Part shown: positions 1 through 64,000 of the stretch, piece by piece | Layout: each line of letters opens with the position of its first letter | How positions within the stretch are numbered: position 1 is the stretch's first letter | Source of the DNA: Phallusia mammillata | Taxonomy: Eukaryota | Assembly (NCBI GenBank): GCA_965637545.1 | Contig: OZ281498.1 | Coordinates: 4,526,001 to 4,590,000, forward strand | Length of the DNA stretch: 64,000 nucleotides | Direction: 5' to 3' | Program-made: the position numbers and the translations under genes | Notes under the pieces: model-generated | The model's database searches: none | Seen by the model: the letters and a program-made list of their open reading frames with translations, nothing else | Told to the model about the DNA's origin: nothing

Positions 1-306
1 GATATTTGACATATCTCTAGTTGATCAGCTGACTCACTCGAGCAAATAAACAAGTTCGGAAACTCAGAAAACATCAGACATGGCAAACTATTCAAATCAC
101 CCTCATAAAAAACTTGTTACAAACTGTGTGTTTTTATTGTGTCTCTTAAATATACGTTTATTGGTTTTCTGTTCAGTTGCACACACCACTAACCACAAAC
201 ACGTTTTCCAGAATGTTTTTTTAAGGTTTGAAACGTTATTAGGGTCGTCGATTGTGGGTTTGTTTGACAAGGTCGTGCGCAAACACAGCCGTTAAACTGC
301 AAATAC

Positions 307-1119
307 CTTTGTTTATTGCCTCCACGATGTTGGGACGAACAAGACAAACATGCTCTTCGCAATTCAGCTGGTAATAACCGTTGATCACAGATTCGCACGT
401 GCTTTCAAATAAAAAACAAACAAGAATATTTCTGTGCAATTTGTAAAGTTTAAAAACTATTTTATTAGGGGATTTTGTAATGAACTTATTTCAACGTTTA
501 CATACCAGCGATTGCAGTTAACTTTTGTGACGTCGCCAGCTTTAAACGTTTTACCGTTAAAGAAGCATTCACCTGAAAAAATACCGTTACATTTCCACAT
601 ATATGATCTTTATCTTATGACTTGCGATTTACCTGTGTCCAAATGGCTAGTAGTAGTGGTAGTAGTAGAAACAAGACTAGTTACTTCTGCTGTTATAAGG
701 TCTATTGGGGTTGCTGCGGTCGTTATTTTCAAAGTTGGAAGTAAGCAGTAGCTTACATAGTCTGGGCAGCAATCTGAATCAACGTTCCTCTTGCAAAAAC
801 TATCACAGTAACATGTGGTTCCAAAGATCCTCACTGAACAGCTATCGTTTCGCCCCAGACAACACGGCAATTGCCTTCCTGTTCGAGGGAGTAATCTGCT
901 GGAGCAGAACTCCTCGGAACGACGAAATCTGAGCTTTGTATAACTGGCTGTCATTACGTTATGATTTGAAGCCCTTCTTTGATGCAGCAAGTGTAACCAG
1001 CGAACATGTCTTACGGGTTGTTTCTTAACGTTAATGCCGATCCTCTCTGGTGGTAACCCAACAACCAATACGACAAAGCAGCACAAAATCCAGCATGAAA
1101 TCAAAGTCCTCCACGTCAT
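307..1119 (-). CDS. TINAGL1: Tubulointerstitial nephritis antigen-like (TINAGL1/TINAG family) protein, 5' three coding exons; gene continues off the left edge
   Basis: Exons 1119-633, 572-506, 401-307 with GT-AG ends and matching phases. Signal peptide MTWRTLISCWILCCFVVLVVG; somatomedin-B-like CCLGRNDSCSVRIFGTTCYCDSFCKRNVDSDCCPDYVSYC; then ECFFNGKTFKAGDVTKVNCNRCTCE and CEEHVCLVRPNIVEAINKG, matching the TINAG/TINAGL1 N-terminal pattern as I recall it (CYCDxFC...DCCPD; CLVxPxxIxAINxG). Confidence 0.85.
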
Positions 1120-2785
1120 GCTCCAGCGTGAAAATGAATTGCTGGCGTCGAAGTTGAAAACTTTACATGCTGTTTGGTAACTAAAAAAAGCCGAACTGAC
1201 CAAACCTGTGCAAACCTGCACTGTTATAGCATGCCAAAACCGATGTCTTAACATGCAAGCGGACACCAACGGGCAAAAAGTAGGTCTGCAAAACTTTGCC
1301 TCGTATTGTTTGGATAAGATCGCGCCGAATACATATCGGCATCTAAGATCTAGCTATCAAATGCGACCCGATACCTGTCGACATTGAACGCACGCAAGCA
1401 CGGCGGTTTTACCTTTGCCCGCATATTTCCCGTTAACTTTCGCTCGGACAATAGATCTTATTTTATGAACTCATAGCCTTGGTCAACAAAGCGGGTATTG
1501 TTTACTGTCAATCATCGCAGGGTTTGGCGAATCCAGAAGAGTAATCAAGCGAGATCTTACGTACAAAGAATACTCATTAATTAAAGGCAGATTTAAGGTT
1601 GCGTGCAGGAACAATACACAGACTCAAAGGTCAAAAGAGTTTAAGACCTGTTATACAGGACCATAGTAATCCTACGAGGCCTTTGAAATATTGCCAACAA
1701 ACAGCTTAAGTTATATCAAACTAAGCTTGTGTCTCGAGTCAAGGTTTACTTGTGCTTTAGAAAATCCAATGCTTGCAAAAACACAACTTGAATACGAAAT
1801 ACACAATTTTAAACATATGTTGCACATCAGAGTAAACACAAACATATATACCAAACCTGACTACCAAGAATGTTAGGTCTAGAAACATAACTTACATTCA
1901 GTTGCACGTATTCACGCGTGCGCTTTCGTATAAAGCAAGTGCAATTACAATGCCAACGATTACATAAGCAAAATCATTACCATGTTTAGTTTAAACTGAA
2001 AAAATGTTTAACGCAAGCGTATACCAGGTAAAAAAAAAACGCAAAGCAAACACGTGTAGAGATTCGTTGTGATTTAACTTACATGCAAAGCTCGTTTGAG
2101 AATAAGTTGTATTGTATAGCTGAAAAAAGTAGGCGGTATCCAGCAGGGGTAGAATCATTATATCGTTTATGTTTCTAGCCGATGTGGAGCCAGTTTTTGC
2201 ATTTCCGTTTGGAGCATTGTACATCCGGTTAAAAACTGCTCAAATCGGTATTTAGGTTGGAGTATGTTGTTAATTTGACCGTTGTTTTTGCATGGAAGCA
2301 TATTTCAGACATTATCAGGGAGTACTACGCCTTCAGCGGCTTTGTACCAGTATCAAAAACAACAGTAATCAGTACATTAAAAAGACAATGTCTCTTTATA
2401 CATTATGATTATGGTTGTAAATATTTTTTGCTGTTAGGTGTTTTCTTGTAAAAGCATGTTTTCTCTGAGCAAAAAAAAACCATTATTGGGATGTAACTTT
2501 AGTATTTAAGCAGAATGCGATGATTCTTTGTTATTTTATGGTACACTAATACAGTGCTCCACAAACCTTTTTTACGCACGTCGCACCATACGAGCTTTAA
2601 ATTGTCGGCGGCACAACCGAACCAAAAATGCGATTGAAGATATACGAAACAGCACAAAAACACATTATGGATTTAGTAAGATACCTGGCATCGTTTACAT
2701 GAGCACAATCGCCGTATGTTAAGCTTAATATTTGACAGAGCGACCCGAAGTTCCTCGTCTAGTTTTTTGAGCGAGATTGTTTGTC

Positions 2786-5129
2786 ATTTTTTTATCAACA
2801 ACAAAGAAGAAAAACTTTGTTCTCACAAGTAAGTGTATCAAAGTTAAAAAACCAAGTGCAATAAACTAGTAAGTGTGAAAACAATGGCATATAATCACGA
2901 AACAATTAAAACATCTGACGCAACAATTGGAATTGTTGATTCTCAAAATGAGGGACTATTTCCATTTAGGAGCAGCACACCCAGCATCGTCCTGCGGCAC
3001 ACCGGTTGCGGAGCACTGCACTAATATTACGATTCACAAATATTACGATTATACTTGCGGTTAGGTGTATTTCGGTTTCAATCTGGTTAATAATAATAAA
3101 AAACACTAATATTAATGTAATAACTTTTTGCCTCATCTTAAAACTCAGTTCCCGTACTGAAACCTTTTCCTGTTAAAAATTGCTTGCGCCGGTGCTCTTC
3201 ACGCCACCTATCGGTGTTTAGGAAACATTATCTGAAAGGATGGTTGGAAAAAAGGGTAGAGCTACTGACACAATAACGCACACGACACCCAAAGTCGATT
3301 TGGTTACATCTCCAAAAATGCTTACGGTTAGGGCTATTAGGGTCGGGGTAAGGTATTAGCACTTAAAATTCAATAAAACTAACCCAAAAAATTAGTTACT
3401 AATGTACAAAAATTAAAAACTTATTTCCCAACCCAACCCATTTATAGCCGCTAAATAAAAAATTCAGCTCTTTACGCCCCCTAATCGACTTTGGGTGTCG
3501 TGTGCGTTATGGTGTTAGTAGCTCTACCGGAAAAAAGGAGGTCATTGGGTTGAGAATTTGGCATGGAAAAGGGTGCTGTAAACAGGCTGAGTTTTTTTGT
3601 GAACAAACTTTGGTATTTAAAGGGCGATTTTTTTATGACTGATCAAATTTATTGGCTAATCTGAAATGAAATATATCAGGAAAGTCAAATGTTGATTTAT
3701 TTATGAATAAAACTGTGATTTTTAGTCTTTGTTTGACTTGAACAGTCTTTAAACCTTTCGTGGCCGATAAATGATTTAATGCTAAACGAAAAATTCAATT
3801 AAAGATTGTTTGAATCAGTGTTGGTGCATGTCATAATGGAAAAGTTGTATATGTTTAGTTAGATGCAAAAAAACTGTTAAATTTGATTATTTGAATGGTC
3901 TTTTTAGATGGTTTGATTTTGTATAGACTGTTTGTTTTAATTTTCCAACCTTTTGTGACAGGTTGTAATCCTTATTATTAATTGTTTAATATAAACTGGC
4001 AAAATTCCGTCGTTAACAGCAATCCAAAGTTCGTCTCACCCCAAGGTGTCATTTGTAAGTATAAGTAGGCTACTCGCTGTGGACTAATGTGGGAGTCATT
4101 AAATCTTTTAATGGCACTTTTAAGATACCTTTTATTCTGTCAAATAACTTGTGAGTGACATCATTATTTTGGTCATATGGGGGCTCCTCTAAAATACGCA
4201 ATCTACTTATAAAATGTATGCAACTTTTAAAAATGTTGACGATTAGGGCATTTAGGGTCTGGGTGAGGGTTTCTAATAAAACTAACGCTATAATTTAGTT
4301 TTAGATGTCCAGTTTGGGCTTGATATTCCCATATGTGTTGAGAGTGATACTAAACACTGTACGGTACCGCATGTTAACACTTGTGAGAAAATTAGACCTG
4401 AAAGACATCTGAAACTAAATTATAAAGTTATTTGTATCACAATCCCTCACCTTGACCCTAATAGCCCTAACCGTCAACATCTTAGTTAGTTTTTATAAGT
4501 AGATTGCGTACAGATTGCGTATTTTAGAGTAGCCCGTCATATGGGAGTTTCTATTCTCGCGGAACTGATCAATAACCAGATGCCCTGAAATATTAGTATG
4601 TTACTGTGGGTGCAGGCTGTGTTTTTAGTACTATTACATACTAAAACCTTAATGCAAACAAAGTAACTGATTTCAATAAATCGAACAGTTTTTTAGTTTT
4701 AGCAACACTAGGCATGTCATGAAAAATTACATCAAATGCCAAGTTAGCCACCCCTAAAAAAATTGGCACATTGCTTCAAATGTGTTCTAGTCCTATTTCG
4801 GTCGTTTGTGTTTCCCTGAGCAAGAAACTTAAGCGGCGTTGCTCCAACCCAGTGGTTCCCGATAGGTTGAACTATATTGAAGTCACCAAGTCAAAAAAAT
4901 AAATAAAAAATGATTAACGGACAATAAAAACAGTGAGCATAACACATTCAGGTGTTGCCTGCCCACTGAGGATAAAAATGAAACACACAACAAACATATG
5001 TTTAACACTTTATTTCATTTGTTCGTGCAGGTCCCAGTTATCAGTAAGTACACAGCCCGTCAGGAGGGTCTGTGTTTGTACAAGGAGCAACTCGACTTCA
5101 ACTTCAGTCCACCGTGGGACCCTAGCTAG
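2786..5129 (+). CDS. Upstream conserved coding region (uCC, non-AUG uORF) of the ODC mRNA, split by a ~2.2-kb leader intron
   Basis: Frame 5031-5129 reads VPVISKYTARQEGLCLYKEQLDFNFSPPWDPS* with no in-frame AUG, closely matching the AZIN1/ODC uCC C-terminus (recalled as LYREQFDFNAEPPWEPS*). The 3' part is well supported. The 5' exon ending at the GTAAGT donor at 2829 and the AUU start at 2786 are tentative. Confidence 0.8.
3255..3528. mobile_element. Mutator-like (MULE) MITE
   Basis: ~46-bp terminal inverted repeats (GGTAGAGCTACTGACACAATAACGCACACGACACCCAAAGTCGATT / AATCGACTTTGGGTGTCGTGTGCGTTATGGTGTTAGTAGCTCTACC) flanked by a 9-bp direct repeat GGAAAAAAG (3246-3254, 3529-3537). Confidence 0.85.
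4181..4535. mobile_element. Mutator-like (MULE) foldback MITE
   Basis: Long imperfect inverted arms starting GGGCTCCTCTAAAATACGCAATCT and ending AGATTGCGTATTTTAGAGTAGCCC; 9-bp direct repeat GTCATATGG at 4172-4180 and 4536-4544. Confidence 0.8.
4795..4985 (+). mobile_element. Degenerate SINE resembling ascidian Cics-1
   Basis: GTGTTTCCCTGAGCAAGAAACTTAAGCGGCGTTGCTCCAACCCAGTGGT, an A-rich middle and a 3' GTTGCCTGCCCACTGAGGATAAA resemble the Ciona Cics-1 SINE as remembered. Not database-checked. Confidence 0.5.
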
Positions 5130-5327
5130 CATTCTTGGGGTGTAGCGTTTTTTCTGTGTCCTTTGTCACCTTGAGTAAGCTTATTTTTGTAATGTTTATC
5201 TCGTAGGTTGGAAGCAATTAACATGACTGTGTTTTGTTACAGCGAGCGGGCACACACTTTTTCTGCATTACACTGTTAATAAGCACACACTTACTTTACA
5301 TTCATACCCAAACAGCTGAGCAGCAAC

Positions 5328-8300
5328 ATGAAAGACACTCCTTCACCAACCTATGTTGAGTTGTTAAACGATTTCAATATCGAAAAATTTGTACAATCGC
5401 AACTTGCTGACAGTTTCGACCATGGGGTATGATGCTATTCGCAGCCTTGACTGCTTGTTTAAACTGGTAAAATTCAAATTAAACCATTGCTTTAGGATGC
5501 CGAAGACCCATTTCTGGTTTGTGATTTGGGTGATGTGGTAGCAAAGCATCAGCGTTGGAAAACTGAATTTCCCAGAGTGCATCCACATTATGCCATTAAA
5601 TGCAATACTGACACTGTGCTCCTAAAAACTATGATGGCTTTGGGAACTGGTTTTGATTGTGCCAGCAAGGTATAAAATTTGCACTAGCACGTCTTACTAA
5701 TGTTTAGGTTAATTGGATTGCAGATTCTATTCATTCTTGTGTGTCTCTGTTTTTAGAAAAAATAACTCTCACAACTATTCTGCATTATTATAAAAAAGGA
5801 TACTGCCTGTACACCCCTTTTTTGACACAGTAATAAGTTGTACGTTGTTCCTAAAATGTATGTGTGGTTGATGTGCATGTACTATTAAGTTTTTTTCATT
5901 TAAAATACTTTTCTACTTGTACATATAGTATTCATTACAGATGATTACATGTTATCACATATAACCTACCTTGTTAACATACGATTAACTAAATTGTGTG
6001 ACTAACCAGAACCTTACACATTTTAATGTAATGTGTTGTGCCTATTTATTCATGTAAAAATTAGGATTGAAACAGAATTTCCTATTTAGGTTGAAATCAA
6101 AAAGATGTTGGAACTTGGTGCTTCTCCAGAACGCATTATATTTGCCAATCCATGCAAACAAAAGTCCCATATTGTTTATGCCAAGGAACAGGGAGTGAAA
6201 TTGGTAGTGTTCGACAATGAAAATGAACTGTTCAAAATGAAAAAGTTATATCCAGATGCACAGTAAGCTCTGAAGTTGGTCTAAATTGTTTGTAATTTCC
6301 TACTAATCACCAACTGTCTGAAAAAAGTGTATAATTAAAGGAAGGACATTGGCAGCTTGTTGTCACAACTGGCAAGTTTTGTTAACATGCAGCTGCTATC
6401 CATATGGTGCATGCACCCTAAAAGTTGTGCATTAGTCAATGCAAGCAGACTAGCCTAATGATATTATATTATAGTGTTACACACAAAAAATTGTTTGTTA
6501 AAAGTTTGCAATAACATAAAAAATAATGTCAAAATCTCCTAACTTAACCAAAGTGTTTTATGTATTTGTTTTGATGTAATGTTAAGTTGTGGCTATGTTT
6601 TTATAGATTGGTTCTGAGGATCCAGACAGATGACTCCGCCTCTATTTGTCGCTTTAGCATGAAGTATGGTGCTGATCCAGAGGCATGTCCTCAGTTAATT
6701 GATATCGCTCGAAATTTGAACCTGAATGTTGTTGGCATCAGGTAACCTCACAAACAATTTGATAGCCATACAAAACCAGATAACTTATTCTTGTCTTGGC
6801 AGTTTTCATGTTGGAAGTGGTTGTCAAGATGTGAATGCGTTTGTGAAAGCTCTGCAAAACTCACGCAAACTCTTTGACTATGCCAAAACTGTTGGATATG
6901 ACTTTAACTTGCTTGACATTGGTGGTGGTTTTCCTGGCACTAAGGATGTGGATCTTACATTTGAGAAGGTATGCTGGAGTCCTGTTATGATGTACCATAT
7001 GGTGCATCATTTCCTGTCTGCGAATAGCAACAGTACACAATCATCAACATGTGCTAATGCTATTAGGGTGTCATATATTAAATCCTAATAGGTGGCAACA
7101 AGAGCCATGGTACCGGTGATACCACAATTTTCTTAAAACAAGGAGAGATAACTTATCAGATAAGAGCTTAAACTTTACAACAACTGATAACCTGCCATTT
7201 TTAAACAACACAATCATGTGTGGTTATGCTGACACTAAACTTGCTGACTTTGCTGTAGATAACCTCTGTGGTGAACTTCCAACTCCACCAATTGTTTCCA
7301 AGTAAGCAGTTCCCTCATGTGAATGTTATAGCTGAACCAGGTCGATATTACGCTGCCTCTGCATTCACCCTGGTCACAAACGTGATTGCTACACGACAGG
7401 TTGCTAGGGATATCCCAGCTGAAGGATACAGTGATTCAATTGGTAAGACAGCTTAGATTAAATGAAGAGGTTTGGTTGGCAAATTTATGACATGATTTCA
7501 TTAGAAAAACGAATGTAAATATTCACACATGAACGGGGTCCAAAGATATATGACATGGTGTTTAGTACAAAATCGATAAGATACTCAAGTCACAAGCACA
7601 CCATAAAGCACTTTTGATAGGTCATTGACTAAGACAAACTTTTCAGACTATTTCTAGCCTTCTATACTTGTGGGTATAAACTCAACCCAGTATGTTGTTG
7701 GCTCTCTATGAATATGTAAGGACATCGTTATAACAAAACTTGTATTTATGTTTTTGGCTTGTTTGTTTTTGCATATAGTGGTAAAACAATGTTCCATGGT
7801 GTGGTTGAAGCTTAATATTTATACTAGCAAAAATACACTTTTGATACTCTGGCAACGAAAAAAGGTTTTAAATCCCTGTTACTGGCTGGTTGTGTCATGC
7901 AAATTGCCTTTTCCTGAAAGCCAAACTGAAAACAGTTTTAGTCAAACATTTGTACATGAGCAAACTTGCAGTTTAGATGTTGACCTTTTTAGATTCTGTG
8001 AGGAATGGGGTAACTCCAACAGCCAATGAGGAGCCAGCATACATGTATTACATTAACGATGGCTTGTATGGCTCCTTCAACTGTCTTTTCTTCGACCATG
8101 CTAAAGTGACTCCAACTCTCCTCGATGTAAGATTTGCGTGTAAATAGCATTTATGGTTTATAAAGTACTATTTTTTACCATCAAGCTATTTCAGTCCAAT
8201 TTTTGGTTATTTATTTATTTAAAACCATCACAACAAGTATAATTATCCTATGCCTCGCTACAATCCTAAAAGACAAGTGCCATGTTACAAACAGGTCAAG

Positions 8301-10627
8301 CTTACTGTATGACCTGTAACAACAAGTTACAAGAAAAAAATGCTATTAAGAATACATTAATTTCCTGTGAAGCAAAATCGACAGGCACAGTAGTAACAGC
8401 ATATGGTTTGTGGTTATTTTAGGTTTCTGCAAAACAATCAAAATTCTCCTCAAGCATATGGGGACCAACATGTGACGGACTCGACCGTATCATTGAGCAT
8501 ATGCTGATGCCACAACTTAACACAGGGGACTGGATAGTCTGGAAAGGTAGTTTGCTCTTGTGATTGCTTTATGACAGTTTATTGTTGGTCTCCTTTATAA
8601 GCGGTTTATTGTTGGTCTCCTCTGACACACGACCTAAGTGGTGGCTATATAATGCGTAAGTAAACGATGGGTTTATGCTTTAGGGTTAATGGTCACACTT
8701 CGTAATGTCTTGTTTTATGTCAGCCAGTAAATCTTCCAAAGGTCCTTTTCTCTAAAACTTGTTGTTTATGGGTTATCAAAATCCTCTACAATTGAAACCT
8801 ATGGCTGTTTTGGCAAGGAAATTTGTTTATCGATTTTTTCAGGCTGAACAAAATGTCCAAATCCCTGGGCCTTTTTAATTCAATCATGTTTTGGTCACTT
8901 GTTTACCATGCTGTTTTACTATCGTTATGGTGTGATCTGTTTCAGACATGGGAGCATATACTATTGCGGCGGGTTCATCTTTCAATGGTTTCAAGACTCA
9001 GAAGGTCTACTATCATATTTCAGATGAAAAAAGGTACACAACTCTTTGAATTGTTGAAGACACATTGATTTGAATAAAATTGGACAGTGTTATAAATACT
9101 TGCCATATGGATTTGCCTCGCATTAATATGTATAGTTGACATATACACTACTACTATAGTATTGTGGATTGAAATTGCTAAGTAAAATCCTTCCTATGTA
9201 ACTATTATTAGTTGATCTTTCTATTTCTCCAGAAAAAGCAGATTAACTTAATCAAAATATCACATAACGTTGATCTGTATAAATTTGTCCAGCTCTTCTT
9301 GCAAAAGAGCTCTCCAAATTTGATATTATGCCTGCCAGCAATAGCTTATATATGTTGATCTGGTTATTTTAAGCAAACCAATTATATTTTTACTAATTTG
9401 TCATCTTGTTTTGGACAAACTGATTGATTTATATTTTCAGTGTGTTTATAGTTAAAACTCGGTTTTGCATGTCAACAGAACAAAACAGATAAAAAGTTGT
9501 TGCAAAGATTAGGTTTTCACAAACAGCTGCACATTTAACAAACAAATCGTGTCTAATCCAAGCAAAGAGCTACGCTTAGGAAATGAAGTCACTACTTTGT
9601 TTGTTGACAGCTGTTCTCCAAAGATAATGTGTGGGATGACGTAATCGATATTGCGCAACTACAACGTTGTGCGTAAACCCTTCTGTGACCTAAGACTTGT
9701 TACCTTAGCTACTGGGTGTTTTGATACTTGCTATTACAAGAAAATGTGGTGTTTTGCAGGGACTTGTTGACAAAATTGGCTGACACAAAAGTGAAGGGAG
9801 TTGAATTCAGCTGTTTTGCGTCATCGATGGTGAGATACAGTTACATATCCGTATTCTCTTCTTTCCAATGCAGTGTATCAAATAACCAGTAGGTCCAGTA
9901 CATATTGGTTCCAAATTTAGCTGTTGTTTAACAGACGATGCAATCTAAATGTTCAAATAAAGGGTTTGTTTTAATGGAGCCGTACATTAAAACTACTTTT
10001 TAAGAAAGTCCACAGCCCAATTTTAACCATTGCAATTATTACACTGCTATTAATCTAATACGTTTATACATTGTATGTCACTTTTTTTTGTTAATCGTAA
10101 AAAGATGATTAGTAAGTCACTATTATCAATTTTAAAGGGCTTAATTGTTGAAGATTATGCTATTACGGGTGACAGTTTCGTCGTCCGAGTTGACTGTTGG
10201 GGTGATTCACAAGACCTCTCCTATGAGTTGGCAGTTAATAAATTATTTTCTTACCACTTCTCAAAAATCGAAATACTTTTAATTGGACTGGTCGTCTGTG
10301 GCTTGAAATATTTTGAGAACCACTGGCCCAGTAAATGTTTTCTTGCAAAATGTTTTTCAGCTTTCTCTGGGCATTCGACTTTGTAATAGTATGCACTACT
10401 GCTGTACATTTTTTTGTGAAATTGTTTTTGAAACAAACGAAACCAACATAACACAACAGAACAGCAATTGGGATTAATGTTAACAAGCAAATAAAACAAA
10501 ATCTTACAACATTTAGTGTTTTCAGGCAAATAAAAAGATCCAGAACTTGACCAAGAAGGAAGCTGCTCCGAAGGATCCAAATCCTATTGGAGAGAACACA
10601 GAGCAACCAATTCCAGTTTACATGTAG
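5328..10627 (+). CDS. ODC1: Ornithine decarboxylase, 11 coding exons, 482 aa predicted
   Basis: Exons 5328-5426, 5496-5669, 6090-6262, 6607-6741, 6803-6968, 7259-7442, 7993-8126, 8423-8546, 8946-9033, 9760-9829, 10526-10627; all GT-AG, phase-consistent, total 1449 nt. Intact motifs: YAIKCN (PLP Lys), [46 protein letters not shown] (catalytic Cys), GAYT. The last two exons rest on splice and phase fit only. Confidence 0.95.
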
Positions 10628-11044
10628 TTTCACTGTAGTCCTACTAGGTTCCATTAGCTGTTGTGTTGCAATAATCTATTCCAAAAATTTTGTTCATCAG
10701 CTGTTTGGGTATGTAAAGGTTAAATTGATTTGCTAAACATTGCTTCAAACAGATTTGTGTGTCAGTGCTATGCCTAAAAATTGTGTCCGCTTCGTTGGTG
10801 ATGGGGACATAGAATGATTTAGTGTGTTTTTATGTTGATGTTTACCGATGTTCTGTTGTAATTCGTTGTGTACAGCAACTATACGAAGCTTGTGTGCCGT
10901 GGGATTGTCTCACGACTGTGTTATAAACCCCCCATTTCGTCAATAGCCTAGCTGTGCTGTTTGGTATTGCTTTAAATTTCATAACCTCTGTTTGCAAAGA
11001 ATAAACTTTTGGCGATTCGGCATTTTCGTGTTTGTTTGCGTAAT

Positions 11045-11418
11045 GGGTGTCCAAAGTGCGGCCGCCGCGACATTTTGCGCGACCCGCGGTTGTTGTTGCA
11101 AGTTGTGTTGCGTATGGCCCGCCAAAGTTTGGATTAAGTTCGGTTGTGGCGAGTTTTCGGAAAAGCTCTCAATGGAAGTTTATTTCCGGTAATCATGTTG
11201 CTGGCGCAAAAAATCCCACAATTTCCTCAAATCCCGTACATTTATGTTCTAGAAATCGAACTCAACTTCGCCGCCTGCACCACACTATAAGGTTACCTTG
11301 CATACACATTGACCATCGTTTTGGCAATTACACGAACCATTTCTTAATTCATCACATTCGTCTGCAGTGGTGCCTATGATAAAAAATTGGCCCCCATTAA
11401 AAAAGTTGTTCACCCCTG
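11045..11418. mobile_element. hAT-type MITE carrying an internal laminin-derived insertion
   Basis: Ends GGGTGTCCAAAGTGCGG...TTGTTCACCCCTG; alignable along its length with the reverse complement of 19523-19830 except for an extra segment at 11281-11375. Left terminus degraded, no TSD seen. Confidence 0.8.
11278..11377 (-). pseudogene. Duplicated fragment of laminin exon 49197-49326 plus its 5' splice site
   Basis: Reverse complement matches 49246-49343 (ATAGGCACC...TGTGTATGCAAG|GTAACCTTA..GTGTGGTG) with 4 substitutions and one 2-nt indel by my count. Confidence 0.95.
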
Positions 11419-12242
11419 GCATATGTAATGATTGCTGTGGCGTCGCTTGGTGTCAATGTAGTTTAAGAGTTTTTCAACCTGTCGCGAAGATAAGAAAAAA
11501 TCACAAACATTTAACCATGAATCTTCACAGCAAGAGGCAACATATCATGGTTTTGCAACACTGAATTTGCAATATTTCTGGTTTTGCTGCAGCTTATCGG
11601 ATCTCCTTGAAATAAAAAATGAAATTGAAGTTCATTGCGATATAAAGGTTGGTTGTGACGCACCAACACACTGACGCAGAAGAAACTACATATTCATAGA
11701 TACTAGATTTGGCACGGTTCCTAAATTCGCATTACAGTCTTCGGAAAAATATTGTATCATCGTCAATAACGTTTTGCAAGACAAATTGTGTTGAGTTGAG
11801 TTTATTTCTCCGGGCAAAATCGTAGCAGCACAATTCCGCTAAAATATTCACCAGGCCGGAAATAGCTGCGCAACGTTCAGACGTTAAAAAACGCGACAAG
11901 ATTGAGGGTAATTGGTAGAGGGATGGTAGACACGCTGCAGCTACACCGTTAAAACCAGCAAAAACTTATTCGAGGCTCATGGCCTCCTCAGGAAGAGTCA
12001 ATCGCCGACACATGTTCAACTTCTGTGACTGACAGAATTGTTACCGCAACCTTCTGGGAGTTGTAGGAGTTCAAGAAACCCTATTAGTTTTTTTGCCCAT
12101 TTGTAAAACTCAAAATTAAAATAAATTGTATCCTCCCATTTAGAGCAAACACAATTTTGTAAAGAAAAATACATCATATCATGACGTTACAACAATGCTT
12201 TTTAAAGATGGCTGTTGCGTTCAGGTGTTTTTTACAGTATTC

Positions 12243-12265
12243 GGTAGAGCTACTAACACCATAAC
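12243..12265 (+). repeat. Solo terminal repeat of the 3255-3528 MULE family
   Basis: GGTAGAGCTACTAACACCATAAC is the exact reverse complement of 3506-3528; the partner end was not found. Confidence 0.65.
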
Positions 12266-12742
12266 TTACGTCAGCCCCACATTTAGTTAAGTTTCGATTC
12301 GTTGAACAAACAGCAAAATTATTAATTTAGCTATTGGAGGGTGGGGTTCATAAAACGGTTTAAACATTTTAGGTTTTTTAATTTTTAATGATAGTACGCC
12401 CAACCCAAATAACTATAATCAAGTGAATTACTTTTAATGGCGATAAACAGCTGAATGGGCGAATCAATAAAAATATATGAAACTAAAACTAAGAACACAG
12501 AAAATGCTTAGTAAAACGACGCTTAAAAATATGTGACTTGTCACTTGTTTGAATATAGGGTACTGAATGTGCCGCAGCTTCGATCGGTTGTAAATCCAAT
12601 TTTTAAGCACACAAAAGAATAATGTTCTGGGACACCAACGGTAGGCTAGGCTATAGTCTGGTCATTTCTGATTTTTGTCTCAAAAAGTCTGACAGCGATG
12701 TTTTTGTTTGAAATCCACCCAGAGTGTATTTTTTGTCTAACT

Positions 12743-13161
12743 TAGGGCTACCATATCTACAATGTCAACATTTCGGACGGTAACTATCTTTGGCGACACG
12801 AAAGTTTCGTTACACTGCTACCAACCCCGAAAGTGCCATTTTTCACGAAATATTATTAGGGCCTAGGCTACTATCACAGAGATAAAAAGCGCGGTTTTGT
12901 TTTCTAACTAAAGTTATAAAACAGAAAATTGTACAAGATCAGAATATTGTTAGATTTTTAAGACGCGTAGTCGCATGAAAAGGTGCATGATTCATCAAAA
13001 TCAGCACAGTCCCCCTTAACCAGAATTGTAAAAAGTACTGTAGTTTAAGCTGCTTGGCGTTAAAATTCCGGGCATTAAAAGTGTTTTAAAAAATTTCTGG
13101 ATACAGATTTTATGGCCTATTCCGGACATGTTCGGAAAATTCCGGCCGTCTGGGAACCCTA
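12743..13161. mobile_element. Old hAT-type non-autonomous element
   Basis: Termini TAGGGCTACCA / TGGGAACCCTA, repeated TTCCGG subterminal motifs, imperfect 8-bp flanks GTCTAACT / GTCTAAGC. Confidence 0.5.
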
Positions 13162-14097
13162 GTCTAAGCTAATGCCAAAGTTGCAATCGTTTTGTTTACT
13201 CGATCCTTACCAAGTACGACGGCCAAGTCAACCTTAGCCTACATGTGCAGTTTAGAATTTTTGTTGAAACTGCGACAGCACGCAGCTACTTCGGTGCGTG
13301 GATAATTATGGGTCCCCTTCCCTGAAAGAATTTCATAAATTTTATTGAGACTTTTTCTGTAAAACAAAATGCCTAATTTAAACTTCCAACACATTATATT
13401 AGCTGCTCCCCAACATGAGATAAACTTTTCTGAAAAAATACATAAACCGTGACGTCATCGATGACAAATATGGCTGGAAGGTGCAATTCATCGGGCATGG
13501 CCCAACAGGAAGTAAGATGTGGATGGGTTTGGGCGTGAACGAAATGATGTGTCAAGAAGATGAAGTTTAAGTTATTGTTTGCTACAATCGCTATCGATTT
13601 CATTTGGGGGCAAGTTGGTTAATTAATGCGTTTGGTGACTTGAGAATAAAACTACACAATTTAAATCGTTTTTGTTCATCTTCACATCTGTATTCGTTCT
13701 AAATTTGTTTTATCATAATGCAAGATGCTCTTTAAATTAGTTTCAGCAAGTGGACTGCTGTTATCCACTCTGGTTTACTTGTTGGTTGGTCTCAAAAGTT
13801 TGACAACTGCTGGATTTTACCAGTGGAAACAAACCTTGTTTGTTAAAGTTATGTTCAAAGAAAACTGAGAATAACCCCTTTTATTGGTGTTTGTTTTTAA
13901 AATAATCCTCCTTTGATAATTCGGCTTGCTTTTTTGAAATAACTTACGTATTGTTTAGTCAAAGGACTTTTGTTTTTTGACGTCTGCATTTTTTTTGTTC
14001 TGTTAGCTTTTTGTTATATTAATATTACTTTTTATTAATTTAGGAACAGTCTGTTTAATTTGCATTCCTGGGCCTATTTTAATCAAATATTACCACA

Positions 14098-14538
14098 ATG
14101 TCTTGGGATAAATACTGCAGTGACACATGTGAGTCATTGAAAATTGCTAAACTTGCTATATTCGGCATATGTGAAAAAACCCAAGCATGCACATTGTGGG
14201 GAAAATTTCCAGAAGATTTTGGTTTTGCTCCGGATTACTTACAGAAGGCCGTTAAAAGCATAGAAAATCATGATTATACTCAATTTCAATGCAATGGAGT
14301 ATATGAACCAAATGGAAATAAATACATATATGTTAGGGATGTTCCTGCAGCCTGTGGTGATGCAATAGTTGCCAAAAAGTCAAAGGATTGTGGTGAAACA
14401 AGGGATCACATAGTAATTTTGGACAGTCGAAACTTCGGTGCTGTTGCTGTCTTTCCGAGTCATGGTCAGCAAGCTGGTGATGATGTTGCAGTACTCAATC
14501 AGGTGGTTGAAAGTTGCAAAAAACATGCTGGCTTGTAA
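14098..14538 (+). CDS. Divergent profilin-like protein, single coding exon, 146 aa
   Basis: Starts MSWDKY (profilin MSWxxY), with AIFG, LWG, NGNKYIYVRD, IVAKK and a C-terminal helix ending KKHAGL. Size and motif order fit the profilin fold. CAC-A-ATG start context; candidate acceptor at 14042-14043. Confidence 0.7.
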   Translation: MSWDKYCSDTCESLKIAKLAIFGICEKTQACTLWGKFPEDFGFAPDYLQKAVKSIENHDYTQFQCNGVYEPNGNKYIYVRDVPAACGDAIVAKKSKDCGETRDHIVILDSRNFGAVAVFPSHGQQAGDDVAVLNQVVESCKKHAGL

Positions 14539-14774
14539 AAATGATTGGAGCAATGTTCAGAAGAAATATCCAAAAACAAGCAAAATTGATGTAAATTTCC
14601 ATTGTATTCACATGACAATTAAACAATGAATTAACAAACTGGATTTCTGTTTCTGTAACTTGATTTCCAAAAATAATAATTTTATCGTCTTCTAAATGTT
14701 TGGGTTATGTTTAAATGTATGTCTCTGTTAACAAAGTTCAGTTGTTAATATCATATAGCATGTATGTGTTAGTG

Positions 14775-14873
14775 TTGCTATGTACTTCTAACAACCAATT
14801 ATAATTATTATACCTGCTACATACTTTCCACAACCAGTTATTATACTTGCTATGTACATTCAACAACCAATTA
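14775..14873. repeat. About three degenerate ~33-bp tandem units
   Basis: TGCTATGTACTTCTAACAACCAATT / TGCTACATACTTTCCACAACCAGTT / TGCTATGTACATTCAACAACCAATT. Confidence 0.6.
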
Positions 14874-15967
14874 AGTATTTACAAATCGGAGTTGTGCCTT
14901 GAAATGCCATTAAGCACATTACAATTGTGGTCTATGATATCTGGAAATGTACATTACAAAAAAGATTCGCTGCATGTTCTGTGTGCCAATTGGTCTGAAT
15001 TGTGTTAGTATCACAAATAGTTACTTTTAAAGATAACTGTAAAAGGAATAAGTTTAGCCGACACTTAAAAACAAACTTTAGTATGACATGGAATGTGGAT
15101 GCAATAAATTACACTTTCACTTCCCAACAACTTCCTTTATTGATTGGTAACATACCTTTCAAGGCACTATATGCGTTGGAGGATTTGGGGCCACTTTGTT
15201 TGAATGCTAGGCGTGCCTCGTTGGCAAATATATGTTAATAAGTAACCGGCTATTACATTACAGCCGAAGGCATAGATTTGCTTGAGAAAAGACCGTTTTT
15301 AGCTGTTATTAGGCCAACTTACGAAATCGTATTCGGGCATGATAGCTTTACGGTCGTCAGCTACTCTAGGCTTAGGGTCATCTGTGCGTTTTGAAAGTTT
15401 TATTTTCTTTCACTGAAAGTCTATGCACAAACCAAATTGCATTTTTGTAACAATATTCATTACAACTGTATTTTTAAAAGAAAAACAAAACTAGATAAAC
15501 TGACAGTAATAACTTCTTAATGACAGTTGTTTTGCAAAAGTATTTTAAAATCCCAAGCAGGCGCGCAATTCCATTGAAAAATTATGGAGACTTTTTTGCG
15601 TCTATATTTACTCTATGTTCATCATGTAAATGTAAACAAAATGACGTTATAATACGCCAATAAATGTCATAAAACGGGTTGCTTTCCTCATAATCAGGTT
15701 AGTAAACCAGGTTGCGAATGAAAAGTTCTATCTTTTCAGTCGTTCAGTGCTTTTAATTTTTTTTAAAAGAACTCGAGAACAAAGCAAAAATAAAAAAAAC
15801 GGATGTCATAGCATTCACTATTGCATACAAGTGGCTATCTCGAGCCCACATAGTTTAACCAACTATTTAAACCGCCAACTTGAATGCTGAACTTGCCAAC
15901 AGCTTTAAGCACAGGACATTATTGTCAACTTATGTCTCTGTTACGAAAGAGATGCCAATTAATAAAA

Positions 15968-16135
15968 CATTATTCTTATTTAAGGAAAAATTTGTTGTTA
16001 AGAAACAATTGCACAAGTAATTAATTAACTTGTAAACTTATGTCTCTGTTACGAAAGAAAAACCAATTATTAAGTTAATTAATTACTTGTGCAATTGTTT
16101 CTTAACAACAAATTTTACCTTAACCAAGAATAATG
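15968..16135. repeat. Inverted repeat (hairpin) with ~64-bp arms, overlapping a ~37-bp direct repeat
   Basis: AAATTTGTTGTTAAGAAACAATTGCACAAGTAATTAATTAACTT is inverted at 16072-16115; AACTTATGTCTCTGTTACGAAAGA occurs at ~15928 and ~16036. Confidence 0.85.
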
Positions 16136-16526
16136 TATAGCAGTTTGTTCTTTGAAGCCGCGAATAAACTTGGATCAATTAATTGCGCCTTAGCGTTGAT
16201 TTTTTCGCGGGGCGAATTAAACCCTATTCAAGGCTTGTGCTCTTGCACTTCCCGCTTAAATTTCACCACTCAAATCGCACGACCCAAACGGAAGTGAGCA
16301 CAGACTTCAATGCTTTAGGTGGGCGGTCCCCACAAATTCGCTGGTATAACCCCCGGGAAATACGTTTGCCCATACATGGGTGTTAAAACAGTGGCGTACT
16401 TGTCAAAATAAAACTTTAGGAACGGGCAAAACCATATTAAAATTACTGTTTTTTTTTAAACTAAACTTAACATGGCCAACCTGCGAGCGTTAAAACCCTT
16501 ATTCAGAGAGCAAGCACTGTACGGAG

Positions 16527-16691
16527 CAGTGGTATCCAACATTTCGGTACCAACGGATATATTTTATGACAATATTCGAGCTACAATTGCCACCACGTAA
16601 AATTTACTACTCTTTGGCAACTTGCTTTGAAAAAATAGACGCCCCAAGCCCCCAAAACCATTTCACAGAGCCCAAGCGATTGAAACCACTG
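16527..16691. mobile_element. Short hAT-like MITE
   Basis: CAGTGGT...ACCACTG termini; no TSD recognised. Confidence 0.45.
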
Positions 16692-17523
16692 GTTTATAGA
16701 ATGTTGGACAACCAAACGACGGTCGCCTGGAAATAGGGTGCGTGTAAACTTGCGGGTGCGTACTTCTGACTTAAATTTTGGGCCCGCTTACAACTCTGCC
16801 CTGGCCATCAAAGCAGCAGACATTGTAATGTGTAGGATGGGCAAGGAAGGGAATAGTTGGACAAAAAAAACTAAGCGATGTTAAATTAGTGAGATTTTTG
16901 ATAAAACATATGGGTTTTTCTTTCTTTTAAAATAAACGTGTCATAATATTGGGGGGTCATTAATTTTGGAGGACATCTCACGTAGGCCTATACGCTCTCC
17001 TGGAATTTCCCGTGCTTCGCAATGTAGACGCTGAAGTGTCTTCTTCCCGACCGTGGTCAGAGAATTAGCAAAATATAGTTTCGGTACAGATTATGTATGG
17101 ACGCAAAAAGTTTTATGTTGTGTTTCATGCAACAATGTAAATGTATTGTAGCAGTATGAGGTAAACGTTTGTTTTGTTGAAACCTAATCTATCAAGAAAT
17201 TGTAAAATGAAAATGACACAAGTCTACTATTTGCATGGTAGCCTACAAGTGTTCGTTGGCGATTTATGACAAACTTACTAATCTACGTTTAAACTCAATG
17301 TCTAAAGCGAGAAATAATTACCTCCGGGCAGGTTATGTTGCACACAACCTGTGGCGTTTACTTTCATTCTGACACTGTTTACACATGTCGTCGATACGGT
17401 ACAAGTGGAAATGAGCCCATGCTTACAAATCATCCTTATTTGGGCATGACATATGGTCGAGAAATTGTTCAGGGTGAAGGTCAATAATAAAAAATTAGTA
17501 TGTGCATCTGGTTCACTTTAAAC

Positions 17524-18656
17524 CAGTGGATCTTAACCAGTTTTTTCTCACATCACCCTTATAGATGTTTGTCCTACACTTCACGCCCTATCCGTCTTGT
17601 ATAAAACACGCAATTTTATTTATTTAGTGGGAAATCCACCTAAGATTTCAAATATTAGCAGCAATCCGACTACCAGAAATTCTACCCTGCCCATAGGCGC
17701 CGAGTTGGTTTTATTACGGTGGCTGCCACCATGGATATTTTGGTTTGATTATAGCGATTTTGTACTAAAAGCCGTCTGACGAAAATTCCCAATTTTGCAT
17801 TTGCTAAATTTTTACCGTGCCCAAAAACTGCAACCTACTTTGGGGTCTTGTTCCTGTAGCCAAATCAAAAACATACATTTGTTGACCAGTGAATAATTAA
17901 TTAGTCATTATTGTGTACTATGATGGTTTCTACGCTGATCAAGTCGCTTCTTCGATGCAATGTGTTTTAACGTTGATAAATTAATGATAAATGTTACAAA
18001 AAGATGATCCAAAAAAAGTATTACTAAAAAACACGCACATCAACATGACAAAAAAAGTTGTCTTGCACACCAGTATCATGAAGTCCTAAAACACCAGGAA
18101 ATGTTTTCATTTTAATTAGGGAATGTTTCGCGGTACACTTGGAAAACTTTTCGCGGTACACAATTTGAAGTTACTGCATTAGAACAAGGTTTAAACAGTT
18201 TTTTTTACAACTTGAGAAACTTCAAAGACCTTATACCCTATCATATTTGAACATAGCGATTCGTTTCTGCTGATGACGAAGGATGCATTCACCTTTCATT
18301 ACAGAGTGTAGACCTCCGTTTGAAAAAAGAGTTTATGGTTATGTGCAAATAAGTGGTTTGGTAAGACAGCAATTTTCAGGACACCTCAGTTTCACGAGAA
18401 TAAAAAGTTGCGATTCCATCTAAACTGGTATAAAGTAGTCAATTTCGTTCGTTACAACACAATCAATGCAAAATTAACTTTGACTCGGTATAGTGATTAG
18501 TTTTTGCGCACGTACCACTTTGACCCACTTCGGCTACGTTCCTAAGTCAAAAAAGCCGACAAGATGCGTTTAGAATCAATGGATTTACATAACTTAACGA
18601 GAATCAAGATATGTTGCTTAGAAAACATATGGCGCGTCCCTGGTTAAGAACCACTG
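17524..18656. mobile_element. hAT-family non-autonomous element (1.13 kb)
   Basis: TIRs CAGTGGATCTTAACCAG / CTGGTTAAGAACCACTG (16/17 match) and a perfect 8-bp TSD CTTTAAAC (17516-17523, 18657-18664). Confidence 0.85.
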
Positions 18657-19522
18657 CTTTAAACTGAATGGAAAGGTTGGCTGCGTTTTCATTTTAGTCA
18701 AATGTTACAAAGAAAGTTGCTTTTAAATTAATTGTGTGGTTGGGACCCTTTATTAACATCAGTCCATGGGCTTATTTATCGATATAATTGATGGCAAAAA
18801 AGGTGTAACTACGTGCAATTAAGTTGGACTGTGTTAAGCTGTCGCGTTTCTGGTTTTAAAATATTTCGGGGCCGTGGTGTATAACAAATCCAAACAAATT
18901 TAACTGGCTACAAAGTTAAGAAGTGGCGCCTTGTACTCGGAAAAAAATAAAAGTTTATTAAAATGTTAAAAAGGACGGTAAACTACGTAAGGTTCGTCAC
19001 ATTCTCGCATGAACTTCTTTTTTTAAAGTTAACATAATCAGTGATAAACAGTGTATGGTTATAATATTTAAAAGTTTAAGCTCAAAACAACAAATAAGCT
19101 TAAAACAACATAAACCTAACAAACAAATATGTTTGCATATAGCCAGAATATAACGAACAAAAAATCTGACAGTAAAAACTTAAAATAGTGTCATATACCG
19201 AGTCTGGACTATTCTCCGTGTCCGAAATATTCCAGTCAACCCTATTTTTCTCAGGAAAAGAATCCATTTTGCGAAAATATATTGAAACAACAGCTTTTGT
19301 AGGTAGCCTAGTGTCAAAATTGTGGTTGTGGAAAGTCACAAAAACTAATGGATACCGAAATGGTGTAAAACAAAAAAGTGTTGTGATTAGCTAGAACATC
19401 AGAATTCATTTTGTCAAATGGGACTTCGATCATTATTTTTTGGCCGGTAGGGTTCGCTAGAGTGTAATCCGAAACCTCGCATTTGGCCGAATGGTTGAAG
19501 GCACCTTGCCCATAGCCTACAA

Positions 19523-19830
19523 CAGAGGTGTCAAACCTTTTTTAATCGGGGCCAATTTTTATCATGTGCAGACGCGGGCCAACGTATTTTTGCAAAGTTT
19601 TTAACTGTACAATTATAACACAAAACATAAGGCATTTAAGGACGTTTTGGGATTTGTTTTGCGTCAGTACCATGTAAACATTTTTAAAAGACCCATGGAA
19701 AAGCTTTTGCGTGAAGTCGCAAGCCGCCACAACCCAAAACCTTAATTCCAATTATGGCGGGCCACACGCAACAAAATTTGCAACAACAGCCACTTGAAAT
19801 GCCGTCGCGGGTCGCACTTTGGACACCCTG
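19523..19830. mobile_element. hAT-type MITE, same family as 11045-11418, without insertion
   Basis: Termini CAGAGGTGTCAAA / TTTGGACACCCTG; homologous to the 11-kb copy in opposite orientation. Confidence 0.75.
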
Positions 19831-21436
19831 ATTGGGATTCGTCATCTTTTCGTTCGAACTCGGTGAAAAAAATGGTCGATTTGACATGAAGATTTTCATC
19901 TTGATATACCGTTGGGGGAAGCTTATCTTAATAACCGCTTATATTTTACTTTCAAAAATAAAAAAGTTTTTAAATGTAATGACAGTGAGTGCAAACAATA
20001 ATTGGACTTCTTTGGGAAAGTATTAAACTGCTGTTGTGCACTAGTAAGTATAGTGTATTTAGTTTTATACGCTTTGGACAAATCAACTCTTCAAAATTAA
20101 TCTTTACATCAAAAGTCTCACAGTTTTCAGATGTTTATACACTTATTCTATTTTAAACTTGAAACTCTAAATTTGTAATGACGTGGTGCAGAAATTCTGT
20201 TTAAATTGACAGAACAACATTTACAAGTTTCGAGAGAATTTTCAGAATATGATTTCTAGACTTCTTGGTGTCAATTGATGATTTTTTTCAGCTACATTCA
20301 TATTAGACCTCTAGCGCCGCCTTGTTGTCTCCGCTTAACTTATACAAATGGACATTGGAATTCTAAAAAATCCGACAAGAATGTTATTTTAAATTACGCG
20401 AATATTATTCCAATAAACGGCCTGGCATGTGGTAGACGTTTGCCATAAGGAAGTGGGACCATGCACGTAGCACCTCAATACCAGTGTTCGATCTTCCAGC
20501 TGAAGACGTGAATCATGGTTAGTTTGAACCATCTTAGGACTGGATAGTGTAAGGGATACAGTGCATTTAAAATATACTTCCATGCAGCATCCGTACGTAA
20601 AGATGGATAATGCTTTTGCAAAGGAGAATGCTTTTAGGGCATAAAATCAAATCAGAATGTGATAAAAATAAAACACTTGCTAAATCAGTCGATCATGAAA
20701 CCAGTTTAGAAGGTGTTTGGACAACTCACACTGTAGCACGACAATGTTTGCCGTACATTGTGTGTGTAAGGTGTTCTTTGTTGACGATACCCTAATGCGT
20801 TCCACCTTTAACCTCGTGGTGACAACTGCTAAGTGACACATGACCTGTTCAATTTCCGATAATATAGCACGCTAATATGTTTAACAAGGTTGTGGCATAA
20901 AGTAGCAACTATTGAAAAACGGGCACGATATGATCGTCGAAGGTCTTTGATTAGCGGCAGGGCAGAACATCGAGTATGAGCGCTTTTGGGTTCTGTAGAG
21001 ATTGATGCGACTCGTTGTCGATAGCGCGTCGCAACGTCTTGTAGGCTACAATTTCATCGAGAAATGTTTAGGCCACTGGTAATCCTAATTCAGAAAGGAA
21101 TTGAATTTGGGGTAATTTATGCGTGAAGTTTTGTTTCCTGTTCAAAAGTCTTTCATTTAAATCCAAACGTAAAGTCAATACAAAGAAACAATGAGCGCTT
21201 GATAACCAATACCAAGATTTTTTTAATCAATTAAAAAAAAAATAAACTGAAGCAAAACTATAAATGTTTTGTATTTGTGCAACGAGACTTTATTTGCGCA
21301 CACGGTTGCAAAAACACATATTTCCCGACATTAACGTTCTATTTCGAGTAGCACTTAAATGGAAGATTAAAGAGCAATACTTTCATCAAAAATAAGAAAA
21401 ATATATGAACTGCAAGTGGGTTTGGGTATGGTTTAC

Positions 21437-21918
21437 CAGACTTGGACAACTAGATTTTTTTCGTTTTTTCGAATTAGTTTAGAATTAAAATTAGAGCATC
21501 TCAGTTTTAACAAATTAGATTGGAACTAGAATTACCATGTTCTCAAAGACTAGAAATTAAACTAGAATTAGATAAAGACATCCAACCAACTTGATTTCAA
21601 ATTTGAAATCCGAGATTTGCACGTTTTACACTGAGGTAGTGCTTAACGGCGGTTCCTGCTGGGCCAAATGTGTTTGAAAAACATTTATCAGTGGTGCGGT
21701 TTGACCTTTGTGGCATTGTTTTGTGCGCTTTGGACACGAAACGCATACTGGTATCACATTTCTAAAAATACTGTTGGACAAACTAGCGTTTTTGACAAAA
21801 CTGTAAATTAGATTAGAATTAAAGCAAACTCGATATTTTTAAACTAGATTAGAATTACCGCCATTTTGGTCTAATTTGCCGAATTAGTCAACTAGAATTA
21901 TCTAGTTGTCCAAGTCTG
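21437..21918. mobile_element. hAT-type MITE (482 bp)
   Basis: Perfect 18-bp TIR CAGACTTGGACAACTAGA / TCTAGTTGTCCAAGTCTG, perfect 8-bp TSD TGGTTTAC, many TAGAATTA subterminal repeats. Confidence 0.9.
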
Positions 21919-24900
21919 TGGTTTACCCCGCGGATGAGTAAAGGAGTAAGCCTTCTTTCCGACTGTGGTCAGGAAATTAGGGAAAAGTCAACTTCGGTGC
22001 AGATTAAAGGATTATGCGGTATTACCTGCGCACGATTTGTGCCACCCACTCCATACAAAAAGCTGCCAGGTGATCGTTTTCCGTTTTAACGTCGGGTCCA
22101 TATTTACAATGGCCCGCATATAGGTTTCCGGCCCGTCGGTCCATACGCTTTTTTTAGTCCTCAAACATTGGTCGAATCGGATTTATTGTCGCAGGACATA
22201 GTTCAAACTTGGTTAGTGGTGGACTATAAATTTTACAATGCGTTAAGTCAAACAGCTGCAATGCAAAGCATATACGACAGTCCAGTAAGGAAAAATGCCA
22301 CCAAAACCATTGGAAATTTGTGTTAGTTTTACCCGCACACGATCTCTCAGAATCATCTATGAAACATTTAAAACTTGCCGCCATTTTTACCCTAAATTGG
22401 AGTTTATTATTGTAACAAATCCAATTAAGTGAAGTCATCTCATTGCGTCAGGAGCTTGTTTGCCGGCAATGGATGTTGCAAGAACAGGATGAGGGCCACA
22501 CGCGGCGCTCTATGACACATCACTATTACGTAGAGCGACGTGCGCGATCACAACGACGTCAGGTGGTCGACATGCACTTTCAAACGAGAAGCGATCAAAG
22601 AGTCAATATTTGATCGGAATAAGCGAGAGACCCGCTCCGGTATGAGAGGAAACATTGAAGAGCGAGACTGGGAAGGGGCTAATGGAGAAACGTGAGTGAG
22701 TGAGCGATTCCACGTGGGGTTTCAAATGCGATAATCTTACAAATGCCGATGTTTTACGTCTCAGCAACAATAGGCGCGAGGCGCACAAAGCACTGGAGCC
22801 AATACGCGGGAATTGAATTGAAACGCCGTGTACACTTTGATATACCGGGCTCCAGTACGCTGGTTCCTGTTCAGGGGGCTCGTGCGCAGAAATTGACAGA
22901 GTCGCTTTTTCTAGCGCTACGGTAAAGTTGGCAGCAATAGGAAGTGGAGAATAGGAGTTTTAACGGCGTGAGACAGGAACCAATTTTATGCAATGCGCTG
23001 CAATTCACATTCAATCGATGACCTGATTCTGAACATGGCTTTTAAGTGCACCTGTTGTTTGGCTTTTGATTGAAGGGAAACCAGAGTTGAACTTATTATG
23101 TGGACTGGTCACTTTTTAAAAACTATTTAAAGCATAAAATGGCAGTGTATACAAGAATTTACAACGCAATAGAATTAAATACCGCAACCGCCAGTTGTAT
23201 ACACAATCATGTTATCTAACACGAAAAGCGACAAGAATTGCAGGTGTTTTAAGTTTGTGTAGTACACGAGTTAAAGGTCACTTTTAACGTTATGACGTCT
23301 CCTTTCATGCGCTGACGTAGTTCAACCGACATATCGCCTTTAAATTGCCCACCGCAAGGTGCGTGCATCGAATTGCAAACGGCGACACATAAACTCCGAA
23401 TTTTTGTTTTCATTTGGCTTTGATCAAGGCCCCAAAGTTGGTGCATTCGATACGGTCTAATCGTCAAACAGTCTATCTGTATTTGAGCTTTAATGCAGCA
23501 GCCAAGTAAAGACCCATGCGAGGGATATAACCACGCGCTGTGAGACTTGCCAATCCGAAAATTAAGTTGCAATGTGCATGCTTTTGTTTTAACTTAGATG
23601 CAGAGCGCAATTTTTAAAAAAATAGCTTTAAAAATATTTGTTGATTTGTAGGAGTACCGAATTGAAAAAGATTTGAAATTGTCGCAAGCCTACGCATAAG
23701 ATGTCGATCGTCCATCAAGCTTATCAAACGCGCGAAGTGTTATTTGTCGTTTATTAGGTCGCAGACATAAACGAGAGTTCTGCGCTAAAGTGTAGCATAA
23801 AGTCGCTTTGTGTTATCACCACGCAAATGCATCAGAAATACTTAGCCTGTCAGCAAGTTGATCCAACACACACGGCCGCATTTGTCGCGTGGTTGACATC
23901 AACTGAAGATACTGTACAAGGAGCAGAAAGACTAAACACCCAATACCCAACAGCGTTCATACTAACGCTAGGGAATATATCCCTGGTCTGATGAATGATC
24001 GAAATGCATGGCGGATTTGAGATGTGGAGTCCCTGCCAAGACTTTGCACGAAGTAATAGGATTATAGTGTTGCCTCATCGTTAGCGCGCGATAGCGTTAA
24101 TTCGATTGTCGCACCCTGGAGAGAAGGTAGATGAGGTCCTGTATGCTGAGATCTGATGACGACTTGGTTTCTCCAACCGTGCCCTTGCACCTCGTAGGTT
24201 CAGTATCTTGCTTTGTGGAAGACAGTTATGATCTCGGACATGTATAGGTGCGGTTCTTTCTCTTTTAAATACGCTTGTGAGCCGCATGGTTAATGAATAA
24301 GCTACGACGTTCCACTATTAATCGCTGTGTACACAATTGTCGGCAAACAGTGCTTTGTCTTTAGGTTAGCACTACGCCACAGGGGAGATTTAGACAGTAT
24401 AACAGAATTCGTTGACTGTTTGCGTTGAATTGGTTTGACATTTCGACGACTGTCTGGCAACTCACCAAGCCCCTAGAAACCGCCAGATAAAGCGTTGTTA
24501 GTTTGAGGGGGTTGCGTCTGAAGCAAGCAAAATGAGCACACAGAAATTGACAAAGCATACATCGTATCTATGCAAAGAGAATCGGAACGACGGAATGTCA
24601 GGCCGATTAATCAGCCAGTTAGTTTCGCCAGACCGGGTCTTAGAGCACACGGAGTATTGTAGCTTATTTTAGTAGACAGCTTTATTTTTATGATACAAAA
24701 ACATATACTTTGCTTTTAGGAATGTCCTGAATGTTTTAATCTTAGCTATATTGCATTGGCCAGAATTTTATGGGCAATTGCATGAGTTAAGCAACAGAGA
24801 TCGACGCCTCCTCGGGAAAGTGATGATGTACGCGCGCCGTGAGCTGGCGACTCCCGCATCTGCGAACATTGCGGGGCCGTGCAATTCTTGCAAGAGGTGC

Positions 24901-25038
24901 CGTTGCGTCACAGACAAGTGTTTCCAGCATTCCGGGTCTCTCCGACACATTGCACTTTCAAAGACTGCCGTTCATTTGTCATCGATAAGGACTCGCCGGC
25001 TTGCATTAGGCAAAAGACTTGTCCTACCCGAGACGGGA

Positions 25039-28000
25039 ATGCTACGAGCAAGACTTTACGATGGATTAACATTGTCGAGATGGAGAGTGTTCGTCTTCTG
25101 CATCGTCATTCTCCTCTCGCTTCTCGTTGGCTTTAGTTCTGCCCAGGAAAATTTAGATGCAAGGCAACTTACGCCTGATTTTCGTGGCACAAGAGGTAAG
25201 TGTAAATATGTGTTAAGTTATGTTGCAAAAAAAAAATGAACCGTGTTAATATTACTGTACTTCATTATTGGCTCTCTGTTTCACAATCAAACACGTCGGC
25301 ATCTCAAACACATCTGTGTTTCGTTTGATTTGGCACACAAACACTTGTTTGAATTACATAATCGGGAACAAGTCGGCAAATCACACATTGAATTGAATCC
25401 TTAAAACAACAAATCCGCGTCGGGCTGCGATGTTTTCCTGCCAACGTGGATTCGTCAACCGGCATTCCAACATGCCTGCCACTTAGTGACGTCGTAATAC
25501 GATATCCTCAACCGCTGCCTATAATACGATCTTGAAAGCAACACTTCTGTAATCTCCGCTCTGTGGGGACAGATCTTTACTATATTTATGAGCGGTGGTG
25601 GCCGGGGTTAGGGTTTCACATAGGAACTCTCCAGACCACGTTCTGTTGCCCCAGTGCTGGCATTACGTCAGTTCGATTAGTTAACGCTCGCGCGAGCCTT
25701 TGGTTGCGATTTCCACAGTCTTGTTGTGTCCAAATAAGTTTTGTCCGGCCCCGTTGATCGCACATTGACAAAGGAAGGGTCGTTTATCCCGAAACTTTCT
25801 CGCACGCTCCCGTTTCATCTCGCTTTGTTCGGTCAACCCTTGATGTTTTTACATGTCGGTCTTCAATTGCCAGTGCGCAATCCGACAACGGGAGCGTTTG
25901 TGGTGAAAGCACAACTGAAGCGTTTTGGGGCAGACGATCACTAGAAAAATTCCCGCCCACCTAAACAACCCGAACAGCGCGCAGTTGCTTTAATCTGATG
26001 CGATTCACAACATGCTTGGTGGATTTACAACTTGTGCTACGAATGCAAAGATATGTGACACCGAATGTGACAGGGTGGAAAACATATAAGCTGTACATCC
26101 AATTCTAGAAATCAAGCATAGGTATAAACGTTTTGTAGCATCGTACAAAAATTTGGTATTAAAAATAGTCAACCAATTTGCACTCCCTGCCCAAACGTAC
26201 ATAAATCCGGTTTCCATCGGTTTTTGTTGTTGTTGAATCAATGTGCATTAATATGTGTAGAAAACGTTCGGTAATTTTAATAAAAGCTCGAATAAGACGA
26301 GTAACACCTTAGCCAGGCATTCTCATTTGATGTATTATGAGGTGTTGTCGCTTCCTGCGCACATAAAGGGGCCCCGGATTACAAATGAAAACATCTGTTC
26401 GGTTAATCTGGTTATTTATAACGAGACGGCATGTGAACCGAAAATCTACTCGAAAGTCGACTTTCATGTGGTCATGGTAACTGATTGTGTATGGGGGGCG
26501 CTGGAGGGGAGCAAAGTCGCAGAAATAATACCGACTCACCCGAGCATCTGCAAGCCGAACCTAATTCCGATGCCTTACAATCACAACTGGGCGATTGCCT
26601 TTATGGGGTCGACTTTTCAATGCTTTGGGGAGCCGAACCGGATCGTCACGTCATTGATTGTCCTTTTGAACTTTGAAGTCAAGTGCGTCGATAACGACAT
26701 TTAGATGGTCGATTGTGACGCCAAATGGGCCTCATCAGATCAAGACAGTGACTAAATGATCGCGTCATTCGGGTAGACATTTCCAATCGTAGCGGGGCTG
26801 ATAAAACTTGTCAAATGTTTCACGACGAGTCTCTGATTGCCACTAGACGGTGCCGATTGCGCGGGCAAAGGGCTTGGGAAAAAATTGCCGACATATCTTG
26901 CGTTTGAAGCGACAAAATTGTCCGGCTCGCGTTACGGATAATCGCTGCCACGAAACAATGATCGGTAAGGCGAGAGGCTTTGTAGGAGGTTGTTTGATCT
27001 CAAACCGCCAGAAGCCATATATTTCACATTGACACGAAGCCATGCCGTAATCATTTAAATCTTTACCGCGATAATTTGTTACACCATATGCAAATACGTA
27101 TTTATCCAAACGCATAGAAATTCTACTGTAAACTGTTTTTAAAGCTAAACATAGCTATCGCGGTAACGTGTATCCAAACCTATCTGTGTGGATACATTGT
27201 GGTCGCAACCGCTCGACCTGCGTGGTAAGGAATGCCCAGCAACTCGCCACAAGAAAACAAATCGTATGACGTTGGTACACAAATCTGACCCGACTTCAAA
27301 ACACCGTCTGAAGCGGAGACAACACAATCACGCCAATAGGTGCCATCTTGCATTACCTCAACTTTCCCACCCCCTGGTTTCCTAGCTCGAAGACTTAATT
27401 GTCGCAAACTTAACATGTCGTGGCAACAAGAGTGGTAAGAGGCTAGGTTAAGTCAACAAAAGGCTTAGGTCGTGTTGCCACAAGCAGATTCAATGTTGCA
27501 ACACTCTCCGTAAACCCCGATGTCACGGCGGGCATCCGGTCGTAGTTTGCTTAGTGATAAAATGCGCAACAAGGTACACATTCAGCGCATCAGTCAAAAT
27601 TTCAAAAAAAGAACATAATCTCACCACTTTGGTAATCCTGAATTTACTCAACCCAAAATCAAAGGCCCCGCGTCATTAACCGCGTGCAATTGCTAGGATG
27701 GCGATTATGCCTAACGGCCACAAATAGCTTTGCAACTACACGCAGCAGTTTGATCCGATCTTGTGCGGCCAGAATTTGTTCATCTGATAAGAGTCTGATC
27801 AAACGGGTCGACTCGTTGGCAAGCGGAATATATGCCAGGGCAATTTTCGAATTTCGGCGCCGGGAAAGATTACCCCGCAAGAGGTGACCTTAAGTAAACA
27901 TTGCTATCGGCCCCTCGCTTGAACAGAAATTTTCCCAATTGAAAGCATGGTTCAACTCATAGGATAAGAGTTGATTTTACCAATACAGCGGATAGTGTTT

Positions 28001-31000
28001 CAAATGACCGATTCAAAAGCGCACTGTAAACTTTTGCTTATAAATCAGCAAATCTGTGTCGCCTGGAATGCGGATCAAAACAGTTTGTTGTCATTGTCAA
28101 GATGTAGGGACACCGATTGTGTGGCAATCGGGTTTCGATGCTTTGAAAGGTTTAGCGCTTTAGCGACGTATATAGTCTTGTGTTGCTTTTTGCCTCGCGT
28201 TATACCTTTGTTTGAAACTCCGAAACGTTCCAGTATAAACCTGATCGGCAATAGCTTTGACAAATTTCAACGCAACTTGAATCACTTTTATGACAAGGAG
28301 GACTCGTTACGGAGTTGCGACTTACTTCATTGTACTCTTTGCGGTTTTGTAGCAATAGACGTGAGATATATTGCGCGTCTGATATTAAACTCCCATTCAA
28401 GTCGTAATCCTGGCAACACGGGCAATTCTAAACAAACAGTGTCCAATATCGGTATGTATGTTGGCATTACGTAATGCGATTAGTGAATATTTGTCCTGTA
28501 ATTGGCGGTGGCGGTGCAAAGGAATGTTTTAACCCCATGTTAAAGGCAGTCGCGTGTGAACGTGGAGCAAGCACGTTATTCATGGCACCATATACGTTAA
28601 CCTGATAATTATGATATATTATCACGGGTAGGTTTTCAACGGCTAGATTCTTTGACTGCCAAAACTTCAATAAATCGAGATAATCCAGTCACATATTTTA
28701 CTGTATTAGGTGAGCTGGGAAACGACATTGCAAAATAATTTACACAACAGTCCTTGAGCTTGTTTGGCTATATCCGTTTTTTGTTAATCCGGTAATATAC
28801 AATACTCTTGATATTTAAATTAATGGGCATTGGAAAAACAAACTAAGACAACACAACTAAGTTTCCGTCAGGCTTAAAAGCATATAGACCTAATACCTAT
28901 CTCATTCAGTAATTCACTTTGAAAACAAGGATTTATTGTTTTGTACTTTTTCTTACGATGGTTGATTAACCCACATGAAAAGGGTGACCTTGCGCAGCAC
29001 AGGAAGTGGCAACAAGTGTGTTTTGGGGGTTTAGGGATTATCGTTGGGGCGTCCGCTCCGCCTAGCCGCATTTCCATGTCCAGACGAACAGCTTCTTCGC
29101 ATGTCCTCACGTCTTTCAACACTCGACTGGCAGTGAAACAAAATCGGCTTTAAATGAAACCGACGCCGTGACGTTACAAGGCCGCAAAAATCATTTGCCG
29201 TTTCCGCTTGTCCTTAATGCCGCCGTCGTTGGCCTGGCCTTGCACGCTCGCCGTACACACGTACACACATGCACAGACACGCAGTGAGAAATAAAGGACA
29301 TACGCCGGGCTGAAGGCGTTACGGCGATTCCCATGGCGTTGACCGCATTGACAAATGCGCGCGTCGCGTTCAAGTGGTCGTGGCGCTTGCTAACTGCCTC
29401 ATTATCGTCTACCTGAAATCAGCTAATCACTACCCGGTGTAGCTTTATGACTGTATTGGATGTTTTGGTCGCGCGCGCAAGTAAGGCAGATCGGAGTGCG
29501 TCATACGCGCGCCTTCCTGAAGCTTGTGTGAAGCAGTTGAAGTGCGGGCATGGCCTAATACCAGTTCCCCGCTTCCTGCGCCATGATCCCGCCACTCGGC
29601 AGAAGGAAACCGGAGTCACAAAAAGAAAGTGGGACTTTTTGAACATCCATCCCATGCAATTTTAGCAAGTGTGTTATACGTATTGACTCTCGTACACATA
29701 AGCAGTTTGCACCAAAATCCTTAGGGTACGTTCAGTGCATCCTATCGTCAGCTGTGTGTTACCAGATGAAGGGAGGGTGGTGTACAGTTCGCGGCTCGGA
29801 ACTGATGATCCCACCGGGAATTGCTTCCTATTAAGCTCGTTTAAATGTAACAGTTAAGTTGGATGTGCAGCTCGACCTTCGCTTTTCGGCGGAGGCGGAA
29901 ATTGGCCTGACACCACTGATGTATGGCATATCCTTTCTGGCGAATGAGATCATCGTTAAATTGGAATTCGCGATGCGGGCGCTAATGGCTTCTTGTCCAT
30001 TAACGAAGCGGGAACGAAGCGCAGCACACTCCTATAAACCTCAGAATGTGCCAAAACTGATAACACTACAAACAGAAAGAATTACTAGACGATAATAATG
30101 CTGTGAATTCTTTTTTTGCAAACCTAACTCTATCGTTGAAAAATCAGTCAAAAAGAATTTAACTTGAGTACACGACCATAAATTTGTATGCTGTGGCAGT
30201 AAAAATATTTAAAATTTTTACTACTACATAGAAACAAACCGTGCCAAAAAGCACAGAGAATGACGTTATGTCTCCTGGTGTCGACAAACAGCAATGACGT
30301 AACGACTCCTTGCACGAGAAATCCGAAATAGTTTCCCATGGCCCGCTAACACCTGAGGTTCAGTAAACTGAAATAGTCGATTAGTGCCCGGCCGACCAGC
30401 ATTCCAAGCCGATCCATTAGCATTGGGCGCGTCTCGTCCGGGGGTTGGGGGGTGAGAGGGTGGATTGGGGGACCCGGGGGCGAGGGGTCGGATCTGTCAT
30501 GGACGCAATGCTCCCGATCGCCCTGCCATGGCAACGAAAATCCGTGACACATCAACACAGAATCGATTCAAGTCTTTTAAGGTCTTTTTAGGGAAACAAT
30601 GGCGGGAATCGCAAACAAATGTTTGTGCATAATTTTATTGATATAATTATCCCCTTCCCTCTACTTGTGTCACATAAATATATTGTAGAAGATAGACGCA
30701 ATAAGTCATAGTCTCGACAACATCGGCCCACGTTCAGCAGGTTGATGAACTTTGATACATTTTGGAATTGGTTTACCAGAGCTCTTTTCACTGTGACTAT
30801 CGGACACGGCCAATTACCGCTAGTGACGGGATCACCTCAGTCGCACGCTGCCGCTCACGCCATGCCAGCTTGAAAGACAGGCAAAAGACTGACGCGCGCG
30901 TCCTTTCTTCTGACGTAGCGATGCGAACGAGACGACAGACGTTGGGGAAAATGTCGAGCCTAATATTTTGCGCTGCAAAAACAACGATGACCAGGCATGG

Positions 31001-34000
31001 GTGCACGCACTGTGTTCAAAGATAAACCAATCTCCTGACATATACGGCGCGGGGGGCAGGTGGCCTGGATATTAAATGCGACAAATTAAAGGCTGTTGAC
31101 TTTGCACGGAAATCCTAGCAGACGTGCCATCCTTACGTGTGGAAGACTTTCACGCGGGACGGTCTACTTCTCCGACCAACTCCCCAAGTCGCTTTCCCAT
31201 TCTGCGGGCTATGTTGGAAGAGAACGGGGGCCGAGGAAAGGGGTGCGGGTAGTCTGGGGCTGTTTCCTTCCTGTCTTGGAATAGGATTTGATATCTTCAC
31301 CCATCGCCACATTAACAAAGGGGCCGTTGACACACGACCGACTCGATTGATGCAAAACCTTTAATGAGGAAGCGCTAAGGCCCAGGGGACCCTCAAAAGC
31401 CTCGCAGGGGACATGAAGGGCACACCAGAGGCGGGGAAATTCGGTGCAACAGCAAATTATTTTACGATCAGCATTCCGCCGGAAAATTATTACGATATCT
31501 TTCGATTGCTTTGAACGTTGCGAGACATTTAAAGGATTTACGAGAATTTTACTCGAAACAAATTAGCAACATTTAGCTCTCGAGTGCTGGAGTCCTATGG
31601 CGTTGAGCGGCGAAATAATAACACGGCAGGTGGCAGTTTAAGACAAGATTACGAGCAATAATCCCGTATAATAGGAGGCAATCAACCGGCGTTGGCCAGA
31701 CAAGCACTCACGGCCGACAAGGATGTTCTCCCATTCAATGTATGTCATAACAGTGCGTTGCCTTTTTGGAAACCTCCAATTAGATTTGGAGACTACAACA
31801 CAAAGCGTCGAAAGCATGTTGTTGCGGGTGCCCCGGGATCGGCACCAATTAGCTCCATTGTACGGCCAATCCTTTATGCAAGGCCGGCAAATTAAATTGC
31901 GGAAATCAGTCGTTTGAAATCATGGCCTTCCCAAAAAGCATTATCTTTATTTATACAAAGGGGGAAATAGTGTAGTTTTAGTCAAAGTGTATGTGAAATA
32001 ACCAGAGTTGTTTTCAGTTAGTGCCGCAACAGGACCATATGTTTTTGTGAAGTATACCATGGTTTCGTGACAGCTATTAAACGATCAGACGCTTATAAAT
32101 AATGTATACAGGTATGAATAACATAGAAGAGTAGCCGTGCGTAAAGCCCTTTCAATTGGCAAGTTGACATTGGCCAAGTAATGTGTGCTTTGTTATTCGT
32201 ATAGAATAAGATGAGGTCGCGGCGGAGTGTTGGAATGTGGCTTAATGAATACATATCGTTTGATGTCCGTGTTTCCAAAGTTACAGCGCCGACCATGGGT
32301 CGAAAGACGTAGGTGTTGGCGGAATCATTATGCAGGTGCGCCGGCGAACTTTTTTGCGTTTGGTGCTCAATGACGGCGGTTATGGGTAAGTGATTACACA
32401 AAAGCGTGGGTACGGGATACTAATACATCTGCGCTCGAACGCCAGCGCTGCAGATAAATCTGGGTAAACCACAATGTTTGCGAAGATAAACAGATCACCC
32501 GTTAAAACAGGTGCTATAACTACAGTTGAGTAGCCGCGCGAAGGATGCGTTAATCTCACATTACACACTGTCAGAAGATGTGGGATTTGAAATGGCGTTT
32601 CTCAGTAGACGGTTTGATAGTTCACAGTGGTTGAAATTCGTGCAAACATCGGTGCACCGCAAGACTATGGAGTAAGTCATTGATAGGACAACGCCGGCGT
32701 CGACTCATGACACTATCACAGAGAAGTTTACGTGACAAACGATATATACACAAGGTGCGCCTACAACTTCTGTATACACCTATGGCATGTGATTCCAAAC
32801 CGACGCAAAGTCAACAAAGTACAGGTTTTCTCCAAAAAATGCGTGGTCCGGCCCAATCCGTTTTTTGGCGTCGCGACATCAATCGAATCAGGATTATGTG
32901 CGACGCGCATACTACAGCGAAGAGTCCGTTTCTTTTATCGGTGAAACGCCTCCTTACTTGTCGAAAATATTGTTACACTGTTAATATCGAGTGACACTTG
33001 AAGCTCACTTCACATGTTAGAGTGTTGGCGAACTTTTAGCTCGAGCACAGACGGGAGCTGGACAGCGATAATAGGCCAGCTGCCAATCTGGAGTGCATCG
33101 TCTCTAGGCCAGGCTGTAGTTGCGATTTTTCCAACGTTTTCCCAGGAATTTAGCCCACAAAAACGCAAATATATGAAAAAATAGACAGAAAAGGGTAAAA
33201 TTTTTGTGAGTGACAAATCCCAATGACCCTGTGTATAAAAAAGTATATGAGATAGACCATAAGACGTCAGTATTTATTTTCAACTTTGAGGCAGAGTAAA
33301 GCGCTTTGTCACATGTGCTTATATCTGAATTGTTGCGGGCACGAGCAACTGCAGAGTGGAAGTGATATTTTGACCGTACATACAATCACTTGGCTTCGAC
33401 CGACTACTTATCGTGTCGCATTACCGCAACAATACTCTGGTCTTTTCACTGCGTTACAAGAGATCTTGTGTTGCACGACTCGTGTCAACTACATCTGGAA
33501 AGTGCGAGTCACGGTCAAAGGCTTTGTGTCCCACGCTAAATTGCCCTTAATGCAAGCGAGGGGCCACAGTTGACGTACCGCGAATGGGTAAACGGGAACC
33601 TATTGAAGACGCCGCCATCATGAGAGTTTCAGATATTTAAGCGATTCAAGTGTTTGCAAAGATAAAAACTGACGATAATTTTCCCCTACCATCTTTGTTT
33701 GTGTAATTGTGTACATTTAGTTAATTTAGTCCAAGCGCCAAACCGTGTTGCAAACACCTCGTAATAACCGGTTTCTGCTGCGTATATATAGACTGGCGCT
33801 AAAGGTGTGCCCGATAATACAAACCCAATACACGCACGTTTCGTAAAGTCAGGACGTAAAATTTCATAGCGACACACTTTCACAACGCCTACTGTGGCGC
33901 ATAGGTGTACTGAAAACAGCTGATCGGCCTTATCCGCATGGCCTTAATACTACGACAGTTTAAGGAAGGCGACATCATCCCCCGCACAAATCCAATATGG

Positions 34001-37000
34001 ATCAAGGCGCTGCAGCCATCAGCGCTGTTGGGCTTCACGGTCAGTGGTCGCATAAGGCGTGATGGGTAGATCAGGAAGCGTCAGGCTGGAAATGGTAAAG
34101 TTGAGCGACAGGAATTACGAACCAGATCACACAGCAGGCAAATGTAATTATTTTCCGTAAGTAGTGACAGTTTTTTTTGGATCCCGCGCTTTCCGTTCAG
34201 TGATAGACAGTGGGGGCGGGAAAGCGTATTACGCTAGTCTGTTCCTAAAACAGAGTTGTCAAAGATACAGCTGTGCCTACACACTTTTATGGCAAAGTTT
34301 AATAACAGCGCAGTATTGCGGGCTAGCAGGTCCCGAAGTTTGATTTAGAGTTCAGCCGGAAAAGCTGCAGTATTTTTCCGCGGACGACAAGCAGATTGTG
34401 CCAATGTCGCATCGCCGTCAAAAACACTTCGATAAACGGGAATATCGGTTCGAGCTAAGTAGCGCATAAGCGATTTGTTGCGGTCGTATATTTGAAGTCT
34501 AGACAAATACAATGTAATAATGGTTTCTGTGGCGTATAAATTTCGATATGGGTCGCGACTTCATTGATCTGTGGGTGCAGAAATATCAGCCCTGCATGAA
34601 GTGCGCAGCGCTGCACATTGTTTTGTGGTAATCGGCGCTTTGTCGCGGATAAGGACCGTTAAACCGCGATGATGCGTTCGGCGCGTCTTAGATTTGCGAG
34701 TAAAGTGATAATTTCATGGAAACATGACCTCCAGACCCGTGACCACAAGGAAAACAGCACTGGCGCTCAGCGTGTGGCTTATTGGCGAAGCAAAAGCCCC
34801 TACACAAATAACGACGCGCCGCTGTGAATCATAATTTCTCTCATGCTGGCTGTCAGTTTCGATAATGCGACAGGCGCCGGCGAAATCTAATAAGCACAAA
34901 ATAACTATCTTGTTAACAAAAGACCAACTTCGTGTTGCTGTGATTTTGTGTATCAACCCTGTAGTAATTGCTGTACGCGGTTTTTAAATATGCAAGGGTC
35001 CATACAGTATTCTGCGTTCTGCAGTGTATAATTTCAACCCATTGGTATTTGGTATGATTAGTCGAGTTTTAAACTATAACTGGTGTTTCGGTTGAGAACA
35101 TGTTGCGATGTTCAGCAACATTTTCGAACGAAATCTATTGTTGGGCGTTTCCGTTCGGGCGACGTGTTGTCTGGCGCATCGTTTTCATATGCGCCATCTT
35201 TCTGTTGATCTTGGCCAGAGTTGTCTTTTCATACTGATTGAAATGGAAACTATGTGCTTTGGATACTAATCCGAATCTAATTCTTAGAAAACAGCACACT
35301 CCAAACAGCTTGGTTTTCTTCACAAAGTTTCTGCTTAGGACCGATTACGCCCTATACCCGGAAAAGTTAGAGTTTTGCGCTTTTCTCACGCTAAAATTGC
35401 GGTTTGTCAAGTGTTGACAAGTCGACTTTGTGGCACATTAGTCGTCAAGCGAGCCGAATATTCGAGAAACCCTTTTTTCGAAATGAGGTCAAGATAGTTG
35501 TTGTTGTATGTGGGTTCAGTGGCTTAACCTGGGTTTATTTGTAATCTGAACATAGTTCAAAACTGACCTAGAAATCATTATACACACTCTGCCAGGTGTA
35601 GGTTTTAGTCAAAAGTGGGAAATGCTGATGTAAATGTAGTTGTTGGTGGGCGAAAATCATGCGGTGCGATGAACGTTTCCAATGTCGTCCCCCGCGAACA
35701 ACAGACGACTTGACCAAGAGACAATCTAAACTGAGGAAACGGACACTTGGGTCGCGTACTGTGCGACACCTTTCACAACATGTTGGCGATGATGGGCCAA
35801 CTCAAAGAAACGACTCCGCGTTTCCTTTTATGTCGGAAGCGATCTACCAACGCCTACAAACGGCGAGCGACAAAGGACTCGACTCTACGCCTGGACTTGA
35901 ATTTAGGGTGCACTTGCAAGATGAAAGTGTTCCTTTGATTAGATACATTCACTCAAAACTGACATGCTCTGTAAGACACGCAAAGAATAATTGTGGCACA
36001 CAATTAAATAAACGTACGATATGTTTTCACGAGAACAATTCCAAAGGACACGACAGACAAGTGCTCCCCACATTCTGTGTACCAAGAACAGAACATAGCA
36101 ACTTGAATGAAATACGTCTTAGGGTGAAGTTAAAACAACAACGTAAATCGGGCGTTGGTAATTGCCACAAAGCCCTTGGACTAATTGTCATGTTATTTCT
36201 ACCGATGTTTCACTTCGCGGAAGCCTCTCATCTTTCCTATGGTCGAAGGTTGCGCAGGTGGCACCGGTTACCTCGTTATACCCCAATGCCACATGACTTG
36301 GCGCAGCCGGTTGTAACACCACCTGAAGGAGTTACACTTTCGAATAAAAGTAAGTCTCCCTGCACGCATGCAGAACGCCCGATTTTCTAATAATGTTATC
36401 ACTGATGATAAAGCAGCGCCACAATCTGACATTTGACAAGCTTTAGCAAGTTCGCAAGCATGGCCGTTTTCCAACACTTATCGTTCCTTGCGACCACCAT
36501 GAGAAGTATTAGGTGCGATTATGCGAAAAACCCAAACAAACTGTCAATAGGTGGTCATAAGCAAAACCGCCTGTATTGCTCTTACTTGCGGGAGGATGTT
36601 TTCCTCGCGGTGTTAAAACCCAGCGACCCGAAAAAAACACAAACACTGATTGACTCGGGAATGCGCCTAATGGTTTTTTGGGCCAGGGGGAAACTAAATG
36701 TATGTTTTGCGAATATTATGTTCGCGACTTTGGACGTGATTTCCACAGAAAACCAATGGTTTCCTTGCTTGCATGTCGGGAAAGCTAAACACAATAATTG
36801 ACACTGTTCACATTTTCCAATGCTGTCTGCCACTGTTCCACGACAGGTAGGCCTTTATTTAAAGGTCAACCACCACACAAAGCATCCATTGTCGAGATCA
36901 AACACAAATCAACAAAATCTACATTTGCTGTTACGACACGACACCCGCATATTAAAACACAAAATTGCTCTCTTTTTACAAGAATTGTGACAAAGTTTAT

Positions 37001-40000
37001 AGCGCAGGGCTGTGATATAACACCTTAAAACTATTTTTAGGGCTTTATCCATCCGTCGTAAATCTGGCAAGCCAGGCTACAATAAGTTCTAACGCAACGT
37101 GCGGGTTGCGAGGTTCAGAGAAATATTGCAAATTGGTGGAACACGTGGATCGACGGACCTTGCGAAGTCAGCAATGTTCGGTAAGAGGCTCACCCAGGCC
37201 TTGAGAATCTTGACCTTAGCTACACTTTTCCTTTGCAGTGTTTGCTGCAGTTACCGATTTAAAAGAGTAGTGTTGATATTCTTTGACAATTTTTGTTATG
37301 CGTTTGAAGATTGTTTTAAAAACATACGGTGAATTTTTGACCTCCTTTCGCTAAAAATGTATCTTTTTAGCTTGCGAGTAAAAATGTATGTAATAATTTT
37401 GGCTTTTCTCGTTCGCAGATGTGCGATGCAAGCAGTCGAGTGAACCAGCATCCCATCGAGTACGCAATCGACGGATACGGGGGACGATGGTGGCAGAGTC
37501 CCACTATCGACCAAGGTTACCAAAACCATTACGTCACCATAACGTTGGACTTGAAGCAAGTAAGTGCGTGCGGCGACTTCCTTTCGTCGACCTGTCAATA
37601 CGGACTATAGGAATTGTTTGCTGTAGTCTTGTTCCCACAGGCTAATCCCGCCAGGGGAAATGAGCGCATTTTTGCCTTTCGTGCCGTGCGAAATAACGCG
37701 TTACTTTCAGGGGCGACGCGATAAGCCTATCTGTTGACATTGCAACGTATTTTTGCTGCTGTGGCCGAGCGAGGGGCGGGTAAAGCGCACAATGGCTACC
37801 GCGACACGCTAAGGCACAAGCGCCCGTCGGAAATACCGACTTTTCAAACCCAGTGGGGTCGCGTATAACAATGGACCAACAGTCGTTTGAAGGTGGGGCA
37901 CTTGAGCGGGGTAATTCAATCGCGGGGAAAGTGTCTATGTTTGGGACTTTGCAAACGTTTGAACTCACGCCTCGCAGGCCCGACCCTAACGATCAGTTTT
38001 TTTCGGCAAATATCACATCGAGGGTGGAGTCGGGCATATTTTTCGTGTTCTTAATCATTCCGTGAGAGCCATTGTTGCAAAAGTCGAAGCCTCGAATCGC
38101 AAAGGTTAACTGGGAAATCGGTACGTGTTTCCCACGGTGTGGTTAGTTCTAACAAAATAGTATTACAATTTACGCAAATGTTTTAACCTGTAAGTTAGTT
38201 AACAAATGCAAAATATCATGATCATTAAACATGTTCATCACAGCGCTTATGTAAAGGTGTGTAAAACCAAAAGAAATCACATGACGTAATGGCAAACGAA
38301 AGTGATTACATGGCAACAAGTTACGACCCAAGGGTCAAAATCCTTACGGTTAGGCCGTGTCGGGTTGCGGGTTGGTGGTGTGTTGTTGTGGCAACCTCGC
38401 GATTCTTTACAAGTGACAATATGGGAGAGGTAACAAGCTACTATTGCGAGCTTCGCTACTGCATGATTGCCTGCATCACAAATGCCCTTTACTGAAAGCG
38501 TCTGAAGGCAATTGCTTCACACGTCAGACTATTCCCATGGCAATACTGATTAGGATAAGAATTTAACGCGTACAGTAGGCTCACTGGTTAGTAAAAACGG
38601 GGCAACAATATTTTGTTAGGGAAGCGTTTAAGGCTGACAAGTTTACGAAGCAACCGCAGATTTTTACCAGCAGGACAAACTTTTGGGGGCGTTTTGCCCA
38701 TTGAATTGAGTGTTTTAGATAATCCATGGACATTTATTCCATTAAAACTAGATTACAGCGATGCTTAATTAAAATTGATGGTTTATGGCACTATCGCGTT
38801 TACCGATACAGGACAAAATGTAAAAAAACGTGGCGCTTTTATTTAAATGGACCGTAATCATGGCTGACTTCGGCGCGCTAGGTAAACAAACATAGCAATC
38901 AAAGAATTCAGCGATTCGGTCTTAGTACGGAAATTGGTTTATTACGCAATGGCACAAGGTCGAAAGTTTGAAAAATTTACATTCCGGCAAATCTACAAAA
39001 CGAGCAGTTTTAACAGATCAAAGAATTAAACGCGTATGGGGCAAATTTTGAATAGGCGTGTCCTTATCACGTCATAAAAACAACTTCGATCAAAGGGTTT
39101 TAGCTCAAAATGGTAAATTGTTTTGATGGAGATTTGCCGAAAATTGCCCATATAGCAAGCCCAATTTTCACTGTAATCCGCCGAAGATTGGTTGCTTATA
39201 GCTCTGTGCTTTCGAGGCTTTAAAGTTGCGAAATAAGCCATTAGCAACGACCGACTGAGGCGTCCAATGCACAGTAATTGCAGAGATGACTATTCGCGCG
39301 ATGTTGTGGGTAAGGTTCTAAACTCGGCAAAGGACATCCGGTTGCTCGGAACGCAGCATCCATATTTAGCAAGACTCTGCGTCTAGTTAGCTCGAGTCAT
39401 AGCTTTCCTCTTTAACGCAAAGCTGTTTATCCCATCAACGTCTGAACAAACTCAATTTTCAATTACTACGCCTTCCGAGCCCGTAATGTCCTCGGTGTTC
39501 TCACGCACGCTTCTTCACGGCATTGCTCTTGCCATTTGCACGCGCTGAGATATACGTGTGCCTCACGCGAGGTTTGTTTTATGAACTCAATTAGAGATTG
39601 CAGTTCGTCGGATCGCTGGCGTTTCTTTGTCGATTTGGTTGCTGAAATGTAACGATTTGAGTTATTTTTTGCCTCGAAATAAGCTGTGGCAATATCCCGT
39701 TCGACCCGCTTAAATACTTTTAAGGTTTGCGCCGATTTGTCAACTTGCTGCCTCATGCGTCATCCACGCGCTTGCGGGTGACAAACGCACGCGAACATTT
39801 GGTCTCTTGGGACAAAAACAACACGCAGGATCAAAACCCTGCACCAAATATAACGTAGGGCGCTTTTGTGCCACCTAGGCGAAATAACAGCACCACAAAA
39901 CTTCGCTGCAGCGAATTTTATAAGCGCAATGCGCTTGTGGTCTTTCGCATCAAACACAGCAAAGTGGTCTCCGCCTTCAGTGTAACCCAACCCTTGATTG

Positions 40001-43000
40001 CAGCCACAAATCGGGGTTTGATTTCACCGTACGATTGCGCGCCGTTGCTTTTGATCGCATGTACCGTCGCGGTGCCAACGAAGGGCGGGGGCCGTTTACT
40101 TTCCACGACGAGTTTACACAACAATCACTCGCGCGCTTACTGTTTAGGCACGACATCACACAACAAGGTGCATTACGTCATTCCGATTTGAAGGCCCGTT
40201 TCGGTTTTCCCGTGAATAGACGAAAAATGTTTCCAGGCTCTTGTCTAAAACAGGCACGGTCCTGGCAGGATCAGAAAGCAGTCGCCAAATTTCCTGTCTG
40301 CGTTCGCCGTAAACAACACTCTGTATAGTTGGACATCATCGCCATTGCTACTTTTTCGTGCTGAATCATTCTTTCTGCTCAATTAAGGTTCACTTGGTTT
40401 AGGAGCCATATAACAACAAATGCGCGGTTCATATATCTCCAGATCGGGCGTGGTTTCGTTGTCTGGGCAAAAACATATATATTATGGTTCAGGTGACAGC
40501 CCGACACCATTAAACTCATAATCTTGCCATCGCAAAACTAAACTTGGTCGAGTATCCGTTCTACACGCGATAGAATCTGCGCCAAATCGCCGCTAATCTA
40601 TTGAATCCCCGCCCTTTGATAACGACCGCGAGACTGTCGTTAGTCTGGTATAGGTCAAGTCACGTGATCGGGCAACAGCTGCGTCAGTTCGGGGTCTGAC
40701 ATTTGGTGACACGGCGAACAATTTCCCTACCTGCAGTGACAAGAATATGTGGCCTCGCAACCGCAGGAAATAAGAAATAATTTTCCTCTCTTCGAAGGTC
40801 TTTCAAGTCGCCTATGTGATCGTGAAAGCGGCCAACGCCCCGCGCCCAGGCAACTGGATTCTCGAAAAATCAATCGACGGAATCAAATGGTTTCCGTGGC
40901 AATATTTTGCTACCTCCGATAGGTAATTATCCACGCATTTTTCCAACGTGACTGACCGGTTTGCTTCGGCGTTGGACGCGCGCCATTGCCAAATTAAGTC
41001 ACACACGGCGTGTTGTGACATTTTGCAAGAAATCTTTTTTGTTCACAGAGAATGCGTGCAAGTTTATGGAACAAGAGCAGCGGGACGAGGCCCGCCGAGA
41101 TATACCTCCGACACAGAGGTCATATGTACCTCGTACTTCTCGAAAATTATCCCGCTGCAAAATGGCGAGGTACGGCAAATCTTACAGTGACCACTGATTA
41201 GCGGGTAATACGACTAACACATGCTTTAGATTCATGTATCACTAATCAACGGTCGACCAAGTGCAGAAAACCCATCCAAAGACCTCATGGAGTTTACGTC
41301 AGCTCGTCACATTCGTTTAAGATTGCAAAAAATTCGAACGCTGTATGGTGACCTAATGGCAATCAGCCAGTTTTCGGCACACTACCAAGACCCGTCCGTC
41401 ACAAGAAGAGTAAGTTGTTTCTACATTTAGCACGACCACCAACGTAAAGTCTTTAAATAGATTTTATATCAAGGTTTAACCTTAAATCAGTTCCAATGGA
41501 CAAAGGCAGTTCAGTTGTCGCCTAATAATTATGTGAAGTTTAACTTTTAAACGTCATCTATAGCACAGAAACATGTATTTTAATGACGGAAATGTTATAG
41601 GTGGCGTAACATAACAGGGCGTACAGCGTAAAATGGACCTCACATTAATAGTCATGCCCGTGCAACCCATAAATGGTAGTCATGGAGCCATGATGTGGTG
41701 GCAGCGAAATCAAATGGCCTTCGCGTAATTTTCCCAGCAACCAGCGTTGCGATGTTTTTGCCATTTCAAGGGACGATTCGCTTCTAAACAGGTCGGCGAG
41801 TAGAAAGTGACTTGATACAATTTGTCTGGCCGCGATTCGAGGCGCGCATTTCGTTTAAGGAGAGCACGCTGATTTGTTGACGTTTGGGATTGGGTTTTAT
41901 GGACTCATGTCCCGTGTCCACGCCTATTTGATTGACTAAACGCGTAAAGGCGAGAAGGCGTCAACTGATCTGGCGGTCCCCTTTTTGTTCCTTAGATGCG
42001 AGACAGTTGGGTGAGTTGAAAAGGTTAAATGGCAGTGAAAGGTAACCACATTGCGACGTTAACGAAATCGCTGTAAGGTTACAAAAACGAAATTTGACGA
42101 TTTGTTTTAACGCCATTGTGGAAAGAAAAAAAGGCGTTTAGTTTTTTTCTGGTTCCTGAACCATTAATTTCATCCGTAAACTTTCGTTTGACACATAAAA
42201 AATAAATTAACTTTAAATTTAATACCCTAATCTCCAGCAGTTTTTAATATTGTACAATGATAAACATTTGCCGACGACCAGTAATCTCTTCATATCAGAG
42301 ACGATATCAAACTGTGAAGCGTCCGTACTGAAAGACCGCCGCAATTTTGTGTGCCAGATTTATCGTTATTGTTGCCAGCATACAACAGGATTTGTGAGAT
42401 GTTTACTTAGAGCCGCAACGTATTGCACAAAGTGGTCTTGTGAGGAGGATCGCATTTCGTCCACAATTCAACATCACTCGGGCATTTTTTTCATGAGTCA
42501 GACGCAGGAAAATTGGTACTCGAGAAACGAGCAAAGTGGCAGACGTTCGGCTGTTGTTGGCCGAATATTTGGATGTCTTTTCATCTCAATCCGCTCTACC
42601 TCAGAGGGGAAGGGCTGTGTAATGGGAAAGGGCGACGTTGCGGCTCGAACAGTGACATTTGCGTAACGGTTCAAGAGAAGTTGTCAGTTTCACCAGTTTA
42701 AAAACATTATCCAAAGAGTCAGGAAGCAGAAAGCTAAAATTGTGAACGAGTAGAGTGAAAGGATTAATATAGTACCGAACTGCTGTAGATTTTGTAGAAT
42801 AAGTTTTTTTTTCTTTTCAAAGAAAGCAGATTTTTTTAGTTTGCCACGAACTAAAACACATTTTTTTCTGTATTTGTTTAGATTGTGCTGCAAAAAAAGA
42901 GCTTTCAGATTTGCTGCAAAAACGAGCAATTTTGCATGTAGTCTATCAATGAAAAATATTGTGCAAGGGTCAAGAATTTGTTTTGAACTTTTTGAGAAAT

Positions 43001-46000
43001 ACCTATAGCAGCAATGCAAATACCGCTTTGTTGCATTGGGTCTGTTTTCGCCATCGTTATGCAAACATTGATGCAAGCATCGCAGACAATATCGATGGAA
43101 TATGCAAAAACTACACATACAAATCGAAGTGTAATATACATACCAAGCAGACATTTACGCGTTTTGAGGAGAACTGACGAAACCCTTTTTCCGGATTTAC
43201 ATTTACCCCAGGAAAATAACAAAAGTTTGGCCAGAAACGAAAGAGGTTTATTTGGCAAAACGCTGATACGGCGTCGAGGTCGTATTTCTCTCGGTCAAAT
43301 ACTGGCGATAGCCCGCGATCTGTGCCCGTGTGGTGTCAGGGAGTTAAACAACACCAAACAGGTTTGGGGATTTTCTTGTCTTACGATTTTAATCCGCTTG
43401 AGGGTAGTGCTAGGCAAAAGCAAGCACGAAAGTATTTTTGCAAGTTATAATGGGGCTTGGTAGTTACGTGGGCGGATGAAGGCAATTGTCGATCAAATGC
43501 TTTTGCGGCATTTTTGATATGGGAATCCAGTAACGGCCTAGAATTAATTCGGGCGGCGGCATAATAGGCCCGCGCGGCAACGCAGTTTAAACAGTGGGTT
43601 AACGATCACTTGTTGGTGCCGCGTCGACAGACTCGCTTTTGACTTACTATTGTGGTCCGGGCCTTTAACAGGCCTTTAATGGGCAATAAAAGTGATTAAT
43701 TAAAAGCCCCGCTCCAACGCGAAACTGCCTTGCGAGCACTTGTCGCGGGCAGATTTACTTGCATGTATGGATGTGGCTTCCCAACACCAGGTGGTTATTA
43801 GCTTGGCACAGAGTGCGCTGCGTGTTTGACCTCTACGAACTTTCGAACCACGCCGTGCTTCGAACCACTTTTGATACGGGTGCAGCCGTTTCGTATCCCA
43901 CGATCGTCTTGCGAAGCCACTATAATCACCGCTCTTTGTGTAAGCATCGGTTTTGGCTAATTCAGGGAGGAATAGTCGATTAACATATTTTCTACGTTAG
44001 TCCGAAAACAAAGCACTTGTAGAACGTTTGACCACTTCCTCATTCTAAAAAGAGAGTTCCGCTTACGGTATTAAACAATCTGTTTGGTTTAACCAGTTAA
44101 CTTTAATAGCCGTGTCCCAAATCGCTTAAATTTGACCTGGGTAAGGGACAATCGCCGAGTGCTTGGCGAACAACGCTGTCGTTGAGCGCGTCATAAGCGG
44201 ATAATGCCACTACAAACCAGACTCACCCAACTTACATCGTAACGCCCTAATACGGCAACCGCGTTGTGTTTAGACGAACAGCCGCCTGCAGATGTGTCGA
44301 AATATCCGGCATTGGGCGAAAGCAAAAAAGCGCCTAATTAACACATAACGTAATGCGAAAATGAGCCACTTATAGGACAGTAGGGATTACTTCGTTGAAT
44401 ACACAGAAGGCTTGCGCTATCTGGTAGCATTACTGACAACTTAACGACTGTGGCGAGAAGATGAAGTCATTGACTATGCACAAGCACAAAAGTGGCGTCT
44501 TATCGGATAAAGCCAGCGGGAAATCGGATTTTCCGTATTACGCGCATTTAACCACGGAAAGTGTTTATATGCGGACGGGCTGGTAGCACGCGTTGCGAAC
44601 CTGGTCACGTTTGTTGACGGTGATCACGTGGTTTCTGTGTTTCACGCCAACATCCGAAACGGGAAAGTGAAACGGATTTCGGTTTTCTTTCGTGCGCCAA
44701 TCGGATCGAGCGTTGGTCTGTAGGAAATGGCCTCTTGTGGTGACGTTTATCAACCAACACATTGTCCCGGTTACGCAAACAAATCGAAAATAGTCATTCA
44801 TTGTAGCAACCAATTAGTAACTAATGTTGAAGTGAATATTATGCGTTACAAATCGATGTTCGTTTCAACATGTTTGGCTCTAATGGTGAATTTTTTTACA
44901 GTATTATTACTCGATCAAAGACATCAGTATCGGCGGAATGTGCATTTGTTACGGCCACGCCAGTACTTGTCCAACAGATTCAAGAACAGGGGTAGGTTAT
45001 TACTTGTTTCCTTGTGAAATTTTACTTCGGCTTGCACACCGCAAGATGATTGACAGATATGGATTACATAACCTTTTAGCGGAAACGACCTGTTTTTTTC
45101 ATTTCGGCTACAGATTTTCAGATGTGCTTGTGAACACAACACTGTGGGCCCGAATTGTGAACAATGCCTTCCCGGCTTTCAACAATACAAGTGGAGACCG
45201 GGCAACGATGGATTTCAGTGTGAAGGTATTTTAACGGCATGTGAACGGGATCCAAAGATTTCCGCTATGAACGGGAGTGTGTTGGGAAACATAGATTTAA
45301 TGCCATTTTCATGTTTAACAGCGTGCAACTGCCACGGACACTCAGACGATTGTTTCTACGACGAAGGGGTTGCCGAAAGAAGAGAAAGTTTGAACCAATT
45401 GGGTGAATACCTTGGCGGAGGCGTTTGCGTGGGATGCAAGGATAATACAGAGGGAATTAATTGTCAAACGTAAGTTTTCTATAGGATGTTCATCGGGTCA
45501 GAAATGTCATATAAACCCGTTTTTTGTCATAACCAACGTGAATTAAAAATATCGTTCACCAGAAATCAAAATATGGCATCATGTCTGTTTTAGGTGCATC
45601 GACGGATTTTACCGCCCTTATGCAGCAGAGCCGGACGACGTCAACCCTTGTGTGAGTTGCGATTGCGATCCGTATGGCGGCCGAAGAGTGCCATCGCGCA
45701 CCGGACCGTACGTTTGCGTCAAAGATATTACGTTTATCGACAGTGAAAACGACCTTTATCCGGGTTCATGTTACTGCAATGAGGGATTCGCCGGAAGCAG
45801 ATGCGACAGGTAAACGAAAATATTCCTTTCATCTGCAATCTGATCCAAGTTTGCTCGATAAAACATGGATATTGTGGCGCAGGTGTGCTTTTGGATATCG
45901 TGGATTCCCTCGCTGTGATCCTTGTCCTTGCAATGTCGCTGGAAGTCGCAATGTCGATCCTTGCGTTGGTGAATGTGCTTGCAAAGTAAGTGGCTCACAA

Positions 46001-49000
46001 TGATCAATTAAAACTGACTCTCATCAACAACAAAATTCGTTACATAGGCCAACGTTGTGGGTGAAGGTTGTTCCCAATGCAAGACAGGATACTTTAACAT
46101 GCAACGCGACAACCCTAGCGGCTGCGAGAGGTGTTACTGCAGTGGCGTCGCGCTGAATTGCGCCTCGGCCGATCTAAGATGGTAAGCCGATATTCGATTA
46201 TTGACGGAAGCGGTTAACCTTAACACACACTTGGCGTGCATAATCTCCAGGTCTACAATACACACAAACCACAACTGGGAAGTGCGAGACAGACGAAACC
46301 GACGTCGAGTGACGCCGCAGTTCGATTACGATCTCAACGAGCCTTACGTGGAACACGGACAAACAGCACGTGACCTAGGCACAGCCATGTACTACTGGGC
46401 AGCGCCCGTACAATATTTAGGTAGGAGTTATAATTAGTTATTGGGTCAAATGTCAAAGTGCTTTTGGCTTAGATATTTTTCTGAACCCTGTTGTGTAATT
46501 GGTATCGAAGTCATTTGTGGGTTTGTTTTCAGGAGAGCGCCTGTCATCGTATGGTGGAACATTGCGCTACACTGTGTCCTATGATATTCTGCAAGGTTCA
46601 CAAGCGCTGCCAATTCAGGATGCCGACGTTATAATGGAGGTAAAAAAACTAACAACGACATTTTTATTTCGCTATGTATTTTGGTACATACAAACTATGC
46701 TCTTTTGGCAAATACTGTTTGTGATGAGTAAGTACTTTTTCCATGCAGGGAAACGGAAGATCCTTAACATACAACTACATGGGAAGTTTGGTTTATCCAC
46801 AAGAAGAAACCGAAGTTTTAATCAAACTGGAAGCCAATAAGGATAGGGATGTATCTGGTTGGGTTGATTCCAATTCCCTGCTACCAGCGAGCAAAGAGGA
46901 AATCATGACAGTTCTTCAACACGTGACCCGCCTGTACATCAGAGCAGTTTACAGCAGAAATGCTGGGGCAGTTTACAGGTGCGCAAATATTTTTGTTCAT
47001 GCCGCGAGGTTGCTGATCAACGTTTGACTTTTAAACGTTTGTGTGTTTGATTTGTTGTTTAATATAACTTATGCGTAGAATACGGGATGTGTACATGCAA
47101 GCAGCAACGGAAAATGGAGAAGGAGCAACAGCACATTCAGTAGAGAAATGTCGTTGCCCTCCGGGCTACACCGGATTCTCCTGTGAGAACTGCGCAGGGG
47201 GTTACTGGAGGTGACGTGATGTGCAATGAAAGCAAACCACAAGTTTTACCACATACCATAAAACGCTTGTTCGTTGCAGGAGCGGAAGGATGTGTCTACC
47301 CTGTCAGTGTAACGGACATTCAAATTCTTGTAACCCACTAAATGGTGCCTGTGAGGTATATGAGGCAAAACTTGTGAATTTCTTCTTAGTCGCAGAACAA
47401 CACGTAAACATTAGATATTGTTGACAGAATTGCCAACATAACACGATGGGAATGCACTGCGAACGATGTAAACCTGGATTCTACGGTGATTCCACAACAG
47501 GAACTCGAGATGATTGTCAAATGTATGTAAACATTGTAAGTGCCAGGAAATACTGATGTGTATTAAGCATTTCTTACATTAATTAGGTGTTCCTGTCCAC
47601 TACCGATCGCCAGCAACAACTTCAGTCCGCTGTGCTATTTGGATCGCACCACATCAGAAATGGTTTGCCTAAAATGCCCGACAGGTTACGCCGGAAAGAG
47701 ATGCGAAACGTGAGCATATCTTTGTGTTTCTCTTTTATACGAAAGTGTTTGCATATAGACTCAAGGCTAGTATTGTCGCTTCACGTGCATACAAAGTAAA
47801 ATATGTCGGACACAAGATTAATTTCATGTGAAAAGGAAAACTCAACTAAAAGGACAAAGTTGTAACTGTGGTTTAACCTTCAAACCGCTTTCAAGCAATT
47901 AGAACCCGTGATGTGGCAAGAAAGGTCGTAGTTTTATCTCCGTTAAACATGTTTTAGCAGTTAAATATACACGATGCTCCACAATTTAGGAACCAATGGC
48001 ACAAAATTACCTTGTTTTATGAGGGTAAATCGTTTGATTTATTTAGTCCTTAATGTTTGCAGATGCGAGCAAGGTTACTTCGGCGACCCGACAACACCTG
48101 GTGGATCATGTCAACTCTGCGAATGCAATGGAAACTCCCAATCGTGTGACTCACTCACTGGGGTGTGCACTTATTGCAGAGGACACACATCAGGAAAACA
48201 TTGCGAAGTCTGTGAACCAGGTAGCTTTATCACTTTGCCGACATCACATCAACAGACCGCATTAATGAAACCTGTTCAATGTGTCCTGTAGCATACTACG
48301 GAGACGCGATCGAGCGAAAAAACTGCGGACCGTGTGAATGCAACGCGGTGGGGTCGGTGAGCCGTCAGTGCCATCTTGTCACGGGTCAGTGCTCGTGCAG
48401 GCCTGGTGTTTACGGGAGGAAGTGTGACGCGTGTGAGGTAAACTGATCTCGCGCCTCGCCATCGGTGGGTGCTAAAACGGTGCGACGACAGAACTGTAAC
48501 GAGTGTTGTTGTTTTTGCCCGCAGAGCGGCCATTACCTCAGCGCAGAGGAACGCATGTGCGTGGCGTGTGAATGCGATGCCACTGGGAGTCTTTCAGAGC
48601 AGTGCGGTGCCGACGGATCTTGCATTTGCCGTTCGGGTGTGGAGGGACGACGCTGCAATTCGTGTGCGCGTGGATACTTTGCATTCAGCGAACTTGGCTG
48701 CATAGGTAATCTAGCATGTAGGTAATGTCGTCTTCGAACGATTTTCATCGCATTGATGTTACTTACCCGATATTTTTTGTGCTTGTCTAGAATGTAACTG
48801 CCAGCACACCAATGGAAACTGCGACACACAAACAGGAGAGTGCATCTGTCCTACAAACACACACGGCTCTGAATGTAGCCAGTGTGTGGAAAACGCATTT
48901 GGGATTGACAGTGTGAATGGGTGCGAGGTATTACAGAATTTTCAACACGCTTATAAGTTTGACTTATACGCCCCCCAGACGATTCCGTAACATGACTAAA

Positions 49001-52000
49001 CCTATTTTGTTGTCCGCAGCTGTGTAACTGCAGTGATGTTGGTTCTCTGTTTACAAACACGTGCGATAACTCAACCGGCCAATGTACATGCAAACCCGAA
49101 TACGACGGCAGACAATGTAACACTTGCAAGTAAGTAGTCAACAGATATCGAATATTAGTAGCTTCCTATACAGCTAACCACGAGTCACTATTTTAGGCGT
49201 GGATTCTACGGTTATCCCAACTGCAGACCGTGCAACTGCAACAAAATAGGCACCGCTGCAGACGAATGTGATGAGTCTAGAAATGGTTCGTGTAATTGCC
49301 AAAACGATGGTCAATGTGTATGCAAGGTAACCTTAGTGTGGTGTACGGCACACAGACTGTAGAATATGGCATATCATTGTTTATGTTTTAAGGCAAACGT
49401 GGTTGGAAAACAATGTGATCAATGCGGCGAAGGATACTTCGGTCTGAGTGAAAGCAACCCACTAGGATGCAGCGAGTGCTTCTGTTTCGGAGCAGCAGAC
49501 CTCTGCATCGCTGCTCAGGGATACTCCTGGGGTCCTCCGGTAAGATCAGCAACAAGCATTTGTGAAATTATTGCTCATACAAATAATTCAGTCTCAAATG
49601 AATCGTAAACACTACCGATATATGATTTTTGCAATATTCGATCAAAAAAGCCACCATGCTGACCATGTTTCTGCTTACTTACCGACAGATCGTCTTACAA
49701 GACCCATTTGAGATTGTGGTGAGGATACGGTGTGTTCTCACATACAAATTAACTCGCGCGCAATGCAATTTAAGCTAACCCGGGACTGTGCAATAATTAG
49801 AAAATAGTGAACCTAAAAGCTAAACCGACTGCGCATTTCTGTTTTTACTAACAGCTTCCACAAGATCATCACGCAGCTATACTTTTCTATAAATGCAGCG
49901 GTTGTTATTGCTCATTTAATAGCGGGCGTTTATTTTGTGCTCAGTGCTGTAGTAGCGCCTAAAACACAGCTTGTTGCGCTTTCCGTGCTCTAATGAATGA
50001 ATACATTTGGAAACAATTCGTTAGCCGTTACTAAAATTGGCTGGTGTTTAAATTATCTCCATCAAAAGATCCTGTGATTTCACAGTGATCATTGGCAATA
50101 TTGCATGAAAATTTTAGTCCCTAATCTGCGCACCTTTGTTCTGCACCGTTCAAAGTTGGGGTGATAACGTGTTCGTTTGCTTAGATTGCGCTTAATTCGG
50201 CGCCAGTAGAGGTTTTGAACCCCTCTGGTATGGCGAACAGAATTGAGGGTCTCATCGCTACCAGAGATGCTGAGGTACGTGATGCAGATGTTGTGATACG
50301 GGATATACACAGTCAACCATACTACTGGCGTCTTCCGGAACAGTTTAACGGCGACAAGGTTCGTACAGCAAAACGACACGCTAAACCGGTGTAAAAAACT
50401 CAAATTTTTGTTTTCCGCAGTTGCTTTCCTACGGAGGCAAACTGAGGTATACAATATACCATGTCTCCCAAGTATCGTTTGAAGATGAAGAAATCGTAAA
50501 GCCAAGTGTAGTTTTAAAAGGCGGTCGGGGAAGCAAAATAACCATTCAGTATCAGTTGGACAGCCCTCAAACCGGCCAGAGCAGAGATTATGTCGTTTCA
50601 ATGCGTGAGGTAGGTTTGTAGAACATTGGATGGAAGACTGCTTTTTATAGTACCATTCACAATACTTTATCACAGCTTGGGTGGACACACCTAGACACCA
50701 GCAGAAGTGTGACTCGAGCCGAATTTGCAACAATCCTTAGTGACATCGAGTTTTTCCTGATCAAGGCAACATACGGCCGCTTGATGGGGCAGTCGAGGTT
50801 GGTATCGCATGCGAAAACAACTTTTACAAACAGGAGGCAGGGCCGGCAGGGTCTAGGGCGCTCAAACAGACATCAAAAAACAATTGGGCATTGCTTCGAA
50901 CCCCGCATAAAAAATCTTTACAAACAGTAAAAACACGGACGATCAACTTGTGTTTCTTTTTTGTAGGCTGAGCAACGTTTTTCTGGATATCGCCCAAACC
51001 ATGATACGAGGACGTGGCGATGCAGGCTCCAATTATCCACCTGCAACAAGTATTGAACAATGCTTTTGCTACCCAGGATATACAGGTTCCTCTTGTCAGG
51101 TTGGTAAACTTTATGACCTTAGTTCATTAGATTTCGATTCAATTGAACAATTTCTTGTTGCAGAACTGTGACAGCGGATATATGAGAATCCAACAGGGTT
51201 CAAACTATGGACGGTGTGAAGCTTGCAACTGCAACAACCGAAGTAGCACTTGCGACATAATGACAGGGGTCTGTTTGGTAAGAAAACAATTAGGCATTAA
51301 ATTTCGTGTGTTTTTATTTAAACCTTGGACTTAACAGAACTGCCAGGACAAGTTCATTGGTGTCCAGTGTGAAATGTGCTCGCCGGGATACTACCTGTCA
51401 GGTAACGAATGCAGGAAATGTGCGTGCCCTGGACCAGATCCTTTCCAAAATTTCAGCCCCAATTGCCACCCGGATGGAGCGGACGGAATCGCCGATTATA
51501 CGTGCGATGCATGTAAAACAGGATACGAAGGAAAACATTGTGAACGGTATGTAAATTTGAAATCAAATCGACAGTATCGAATATGACAACATGCTGATAC
51601 ATTTGCGGCACTTGACACGTTACACCTTGATATTAAATACCACCAAACAAGTGTGAATTGTACCGTATGTTTGGTAAAGGTGCTCGGATGGCTACTACGG
51701 GGATCCTACCCACCCTGGAGGTTTCTGTGCCAAGTGCGGATGCAACGTCGCAGGTTCCCTGGATGGTGTTTGCGACAAGGTCACAGGGCAATGCCGATGC
51801 GATGAAGGCATCTCGGGTAGAATTTGTGACCAATGTATGCCACGACATATTATCTCCCACTCCGGGTGCCAAGGTAGGACTGCATTGCCGAATTCTTGAT
51901 GTTGCTTCTAAGAACCTCCAAGCTAATCCATGGTTTTTTTGTAGAATGCAATGATGGTTGTTCCAGCAAACTTCTCGACGATATTGAAATTTTGACCTAC

Positions 52001-55000
52001 AGGGCGTCAAGAGTGAAAATTCACACAATGTTTCCACCGCCTTGGGATCGACTTATAGCAGCTCGCAACCTTACACAACAGCTTCAGGTACAACACTACA
52101 TTAAAATATATGCAGGGCTGCATTTGTGTAACAGTTCAGCCCTCTGACGAAACACTATTCTGCATATTGCTTTCAGAATATACTTGATCTACTAGAGAAC
52201 CATCCTATGTCCCAGGTTTTTATACCACCCTAGCCATGTCATATATTTCTCCGTACAAAAAATCGTTTGGAAGAATAGTTTTCATCCTGATTGCACATTC
52301 ATTCAATCATTTTATTACCCGTATCCGTTTGTATGCACTTTTTATCAACGGGGGCACATCATACGGAAAAGTTATCATTATCACGTTGAACTCGCAAAAC
52401 ATCCGAATGTTTACCCTTTTCTCCTAACGCAGCCGTACGTTCAACTACTTCTGCACAGAAAGTTAAATCACTACACACTGCGAAGATTAGAGGCAAAGGT
52501 ATATACAGACCGGTAGATGACTACCAACCTGCTTCTCCATTTGCTGTTATTCCAATCGCACTAATAAGTTTCCATATGCAAGTCGCCTTCTGGGCCGTGA
52601 TTTTGGAAAACCAAACCAGAGAGAGTGGAATGATGTGAACCTCTAACAATCTATTAACAGCACACTTGTCTTTTAATGAAAGTTTCACACGAATGTTCTG
52701 TTTTGGGAATTTGGGTTTTTGTCTGACGGTCGCATTTATGCCATGCTTGGATTTCGTTTTGGTTGATGCTCGAAGCATGTCGTTTCCTATCAGTTAACTG
52801 CATTCGACTATAAATGCTTTTCCCTTTCCTAGAAACGTGTTGAAAACGAAACAGAAGAAATCTTGAACCGCTTGGCTGTTGTAGTGTCAGTTCCTGACAG
52901 GATCAGTGCCACACAACGCAACATATCATCACTGCAACCACAAGTACGTTAATCCAACTAATATAGACTAAGCGCTTCAATTTACGTACCAGAACTTTTC
53001 AAACGTGATTTTTTTTAGGCCAATGAATGCAAAAACAGTGGCAAGATTACAGTATCCGATGTTCGTGAAACCAAACAACGACTAAAGACCCAGAAGACTT
53101 CTACACGATTTTTGTCCAACGTAATAGAAGGTAATAGTTGTTAAGCGGATACTCGGCAGTTTTACCAAAACAAAACTATAACTTCACTGAAATTTTGTAC
53201 AGGATTTTCACGCACACTATCACGATTCGTGCATCAGCTGCGAAACGGAACCACAGAGGAGATAATTGGAATGGAGGACAAGCTTGAGGGTTGGGTTAAT
53301 ACTATGCGCCAGAGGAGTTTTGACAACTTGCGGAGAATAGCTTATGAAGAACTGGAGTACGTTTTTTTCCCAGTTGCTGCAGGATTTTTTGTATTTAGGT
53401 TACCAGCACATGTTATTTCCATAGGACCTCAGCTGTCTTTTTGGATATGGTTGCAGCAAACTTTACTGCACAATACTTATCAAGGTTAGACTCTATTCGC
53501 ACTGAGCAAAGCGAAATAGTAAACAATCTTACCAATGTTATGGAAACCTTTGACGAGTTTCGGTATCTCCTCGGCAACAGCACATCGATAGTCGCTGTAA
53601 CGAACACAATGAACCAACTTAACCAACAAACTCTGAGACAGACAAAGGTAAGTTTTTTCAATTACAAAATGGGCCAATAAGGAATGCCTAACACTACATG
53701 ATTGTTCAGAGCAACATGGAAAGAGTCAACAACAGGGCTACCATAGTTGGTGTGAGCCTATCCAACTCAGAATCACAAGTCGAAGATACTCGTATTCTGA
53801 TACAAAATGCAAGCGCTGCTATGGCGGTAGGTAAAAATGACACTAAAAATGTTAATGTCGTGAAATCTAATCGGTCATGCATTGCAGAACTTAGGCGTCG
53901 TTTTCAACGGGCTGTTGGCTGAATTGCCACCACTTCGCAAAATTAGAGATGGTTTAATGGGTGGTGTGGATGCAGTAGTGCCTCATTTCAAAGACGCTCT
54001 TCGGCACGTAACTGACTTGCAGTCGGATGTCCAATACATCAAAAGGTATGTGTGATTTAATACCAGTTTTTCCACAGACAAATGGTTGTTATAATTTAAT
54101 CGTTGTATTATTGTAGTGTGCACCGCAATATAACCGAATTTTCGTACAACCAAACCGAAGCAGCTACCCGCTGGACACAGATTGCAAACAAATTTGATCT
54201 TACCGATCAAAGAGCCGATTCCGCGGTGACTCTGTCTATGGATGCGCTTAACTCCATCACGACAGACCTTGGCAAAAGATCGGAGGTGTCGTTGCAGAGA
54301 AGCCAAGACATTAATGATGCGGTAACCTCGATGGAAAACAATCTTAACGGTATGCTGGAACACAATAGGCGCGAGTTTACTTTACGGGATGGAAGATTAA
54401 TGCGATTGTTTTAACACAGGCGATCGGAGGTTACTTCGCAATCAGAACGAGGCTTTGAGATATGAAAACCAATCGGTCGCAGATCTTGCTAAACAACACG
54501 AACGAATTCAAACCAGACTCAAAGACACTCGAAAACGTATGACTGTACATATTAACCAAGAAATTTAACGCCTACATGCGGTCGTTAACAACTTGATGCT
54601 TTGTTTAGAATCGAAGACAACATTGAAACGAGTTAGAAATGCTGTTAACCAAGCCACAAAAAAACTTATTGGTCTTAAAAAGAGCCTATATCAGTCGGAC
54701 AACACTTTAAGGCAATTGCAGAAAACTGAAATGGATGTTTCACAACGCTCATTTGTAATAAACGAGACTACAAGCAATAGTAAGTCGCAGACTTGTCTAA
54801 CCTAGCCCTTATTTCCTCATTTATGTTCGCTGCTTTGCGCGCTTATCCACCTTGCTTCTTTTCTTGCACTTATCATTTTCTCTTTTCTATTTCACTCTTC
54901 ACTGCAACCCTGCACTTTCACTGGAATAACAGCTAGCTGGCGTAAGTAGCTGCTGCTGCATGTCGATCGTTGTTAAGTGTCTTATGAGCAATGTTTCCAT

Positions 55001-58000
55001 TTCTGCAGTGGCTGCGGTTCCTGTATCCATCAACCGGGGGTTCGAAGCATCGGAGCGCGCATCTTCATTGGCAAAGCGAGTCAAACTCCGCAGCGATAGC
55101 ATGCGGTCAAACATCACCCTTATCCGGAAATTGATTGAGGATACCAAAGCAAAAGCTGCTTCGGTAAGCACAATAGGCAACATGAGATAGTTTACAAAGC
55201 TTGATTAATTAAGTCAACAATGCACTTTAAGTTAATGATAAAAATTAGGCAAAAATAGCAAATGTTTTTGGTCCAATTGGTTTCGACTTTTGTCCAATAT
55301 ATTAAAGCTCTACTTTAACGCAGCAATCAAACAGTAGATAATGTTGCTTTTAGATTCATCAAGTTTCAGTCCATTCAACTGGTAAATGTGCAATGCAATA
55401 CAAGCCACAAGTTTCACCCAGCACCACCACAGAGATAGTCCTAAATGTTGATACTTCAGCCCCAAATAACAGCCTTCTATACTTGGCTAGACAGATGGTA
55501 AGAAACAAAACTGTTACCCCATTCTGTTTAAAGTGCTAACTTCATTTTCAACCTGTAGCAAGACTATCTGGTCGTGCAAATGGTCAACGGTAAAGTGTCC
55601 GTCACTTGGGATCTGGGTGGTGGAGCTGGATATGTTGAGAACCCCGTGCTTGTGAAGAGCGTGGTTTCAAGTGTAGCCCAGGAGAAAGACTGGTATCGCA
55701 TTGAGGTTTTTAGGTAAATACAAATTGTGTTCAGTTGAGTTTGTTGATTGGATTTAAGAGTTGCTTTGTTTTCTCAGGCAAAACCAGTTGACGAATCTGA
55801 CAGTATATCAAGTGGCTAATAAGTCGGGAACCGTGCAGAGCGTTACAGCCTCATCTCCTGGATCATTTTCCGGCCTTGACGTTGGTATGCAAGATTTACT
55901 TTTTGTTGGAGGGATATCCAACAACACTAAAGTAAGGATATAGATTTACCTCGGTGGCATATTGCTAAGGCGTGCTTTTATCAATTATCGTTTGTCAGGT
56001 ACACAGCAATGTTCGAGTTCGAAGCTTTACTGGTTGTATGGGCAAAGCTATGCTGCAGGGAAAATCAGTTGGTCTATGGAATTTCGAGCAGATTGAAAAT
56101 GAGGAAGACTGTACAGGCTGTCCAGAATCGTAAGCAACCTTTCTGCTTTGTACTGACATGTAGAATTTAAATAAAGCTATGGTTTCTTTTTCCTATTTAG
56201 TCCTGTTATCGAGCCGCAGCGACAGCAGACAAACACTTACAGATACACCGGAATGAGTTATTCCGTACTTCCTCTACCGGCCCAGCACCGCCAAGATAAC
56301 AATCGATTTAATGTGATGTTTCAAACTTTCAGTTCGAATGGATTAATCGCATATGCTTCCTCCAAAGACCTAGTAAGGGCCATACTTGCTACAATACCGT
56401 GTTTTTGGTACCAATATCACAATGTAACAAGTCTGTTCTCAAAACAGCCGGACTTTATTGCTTTGGAACTAAACGATGGTTATGTAGTGTTAAAAATCAA
56501 CCTTGGCACCGGAGTTTATAATGTGACAACAACCAAACGTTACAATAACGGAAAGTGGGTAAAGGTGACTGTTCAAAGGATCCGTCACGAAGGTTGGTAT
56601 GACTAAAATCACTGCTTACTTGATACTTCTTAGTTCAGTACATTGTTTTAACATTAAAATGGGTTGTTTTGCAGCTTTGTTATCAACCAATCGCGGCGGC
56701 AATGTTGAAAACAAAAGAATGGCGATACCAAACACCGACGGTTTATTGAATTTAACTAAAAACGACTACCTATGTGTGGGTGGAGCCCCGATGGAGAGAA
56801 TGCTAAAGTAAGTTACTTGAAAACATGATATTAACTTCCCAACACATTAGGAGATATCACTTTAATCGTGTAGTTCTATATGTAGATGTGTGTCAACAAA
56901 TAGTTTATTTATTAAAGAGTTCTTTTCTCAGGCGTTATTATGGCACCAGTTTGAGGTAACTAGGTGTGCGAAATTAATGATAGCTATTGGCATGTTATAT
57001 TTTACTTGTACGACTATTAAAGTGTGTTGCCTGTTGTTTAGAGTTTTTGTGTACTACTAACGTGGCTTTTAGAAATAGATGGTTTGGTTTGGATTTTCCT
57101 ACCTACAGCGGAGTTTTTTTTACATACAGTGTGTGGATATGTTAGAACGCATTTACTGACGCGAGTGTTTATACATGCTGTGGTACTAATCGATCAAACC
57201 CCAAAATATCATCAAACATTATTTCACTTGGTGTTCACCAAAATCACTCATCTGCCAGCACACAACTAACAATAAATTAATCCGAAAATAGCACTTTTAT
57301 GAAACTGTCAACGCAGTAATAAGATTCTTGTTTGCGCAATTGATGTCAGAGTCAAAATCGAATTAAACTGAGAACAATTTAAAGTTGATGTCTTAGTTCC
57401 AAAATTTTATTATTTATCTTAACTTTTTCTCGTGCTTAACAGGGAAGGAGTGACGAACGTTTCGTTTGTTGGGTGCCTCAAGGAATTCTACTTGGGAGAA
57501 AATTTAATTTCGTTAAAGCGTTCAGGAACAGGCGGGGTTGTCCGAGACTCACGCGTCCAATCTACATGTCCTGCTGAGGTACAAAATTTTAAACGCTCTT
57601 ACATATTTTGATAATTGCCAATTCCGACATCATTCACAAAAATTGGTTTACTTTATCATAAAGATTACAAGTGACATCAGCATTGGAAACAATGGCTTCG
57701 TCGAACTGGAGCCAATAAATTTGACAAAGGATAGGTCTCTGTCGATGACATTTAACACCCACGAACCAAATGCTATTCTCATGGTGGGTTCAGCAGTAAA
57801 ACCAAGAACAAAGCGGCGGCGAAGAAGACGCCAGACAAATGACGTTAGTACACTGTTTAACGTTTGCGTAGCTAATATCAAGCGACCATATTTATGCAAT
57901 GTGTACTCTATAACAGGCTTTCTACTCCATGTATTTGCTTAACGGGCGGGTTCATGTTCGAATTCGAACGCAACACCATGGAAGTCTCAATTTAACATCT

Positions 58001-60599
58001 ATGTACAGCATCTACGACAATGGACAGCCACATCTCGTCACTTTGTCACGTAACGGCACAAGGTTCGTAGCAACCAAATCTCAACGAGTTTAAACAATGA
58101 CGATAAAATTTGAACATTGGACCGTTCGTTCACAGAGTAACACTTCATATCAATGAGAATCTCGATCAAGATTCTGGCGTTTTACCCGCAGTCGGAAATG
58201 TACCGCTGAAAGTGCGACAGCTTTTCATTGGTGGAATACCTGACAACGCGGATATTTTTCATGTTGCTCCTACCAAACGCTCCATCAATGGCTGTGTGCG
58301 ATATGTTATGAGTGAAAAGTACGTTTCTATTTTTTGCTTAACCGCGCGCACTGTTGTATAGGCATGTATAAGAAAAAAATCCCGGTTTATAATATGTTTT
58401 TGGTCAGTTGAACAAAATGTACCGGAATTCGCGATAGTATGTAAGTGCTTACCCTGAAAGAAACTTTTAAAACAAAACGTTTTTTTAAATGTAGCCTGGT
58501 AAACTTCCTAAACACCGTCGAAGCGAAGAACGCTCTGTTTGGGACATGCTCAGAGTTTCAGCCGGTTGTTCTTACATCTGCATCACCATTAACAACTAGG
58601 GTGGTGAACGTTATACCGACACCTCTTAAGCATCGTCCAAACGCTATGGCAATCCCACCACCCAGGCCACCGCCGGTTAGTTCCTGTGTTGTTGTTTTTT
58701 CAAAGAAAATGTTCAAATATGCCTGGTGTGTACTTTTCTTTAAAGCAGTAAAATATAGATCTTAAACGGTCTGTGTTGTTTGGTTTCAGATCACGGATCC
58801 ATATTGCAAAGCAGTCAAAAACGCCTCATTTTATGACCAAGGTGAAGCAGTTCACTTCGGTTTACACAACCACAGTCGTGTTGAGATTTTACTGACAAAG
58901 AAAATTTCGAAAAAGTAAGAATAGTTTACATCGTTCTTTACCAAAAATTTTGCAGTTCTAATGCTGATATTATATTCAGATTTACCTTCGATCTTCGGGT
59001 GAGAACGTACGCACCGGACGGCTTACTGTTGTATGCGCGATCCACAAACGCTGTGGACTATTTCTCGTTGATAGTGAAGGACGGGCTGCCAATTTTCCAA
59101 TTTGATAATGGTGGAGGTGCGGTAGAGGGCGTTGGCAAAAAGAAAATTAACAATGGCAAATGGCACAGGGTGAGAAGTGGGAATATTAATAGCCAGAATA
59201 GTTGCTCGAAAAAATTTCAAATATGTGATATCATAGCTAGATTAAATTGGTAAATACTGCTCGCGCCTGAGCGAACAAACATTACGTATCCCGCGAAACT
59301 TTCTCACGGCTGTTTGTTATTGACAGATACGCATTAAGCGAACAAGAAGAAAGGGTCTTATATCAGTGGATGGTAAAAAGACAAAGTTCAAATCCAAGAA
59401 GCGTGCCTCATTAATGAATGTGAACAGAACCTTGTTTGTAGGCGGAGTATCGGAAGAGTACGAACACAAACGTTTCGGAAAGGTGCTTTTTTGTAACTAT
59501 GTACCCGCTAATGAGCCCTGCTCTGACCTGACAACTAATTCCGTTCGCTTTAACGCAGCTAACTAACAGCATGGACGCGTGCGTAAGAGATCTGACCTTG
59601 AACAGGAAGATATCTCTGAATTTCACCGCCGCAAAACGGGTTGCAGTGGAACCATGCACCACCGCGGCCGAAAGTGGTGCCTATTTTCATGGCAATGGCT
59701 ATGCCATATTTCGTAAGTTGCAGGCATAACCTAATCGCACGATACCATTTGTAGTAACGCGTACGTGCACAGTTATTTTTCATGAATTAAAACTGGTAAA
59801 CTGTTATTGCAGACCACCGATATCGAGTTGGAACTGTTATGGGAATACGAATGCAGTTTCGAACACAGGCCTCGAACGCAGTCTTTCTTAGCGTGTATAA
59901 TGGAAAAGATGGCTTGGCGCTCGAAATGGTGAACGGAACTGTAAGTAGCCATAAGCCATATTTTTTATCTGCTTGCAAAAAAATAATTGTATAAATCTGT
60001 CATAAACTAGACTCAATTACTTATTTCTTCATTCGCAGATCTACTTTCGTGTTAACAACGGAGATGGCCCATTGGAAGCATATTATACACCTGACACGGG
60101 AAGGAATAGGGGAAAGTTTACGCTGTGCGATGGAAAATGGCACACCATCACTGCTGAGAAAGTTAAGAACACGCTCAGGTTAAATGTTGACGGGCGTCCA
60201 GGTCGCAACACTACCACCTTCATGGGGGCCTTTGCCGCGGCTGACACAACAAACAATCTCTACATTGGCGGATTACCAGGTACATGACAATTATATTTGA
60301 GTAGTTCCAAATATTCACGAACATTTGACCGAAACCGAAACAACCCCAAAGAAGTTAGTAACATGCAAATAAAACTAAAAATGTTGATGTCTTTAGATGA
60401 TGAACACGAACCCAGCCTTCTACAAACAGATCAGAAATTTCGTGGCTGCATCAAGGACATGGTGTTGAAAACTACAGAAGTCCGCTTTGACGATATTATG
60501 AAACGAGAGGATGTTTATCCCAACTCGTGTCCAAAGCAAAAAACAAAGAAGAAAAAAGTTCGGCGCAGCAAGAAAAAGACTAAAACTATAAGTAGATGA
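25039..60599 (+). CDS. LAMA1/2: Laminin alpha chain, alpha-1/2 type (signal, LN, LEa, L4a, LEb, L4b, LEc, coiled coil, LG1-5); 66 exons, ~3,200 aa
   Basis: Phase-consistent GT-AG exons: 25039-25195, 37041-37180, 37419-37559, 40798-40922, 41049-41169, 41230-41409, 44902-44991, 45114-45225, 45322-45469, 45594-45809, 45883-45985, 46048-46181, 46251-46420, 46533-46639, 46749-46978, 47079-47210, 47280-47355, 47428-47522, 47587-47709, 48063-48220, 48292-48437, 48525-48705, 48791-48927, 49020-49129, 49197-49326, 49393-49539, 49689-49718, 50185-50358, 50421-50609, 50676-50797, 50967-51099, 51164-51277, 51338-51546, 51680-51873, 51945-52087, 52177-52215, 52433-52498, 52833-52943, 53019-53130, 53203-53356, 53425-53647, 53710-53826, 53888-54045, 54117-54349, 54420-54536, 54609-54779, 55009-55163, 55354-55497, 55559-55713, 55778-55931, 55999-56129, 56201-56372, 56448-56592, 56675-56807, 57443-57578, 57664-57843, 57917-58062, 58136-58318, 58495-58675, 58790-58914, 58980-59169, 59327-59482, 59559-59712, 59813-59940, 60039-60279, 60397-60599 (sum 9630 nt). 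LN motifs NLAS...NATCG...[38 protein letters not shown] and [20 protein letters not shown] are alpha-1/2-like. Short exons in the coiled-coil region are less certain. Confidence 0.95.
28004..28451 (+). CDS. Candidate alternative laminin first exon (E1b)
   Basis: Within the 167-aa ORF 27971-28474; ends ATC G|GTATGT (phase 1), joining exon 2 as [12 protein letters not shown]. Hydrophobic stretch [19 protein letters not shown]. Confidence 0.5.
35659..36349 (+). CDS. Candidate alternative laminin first exon (E1c), 230 codons
   Basis: Longest ORF on the track; ends AAA A|GTAAGT (phase 1), joining exon 2 as [12 protein letters not shown]. Contains a basic segment, hydrophobic [18 protein letters not shown] and RRLRR. 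Confidence 0.7.
54933..54941 (+). CDS. Candidate 9-nt laminin microexon (CTAGCTGGC)
   Basis: AACAG|CTAGCTGGC|GTAAGT; CTAAC branch-like motif at ~54797, ~125-nt AG-free pyrimidine tract with TGC motifs, 67-nt downstream intron; frame-preserving. Confidence 0.7.
56932..56955 (+). CDS. Candidate 24-nt cassette exon in laminin LG2
   Basis: TTCTTTTCTCAG|GCGTTATTATGGCACCAGTTTGAG|GTAACT; phase 2-2, adds RYYGTSLR without a stop. Confidence 0.55.
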
Positions 60600-61914
60600 C
60601 GACATAAACAGCTAAAAAACTGAAAAATATTATCCCTATAAGGGTGCACCGGGTCCCATTTAATCAGCATACTGTAGTGAAGCAGCATATATGGCCGAAA
60701 TCTTTCGACATCTGCAAAACACTGTGTATTTTCACGTCTCAACAATTTTGGGGGGCCGTGTTCGAGGAACCCCGCGTAACCCACCACGACCCACGGAAAC
60801 GAGGAGAAATATACATGTTACTAATCCCTTCCAAATTGTTGTATTTTTACTTCTTTTTTAACTTCCCTTTTCCCGAGTGTCGTTACTGCAAATAGGTGTA
60901 CGCAGCACGTGCCTGTGATGCGTCGTTTGTTAAGCTTGTGTACTGTTACTCAACGCGCTATAGTATTACGTAAGGTTTAAATTCGCATTAAGCATTATTT
61001 GCCGGCGGCTCATTGCAAACTCCGGTGCCATACGTACTTGTGCGTCGATGAACAATCACTTATTAACACGTGACTTCGAGTTGACCCGTGACGATGAAAG
61101 CAAACAGTGCGATACAAGATTACAAAGTATAGTTCGCCACCTATCACCGACATGCTCCGAAGATATTACGCCCGCCGTTCTCATTAAACATCAGTGCAAA
61201 CACAGTGGTCGCACAGACAACGTTGCAAACAAGCATCCACGATCGATTAGCGGAATTGCCCGCATTAAAAAATGAAGTTTCGTCAGCATATTTTCTTACT
61301 TTTTTACCACAATTGAGTGCCAGTATACGTGTGCCCCTACTTTACAACTTCGTCGTTGTTGTTTTTTGTACTCAGCGCTCTTTTTGTTTCCTATTCCCGT
61401 GGCGGTGAGAGACGAATATTTATCCTACACAGTTTTCTGCACCGCCTCGTGAGAATAGCACGCGACACTGCTCATCTTGTCATATCACTTATTTTGTCAT
61501 AATCATCTCACTGTGAACGATTTCGCGCGCAGATGAAATTCAATACAGAAAAATAATTGTGCGAGAACTGGTACTAGACCAGCAAGTTAATTGTGTCGAA
61601 TGAACAACCAACAAAACCGTTCAAGCTCCTATCCACCACACATTTACTTGCGCTGTTGTTTCAAACAAATATTAGTTTCAGAAACACCCGTTGCCTATGC
61701 CATTTTAAGTACCCTATGTGTGTTAACGCCTTGCGTCAGTGGACAAGCCCGTACAGGTAATAAAGAAAGCGCTAAAAAGTAATGTTAACAAAGCGAAAAA
61801 GGGCTAGCCTAGCCTATATAAGCTACGGCAGACAGTTTTGGTTGCTTGTTTTAACTGCAATAAATTCTTCAGGCATAGAAAGTACAGCTAGAAAACCGGG
61901 TAAGATATTTTTTG

Positions 61915-61960
61915 ACGATCGCACTTCTGTGTTTAACACGATCGCACTTCTGTGTTTGAC
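61915..61960. repeat. 23-bp tandem duplication
   Basis: ACGATCGCACTTCTGTGTTT(A/G)AC x2. Confidence 0.8.
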
Positions 61961-62497
61961 AACTTGATAGTGTATTATTTAATGAATCGTTTTTAAAGCA
62001 GATAGAGTTTGTAGAAATTGTCACTGCTCTCATTTAATGGCAATGTTTTCACTAGGAAATTTCTGAAAAGTAACCCATAACAAAAAGCAGCCTATATAAT
62101 ACAAAACGATACTTTAAATTTTTACTCTGCTTAGCCCCAGTCAAAAAATAAGGTACAGTAACAATGTCTATAGCTATTGCAAGTTATCAAAAATATCAAT
62201 TTAGTGAATATGAGCGAGAACGGATGTGGTGTATTACAATCAAACTATTTAGTTTTACGAAGAGTATTGTTGTAAATAACCGTTTCAAGCATAAAAAAGA
62301 GAAAACACTACAATACCGCGAGAAAAAGTAAAAAGGTCAGATACTGTATTAAAAAGTTCAGAACACAAGATTGATTTGAACATGAAAAAAATTGGTAACA
62401 AATACGAAGGACTACATTGTGCAAAATATTTTTTTCCGTAGGTGTATCTGGCTACATTCACAAGCGCCCAAGGCGTACAGGCGTTAATAACCAAAAC

Positions 62498-62804
62498 CAG
62501 TGGTGTCCAATCTGTAAGTAGCGAAGCCGGGTCGCCTTAACTTTTTCTGGGGTCCATGGATATCACCAAATCCAATTTATTGGCGAGGTTTTAAGTGAAA
62601 TTTTTCAAAAACAATGATTTTGGAATGTTTTTGTGTCGCCATGTTTTACTATAATTCTGAAAAGGACATTCAAGATTACTCGTGTTATTTAGTTTCAGCA
62701 TTACTTGAAATATTTTTCTTCGCAACAAAAAAAGAGGTCGTAGGTAAATGCCGATTTGATTTTTTTTAATTGGGGTCGAATTTCAAAAAAGTTGGAGATC
62801 ACTG
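62498..62804. mobile_element. hAT-like MITE just upstream of the mucin-like gene
   Basis: Termini CAGTGGTGTCCAA / TTGGAGATCACTG; no clear TSD. Confidence 0.6.
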
Positions 62805-62904
62805 GTTTAGACAACCAAAATCAGTATCGTAGAGACGATAATTTGTTTGTCTTTACCAGAATCAATCGGAAGAAAGTGTGTTGGAATTAGCCTAAGTCAG
62901 AAAA

Positions 62905-64000
62905 ATGCTAAATAACAAAGGAAAAAGAATAGCAATACTGGCATTTATTATGTCCACAATCGTTGAAGGAATTGCACAAACGACACCAAACATCCCAGAA
63001 CAAGTTTCAATAACTTCAATCGCCGAAACTACGGACATGACAACTCGAGGTCCAACACAAGAAACTACAGAACATGTTTCGACAACTGGAATCGACGAAA
63101 CTACAGATATCACGGCTGAATCTGTAACACAAGAAACTACAGAAGTGGTTTCAACAACTGGAATCGACGAAACTACAGATATGACGACTGAATCTGTAAC
63201 ACAAGAAACAACAGAACTGGTTTCAACAACTGAAATCGACGAAACTACGGATATGAAAACTCCAGCTCCAACACAAGAAACAACAGAACAGGTTTCAACA
63301 ACTGGAATCGACGAAACTACAGATATGACGACCGAATCTGTAACACAAGAAACTACAGAACAGGTTTCAACAACTGGAATCGACGAAACTACAGATATGA
63401 CGACTGCATCTGTAACACAAGAAACTACAGAACAGGTTTCAACAACTGGAATCGACGAAACTACAGATATGACAACTCAAGCTCAAACACAAGAAACTAC
63501 AGAACAGGTTTCAATTACTGGAATCGACGAAACTACAGATATGACAACTCAAGCTCCAACACAAGAAACTACAGAACAGGTTTTAACAACTGGAATCGAC
63601 GAAACTACAGATATGACAACTCAAGCTACAACACAAGAAACTACAGAACAGGTTTCAACCACTGGAATCGACGAAACTACAGACATGACAACTCAAGCTC
63701 CAACACAAGAAACTACAGAACAGGTTTCAACAAATGGAATCGACGAAACTACAGATATGACAACTCAATCTCCAACACAAGAAACTACAGAACAGGTTTC
63801 AACAACTGGAATCGACGAAACTACAGATATGACGACTGAATATGCAACACAAGAAACTACAGAAGTGGTTTCAACAACTGGAATCGACGAAACTACAGAA
63901 ATGACGACGGCATTTGTAACACAAGAAACAACAGAACATGTTTCAACAACTGGAATAGACGAAACTACAGACATGACAACTCAATCACCAACACAAGAAA
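62905..64000 (+). CDS. Secreted acidic Thr/Glu-rich mucin-like protein, 3'-incomplete
   Basis: Open from ATG 62905 to the window end (absent from the track because no stop is reached). Signal peptide MLNNKGKRIAILAFIMSTIVEGIA followed by 24-aa repeats TQETTEQVSTTGIDETTDMTTxxx. Confidence 0.85.
   Translation, partial: MLNNKGKRIAILAFIMSTIVEGIAQTTPNIPEQVSITSIAETTDMTTRGPTQETTEHVSTTGIDETTDITAESVTQETTEVVSTTGIDETTDMTTESVTQETTELVSTTEIDETTDMKTPAPTQETTEQVSTTGIDETTDMTTESVTQETTEQVSTTGIDETTDMTTASVTQETTEQVSTTGIDETTDMTTQAQTQETTEQVSITGIDETTDMTTQAPTQETTEQVLTTGIDETTDMTTQATTQETTEQVSTTGIDETTDMTTQAPTQETTEQVSTNGIDETTDMTTQSPTQETTEQVSTTGIDETTDMTTEYATQETTEVVSTTGIDETTEMTTAFVTQETTEHVSTTGIDETTDMTTQSPTQE
63055..64000 (+). 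repeat. Coding minisatellite, 72-bp period, at least 13 units
   Basis: ACACAAGAAACTACAGAA...GGAATCGACGAAACTACAGATATGAC recurs every 72 nt from 63055, with a degenerate unit just upstream. Confidence 0.95.

What the first reader, a model, noticed from the sequence alone, without database searches (positions are those of the whole stretch)
11045..11418. hAT MITE that has captured a laminin exon fragment from 38 kb away
Seen: relative to its sister copy (19523-19830, which reads ...GTCTGCAC|ATGATAAAAATTGGCCCC), this copy has about 95 extra bases inserted exactly at that junction. The insert is the inverted copy of laminin 49246-49343: 81 nt of coding exon, the GTAACC donor and intron start. There is 3-nt (CAC) and 2-nt (AT) microhomology at the ends, no evident loss of MITE sequence, and only 4 substitutions plus a 2-nt indel. 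The intron sequence shows the template was DNA or unspliced RNA. Known: Pack-MULEs and Helitrons capture gene fragments, and templated insertions with microhomology are typical of polymerase-theta or SDSA repair. Inference: a local gene-capture event that could seed a Pack-hAT family, shuffle an LE module with a working donor, or yield antisense RNA to laminin.
Basis: partly seen in the sequence, partly recalled or inferred. Interest (0 to 1): 0.75.

Follow-up and report, generated by a model that had tools for sequence, protein, structure and literature searches.

The report
Laminin exon scrap inside old transposon
An old, decayed copy of a small hAT jumping element in a sea-squirt genome carries a 95-base patch copied backwards from a laminin exon-intron boundary 38 kb away; it is a real but one-off DNA-repair scar of an already described kind, and there is no sign that it moved or is transcribed.

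Summary
Window 11042-11418 is a degenerate copy of a roughly 315-bp hAT MITE family. Window 11278-11377 is the reverse complement of laminin alpha 49246-49343: 81 nt of exon, the GT donor and 17 nt of intron. It differs by 4 substitutions and a 2-nt TA duplication. With the net 95 nt removed, the copy is colinear with 26 other family members across the junction, so no MITE sequence was lost. The junctions share CAC and AT.

An independent DNA run has a 266-nt contig that matches 11315-11580 exactly. It carries the copy-specific variants and crosses the right junction, so this is not an assembly chimera. The left junction was not shown independently.

The 240-Mb genome has exactly two copies of the stretch, the donor and this one, so nothing was mobilised. 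The host copy is about 19% diverged, with mutated ends and a decayed target duplication, whereas the patch is only 4% from its donor. The patch was therefore added long after insertion.

Two RNA runs show no transcript over it. It encodes only part of an LE domain.

It fits the single-copy Pack-TIR class described in animals (PMC8277862): break repair by template switching, near in cis, with short microhomology. It is a new member of a known kind and of low interest.

The parts
11042..11280 (+). Left arm of the degenerate hAT MITE copy. The 5' inverted repeat reads AATGGGTGTCCAAAG against the family's CAGGGGTGTCCAAAS. The arm ends ...CTGCAC.
   Evidence: Family alignments; BLAST to 30 genomic copies at 72-77%.
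11278..11377 (-). Laminin-derived stretch, inverted relative to the donor. 11297-11377 is 81 nt (27 codons) of exon and 11278-11296 is the GT donor plus intron start, with a TA duplication at 11286-11287. The net insert is 11281-11375 (95 nt). CAC at the left and AT at the right are shared with the MITE.
   Evidence: alignment and mismatch positions; only two genomic copies; translations differ at 2 of 27 residues.
11376..11418 (+). Right arm of the MITE (ATGATAAAAAATTGGCCCCCATTAAAAAAGTTGTTCACCCCTG), ending in the 3' inverted repeat.
   Evidence: An independent DNA contig (run X2, record 10) covers 11315-11580 with 0 differences.
49246..49343 (+). Donor: the last 81 nt of a laminin alpha exon (exon 49197-49326, first part of an LE domain) plus the first 17 nt of the following intron.
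   Evidence: Pfam EGF_laminin hits are weak on this exon and 28.5 bits on the next exon. The spliced mRNA contigs stop matching at the exon end.
19523..19830 (-). It is from the same old subfamily, about 74% identical, with an uninterrupted junction GTCTGCAC|ATGAT.
10525..11020 (+). Last exon and 3' UTR of the upstream ornithine decarboxylase gene, with AATAAA at 11001-11006. RNA contigs end at 11020, so the MITE sits about 22 nt past the polyadenylation site.
   Evidence: spliced RNA contigs 9758-9828 / 10525-11020, GT..AG joints; Orn_Arg_deC_N on upstream exons.

Best explanation
This is a single-copy 'Pack-TIR' type repair scar.

Shown:
- An old, already decayed copy of a Buster-type hAT MITE lies just past the 3' end of the ODC gene.
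- It contains 95 net bases copied from the laminin alpha exon/intron boundary 38 kb downstream on the same chromosome, in inverted orientation.
- The junctions are CAC and AT, no MITE sequence is lost, and the piece exists nowhere else in the genome.

Inferred:
- The copy suffered a double-strand break between ...CTGCAC and ATGAT....
- One 3' end annealed by 2-3 nt of microhomology to the laminin locus, either as DNA or possibly as nascent unspliced RNA.
- That end was extended for about 98 nt, released, and joined to the other end by another 2-3 nt of microhomology. This is gap filling by template switching, independent of transposition.
- The three substitutions within 4 nt and the TA duplication may be errors of that low-fidelity synthesis.

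Since then the piece has stayed where it was made. It is not mobilised, it shows no transcript in the two RNA runs examined, and I infer it has no function.
For: 1. Structure: searches give exact junctions, colinearity with 26 family members once 95 nt are removed, and no loss of MITE sequence.
2. Direction of copying: none of 26 other members has the stretch, and the laminin copy is a spliced coding exon.
3. Unspliced template: 17 nt of intron are included.
4. Uniqueness: only two genomic matches in 240 Mb, and no other laminin piece within 5-23 kb of the window.
5. Timing: copy A is 18.7% from its subfamily majority and 24% from the whole-family majority. Its first three bases read AAT for CAG and its TSD matches at 4 of 8 positions. 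The patch is only 4/98 diverged from its donor. Young family members are 0.3-1.8% from their majority and have perfect TSDs.
6. Cis proximity: a donor within 38 kb has a chance probability of about 3e-4 in this genome.
7. Microhomology: a pair of this size or larger occurred in 1.6% of random junction pairs.
8. Reality: an independent DNA run holds the diverged patch joined to the right arm and unique flank, 266 nt with 0 differences.
9. Published class: single-copy Pack-TIRs in 100 animal genomes show cis bias, microhomology (median 2 bp), internal breakpoints, small gaps and origin after transposition (PMC8277862).
Against: - The left junction (11280|11281) was not shown in an independent run. 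The contigs listed break in the MITE and at k-mers shared with laminin, so it rests on the assembly alone.
- A second DNA run (X4, about 8x) has no contig over 11088-11794, so presence/absence polymorphism cannot be judged.
- Nothing identifies the polymerase or the cause of the break.
- The timing argument assumes similar neutral rates in the MITE and the patch. It also rests on a MITE majority rule built from only 8 old-subfamily copies.
Confidence: 0.8

Rival explanations
1. Transposition-dependent capture, i.e. abortive gap repair. The MITE was excised by hAT transposase. The gap was refilled from the sister chromatid by synthesis-dependent strand annealing, and the nascent strand switched briefly to the laminin locus. 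This is the model proposed for Ds and P-element derivatives.
For: - The genome has many hAT transposase genes with long open frames, including a 660-aa frame found at six places with the same score.
- A 2362-bp element with this family's ends encodes hAT domains.
- Young family members exist.
- Gene fragments with introns occur in maize Ds elements, and their capture has been attributed to repair after excision (PMC3260210).
Against: - The copy has mutated terminal bases and no recognisable TSD.
- It was already far more diverged than the patch when the patch arose (19% against 4%), so it is a poor substrate for excision.
- Two-ended gap repair usually leaves internal deletions, and here there is none.
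- For animal single-copy cases the transposition-independent route is the one supported.
Confidence: 0.08
2. Capture of a free fragment, or RNA-templated repair. Either a released single- or double-stranded piece of the laminin locus was ligated into the break by end joining, or nascent laminin pre-mRNA served as the template for a reverse-transcribing repair polymerase.
For: - The intron content allows pre-mRNA as template, and the strand logic works: the left 3' end CAC pairs with GUG in the intron (sequence).
- Insertions from distant loci at breaks are documented in yeast (PMC11724301).
- RNA-mediated end-joining repair is the subject of a paper seen only by title and abstract in the listing (PMC11390984).
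Against: - The outcome cannot be distinguished from DNA template switching.
- Free fragments need not come from nearby, yet the donor is 38 kb away in cis (P about 3e-4). That favours a proximity-dependent copying step, although nascent RNA is also local.
Confidence: 0.08
3. A functional or mobilised Pack-hAT. The chimeric element transposes, or it supplies antisense laminin RNA or an LE-coding exon.
For: The laminin reading frame in the patch is still open over its 27 codons. On the + strand the patch would be antisense to laminin if ODC transcription read through.
Against: - It is single copy.
- In two RNA runs, all depth over 11171-11504 is accounted for by laminin mRNA contigs carrying the donor's letters, and there is none over 11505-11671. 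ODC contigs stop at 11020.
- The patch has 2 amino-acid changes in 27 codons (A to T, S to L) and covers only part of an LE domain, with no Pfam hit.
Confidence: 0.03
4. Assembly chimera or misjoin.
For: The left junction was not independently shown.
Against: - The patch differs from the donor at 4 sites plus an indel, which a misjoin would not produce.
- An independent run from a different individual (it differs from the window at other sites) has the diverged patch joined to the right arm and the unique flank.
Confidence: 0.01

Closest known systems
Single-copy Pack-TIRs of animals (Tan et al. 2021, Nat Commun, PMC8277862)
   Same: - A TIR DNA transposon holds a short non-TE filler whose parental copy is identifiable.
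- It is single copy, and the donor is on the same chromosome.
- Microhomology of 2-3 nt sits at the breakpoints, against a published median of 2 bp.
- The breakpoint is internal, and almost no TE sequence is lost (published median gap 4.6%).
- It arose after the TE had inserted.
   Different: - The host is a tunicate. 'Ciona' does not occur in that paper's main text, and I did not check its species list.
- The filler is small (95 nt).
- The donor distance of 38 kb is larger than the less-than-5-kb distance that the paper reports for some of its intrachromosomal cases.
Gene-fragment-bearing Ds / Ds-like elements of maize (Du et al. 2011, PMC3260210); abortive gap repair model
   Same: Both are hAT-superfamily non-autonomous elements carrying filler DNA that is sometimes matched to genes, includes introns, and is therefore copied from genomic DNA.
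   Different: - The maize donors described are on other chromosomes.
- The maize elements usually have large internal replacements.
- Here the filler is added without loss, next to its donor, in a decayed copy.
Pack-MULE / Pack-TYPE elements of plants (PMC8903248)
   Same: A non-autonomous DNA transposon carries host exon sequence between its terminal repeats.
   Different: [quoted passage not shown] This one is unique, decayed and silent in the RNA data available.
Templated insertions at double-strand breaks (polymerase-theta end joining; MMBIR/FoSTeS template switching; PMC11724301, PMC8421209)
   Same: A copied stretch is bounded by 2-3 nt microhomologies, there is local error-prone-looking sequence change, and the orientation is inverted.
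   Different: From my own recollection, not tested here, polymerase-theta insertions are usually shorter and templated within tens to hundreds of bases of the break. No pathway can be assigned from sequence.

Membership tests
hAT superfamily, Buster-type MITE | 8-bp target site duplication | tested here: met
   By eye on the alignment, about 18 of 26 full-length members have identical 8-bp flanks and 4 more match at 7/8. This particular copy matches at only 4/8 (GTTTGCGT / GCATATGT), so it is decayed.
hAT superfamily, Buster-type MITE | TSD consensus nnnTAnnn (Buster family; PMC3517528) | tested here: met
   In one search nearly all intact TSDs have TA at positions 4-5, for example GCCTAACT, GTTTAGAG, CTGTAAGC.
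hAT superfamily, Buster-type MITE | Short terminal inverted repeats beginning CAG | tested here: met
   The family ends are CAGGGGTGTCCAAAS. There are 161 + 168 exact hits in the genome against 1 + 1 for the reversed control. In this copy the first three bases read AAT.
hAT superfamily, Buster-type MITE | A longer element with the same ends encodes a hAT transposase | tested here: met
   L044 302-2663 (2362 bp) has the same terminal and subterminal sequence. Its frames hit zf-C2H2_12 (41.9 bits), DUF4371 (25.9 bits, below the cut-off) and Dimer_Tnp_hAT (25.0 bits, cut-off 21.4). Whether that copy is active was not tested.
Pack-TIR / Pack-TYPE element | Host (non-TE) sequence lies between both termini of one TIR element, with an identifiable parental copy | tested here: met
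Pack-TIR / Pack-TYPE element | Mobilised after capture (multicopy) | tested here: not met
   Only the donor and this copy exist in 240 Mb. It therefore belongs to the 'single-copy' subclass only.
Pack-TIR / Pack-TYPE element | Transcribed or chimeric with a host gene | tested here: not met
   No RNA contig lies on copy-specific sequence in runs X7 and X19, and the ODC transcript ends at 11020. Contigs cannot exclude rare RNA.
Retrocopy (processed, mRNA-derived) | Lacks introns; has a poly(A) tail | tested here: not met
   The patch includes the GT donor and 17 nt of intron and has no A-tail.
Polymerase-theta templated insertion | Dependence on POLQ; template close to the break | not testable with these tools
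   Microhomology is present, but the template is 38 kb away and 98 nt long. The enzyme cannot be inferred.

The most novel reading that the evidence does not exclude
The patch sits about 260 nt past the ODC poly(A) site in the ODC sense direction. Read-through ODC transcripts would therefore carry 81 nt antisense to a laminin alpha coding exon. This could give double-stranded RNA or small RNAs that couple ODC transcription to laminin alpha expression. Alternatively, the event could be a natural record of repair templated by nascent pre-mRNA.
Probability: 0.03. Interest if true: 0.55.

Novelty: new member of a known kind. Interest (0 to 1): 0.25.

Why it matters
It is a clean natural example, apparently in a tunicate, of how double-strand-break repair pastes a nearby gene fragment into a resident DNA transposon. 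The donor, both junctions and the relative timing can all be read from the sequence. It adds one data point to the view that single-copy Pack-TIRs in animals arise by proximity-driven template switching and not by transposition. It does not create a new gene, a mobile gene-carrying family or a detectable regulatory RNA, so its biological consequence is probably nil.

Tried and rejected
1. Further copies of the chimera: a whole-genome search with the element and with the patch alone found none.
2. Other laminin pieces near 11 kb: a window self-BLAST found none, so this is not a larger segmental duplication.
3. Whether this family often picks up genes: two other members with extra internal DNA (L012, about 650 bp; L045, about 200 bp) were searched genome-wide. 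Both inserts are high-copy repeats, meaning nested transposons, not gene captures.
4. TIRs in the 12 best hAT-transposase loci: there was no match to this family's ends. The parent-like element was instead found from TIR pairs 2.3 kb apart.
5. A joint in run X2 that skips 11244-11382 (139 nt, 25-nt side, letters between unknown). I considered it as a possible insert-free allele and rejected it as uninformative. It does not coincide with the 95-nt insert, and it is what a contig from a paralogous MITE copy would give at 90% likeness.
6. The 8-nt motif CGTCTGCA is shared by the sister MITE just left of the break and by the patch near its far end. It is not at either junction and is not intact in copy A (GC-CTGCA), so I treat it as probable coincidence.
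7. Earlier scan notes for similar captures: none.
8. No outgroup genome was available to polarise the four substitutions.
9. One procedural point: I joined three ODC exons inside a local script only to read the C-terminal frame and stop. That joined model was not sent to any search tool.

Full report
**What is there**

Window 11042-11418 is a copy of a MITE family whose members are about 310-330 bp long. Their ends read CAGGGGTGTCCAAAS, and most are flanked by 8-bp target duplications with TA at positions 4-5. The genome is 240 Mb, with the matches falling on eight contigs (C1-C8), and earlier notes of this scan call it a sea squirt. It holds 161 + 168 exact matches to the 15-nt end, against 1 + 1 for the reversed control.

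A 2362-bp element with the same terminal and subterminal sequence (L044 302-2663) encodes open frames that hit a zinc finger, DUF4371 and the hAT C-terminal dimerisation domain. The 8-bp nnnTAnnn duplication is the Buster-family signature within hAT (PMC3517528).

**The insert**

Positions 11278-11377 are the reverse complement of 49246-49343. Of 98 donor positions, 94 are identical. There is a TA duplication at 11286-11287. Three substitutions are crowded into 4 nt (11345, 11346, 11348), and one CpG transition lies at 11368.

The donor is the 3' 81 nt of an exon that encodes the first part of a laminin-type EGF domain, plus GTAACC and 11 further intron bases. Pfam gives a weak partial hit on this exon and 28.5 bits on the next exon. 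Laminin mRNA contigs in two RNA runs match the patch only over the exon part and then run on into the next exon. The donor splice site is therefore in use and the patch does contain intron.

When the 95 net bases (11281-11375) are removed, the copy aligns without a gap at that point to the sister at 19523-19830 and to 25 further members. CAC on the left and AT on the right fit both MITE and laminin. A microhomology pair of this size or larger occurred in 1.6% of simulated random junctions.

**Is it real?**

Run X2 is a DNA data set from another study, and it differs from the window at many other sites. It has a 266-nt contig identical to 11315-11580. That contig carries the four copy-specific letters and crosses the right junction into unique flank. 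It begins exactly 30 nt before the first copy-specific letter, which is where a 31-mer graph must branch away from the laminin exon.

The left junction was not among the pieces listed, so it rests on the assembly. Run X4 (about 8x) has no contig over 11088-11794, which says nothing either way. The 6% difference from the donor argues on its own against a misjoin.

**Was it mobilised, and is it used?**

It was not mobilised. The patch has exactly two places in the genome, and no other laminin piece lies between 5 and 23 kb of the window.

The host copy is poorly placed to move:
- Its first three bases are AAT instead of CAG.
- Its flanks match at only 4 of 8 positions.
- It is 18.7% from the majority of its old subfamily and 24% from the whole-family majority, while young members are 0.3-1.8% from theirs.

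The patch is only about 4% from its donor. It is less if the 3-in-4 cluster is counted as one event of sloppy synthesis. So it was added long after the MITE landed.

On use, the element lies between genes. The upstream gene is ornithine decarboxylase (Pfam on its exons). Its last exon, 10525-11020, ends about 15 nt after AATAAA in the RNA contigs. A profilin-like frame at 14098-14538 lies between the MITE and laminin alpha, which by earlier notes starts at 24.7-36 kb.

In both RNA runs, all depth over 11171-11504 is arithmetically accounted for by the laminin mRNA contigs, which carry the donor's letters. Depth over 11505-11671 is zero. There is thus no evidence for an antisense transcript, although contigs cannot exclude rare read-through.

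The patch keeps 27 open codons with two replacements (A to T, S to L). That is only part of an LE domain and gets no Pfam hit.

**Mechanism**

[quoted passage not shown] That study attributes the single-copy cases to transposition-independent gap filling by template switching (PMC8277862). The shared features are:
- a single copy;
- a donor in cis at 38 kb (chance about 3e-4);
- 2-3 nt microhomology at both ends;
- an internal breakpoint;
- no loss of element sequence;
- origin after insertion.

I infer a break between CTGCAC and ATGAT, annealing of one 3' end at CAC or AT on the laminin locus, about 98 nt of synthesis, release, and joining through the second microhomology.

Excision-triggered abortive gap repair, the Ds/P-element model (PMC3260210), is a weaker rival because the copy was already decayed and shows no internal deletion. 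Ligation of a released fragment, or copying from nascent unspliced RNA, would give the same product and cannot be excluded. The polymerase cannot be named.

**Comparison and verdict**

[quoted passage not shown] Two other members of this family with extra internal DNA turned out to hold nested repeats, not genes.

The finding is therefore a genuine and neatly readable example of a known process, with no evidence of consequence. It is a new member of a known kind and of low interest.

Noticed in passing
L044:302-2663 (G000:C2:4475301-4477662): A 2362-bp element with this MITE family's ends carries frames of 112 aa (Spin-doc zinc finger) and 502 aa (DUF4371 plus hAT dimerisation domain). It is the likely parent type of the MITE family. 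Its flanks match at 6 of 8 positions.
   Followed up: partly
L032-L037 (six chromosomes): The hAT dimerisation-domain search found a 660-aa open frame at six places with the same score, and at least 150 hAT-domain matches overall. The copies were not aligned. This suggests another hAT family, without this MITE's ends, that was active very recently.
   Followed up: no
L046:173-631 (G000:C1:3967872-3968330): A young MITE copy (97% identical to L019) is preceded 130 bp upstream by a second, solitary 5' end of the same family. This may be a tandem or aborted insertion.
   Followed up: no
L045:227-430 and L012:1649-2301: These are nested high-copy repeats inside two MITE copies. The L045 insert belongs to a palindromic repeat of about 120-175 bp that often occurs in short arrays spaced about 280 bp apart.
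   Followed up: partly
window 14098-14538 (+): A 146-aa open frame gives a profilin hit (29.1 bits, cut-off 25) between ODC and laminin alpha, apparently in a single exon.
   Followed up: no
window 11088-11794: DNA run X4 (and X5, same sample) has no contig over this stretch, including unique sequence at 11505-11671, while run X2 covers it. This could be low depth or a structural allele lacking the region.
   Followed up: no
window 9167-9500 and 11672-12005: Two very high-copy repeats flank the region, with summed contig depth in the thousands to tens of thousands in the DNA runs. Many contigs join or end at 9352/9353 and at 11817-11910.
   Followed up: no

What the first reader, a model, noticed from the sequence alone, without database searches (positions are those of the whole stretch)
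24751..37180. Array of alternative laminin alpha first exons converging on exon 2
Seen: the three longest plus-strand ORFs on the track (24751-25239, 27971-28474, 35659-36390) each contain a hydrophobic signal-like stretch. Each also has a good donor (GTAAGT 25196, GTATGT 28452, GTAAGT 36350) 7-14 codons before its stop, and all three donors are phase 1, the phase required by exon 2 (37041). Known: variable first exons on a constant body occur in protocadherin and UGT1 clusters, and LAMA3 uses two promoters; I know of no multi-first-exon array ahead of an intact LN domain. Inference: the 11.8-kb first intron is a promoter/first-exon cassette producing alpha chains with different, unusually long N-termini. 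This is the best candidate for an undescribed system in the window.
Basis: partly seen in the sequence, partly recalled or inferred. Interest (0 to 1): 0.85.

Follow-up and report, generated by a model that had tools for sequence, protein, structure and literature searches.

The report
Laminin alpha gene: second, long first exon
In this sea-squirt laminin alpha gene, one of the three proposed alternative first exons (35598-36349) is a real spliced 5' exon carrying a 230-codon in-frame ORF with no known relatives; the classical signal-peptide exon is only inferred and the middle candidate has no support, so this is at most a two-start gene and not an exon array.

Summary
The sequence facts hold. 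All three ORFs, their hydrophobic stretches and their phase-1 donors sit where stated, and exon 2 (37041-37180) accepts phase 1.

**E1b (35598-36349) is real.**
- RNA-type contigs of four runs from one study begin at 35598-35602 and run to 36349.
- They join 36349>37041 (GT..AG), then exon 2>3>4. No other 5' exon joins exon 2 in these runs.
- ATG 35659 opens 230 codons up to the donor, in frame with the LN domain (chance about 1e-5 to 1e-6).
- The peptide has no homologue, paralogue, Pfam domain or confident fold. It is basic, with one signal-like hydrophobic stretch (aa 172-189, ...AEA) followed by RLRR.

**ORF2 (28004-28451) is unsupported.** Only DNA runs hold it, and its length is within chance.

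**E1a (25039-25195) is inferred only.** It encodes a textbook signal peptide, but I could not test its expression.

**Verdict.** This is a laminin alpha1/2-like gene with probably two alternative 5' exons, not a protocadherin/UGT1-like array. The proximal exon adds a lineage-restricted long N-terminus. Two points stay open: whether E1b starts at its own promoter or at an SL trans-splice acceptor (CAG at 35593-35595), and whether the extension is conserved. The same reader had already noted E1b on this window (s1-403067); the scan has no note of it on other DNA.

The parts
25039..25195 (+). E1a: inferred distal first coding exon. It encodes [35 protein letters not shown]|QENL..., a classical signal peptide, and has a phase-1 GTAAGT donor. 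The junction codon G|GG gives Gly before [10 protein letters not shown].
   Evidence: Sequence read. KD15 of 3.19 is in the top 1.3% of ORFs in the window. No transcript evidence could be obtained.
24823..25038 (+). In-frame open stretch upstream of the E1a signal-peptide ATG, with ATGs at 24823 and 24826. If the transcript starts upstream of 24823, E1a would also carry a 72-aa extension. No ATG in any frame lies between 24827 and 25038.
   Evidence: 0 stops in frame against 8 and 3 in the other two frames over 24694-25038. The transcription start is unknown.
28004..28451 (+). It is unsupported and most likely a chance intronic ORF.
   Evidence: Only DNA runs X5 and X6 hold it (share 0.78). 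RNA-like runs hold 0.00 of its words. It is single copy with no paralogue and has no Pfam match. An ORF of this length is within chance.
35598..36349 (+). E1b: transcribed proximal 5' exon of 752 nt as assembled, spliced to exon 2.
   Evidence: contigs of X1-X4 start at 35598-35602, run to 36349 and join 36349>37041 (GT..AG) with no unaligned 5' letters. The DNA is single copy in the genome.
35593..35595 (+). CAG immediately upstream of the contig starts. It is a possible SL trans-splice (or cis) acceptor for E1b; the alternative is a transcription start some tens of nt upstream.
   Evidence: Sequence. The genome carries more than 4,600 copies of the 16-nt ascidian spliced leader plus GT, against 19 for the control. 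Whether this acceptor is used was not tested.
35622..35639 (+). Three overlapping mini-uORFs (ATGCTGATGTAA, ATGTAA, ATGTAG) in the 61-nt leader ahead of the main ATG.
35659..36349 (+). E1b coding part: ATG (context AAAATCATGC) followed by 230 codons open to the donor, phase 1. The junction codon A|GG gives Arg before [10 protein letters not shown].
   Evidence: 0 stops in frame against 11 and 17 in the other frames. P(open) is 2e-6 to 1.7e-5.
36172..36225 (+). The only hydrophobic segment of the E1b peptide, aa 172-189 ([18 protein letters not shown]). It reads as a signal or signal-anchor core with an A-x-A end.
   Evidence: GRAVY 1.82. The AF2 single-sequence model puts a helix at 167-201, at low confidence.
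36247..36258 (+). RLRR (aa 197-200), the only R-x-[KR]-R motif in the peptide, just after the hydrophobic segment. It is furin-like by pattern only.
37041..37180 (+). Exon 2, the start of the LN domain, with a phase-1 acceptor.
   Evidence: It is conserved in a related ascidian contig, with third-position-biased substitutions of 5:8:23.
37419..37559 (+). Exon 3, LN domain (...[13 protein letters not shown]...).
   Evidence: The best solved relatives are laminin alpha-1 (E 1.9e-10) and alpha-5. Substitutions by codon position are 5:4:18.
40798..40923 (+). Start of exon 4, LN domain continued ([11 protein letters not shown]...).
   Evidence: The loose end of the RNA contigs maps to 40800. Laminin_N match.

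Best explanation
This is the 5' end of a laminin alpha1/2-like gene of an ascidian. The gene probably has two alternative 5' coding exons that both splice in phase 1 to the first LN-domain exon at 37041.

- **Distal exon E1a (25039-25195).** It encodes an ordinary cleavable signal peptide. This is inferred from sequence only.
- **Proximal exon E1b (35598-36349).** It lies only 691 nt upstream of exon 2 and is shown to be the 5' end of spliced mRNAs. It is the only 5' exon assembled in the one public study that expresses the gene. From ATG 35659 it carries a 230-codon ORF continuous with the LN domain.

Inferred mechanism for E1b, none of it shown. The ORF is translated. The basic, probably disordered first ~171 residues stay on the cytosolic side. 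The single hydrophobic segment (aa 172-189) targets the chain to the ER as an internal signal or signal-anchor. The laminin body is then either freed by cleavage (after AEA or at RLRR) or kept tethered to the membrane.

The middle ORF (28004-28451) is a chance intronic ORF, so there is no multi-exon array.
For: **E1b is a spliced 5' exon.**: contigs of runs X1-X4 start at 35598-35602 and carry the joints 36349>37041 and 37180>37419 (both GT..AG), plus a loose end that maps to exon 4 at 40800. No other sequence is attached in front of 37041; these runs hold 0.43-0.47 of the words of 35659-37183, which is the exonic share. DNA runs hold 0.91-0.92.

**The ORF is not chance.**: 230 codons are open from an ATG 61 nt into the contig up to the donor, with 0 stops against 11 and 17 in the other frames (P about 2e-6 to 1.7e-5). 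It is the longest open frame in the window.

**Peptide features.**: the junction codon is in frame and there is one signal-like hydrophobic stretch near the exon's 3' end, as in E1a.

**E1a.**: E1a has a top-1.3% hydrophobic stretch, an SSA|Q cleavage-type site and a phase-1 GTAAGT donor.

**ORF2.**: it is absent from all RNA-like runs.

**Gene identity.**: Laminin_N, laminin EGF, Laminin B and LG domains lie on the same strand, and the best solved match is laminin alpha-1.
Against: - The E1b peptide has no homologue in 1.84 billion representatives or in the 5.8-billion-cluster search. It has no paralogue in its own genome and no Pfam domain.
- Its protein-language-model recognition is low and the AF2 model is unconfident (pLDDT 41).
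- Codon usage does not separate it from intronic ORFs. Translation therefore rests on ORF statistics alone.
- Three uATGs precede the main ATG.
- E1a expression was not tested, and the E1a ORF also finds no homologue.
- The RNA evidence is one study, assembled contigs only, and the runs are labelled RNA by guess. The three removed GT..AG introns argue for cDNA.
- Contigs cannot show rare isoforms, a transcription start, or the absence of E1a or ORF2 use in other tissues.
Confidence: 0.55

Rival explanations
1. One reading: a cassette of three or more promoter/first-exon units (E1a, ORF2, E1b), each used in some tissue or stage, as in protocadherin or UGT1A clusters.
For: All three ORFs share the rare combination of a hydrophobic stretch and a strong phase-1 donor. 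Only 5 of 240 ORFs in the window have it. One of the two non-canonical candidates proved real. Contigs cannot exclude rare or tissue-specific use of ORF2.
Against: ORF2 shows 0.00 of its words in all RNA-like runs, including study P1, which expresses the gene. A 168-codon ORF is expected by chance. The candidate exons share no similarity, so they are not a paralogous variable-exon family. ORF2 has no homologue or paralogue.
Confidence: 0.08
2. E1b is the gene's only real 5' coding exon. The signal-peptide-like ORF at 25039-25195 is a coincidence, or belongs to rare or obsolete transcripts. Every alpha chain from this gene would then start with the 230-residue pre-sequence.
For: In all four runs the contig runs unbranched from E1b into exon 2, with no second sequence attached at 37041. 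There is no transcript or homology evidence for E1a. E1a lies 11.8 kb away.
Against: E1a combines a top-1.3% hydrophobic stretch, a textbook n/h/c signal layout, a GTAAGT donor and the right phase. Such a combination is rare in the window. Logan contigs drop minor variants, and only one study was informative.
Confidence: 0.17
3. E1b transcripts are real but their long ORF is not what matters. They could be unproductive or regulatory isoforms. Alternatively, translation could start at a downstream in-frame ATG (36190 or 36205, inside the hydrophobic stretch) after leaky scanning or re-initiation, giving a short signal peptide.
For: The peptide looks unlike known proteins. Codon usage resembles the intronic background. 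The leader carries three uATGs.
Against: Nothing but selection on the reading frame explains 177 stop-free codons upstream of ATG 36190 (about 2e-4 at the intron's stop frequency). More than ten out-of-frame ATGs lie between 35659 and 36190, which makes leaky scanning implausible. [12 protein letters not shown] is very short for a signal peptide.
Confidence: 0.15
4. E1b is not a promoter-proximal first exon. It is an internal acceptor (CAG at 35593-35595) that receives the 16-nt spliced leader, so two mRNA 5' ends could come from a single upstream promoter through competition between cis-splicing (E1a>exon 2) and SL trans-splicing. This concerns how the 5' end is made and is compatible with the best explanation's coding claim.
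For: The genome has more than 4,600 SL+GT copies, including 553-nt tandem arrays, against 19 control matches, so the species trans-splices. A CAG with a pyrimidine-rich run lies 2-6 nt upstream of all four contig starts. Contigs at depth 5-11 normally stop some 20 nt short of a true 5' end (my estimate), which fits SL plus 2-6 nt.
Against: No contig carries any SL letter (record_from is 1). An AG within 6 nt upstream is expected about one time in three by chance.
Confidence: 0.35

Closest known systems
Alternative-promoter laminin alpha genes, e.g. vertebrate LAMA3 (alpha3A / alpha3B); from general knowledge, not tested here
   Same: One laminin alpha gene gives mRNAs with different 5' exons and different N-termini.
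   Different: In LAMA3 the internal promoter yields a truncated chain lacking the LN domain. Here both 5' exons join the first LN exon, so the LN domain stays intact. The difference lies upstream of it: 230 orphan residues against a plain signal peptide.
Variable-first-exon arrays (clustered protocadherins, UGT1A); general knowledge
   Same: Upstream exons converge on a common exon 2 in a fixed phase.
   Different: Those arrays have many paralogous variable exons, each with its own promoter. Here at most two exons are credible, they are unrelated in sequence, and the third candidate has no RNA support.
Type II membrane-anchored matrix proteins shed by furin (collagens XIII/XVII/XXIII/XXV, gliomedin, ectodysplasin); general knowledge
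   Same: The layout predicted for the E1b isoform is similar: a basic N-terminal region, one hydrophobic segment, then an R-x-R-R motif ahead of the matrix-protein body.
   Different: No homology was found. Topology, cleavage and even translation are untested here. No laminin chain of this kind is known to me.
Long or internal signal sequences with extended N-regions (e.g. retroviral Env leader peptides); general knowledge
   Same: The hydrophobic core sits far from the N-terminus and is followed by a small-x-small site, which could act as a cleavable pre-sequence.
   Different: An n-region of 171 residues would be extreme. There is no experimental support.
SL trans-splicing of ascidian mRNAs (16-nt leader ATTCTATTTGAATAAG)
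   Same: The leader is abundant in this genome, and a candidate acceptor sits right at the E1b 5' end.
   Different: No SL letters were seen on the E1b contigs, so use of this acceptor is unproven.

Membership tests
Laminin alpha chain | N-terminal LN domain followed by laminin-type EGF repeats and a Laminin B (domain IV) module on the same strand | tested here: met
   Laminin_N matches fall at window 37046-37207, 37410-37559, 40747-40923 and 41047-41373. EGF_laminin and Laminin_B exons appear. Exon 3 best matches solved laminin alpha-1 and alpha-5 LN domains.
Laminin alpha chain | C-terminal LG (laminin G) domains, which distinguish alpha from beta and gamma chains | tested here: met
   Laminin_G_1 and Laminin_G_2 match at 56175-56603. 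Solved relatives include laminin alpha-1 and alpha-2 LG domains.
Gene with alternative first exons / alternative promoters | Two or more distinct 5' exons, each observed joined to the same downstream exon in transcripts | tested here: inconclusive
   E1b>exon 2 was observed in 4 runs.
Gene with alternative first exons / alternative promoters | Each 5' exon has its own transcription start | not testable with these tools
   Contigs cannot show a start. An SL trans-splice acceptor is an open alternative.
Variable-first-exon array (protocadherin / UGT1A type) | Three or more tandem variable exons that are paralogous to one another | tested here: not met
   BLASTP of E1b against the E1a ORF gives E 0.73 at best. 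ORF2 and E1b have no paralogue anywhere in the genome.
Variable-first-exon array (protocadherin / UGT1A type) | Every variable exon is expressed and spliced to the constant exon | tested here: not met
   ORF2 is held only by DNA runs and shows 0.00 in RNA-like runs.
Type II membrane-anchored, furin-shed matrix protein | N-terminal cytosolic region, a single transmembrane signal-anchor and a luminal R-x-[KR]-R site | tested here: inconclusive
   The sequence pattern is present: aa 1-171 have pI 10, the hydrophobic segment is aa 172-189, and RLRR is at 197-200. However, the 18-residue core with Pro and His and an AEA end looks as much like a cleavable signal. Nothing functional was tested.
Conserved protein-coding exon | Homologues in other species with a coding substitution pattern | tested here: inconclusive
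   No homologue was found. The one related contig retrieved (L009) ends about 370 nt short of the E1b position. The E1a ORF also finds nothing, so the databases cover relatives poorly.

The most novel reading that the evidence does not exclude
The dominant mRNA of this ascidian laminin alpha gene encodes a chain that begins with a lineage-restricted, basic 171-residue cytosolic head and a signal-anchor. The LN domain of a laminin would then be made tethered to the membrane, in type II orientation, and released by cleavage at RLRR or after AEA. That would be a membrane-anchored laminin, analogous to the transmembrane collagens.
Probability: 0.15. Interest if true: 0.75.

Novelty: new variant of a known kind. 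Interest (0 to 1): 0.45.

Why it matters
Laminin alpha chains are thought to enter the secretory pathway through a plain N-terminal signal peptide, and their LN domain drives basement-membrane polymerisation.

Here, the only 5' exon seen in expressed transcripts places 230 unrelated residues in front of an intact LN domain, with the ER-targeting stretch 170 residues in. If this ORF is translated, it points to one of three things: an extreme pre-sequence, a membrane-tethered laminin, or a young de novo coding extension fixed on an ancient matrix gene.

The case is also a clean example of a long 'intronic' ORF in a tunicate genome that turns out to be a real exon. Gene models that keep only the signal-peptide exon would miss it. 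It shows no sign of a new kind of genetic system, and the 'array' reading falls away.

Tried and rejected
**Homology for the E1b peptide (all blank).**
- Pfam gave only sub-threshold noise.
- phmmer against 1.84 billion representatives gave no hits.
- The word-indexed search of 5.8 billion clusters gave none.
- A six-frame search of the own genome found only itself.
- The ESM Atlas feature search gave no usable hit, with recognition 1423.
- The E1a ORF search also gave none. This shows that blanks here partly reflect poor database cover of relatives.

**Other tests of E1b.**
- AlphaFold2 single-sequence fold: pLDDT 41, uninformative.
- Codon-usage log-likelihood, trained on 2,417 codons of own-genome HSP70 and LN exons: E1b scores -0.21 per codon. 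Intronic ORFs score -0.25 +/- 0.10 and true laminin exon ORFs score -0.05 to -0.24. The test has no discriminating power and was rejected.
- CpG observed/expected across 22-38 kb is about 1 everywhere, with no island at either exon.
- The sigma-70 promoter/terminator scan is irrelevant for a eukaryote and found nothing.

**Cross-species check.** The exon-3 ORF pulled one related ascidian contig (P0001 / L009, Logan DRR090687). It stops about 370 nt 3' of the E1b position, so E1b conservation could not be read.

**Literature.** Nothing was found on ascidian laminin first exons, on laminin alpha alternative first exons with a signal peptide, or on the run accession.

**Rfam.** No match for the whole window at gathering threshold, nor for 37550-38150 at E up to 1.

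**Ideas rejected.**
- E1b as a transposon or repeat: it is single copy.
- E1b as a cassette exon spliced after E1a: the E1a frame would hit TAA after 12 codons, and the contigs carry nothing upstream.
- A processed pseudogene as the source of the spliced contigs: the genome holds only one, unspliced, copy.

Full report
**1. What is in the sequence**

The window is G000:C5:4526001-4590000 of a 240-Mb assembly. A plus-strand laminin gene fills its right half:
- Laminin_N matches at 37046-37207, 37410-37559, 40747-40923 and 41047-41373.
- Laminin EGF, Laminin B and LG exons further on.
- The best solved relatives are laminin alpha-1 and alpha-5 for the LN exon, and alpha-1 and alpha-2 LG domains for the LG exon.

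So it is a laminin alpha chain of the alpha1/2 kind. The genome carries more than 4,600 copies of the 16-nt ascidian spliced leader followed by GT, including 553-nt tandem arrays, against 19 control matches. The organism is therefore an SL-trans-splicing ascidian. Notes by other agents of this scan name Phallusia mammillata; I did not check that name.

**2.

Their stop-to-stop lengths are 181, 168 and 253 codons, and the last is the longest open frame in the window on either strand.
- Two of the listed starts are TTG, from the bacterial table. The usable ATGs are 24823/24826 and 25039, 28004, and 35659.
- The donors GTAAGT (25196), GTATGT (28452) and GTAAGT (36350) are present and all are phase 1.
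- Exon 2 begins at 37041 with GG completing a split codon. It reads (G/R)[21 protein letters not shown]..., the start of an LN domain.
- Each ORF has a hydrophobic 15-mer, with Kyte-Doolittle scores of 3.19, 2.03 and 2.18.
- In a scan of all 240 ATG-ORFs of 40 or more codons in the window, only five combine such a stretch with a strong phase-1 donor.

**3. The decisive test: transcripts**

Four runs of one study (X1-X4, P1) hold 0.43-0.47 of the 31-mers of 35659-37183. Two DNA runs hold 0.91-0.92. I laid the four runs on 32000-37999:
- Their contigs start at 35598, 35602, 35600 and 35598 and run without interruption to 36349.
- They skip 691 nt (GT..AG) to 37041, then skip 37181-37418 (GT..AG) to exon 3.
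- They continue into letters that map to 40800, which is exon 4.
- Nothing else in 32000-35597 or in the introns is covered.
- No second sequence is attached in front of 37041 in any run.

The runs are labelled RNA only by guess. Three precisely removed GT..AG introns, together with a single unspliced genomic copy, leave cDNA as the only sensible reading.

In this study it is the only 5' junction of exon 2 that assembled. Contigs drop minor variants, so this shows dominance in these samples, not exclusivity.

**4. Is E1b coding?**

In favour:
- The first long ATG (35659, context AAAATCATGC) lies 61 nt into the contig. It opens 230 codons that run exactly to the donor and continue in frame into the LN domain through the junction codon A|GG (Arg).
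- The frame has 0 stops against 11 and 17 in the other two frames. The chance of 230 open codons is 2e-6 from the exon's own composition, or 1.7e-5 from the intron's stop frequency.
- That the window's longest open frame coincides with a transcribed exon, starts near its 5' end and leaves it in the required phase is not plausibly chance.

Against:
- Three tiny uORFs (35622-35639) precede the ATG.
- The peptide has no Pfam domain, no hit among 1.84 billion representatives, none in the 5.8-billion-cluster search and no paralogue in its own genome.
- Its language-model recognition is low and the fold is unconfident (pLDDT 41).
- My codon-usage test could not separate even true laminin exons from intronic ORFs, so it says nothing.

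I conclude that the ORF is maintained and very probably translated, and that it is lineage-restricted or fast-evolving. That conclusion rests on ORF statistics, not on conservation.

**5. What the E1b N-terminus looks like**

| Residues | Feature |
|---|---|
| 1-171 | Hydrophilic and basic (pI 10, GRAVY -1.0; 39 K/R against 20 D/E over the whole 230 residues), with a KRQSKLRKR run |
| 172-189 | [18 protein letters not shown], the only hydrophobic segment |
| 190-230 | Basic again (pI 11.4); holds the peptide's only R-x-[KR]-R motif, RLRR at 197-200 |

The hydrophobic stretch lies 41 residues before the exon end. In E1a the stretch ends 18 residues before the exon end. A laminin chain must enter the ER, and this stretch is the only candidate targeting signal in the E1b isoform.

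My inference, not shown, is that it acts as an internal signal. With a 16-18-residue core containing Pro and His and an A-E-A end, it could be cleaved by signal peptidase, which would make residues 1-189 an extreme pre-sequence. It could instead persist as a type II anchor, with later release at RLRR. The motif pattern is there, but nothing functional could be tested.

**6. The other two candidates**

*ORF2.* The stretch 27900-28451 is held only by the DNA runs (share 0.78). All RNA-like runs listed show 0.00, including X2, X16 and X17 of the study that expresses the gene. It is single copy with no relatives. A 168-codon frame is expected about twice per window by chance. Its donor-plus-hydrophobic combination is uncommon, so rare use cannot be excluded, but nothing supports it.

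*E1a.* The peptide [35 protein letters not shown]|QE is a textbook signal peptide. Its GTAAGT donor is in the right phase and gives ...GTRG-LYPS. I regard it as real with about 75-80% confidence. The reads tools were exhausted before I could test it, and its ORF finds no homologue either.

One curiosity: the E1a frame stays open 115 codons upstream of ATG 25039, with 0 stops against 8 and 3 in the other frames. It has in-frame ATGs at 24823 and 24826 and no ATG of any frame between 24827 and 25038. Depending on the unknown start site, E1a might also carry a 72-residue extension.

**7. How the E1b 5' end is made is open**

The four contig starts lie 2-6 nt after a CAG (35593-35595) that follows a pyrimidine-rich run. 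At k-mer depths of 5-11, contigs usually stop some 20 nt short of a true mRNA end (my estimate). That would fit a 16-nt spliced leader joined at 35596 as well as it fits a transcription start near 35560-35580.

No contig carries SL letters, and an AG this close is expected one time in three. In a trans-splicing ascidian, a single upstream promoter with competition between cis-splicing and SL trans-splicing is a live alternative.

**8. Relatives**

The exon-3 ORF retrieved one Logan contig from another ascidian (P0001, 79% identical; L009, 1,273 nt, run DRR090687). It aligns to the window as follows:

| Region | Nucleotide identity | Substitutions by codon position |
|---|---|---|
| Exon 2 | 74% | 5:8:23 |
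| Exon 3 | 81% | 5:4:18 |
| Flanking introns | about 48-58% (essentially randomised) | not applicable |

The phase-1 acceptor of exon 2 is kept. This species would be an ideal test for E1b, but the contig ends at about window 36717, some 370 nt short of E1b. No tool let me walk further.

**9. Comparison with known systems**

Alternative 5' exons are common, and LAMA3 uses two promoters. There, however, the internal one removes the LN domain. Here the LN domain is intact and the variation lies in what precedes it.

The locus fails two defining features of protocadherin/UGT1-type arrays: the exons are not paralogous, and not all candidates are expressed.

The predicted E1b layout resembles furin-shed type II matrix proteins such as the transmembrane collagens, and also very long leader peptides. 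That resemblance is in pattern only and comes from my general knowledge.

**10. Verdict**

| Element | Status |
|---|---|
| E1b (35598-36349) | Real; shown by RNA contigs |
| E1a (25039-25195) | Probable; not shown |
| ORF2 (28004-28451) | Unsupported |

This is a new variant of a known kind: alternative 5' exons, here adding an orphan 230-residue N-terminus to a laminin alpha chain. Interest is moderate. It would rise sharply if the extension is translated and anchors the chain in the membrane.

Noticed in passing
window 37616-37980 (intron 3 of the laminin gene): A ~365-nt intronic element is 83% identical to the related ascidian contig L009. That is more conserved than the flanking coding exons (74% and 81%), while other intron sequence is near random (48-58%). 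Substitutions show no codon periodicity (20:22:18), and it carries frame-breaking indels. The 116-codon minus-strand frame here is not kept in the relative. It has no Rfam match, is single copy, and is not covered by the RNA contigs of X1-X4. It is a candidate enhancer or unknown non-coding RNA.
   Followed up: partly
window 36797-36846: A 50-nt block about 200-240 nt upstream of exon 2 is 78% identical to the related ascidian, within an otherwise unalignable intron (TTGACACTGTTCACAT...TGTCTGCCAC). It may be a regulatory element between E1b and exon 2.
   Followed up: no
G000:C3:11108338-11147465 (outside the window): A tandem array with a 553-nt period carries the exact ascidian spliced leader plus GT. 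These are presumably the SL RNA genes. More than 4,600 SL+GT matches occur genome-wide, many of them dispersed.
   Followed up: no
window 610-1353 (-): A 247-codon open frame, the second longest in the window, has a sub-threshold Somatomedin B match (E 0.0019). It is probably an exon of a neighbouring gene on the minus strand.
   Followed up: no
window 62892-63839: Two long open frames overlap on opposite strands (201 and 194 codons), with weak beta-helix or solenoid-type Pfam hints. The 62-64 kb bin has an AT skew of 0.27, far above the rest of the window. This suggests a repetitive or strand-biased coding stretch.
   Followed up: no
G000:C64:6825-8528 (outside the window): An uninterrupted 604-codon HSP70 frame on a small contig matches the Pfam HSP70 model far more weakly (E 1e-89) than the two single-exon HSP70 genes on C1 and C8. 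It could be an organellar-type or non-host (contaminant) DnaK.
   Followed up: no
window 36074, 36318, 37460: The RNA contigs differ from the assembly at three sites. T>C at 36074 changes Phe139 to Ser in E1b and occurs in 3 of 4 runs. A>G at 36318 is synonymous and occurs in all 4 runs. G>T at 37460 changes Glu to Asp in exon 3. These are probably alleles, and they are too few for any selection test.
   Followed up: partly

What the first reader, a model, noticed from the sequence alone, without database searches (positions are those of the whole stretch)
35659..36349. 230-aa alternative N-terminus suggesting a membrane-tethered, furin-releasable laminin alpha
Seen: the longest ORF on the track has a good start context (AATC-ATG) and ~170 hydrophilic residues ending in a basic run ([11 protein letters not shown]). 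A 15-aa hydrophobic stretch (36172-36216) follows, then A-E-A (36217-36225), RRLRR (36244-36258), a Pro-rich spacer and a perfect phase-1 GTAAGT donor giving [15 protein letters not shown]. Known: laminins are secreted with short cleaved signals; a basic segment before an internal hydrophobic stretch is typical type II signal-anchor topology; RXRR is a furin site. Inference: an isoform anchoring the LN polymerisation domain to the membrane with a cytoplasmic tail, or released by signal peptidase or furin. A short form from ATG 36190 is an alternative.
Basis: partly seen in the sequence, partly recalled or inferred. Interest (0 to 1): 0.85.

Follow-up and report, generated by a model that had tools for sequence, protein, structure and literature searches.

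The report
Laminin alpha alternative first exon
The exon is real and is spliced onto an invertebrate-type laminin alpha gene exactly as predicted, so the main open reading frame puts 171 extra, unconserved residues in front of a weak signal sequence; whether this tethers laminin to the membrane is untested and less likely than ordinary signal cleavage.

Summary
Observation confirmed. Every sequence feature sits at the stated coordinates. Intron-free contigs from four runs of one study carry the predicted joint 36349>37041 (GT..AG). They start at 35598-35602, so the whole 230-codon ORF is in the mRNA.

For a long, translated ORF:
- An in-frame TGA lies 33 nt upstream of ATG 35659.
- The frame stays open in 0 of 20,000 shuffles.
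- ATG 36190 lies inside the hydrophobic core and would give a crippled 12-residue signal.

Against an evolved domain:
- No homologue among 1.84 billion representatives, and no Pfam family.
- No codon-position periodicity, and codon usage is close to non-coding.

A textbook signal-peptide first exon (25039-25195, same phase) lies 12 kb upstream. The finding is therefore an alternative first exon, "1B".

The hydrophobic core is short and weak (16 residues containing P and H; KD19 1.68 against 2.68 for exon 1A) and has an A-E-A site. RLRR is expected by chance in 9-37% of shuffles.

My reading is an N-terminally extended ER signal that is partly or mostly cleaved, with at most a transient type II tether. 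A stable, furin-released membrane laminin is possible at about 0.12. Interest is moderate.

The parts
35598..36349 (+). Alternative first exon '1B' of the laminin alpha gene, as seen in RNA contigs. The true 5' end may lie a little upstream.
   Evidence: contigs from 4 runs begin at 35598-35602 and run without a break to 36349, then join 37041.
35622..35639 (+). Cluster of tiny upstream ORFs in the leader (ATG CTG ATG TAA, then ATG TAG). It includes the in-frame TGA at 35626-35628 that closes the main frame upstream.
35659..36171 (+). 171-codon N-terminal extension. It is basic (20 R, 12 K; net +15), has 7 Cys, no known domain and no homologue.
   Evidence: AF2 single-sequence mean pLDDT is 40.9.
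36124..36126 (+). In-frame GTG (V156, context cttaggGTGa). A start here would give a classical 34-residue signal peptide. This near-cognate start is hypothetical.
   Evidence: There is no supporting RNA structure (z = -0.62).
36172..36219 (+). Hydrophobic core A172-A187 ([16 protein letters not shown]), the candidate h-region or signal anchor. ATG 36190 (M178) lies inside it.
   Evidence: KD15 2.18; KD19 1.68.
36217..36225 (+). A-E-A, with small residues at -3 and -1. The predicted signal-peptidase site lies between 36225 and 36226 (A189|S190).
   Evidence: Sequence. The (-3,-1) rule is as summarised in PMC8277137.
36244..36258 (+). RRLRR, which contains the minimal furin motif RLRR. It is not statistically distinctive.
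   Evidence: 8.6% of shuffled tails and 37% of shuffled whole products carry RX[KR]R.
36350..37040 (+). Intron of 691 nt (GTAAGT...TTTTAG), phase 1.
   Evidence: joint 36349>37041 in 4 of 4 runs.
37041..37180 (+). Exon 2, the first residues of the LN (Laminin_N) domain.
   Evidence: PF00055, profile positions 2-42. (aligns from residue 2 of laminin alpha-1 chain 8dmk_A)..
37419..37559 (+). Exon 3, continuing the LN domain. It joins exon 4 at 40798.
   Evidence: joint 37179>37418, cut +1; the loose end after 37561 equals the start of exon 4..
25039..25195 (+). Candidate canonical first exon '1A'. It has a 16-residue n-region, h-region [19 protein letters not shown]|QE, then a GTAAGT donor in phase 1. 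Spliced to 37041 it would read ...GTRG-LYPS. Its use is not tested.

Best explanation
The stretch 35598-36349 is a genuine alternative first exon (1B) of a laminin alpha gene of the long type, with an LN domain, two L4 domains and LG domains. In the four RNA samples available it is the only first exon assembled onto exon 2.

The mRNA's first long ORF starts at AUG 35659, which has A at -3 and follows three minimal uORF AUGs. It runs in frame into the LN domain. The default product is therefore a laminin alpha precursor with a 171-residue basic N-terminal extension. The extension is probably disordered and is lineage-specific, possibly young.

Behind the extension sits a signal-peptide-like element: a basic flank, a 16-residue h-region and A-E-A.

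Inferred mechanism:
- The h-region works as an internal, N-terminally extended ER signal. The extension stays in the cytosol and the LN domain and everything behind it are translocated.
- The h-region is short and weak and carries a canonical -3/-1 site. Signal peptidase therefore cuts at A189|S190 in a substantial fraction of chains. This releases ordinary secreted laminin alpha with about 42 extra N-terminal residues.
- The very long n-region slows or lowers that cleavage, so a transient or partial type II-tethered pool is plausible.

Shown: the exon, the splice junction, the ORF and the motifs. Inferred: the start codon used, the topology and the cleavage.
For: - Junction, and the full ORF inside spliced contigs of 4 runs.
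- In run X3 the separate upstream contig (35598-36003, depth 10.6) is not shallower than the downstream ones (6.3 and 7.95). No dominant internal start of transcription is visible.
- In-frame stop 33 nt upstream of the AUG.
- Frame open in 0 of 20,000 shuffles, against 8-17 stops in the other frames.
- 14 ATGs lie between the 5' end and 36190, against 10.1 expected. This does not look like a leader meant to be scanned through.
- ATG 36190 lies inside the hydrophobic core, so a working signal needs a start upstream of K171.
- Hydrophobic segments this strong are rare in translated non-coding DNA here, at 0.92 per 1000 aa.
- Charge is +5 on the N flank and +3 on the C flank.
- In yeast CPY constructs, longer N-terminal extensions and more hydrophobic h-regions shift a signal from cleaved to anchored. 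Model anchors with 14 Leu are cleaved and 17 Leu partly (PMC8277137).
- N-terminal extensions convert the secreted proteins NPR and C1QL into membrane forms (bioRxiv 10.1101/2024.02.16.580719).
Against: - No homologue of the 230-residue product at E<=0.001 in 1.84 billion representatives, none in the word-indexed search, and no Pfam family.
- Protein-language-model recognition is 1423, below the 2300 typical of real families. A profilin control from the same window scores 2688.
- No codon-position periodicity: chi2 6.2, p = 0.41, against 7-27 for laminin coding blocks of similar size.
- Codon score is 0.025 per codon, against 0.229 +/- 0.148 for coding cores and -0.11 to 0.005 for open non-coding stretches.
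- One of the two SNPs in the exon is non-synonymous (F139S).
- The three uAUGs end only 20-26 nt before AUG 35659 and may divert ribosomes.
Across a whole genome, one such open leader could arise by chance.
- Contigs cannot show a transcription start, and all four runs come from one study.
Confidence: 0.55

Rival explanations
1. The long form is a stable type II membrane protein with a 171-residue cytoplasmic tail. The LN domain is held at the cell surface and is released by furin at RRLRR.
For: - The transcript and ORF are real.
- The N flank is more positive than the C flank.
- A very long n-region disfavours signal-peptidase cleavage (PMC8277137).
- N-terminal extensions anchor otherwise secreted NPR and C1QL.
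- From my own knowledge: type II matrix or surface proteins shed by furin exist, namely collagens XIII, XVII, XXIII and XXV, ectodysplasin and teneurins. The abstract of PMC2185078 describes Ten-m as type II.
Against: - The hydrophobic span is only 16 residues, with Pro and His. KD19 is 1.68, just above the classical 1.6 threshold and well below the 2.68 of the cleaved signal in exon 1A.
- A canonical A-x-A site follows directly.
- The furin motif is expected by chance in 8.6% of shuffled tails and sits 7-11 residues from the bilayer.
- There is no conservation to show selection on the tail.
Confidence: 0.12
2. The upstream 170 codons are effectively leader. Translation that matters starts close to the hydrophobic core, at near-cognate GUG 36124, at AUG 36190, or on a shorter transcript from an undetected internal start site. 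The result is an ordinary short cleaved signal. The open frame is then young or accidental.
For: - The extension has no coding signature and no homologues.
- A start at GUG 36124 (A at -3) would give a textbook 34-residue signal with a +5 n-region.
- Near-cognate starts control signal versus anchor in NPR and C1QL.
- Contigs cannot exclude minor shorter transcripts.
Against: - Scanning ribosomes would have to pass AUG 35659, which has a good context, and about ten further AUGs.
- There is no AUG depletion.
- An open frame of 177 codons was never reached in 20,000 shuffles.
- AUG 36190 yields a 12-residue signal with no n-region.
- No stable hairpin lies downstream of the GUG (z = -0.62).
- Upstream contig depth is not lower than downstream depth in X3.
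Confidence: 0.2
3. Exon 1B transcripts are mostly unproductive or regulatory. The leader is laden with uORFs and the signal is awkward, so little laminin is made from them. Secreted laminin alpha would come from mRNAs that start at the canonical exon 1A (25039-25195). In one variant, 35596 is an acceptor (ccAG|GT), either for a spliced leader or for an upstream exon. Joining 1A to it would hit TAA 35631 in frame, making a poison exon.
For: - A canonical signal exon in the same phase lies upstream.
- Three uAUGs sit in the 60-nt leader.
- An AG lies at 35594-95, 2-6 nt before the contig starts.
- The extension has weak coding signatures.
Against: - In all four runs, exon 2 is assembled onto 1B without a break at 37041 and with no loose end pointing to another upstream exon.
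- No contig runs on beyond 35598 into unlike sequence.
- The contig starts differ by a few nt between runs, as with fading coverage at a true 5' end.
Confidence: 0.13

Closest known systems
Laminin alpha-1/alpha-2-type chains (for example mouse or human LAMA1, PDB 8dmk chain A)
   Same: - Exon 2 aligns from residue 2 of the solved alpha-1 LN domain.
- Laminin_N, two Laminin_B domains and C-terminal LG domains are present.
- Candidate exon 1A gives the usual short cleaved signal, with Gly before L-[FY]-P.
   Different: The 1B mRNA places 171 residues in front of the signal-like core and about 42 residues between the predicted cleavage site and the LN domain. It puts Arg in place of Gly at the junction. 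From my own knowledge, known laminin chains are described as secreted through short N-terminal signals. A search for a membrane-anchored laminin found none.
Switching between signal peptide and signal anchor by N-terminal extension (NPR, C1QL; bioRxiv 10.1101/2024.02.16.580719)
   Same: A hydrophobic N-terminal element can act as a cleaved signal or as a type II anchor, depending on how much polypeptide precedes it.
   Different: In NPR and C1QL the extension comes from alternative, often non-AUG, start codons on one mRNA and is short. Here it comes from an alternative first exon or promoter and is 171 residues long. No experiment exists for this protein.
Internal or N-extended cleavable signal sequences (yeast Sps2, CPY N-extension series; PMC8277137)
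   Same: There is a hydrophobic core with a -3/-1 site behind an N-terminal extension. Cleavage efficiency is set by N-length and h-region hydrophobicity.
   Different: The extensions tested there were 9-26 residues, against 171 here, and the species and signal peptidase complex differ.
Furin-shed type II matrix or surface proteins (transmembrane collagens XIII, XVII, XXIII, XXV; ectodysplasin; teneurins)
   Same: The proposed layout is the same: cytoplasmic N-terminus, single span, basic cleavage motif, large extracellular matrix-type ectodomain.
   Different: Those proteins have longer hydrophobic spans and conserved cytoplasmic domains (my own knowledge, not tested here). This one has a 16-residue span, an A-x-A site, an unconserved tail and a motif no better than chance.

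Membership tests
Laminin alpha chain | N-terminal LN (Laminin_N) domain | tested here: met
   PF00055 on exons 2, 3 and 4, profile positions 2-129, E 2.5e-8 to 3.3e-10. Match to laminin alpha-1 chain 8dmk_A at E 5e-12.
Laminin alpha chain | L4 (Laminin_B) domains within the LE rod, and C-terminal LG domains specific to alpha chains | tested here: met
   Laminin_B at 46728-47024 and 50385-50618. Laminin_G at 58885-59250 and 60006-60284. Cys-rich LE repeats can be read.
Classical cleaved N-terminal signal peptide | Short n-region, with the hydrophobic core within about 30 residues of the initiator Met | tested here: not met
   From AUG 35659 the core starts at residue 172, and from AUG 35830 at residue 115. 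AUG 36190 lies inside the core. It would be met only with a hypothetical GUG 36124 start.
Classical cleaved N-terminal signal peptide | h-region of about 7-15 apolar residues, followed by a c-region with small residues at -3 and -1 | tested here: met
   [12 protein letters not shown], then HF-A-E-A|S. SignalP and Phobius were not available.
Type II signal-anchor membrane protein | Hydrophobic span long enough to cross the bilayer (about 18-25 residues) with no usable signal-peptidase site | tested here: not met
   The longest run free of DEKRNQ is 16 residues, KD19 is 1.68, and an A-E-A site follows directly.
Type II signal-anchor membrane protein | More positive charge on the N-terminal (cytosolic) flank | tested here: met
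   +5 on the N flank (157-171) against +3 on the C flank (188-202). The margin is small.
Type II signal-anchor membrane protein | Experimentally membrane-integrated, uncleaved product | not testable with these tools
   Needs microsome or cell assays.
Furin-shed ectodomain proteins | R-X-K/R-R motif that is accessible and is used | tested here: inconclusive
   RLRR is present at residues 197-200. The motif arises in 8.6% of shuffled tails and 37% of shuffled whole products. Its use is not testable here.
Conserved protein-coding exon | Homologues or a purifying-selection signature | tested here: not met
   0 hits and no periodicity. Caveat: a profilin-like ORF from the same window also found nothing in the word-indexed search, so close relatives seem to be missing from the databases.

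The most novel reading that the evidence does not exclude
An animal makes, as its main laminin alpha mRNA in some tissue, a form in which the LN polymerisation domain is held at the cell surface by a type II anchor with a 171-residue basic cytoplasmic tail (which carries an NLS-like KRQSKLRKR). Release would be regulated by signal peptidase or a proprotein convertase. This would be a membrane-tethered laminin, which to my knowledge has not been described.
Probability: 0.13. Interest if true: 0.85.

Novelty: new variant of a known kind. Interest (0 to 1): 0.5.

Why it matters
Laminin alpha LN domains nucleate basement-membrane polymerisation, and all described laminins leave the cell as soluble heterotrimers.

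A promoter-specific first exon could delay or prevent signal cleavage. That would give a cell a way to hold the polymerisation domain at its own surface, or to throttle laminin output in one tissue.

The locus also offers a clean natural test of how far an n-region can be lengthened before a signal peptide becomes an anchor. It may further be an example of a young, unconserved ORF extension fixed on an ancient, essential matrix gene.

If the extension is not translated or is simply cleaved off, the finding reduces to an ordinary alternative promoter.

Tried and rejected
- Homology for the exon 1B product gave nothing: Pfam, word-indexed search, full phmmer over 1.84 billion representatives, ESM Atlas.
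- A single-sequence AlphaFold2 model was uninformative (mean pLDDT 40.9), so I ran no fold search.
- Origin from a repeat, paralogue or transposon: blastn and tblastn of the exon against the window found only itself. Long open stretches between 25.2 and 35.6 kb and in the introns have no Pfam family.
- An RNA element in the exon or leader: Rfam gave only a sub-threshold snoR134 hit on the other strand (24.4 bits against 40). Folding z-scores were -0.62 and +0.76, so no hairpin supports a near-cognate start.
- Naming the organism: the profilin-like ORF gave no word-indexed hits, and the Atlas gave only 'commonest Chordata' for profilin clusters. I do not name the organism.
- Literature on a membrane-anchored laminin or on laminin alternative first exons with N-terminal extensions: nothing relevant.
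- I did not submit spliced proteins as typed letters, so full-length laminin relatives and their N-termini could not be fetched.
Full report
**What is in the sequence**

The + strand carries an ORF at 35659..36390, 243 aa unspliced.
- ATG 35659 in context aaaatcATGc.
- 171 hydrophilic, basic residues (20 R, 12 K; net +15) ending in [11 protein letters not shown].
- The hydrophobic stretch [15 protein letters not shown](A) at 36172-36216(19).
- A-E-A at 36217-36225 and RRLRR at 36244-36258.
- A tail with 6 Pro in 41 residues.
- A GTAAGT donor after 36349 in phase 1.

An in-frame TGA at 35626-35628 closes the frame 33 nt upstream of the ATG. The window contains no N.

**The gene**

Downstream lies a complete long-type laminin alpha gene on the + strand, reaching about 60.6 kb:
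- Laminin_N on exons 2-4.
- Exon 2 aligns from residue 2 of the solved laminin alpha-1 LN domain, 8dmk_A, at E 5e-12.
- Two Laminin_B domains and C-terminal LG domains.
- LE repeats and a coiled coil can be read in the translations.

The LN domain starts at the first residue of exon 2. Whatever exon 1 encodes is therefore signal and linker only.

**RNA evidence**

Four runs of organism A, all from one study, hold 15-16% of the sampled words of 35000-40999. On 34000-39999 each gave contigs covering only 35598-36349, 37041-37180 and 37419-37561. Depth is zero over both introns and over 34000-35597. The contigs carry these joints, both GT..AG:
- 36349>37041.
- 37179>37418, where shifting the cut by one base gives exon boundaries 37180 and 37419.

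The runs are labelled only 'RNA?'. The intron-free, exon-only pattern shows they are RNA.

The contigs begin at 35598, 35602, 35598 and 35600. No loose end points to another upstream exon, either at 35598 or at 37041. The only loose end, after 37561, is the start of exon 4 at 40798.

In run X3 the exon is split into separate contigs. The upstream contig (35598-36003, depth 10.6) is not shallower than the downstream ones (6.3 and 7.95). No dominant internal transcription start is visible, although contig depth is a coarse measure.

**Is the long ORF meaningful?**

For:
- The 177 codons between 35659 and 36190 stay open in 0 of 20,000 dinucleotide-preserving shuffles. The analytic estimate from the local stop frequency is 3e-4. 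The other five frames of the exon carry 8-17 stops.
- The region from the 5' end to 36190 contains 14 ATGs against 10.1 expected (the ATGs are listed). It does not look like a leader evolved to be scanned through.
- ATG 36190 sits inside the hydrophobic core. Starting there gives [12 protein letters not shown], a 12-residue signal with no n-region. Six core residues and the whole basic flank lie upstream.
- Hydrophobic segments of this strength occur only 0.92 times per 1000 aa in translated non-coding DNA of this window. One placed just before a phase-matched donor in a long open frame is unlikely to be chance.

Against:
- There is no Pfam family and no word-indexed homologue.
- There is no hit at E<=0.001 in a full phmmer scan of 1.84 billion representatives.
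- Language-model recognition is 1423, below the 2300 that 91% of real families reach. A profilin-like ORF from the same window scores 2688.
- Codon-position composition shows no periodicity: chi2 6.2, p = 0.41. Laminin coding blocks of similar length give 7-27, and open non-coding stretches give 2-14.
- The codon log-likelihood is 0.025 per codon. It lies between open non-coding stretches (-0.11 to 0.005) and coding cores (0.229 +/- 0.148).
- Of the two SNPs in the exon among the RNA samples, one is F139S and one is synonymous.

Caveats:
- The profilin-like ORF also found nothing in the word-indexed search. Close relatives of this organism seem to be missing from the databases, so the blanks say little about conservation within the genus or family.
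Across a genome, about one accidental open leader of this length is conceivable.

My reading is a young, fast-evolving or disordered extension that is nevertheless translated whenever this mRNA is translated.

**A canonical first exon upstream**

This found exactly one:
- ATG 25039 to 25195|GTAAGT.
- n-region [16 protein letters not shown].
- h-region [16 protein letters not shown] (KD19 2.68).
- SSA|QE cleavage motif.

Spliced to 37041 it would read ...GTRG-LYPS. No recognisable coding sequence lies between it and exon 1B.

Its use is untested, because my only read-laying run did not cover it. It makes the finding an alternative first exon ('1B') rather than the gene's only N-terminus. In the four samples, exon 2 is assembled onto 1B without a graph break, so 1B dominates there.

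**How it most likely works**

Both a cleaved signal and a signal anchor are recognised and inserted in the same way. Whether signal peptidase then cuts depends on two things:
- N-length: extensions of 16-26 residues already shift a hydrophobic CPY signal towards an anchored form.
- h-region hydrophobicity and length: model anchors with 14 Leu are cleaved, 17 Leu partly, and longer Leu stretches remain uncleaved.

These rules come from PMC8277137. N-terminal extensions convert secreted NPR and C1QL into membrane proteoforms (bioRxiv 10.1101/2024.02.16.580719).

Here the two determinants pull in opposite directions:
- The n-region is extreme at 171 residues, which favours an anchor.
- The core is short and weak: 16 residues containing Pro and His, and KD19 1.68, weaker than the cleaved signal of exon 1A.
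- An ideal A-x-A site follows the core. Both features favour cleavage.

Flank charges (+5 on the N side, +3 on the C side) and the size of the N-domain predict that the extension stays in the cytosol.

I therefore commit to an N-extended ER signal with partial to predominant cleavage at A189|S190 and a transient tethered pool, at confidence 0.55.

The RLRR motif adds little. It arises in 8.6% of shuffled tails and 37% of shuffled whole products, and it lies 7-11 residues from the membrane.

**Other rivals**

- Translation effectively starts near the core, at GUG 36124 (A at -3), giving a textbook 34-residue signal, or on an undetected shorter transcript (0.20). No hairpin supports a near-cognate start, and many AUGs stand in the way.
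- The 1B mRNA is largely unproductive or regulatory (0.13). Supporting points are three uAUGs (35622, 35628, 35634) just upstream of the main AUG and an AG at 35594-95 immediately before the contig starts. That AG could be an acceptor for a spliced leader or for an upstream exon. Joining 1A there would meet TAA 35631 in frame. The absence of any loose end at 35598 and the slightly different contig starts argue for a true 5' end, but contigs cannot prove it.

**Comparison with what is known, and novelty**

The gene is an ordinary member of the laminin alpha family. The N-terminal arrangement does not fit a classical signal peptide, because the n-region test fails. It does not fit a classical type II anchor either, because the span length and the absent-cleavage-site tests fail. 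It works most like the N-extended or internal cleavable signals and the NPR/C1QL proteoform switch, but it is produced by an alternative first exon.

I found no paper on a membrane-anchored laminin.

I class it as a new variant of a known kind, with moderate interest (0.5). The transcript-level observation is solid. The protein-level claim is open and can be tested directly.

**Limits**

- There was one read-laying run and one run search.
- All RNA comes from one study, as contigs only.
- No signal or TM predictor was available.
- Spliced proteins could not be submitted by reference, so relatives' N-termini were not examined.

Noticed in passing
window 25039-25195 (+): Textbook signal-peptide first exon: 16-residue n-region, h-region [19 protein letters not shown]|QE, GTAAGT donor in phase 1. 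It matches the acceptor of LN exon 2 at 37041 and is probably the canonical laminin alpha exon 1. Its use was not checked in RNA.
   Followed up: partly
window 57799-57834 (+): Polybasic run [12 protein letters not shown] inside the LG-domain region of the same laminin alpha. From my own knowledge it resembles the convertase cleavage sites in or near LG3 of vertebrate alpha chains. This is not tested.
   Followed up: no
window 35594-35597 (+): ccAG|GT lies 2-6 nt upstream of where all four RNA contigs begin. It could be an acceptor for a spliced leader or an upstream exon rather than a transcription start. The contig data cannot resolve this.
   Followed up: partly
window 14098-14538 (+): Intron-less 146-aa profilin-like ORF (Pfam Profilin E 1.3e-6). 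It has no word-sharing relative in the 5.8-billion-cluster protein collection. Either it is a very divergent profilin or the lineage is poorly sampled.
   Followed up: partly
window 62896-63999 (+), running off the window end: Open frame of more than 368 aa. After a hydrophobic N-terminus it consists of about 18-residue Thr/Glu-rich tandem repeats (...TQETTEQVSTTGIDETTDMTT...). It looks like a mucin-type gene directly downstream of the laminin gene.
   Followed up: no
window 50092-50736 (-): 215-codon open stretch antisense to laminin exons and an intron, with no Pfam family. It shows that long open frames without function occur in this window, at least opposite coding sequence.
   Followed up: partly
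window 613-1353 (-): 247-aa open stretch with a hydrophobic segment and a Cys-rich motif (CYCDSFCKRNVDSDCCPDYVSYC) reminiscent of a somatomedin-B domain. This is from reading only and was not scanned.
   Followed up: no
window 37460 (+): G>T in RNA contigs of two runs changes E to D in the conserved LN motif HPIEYAIDG. This is a segregating non-synonymous variant.
   Followed up: no
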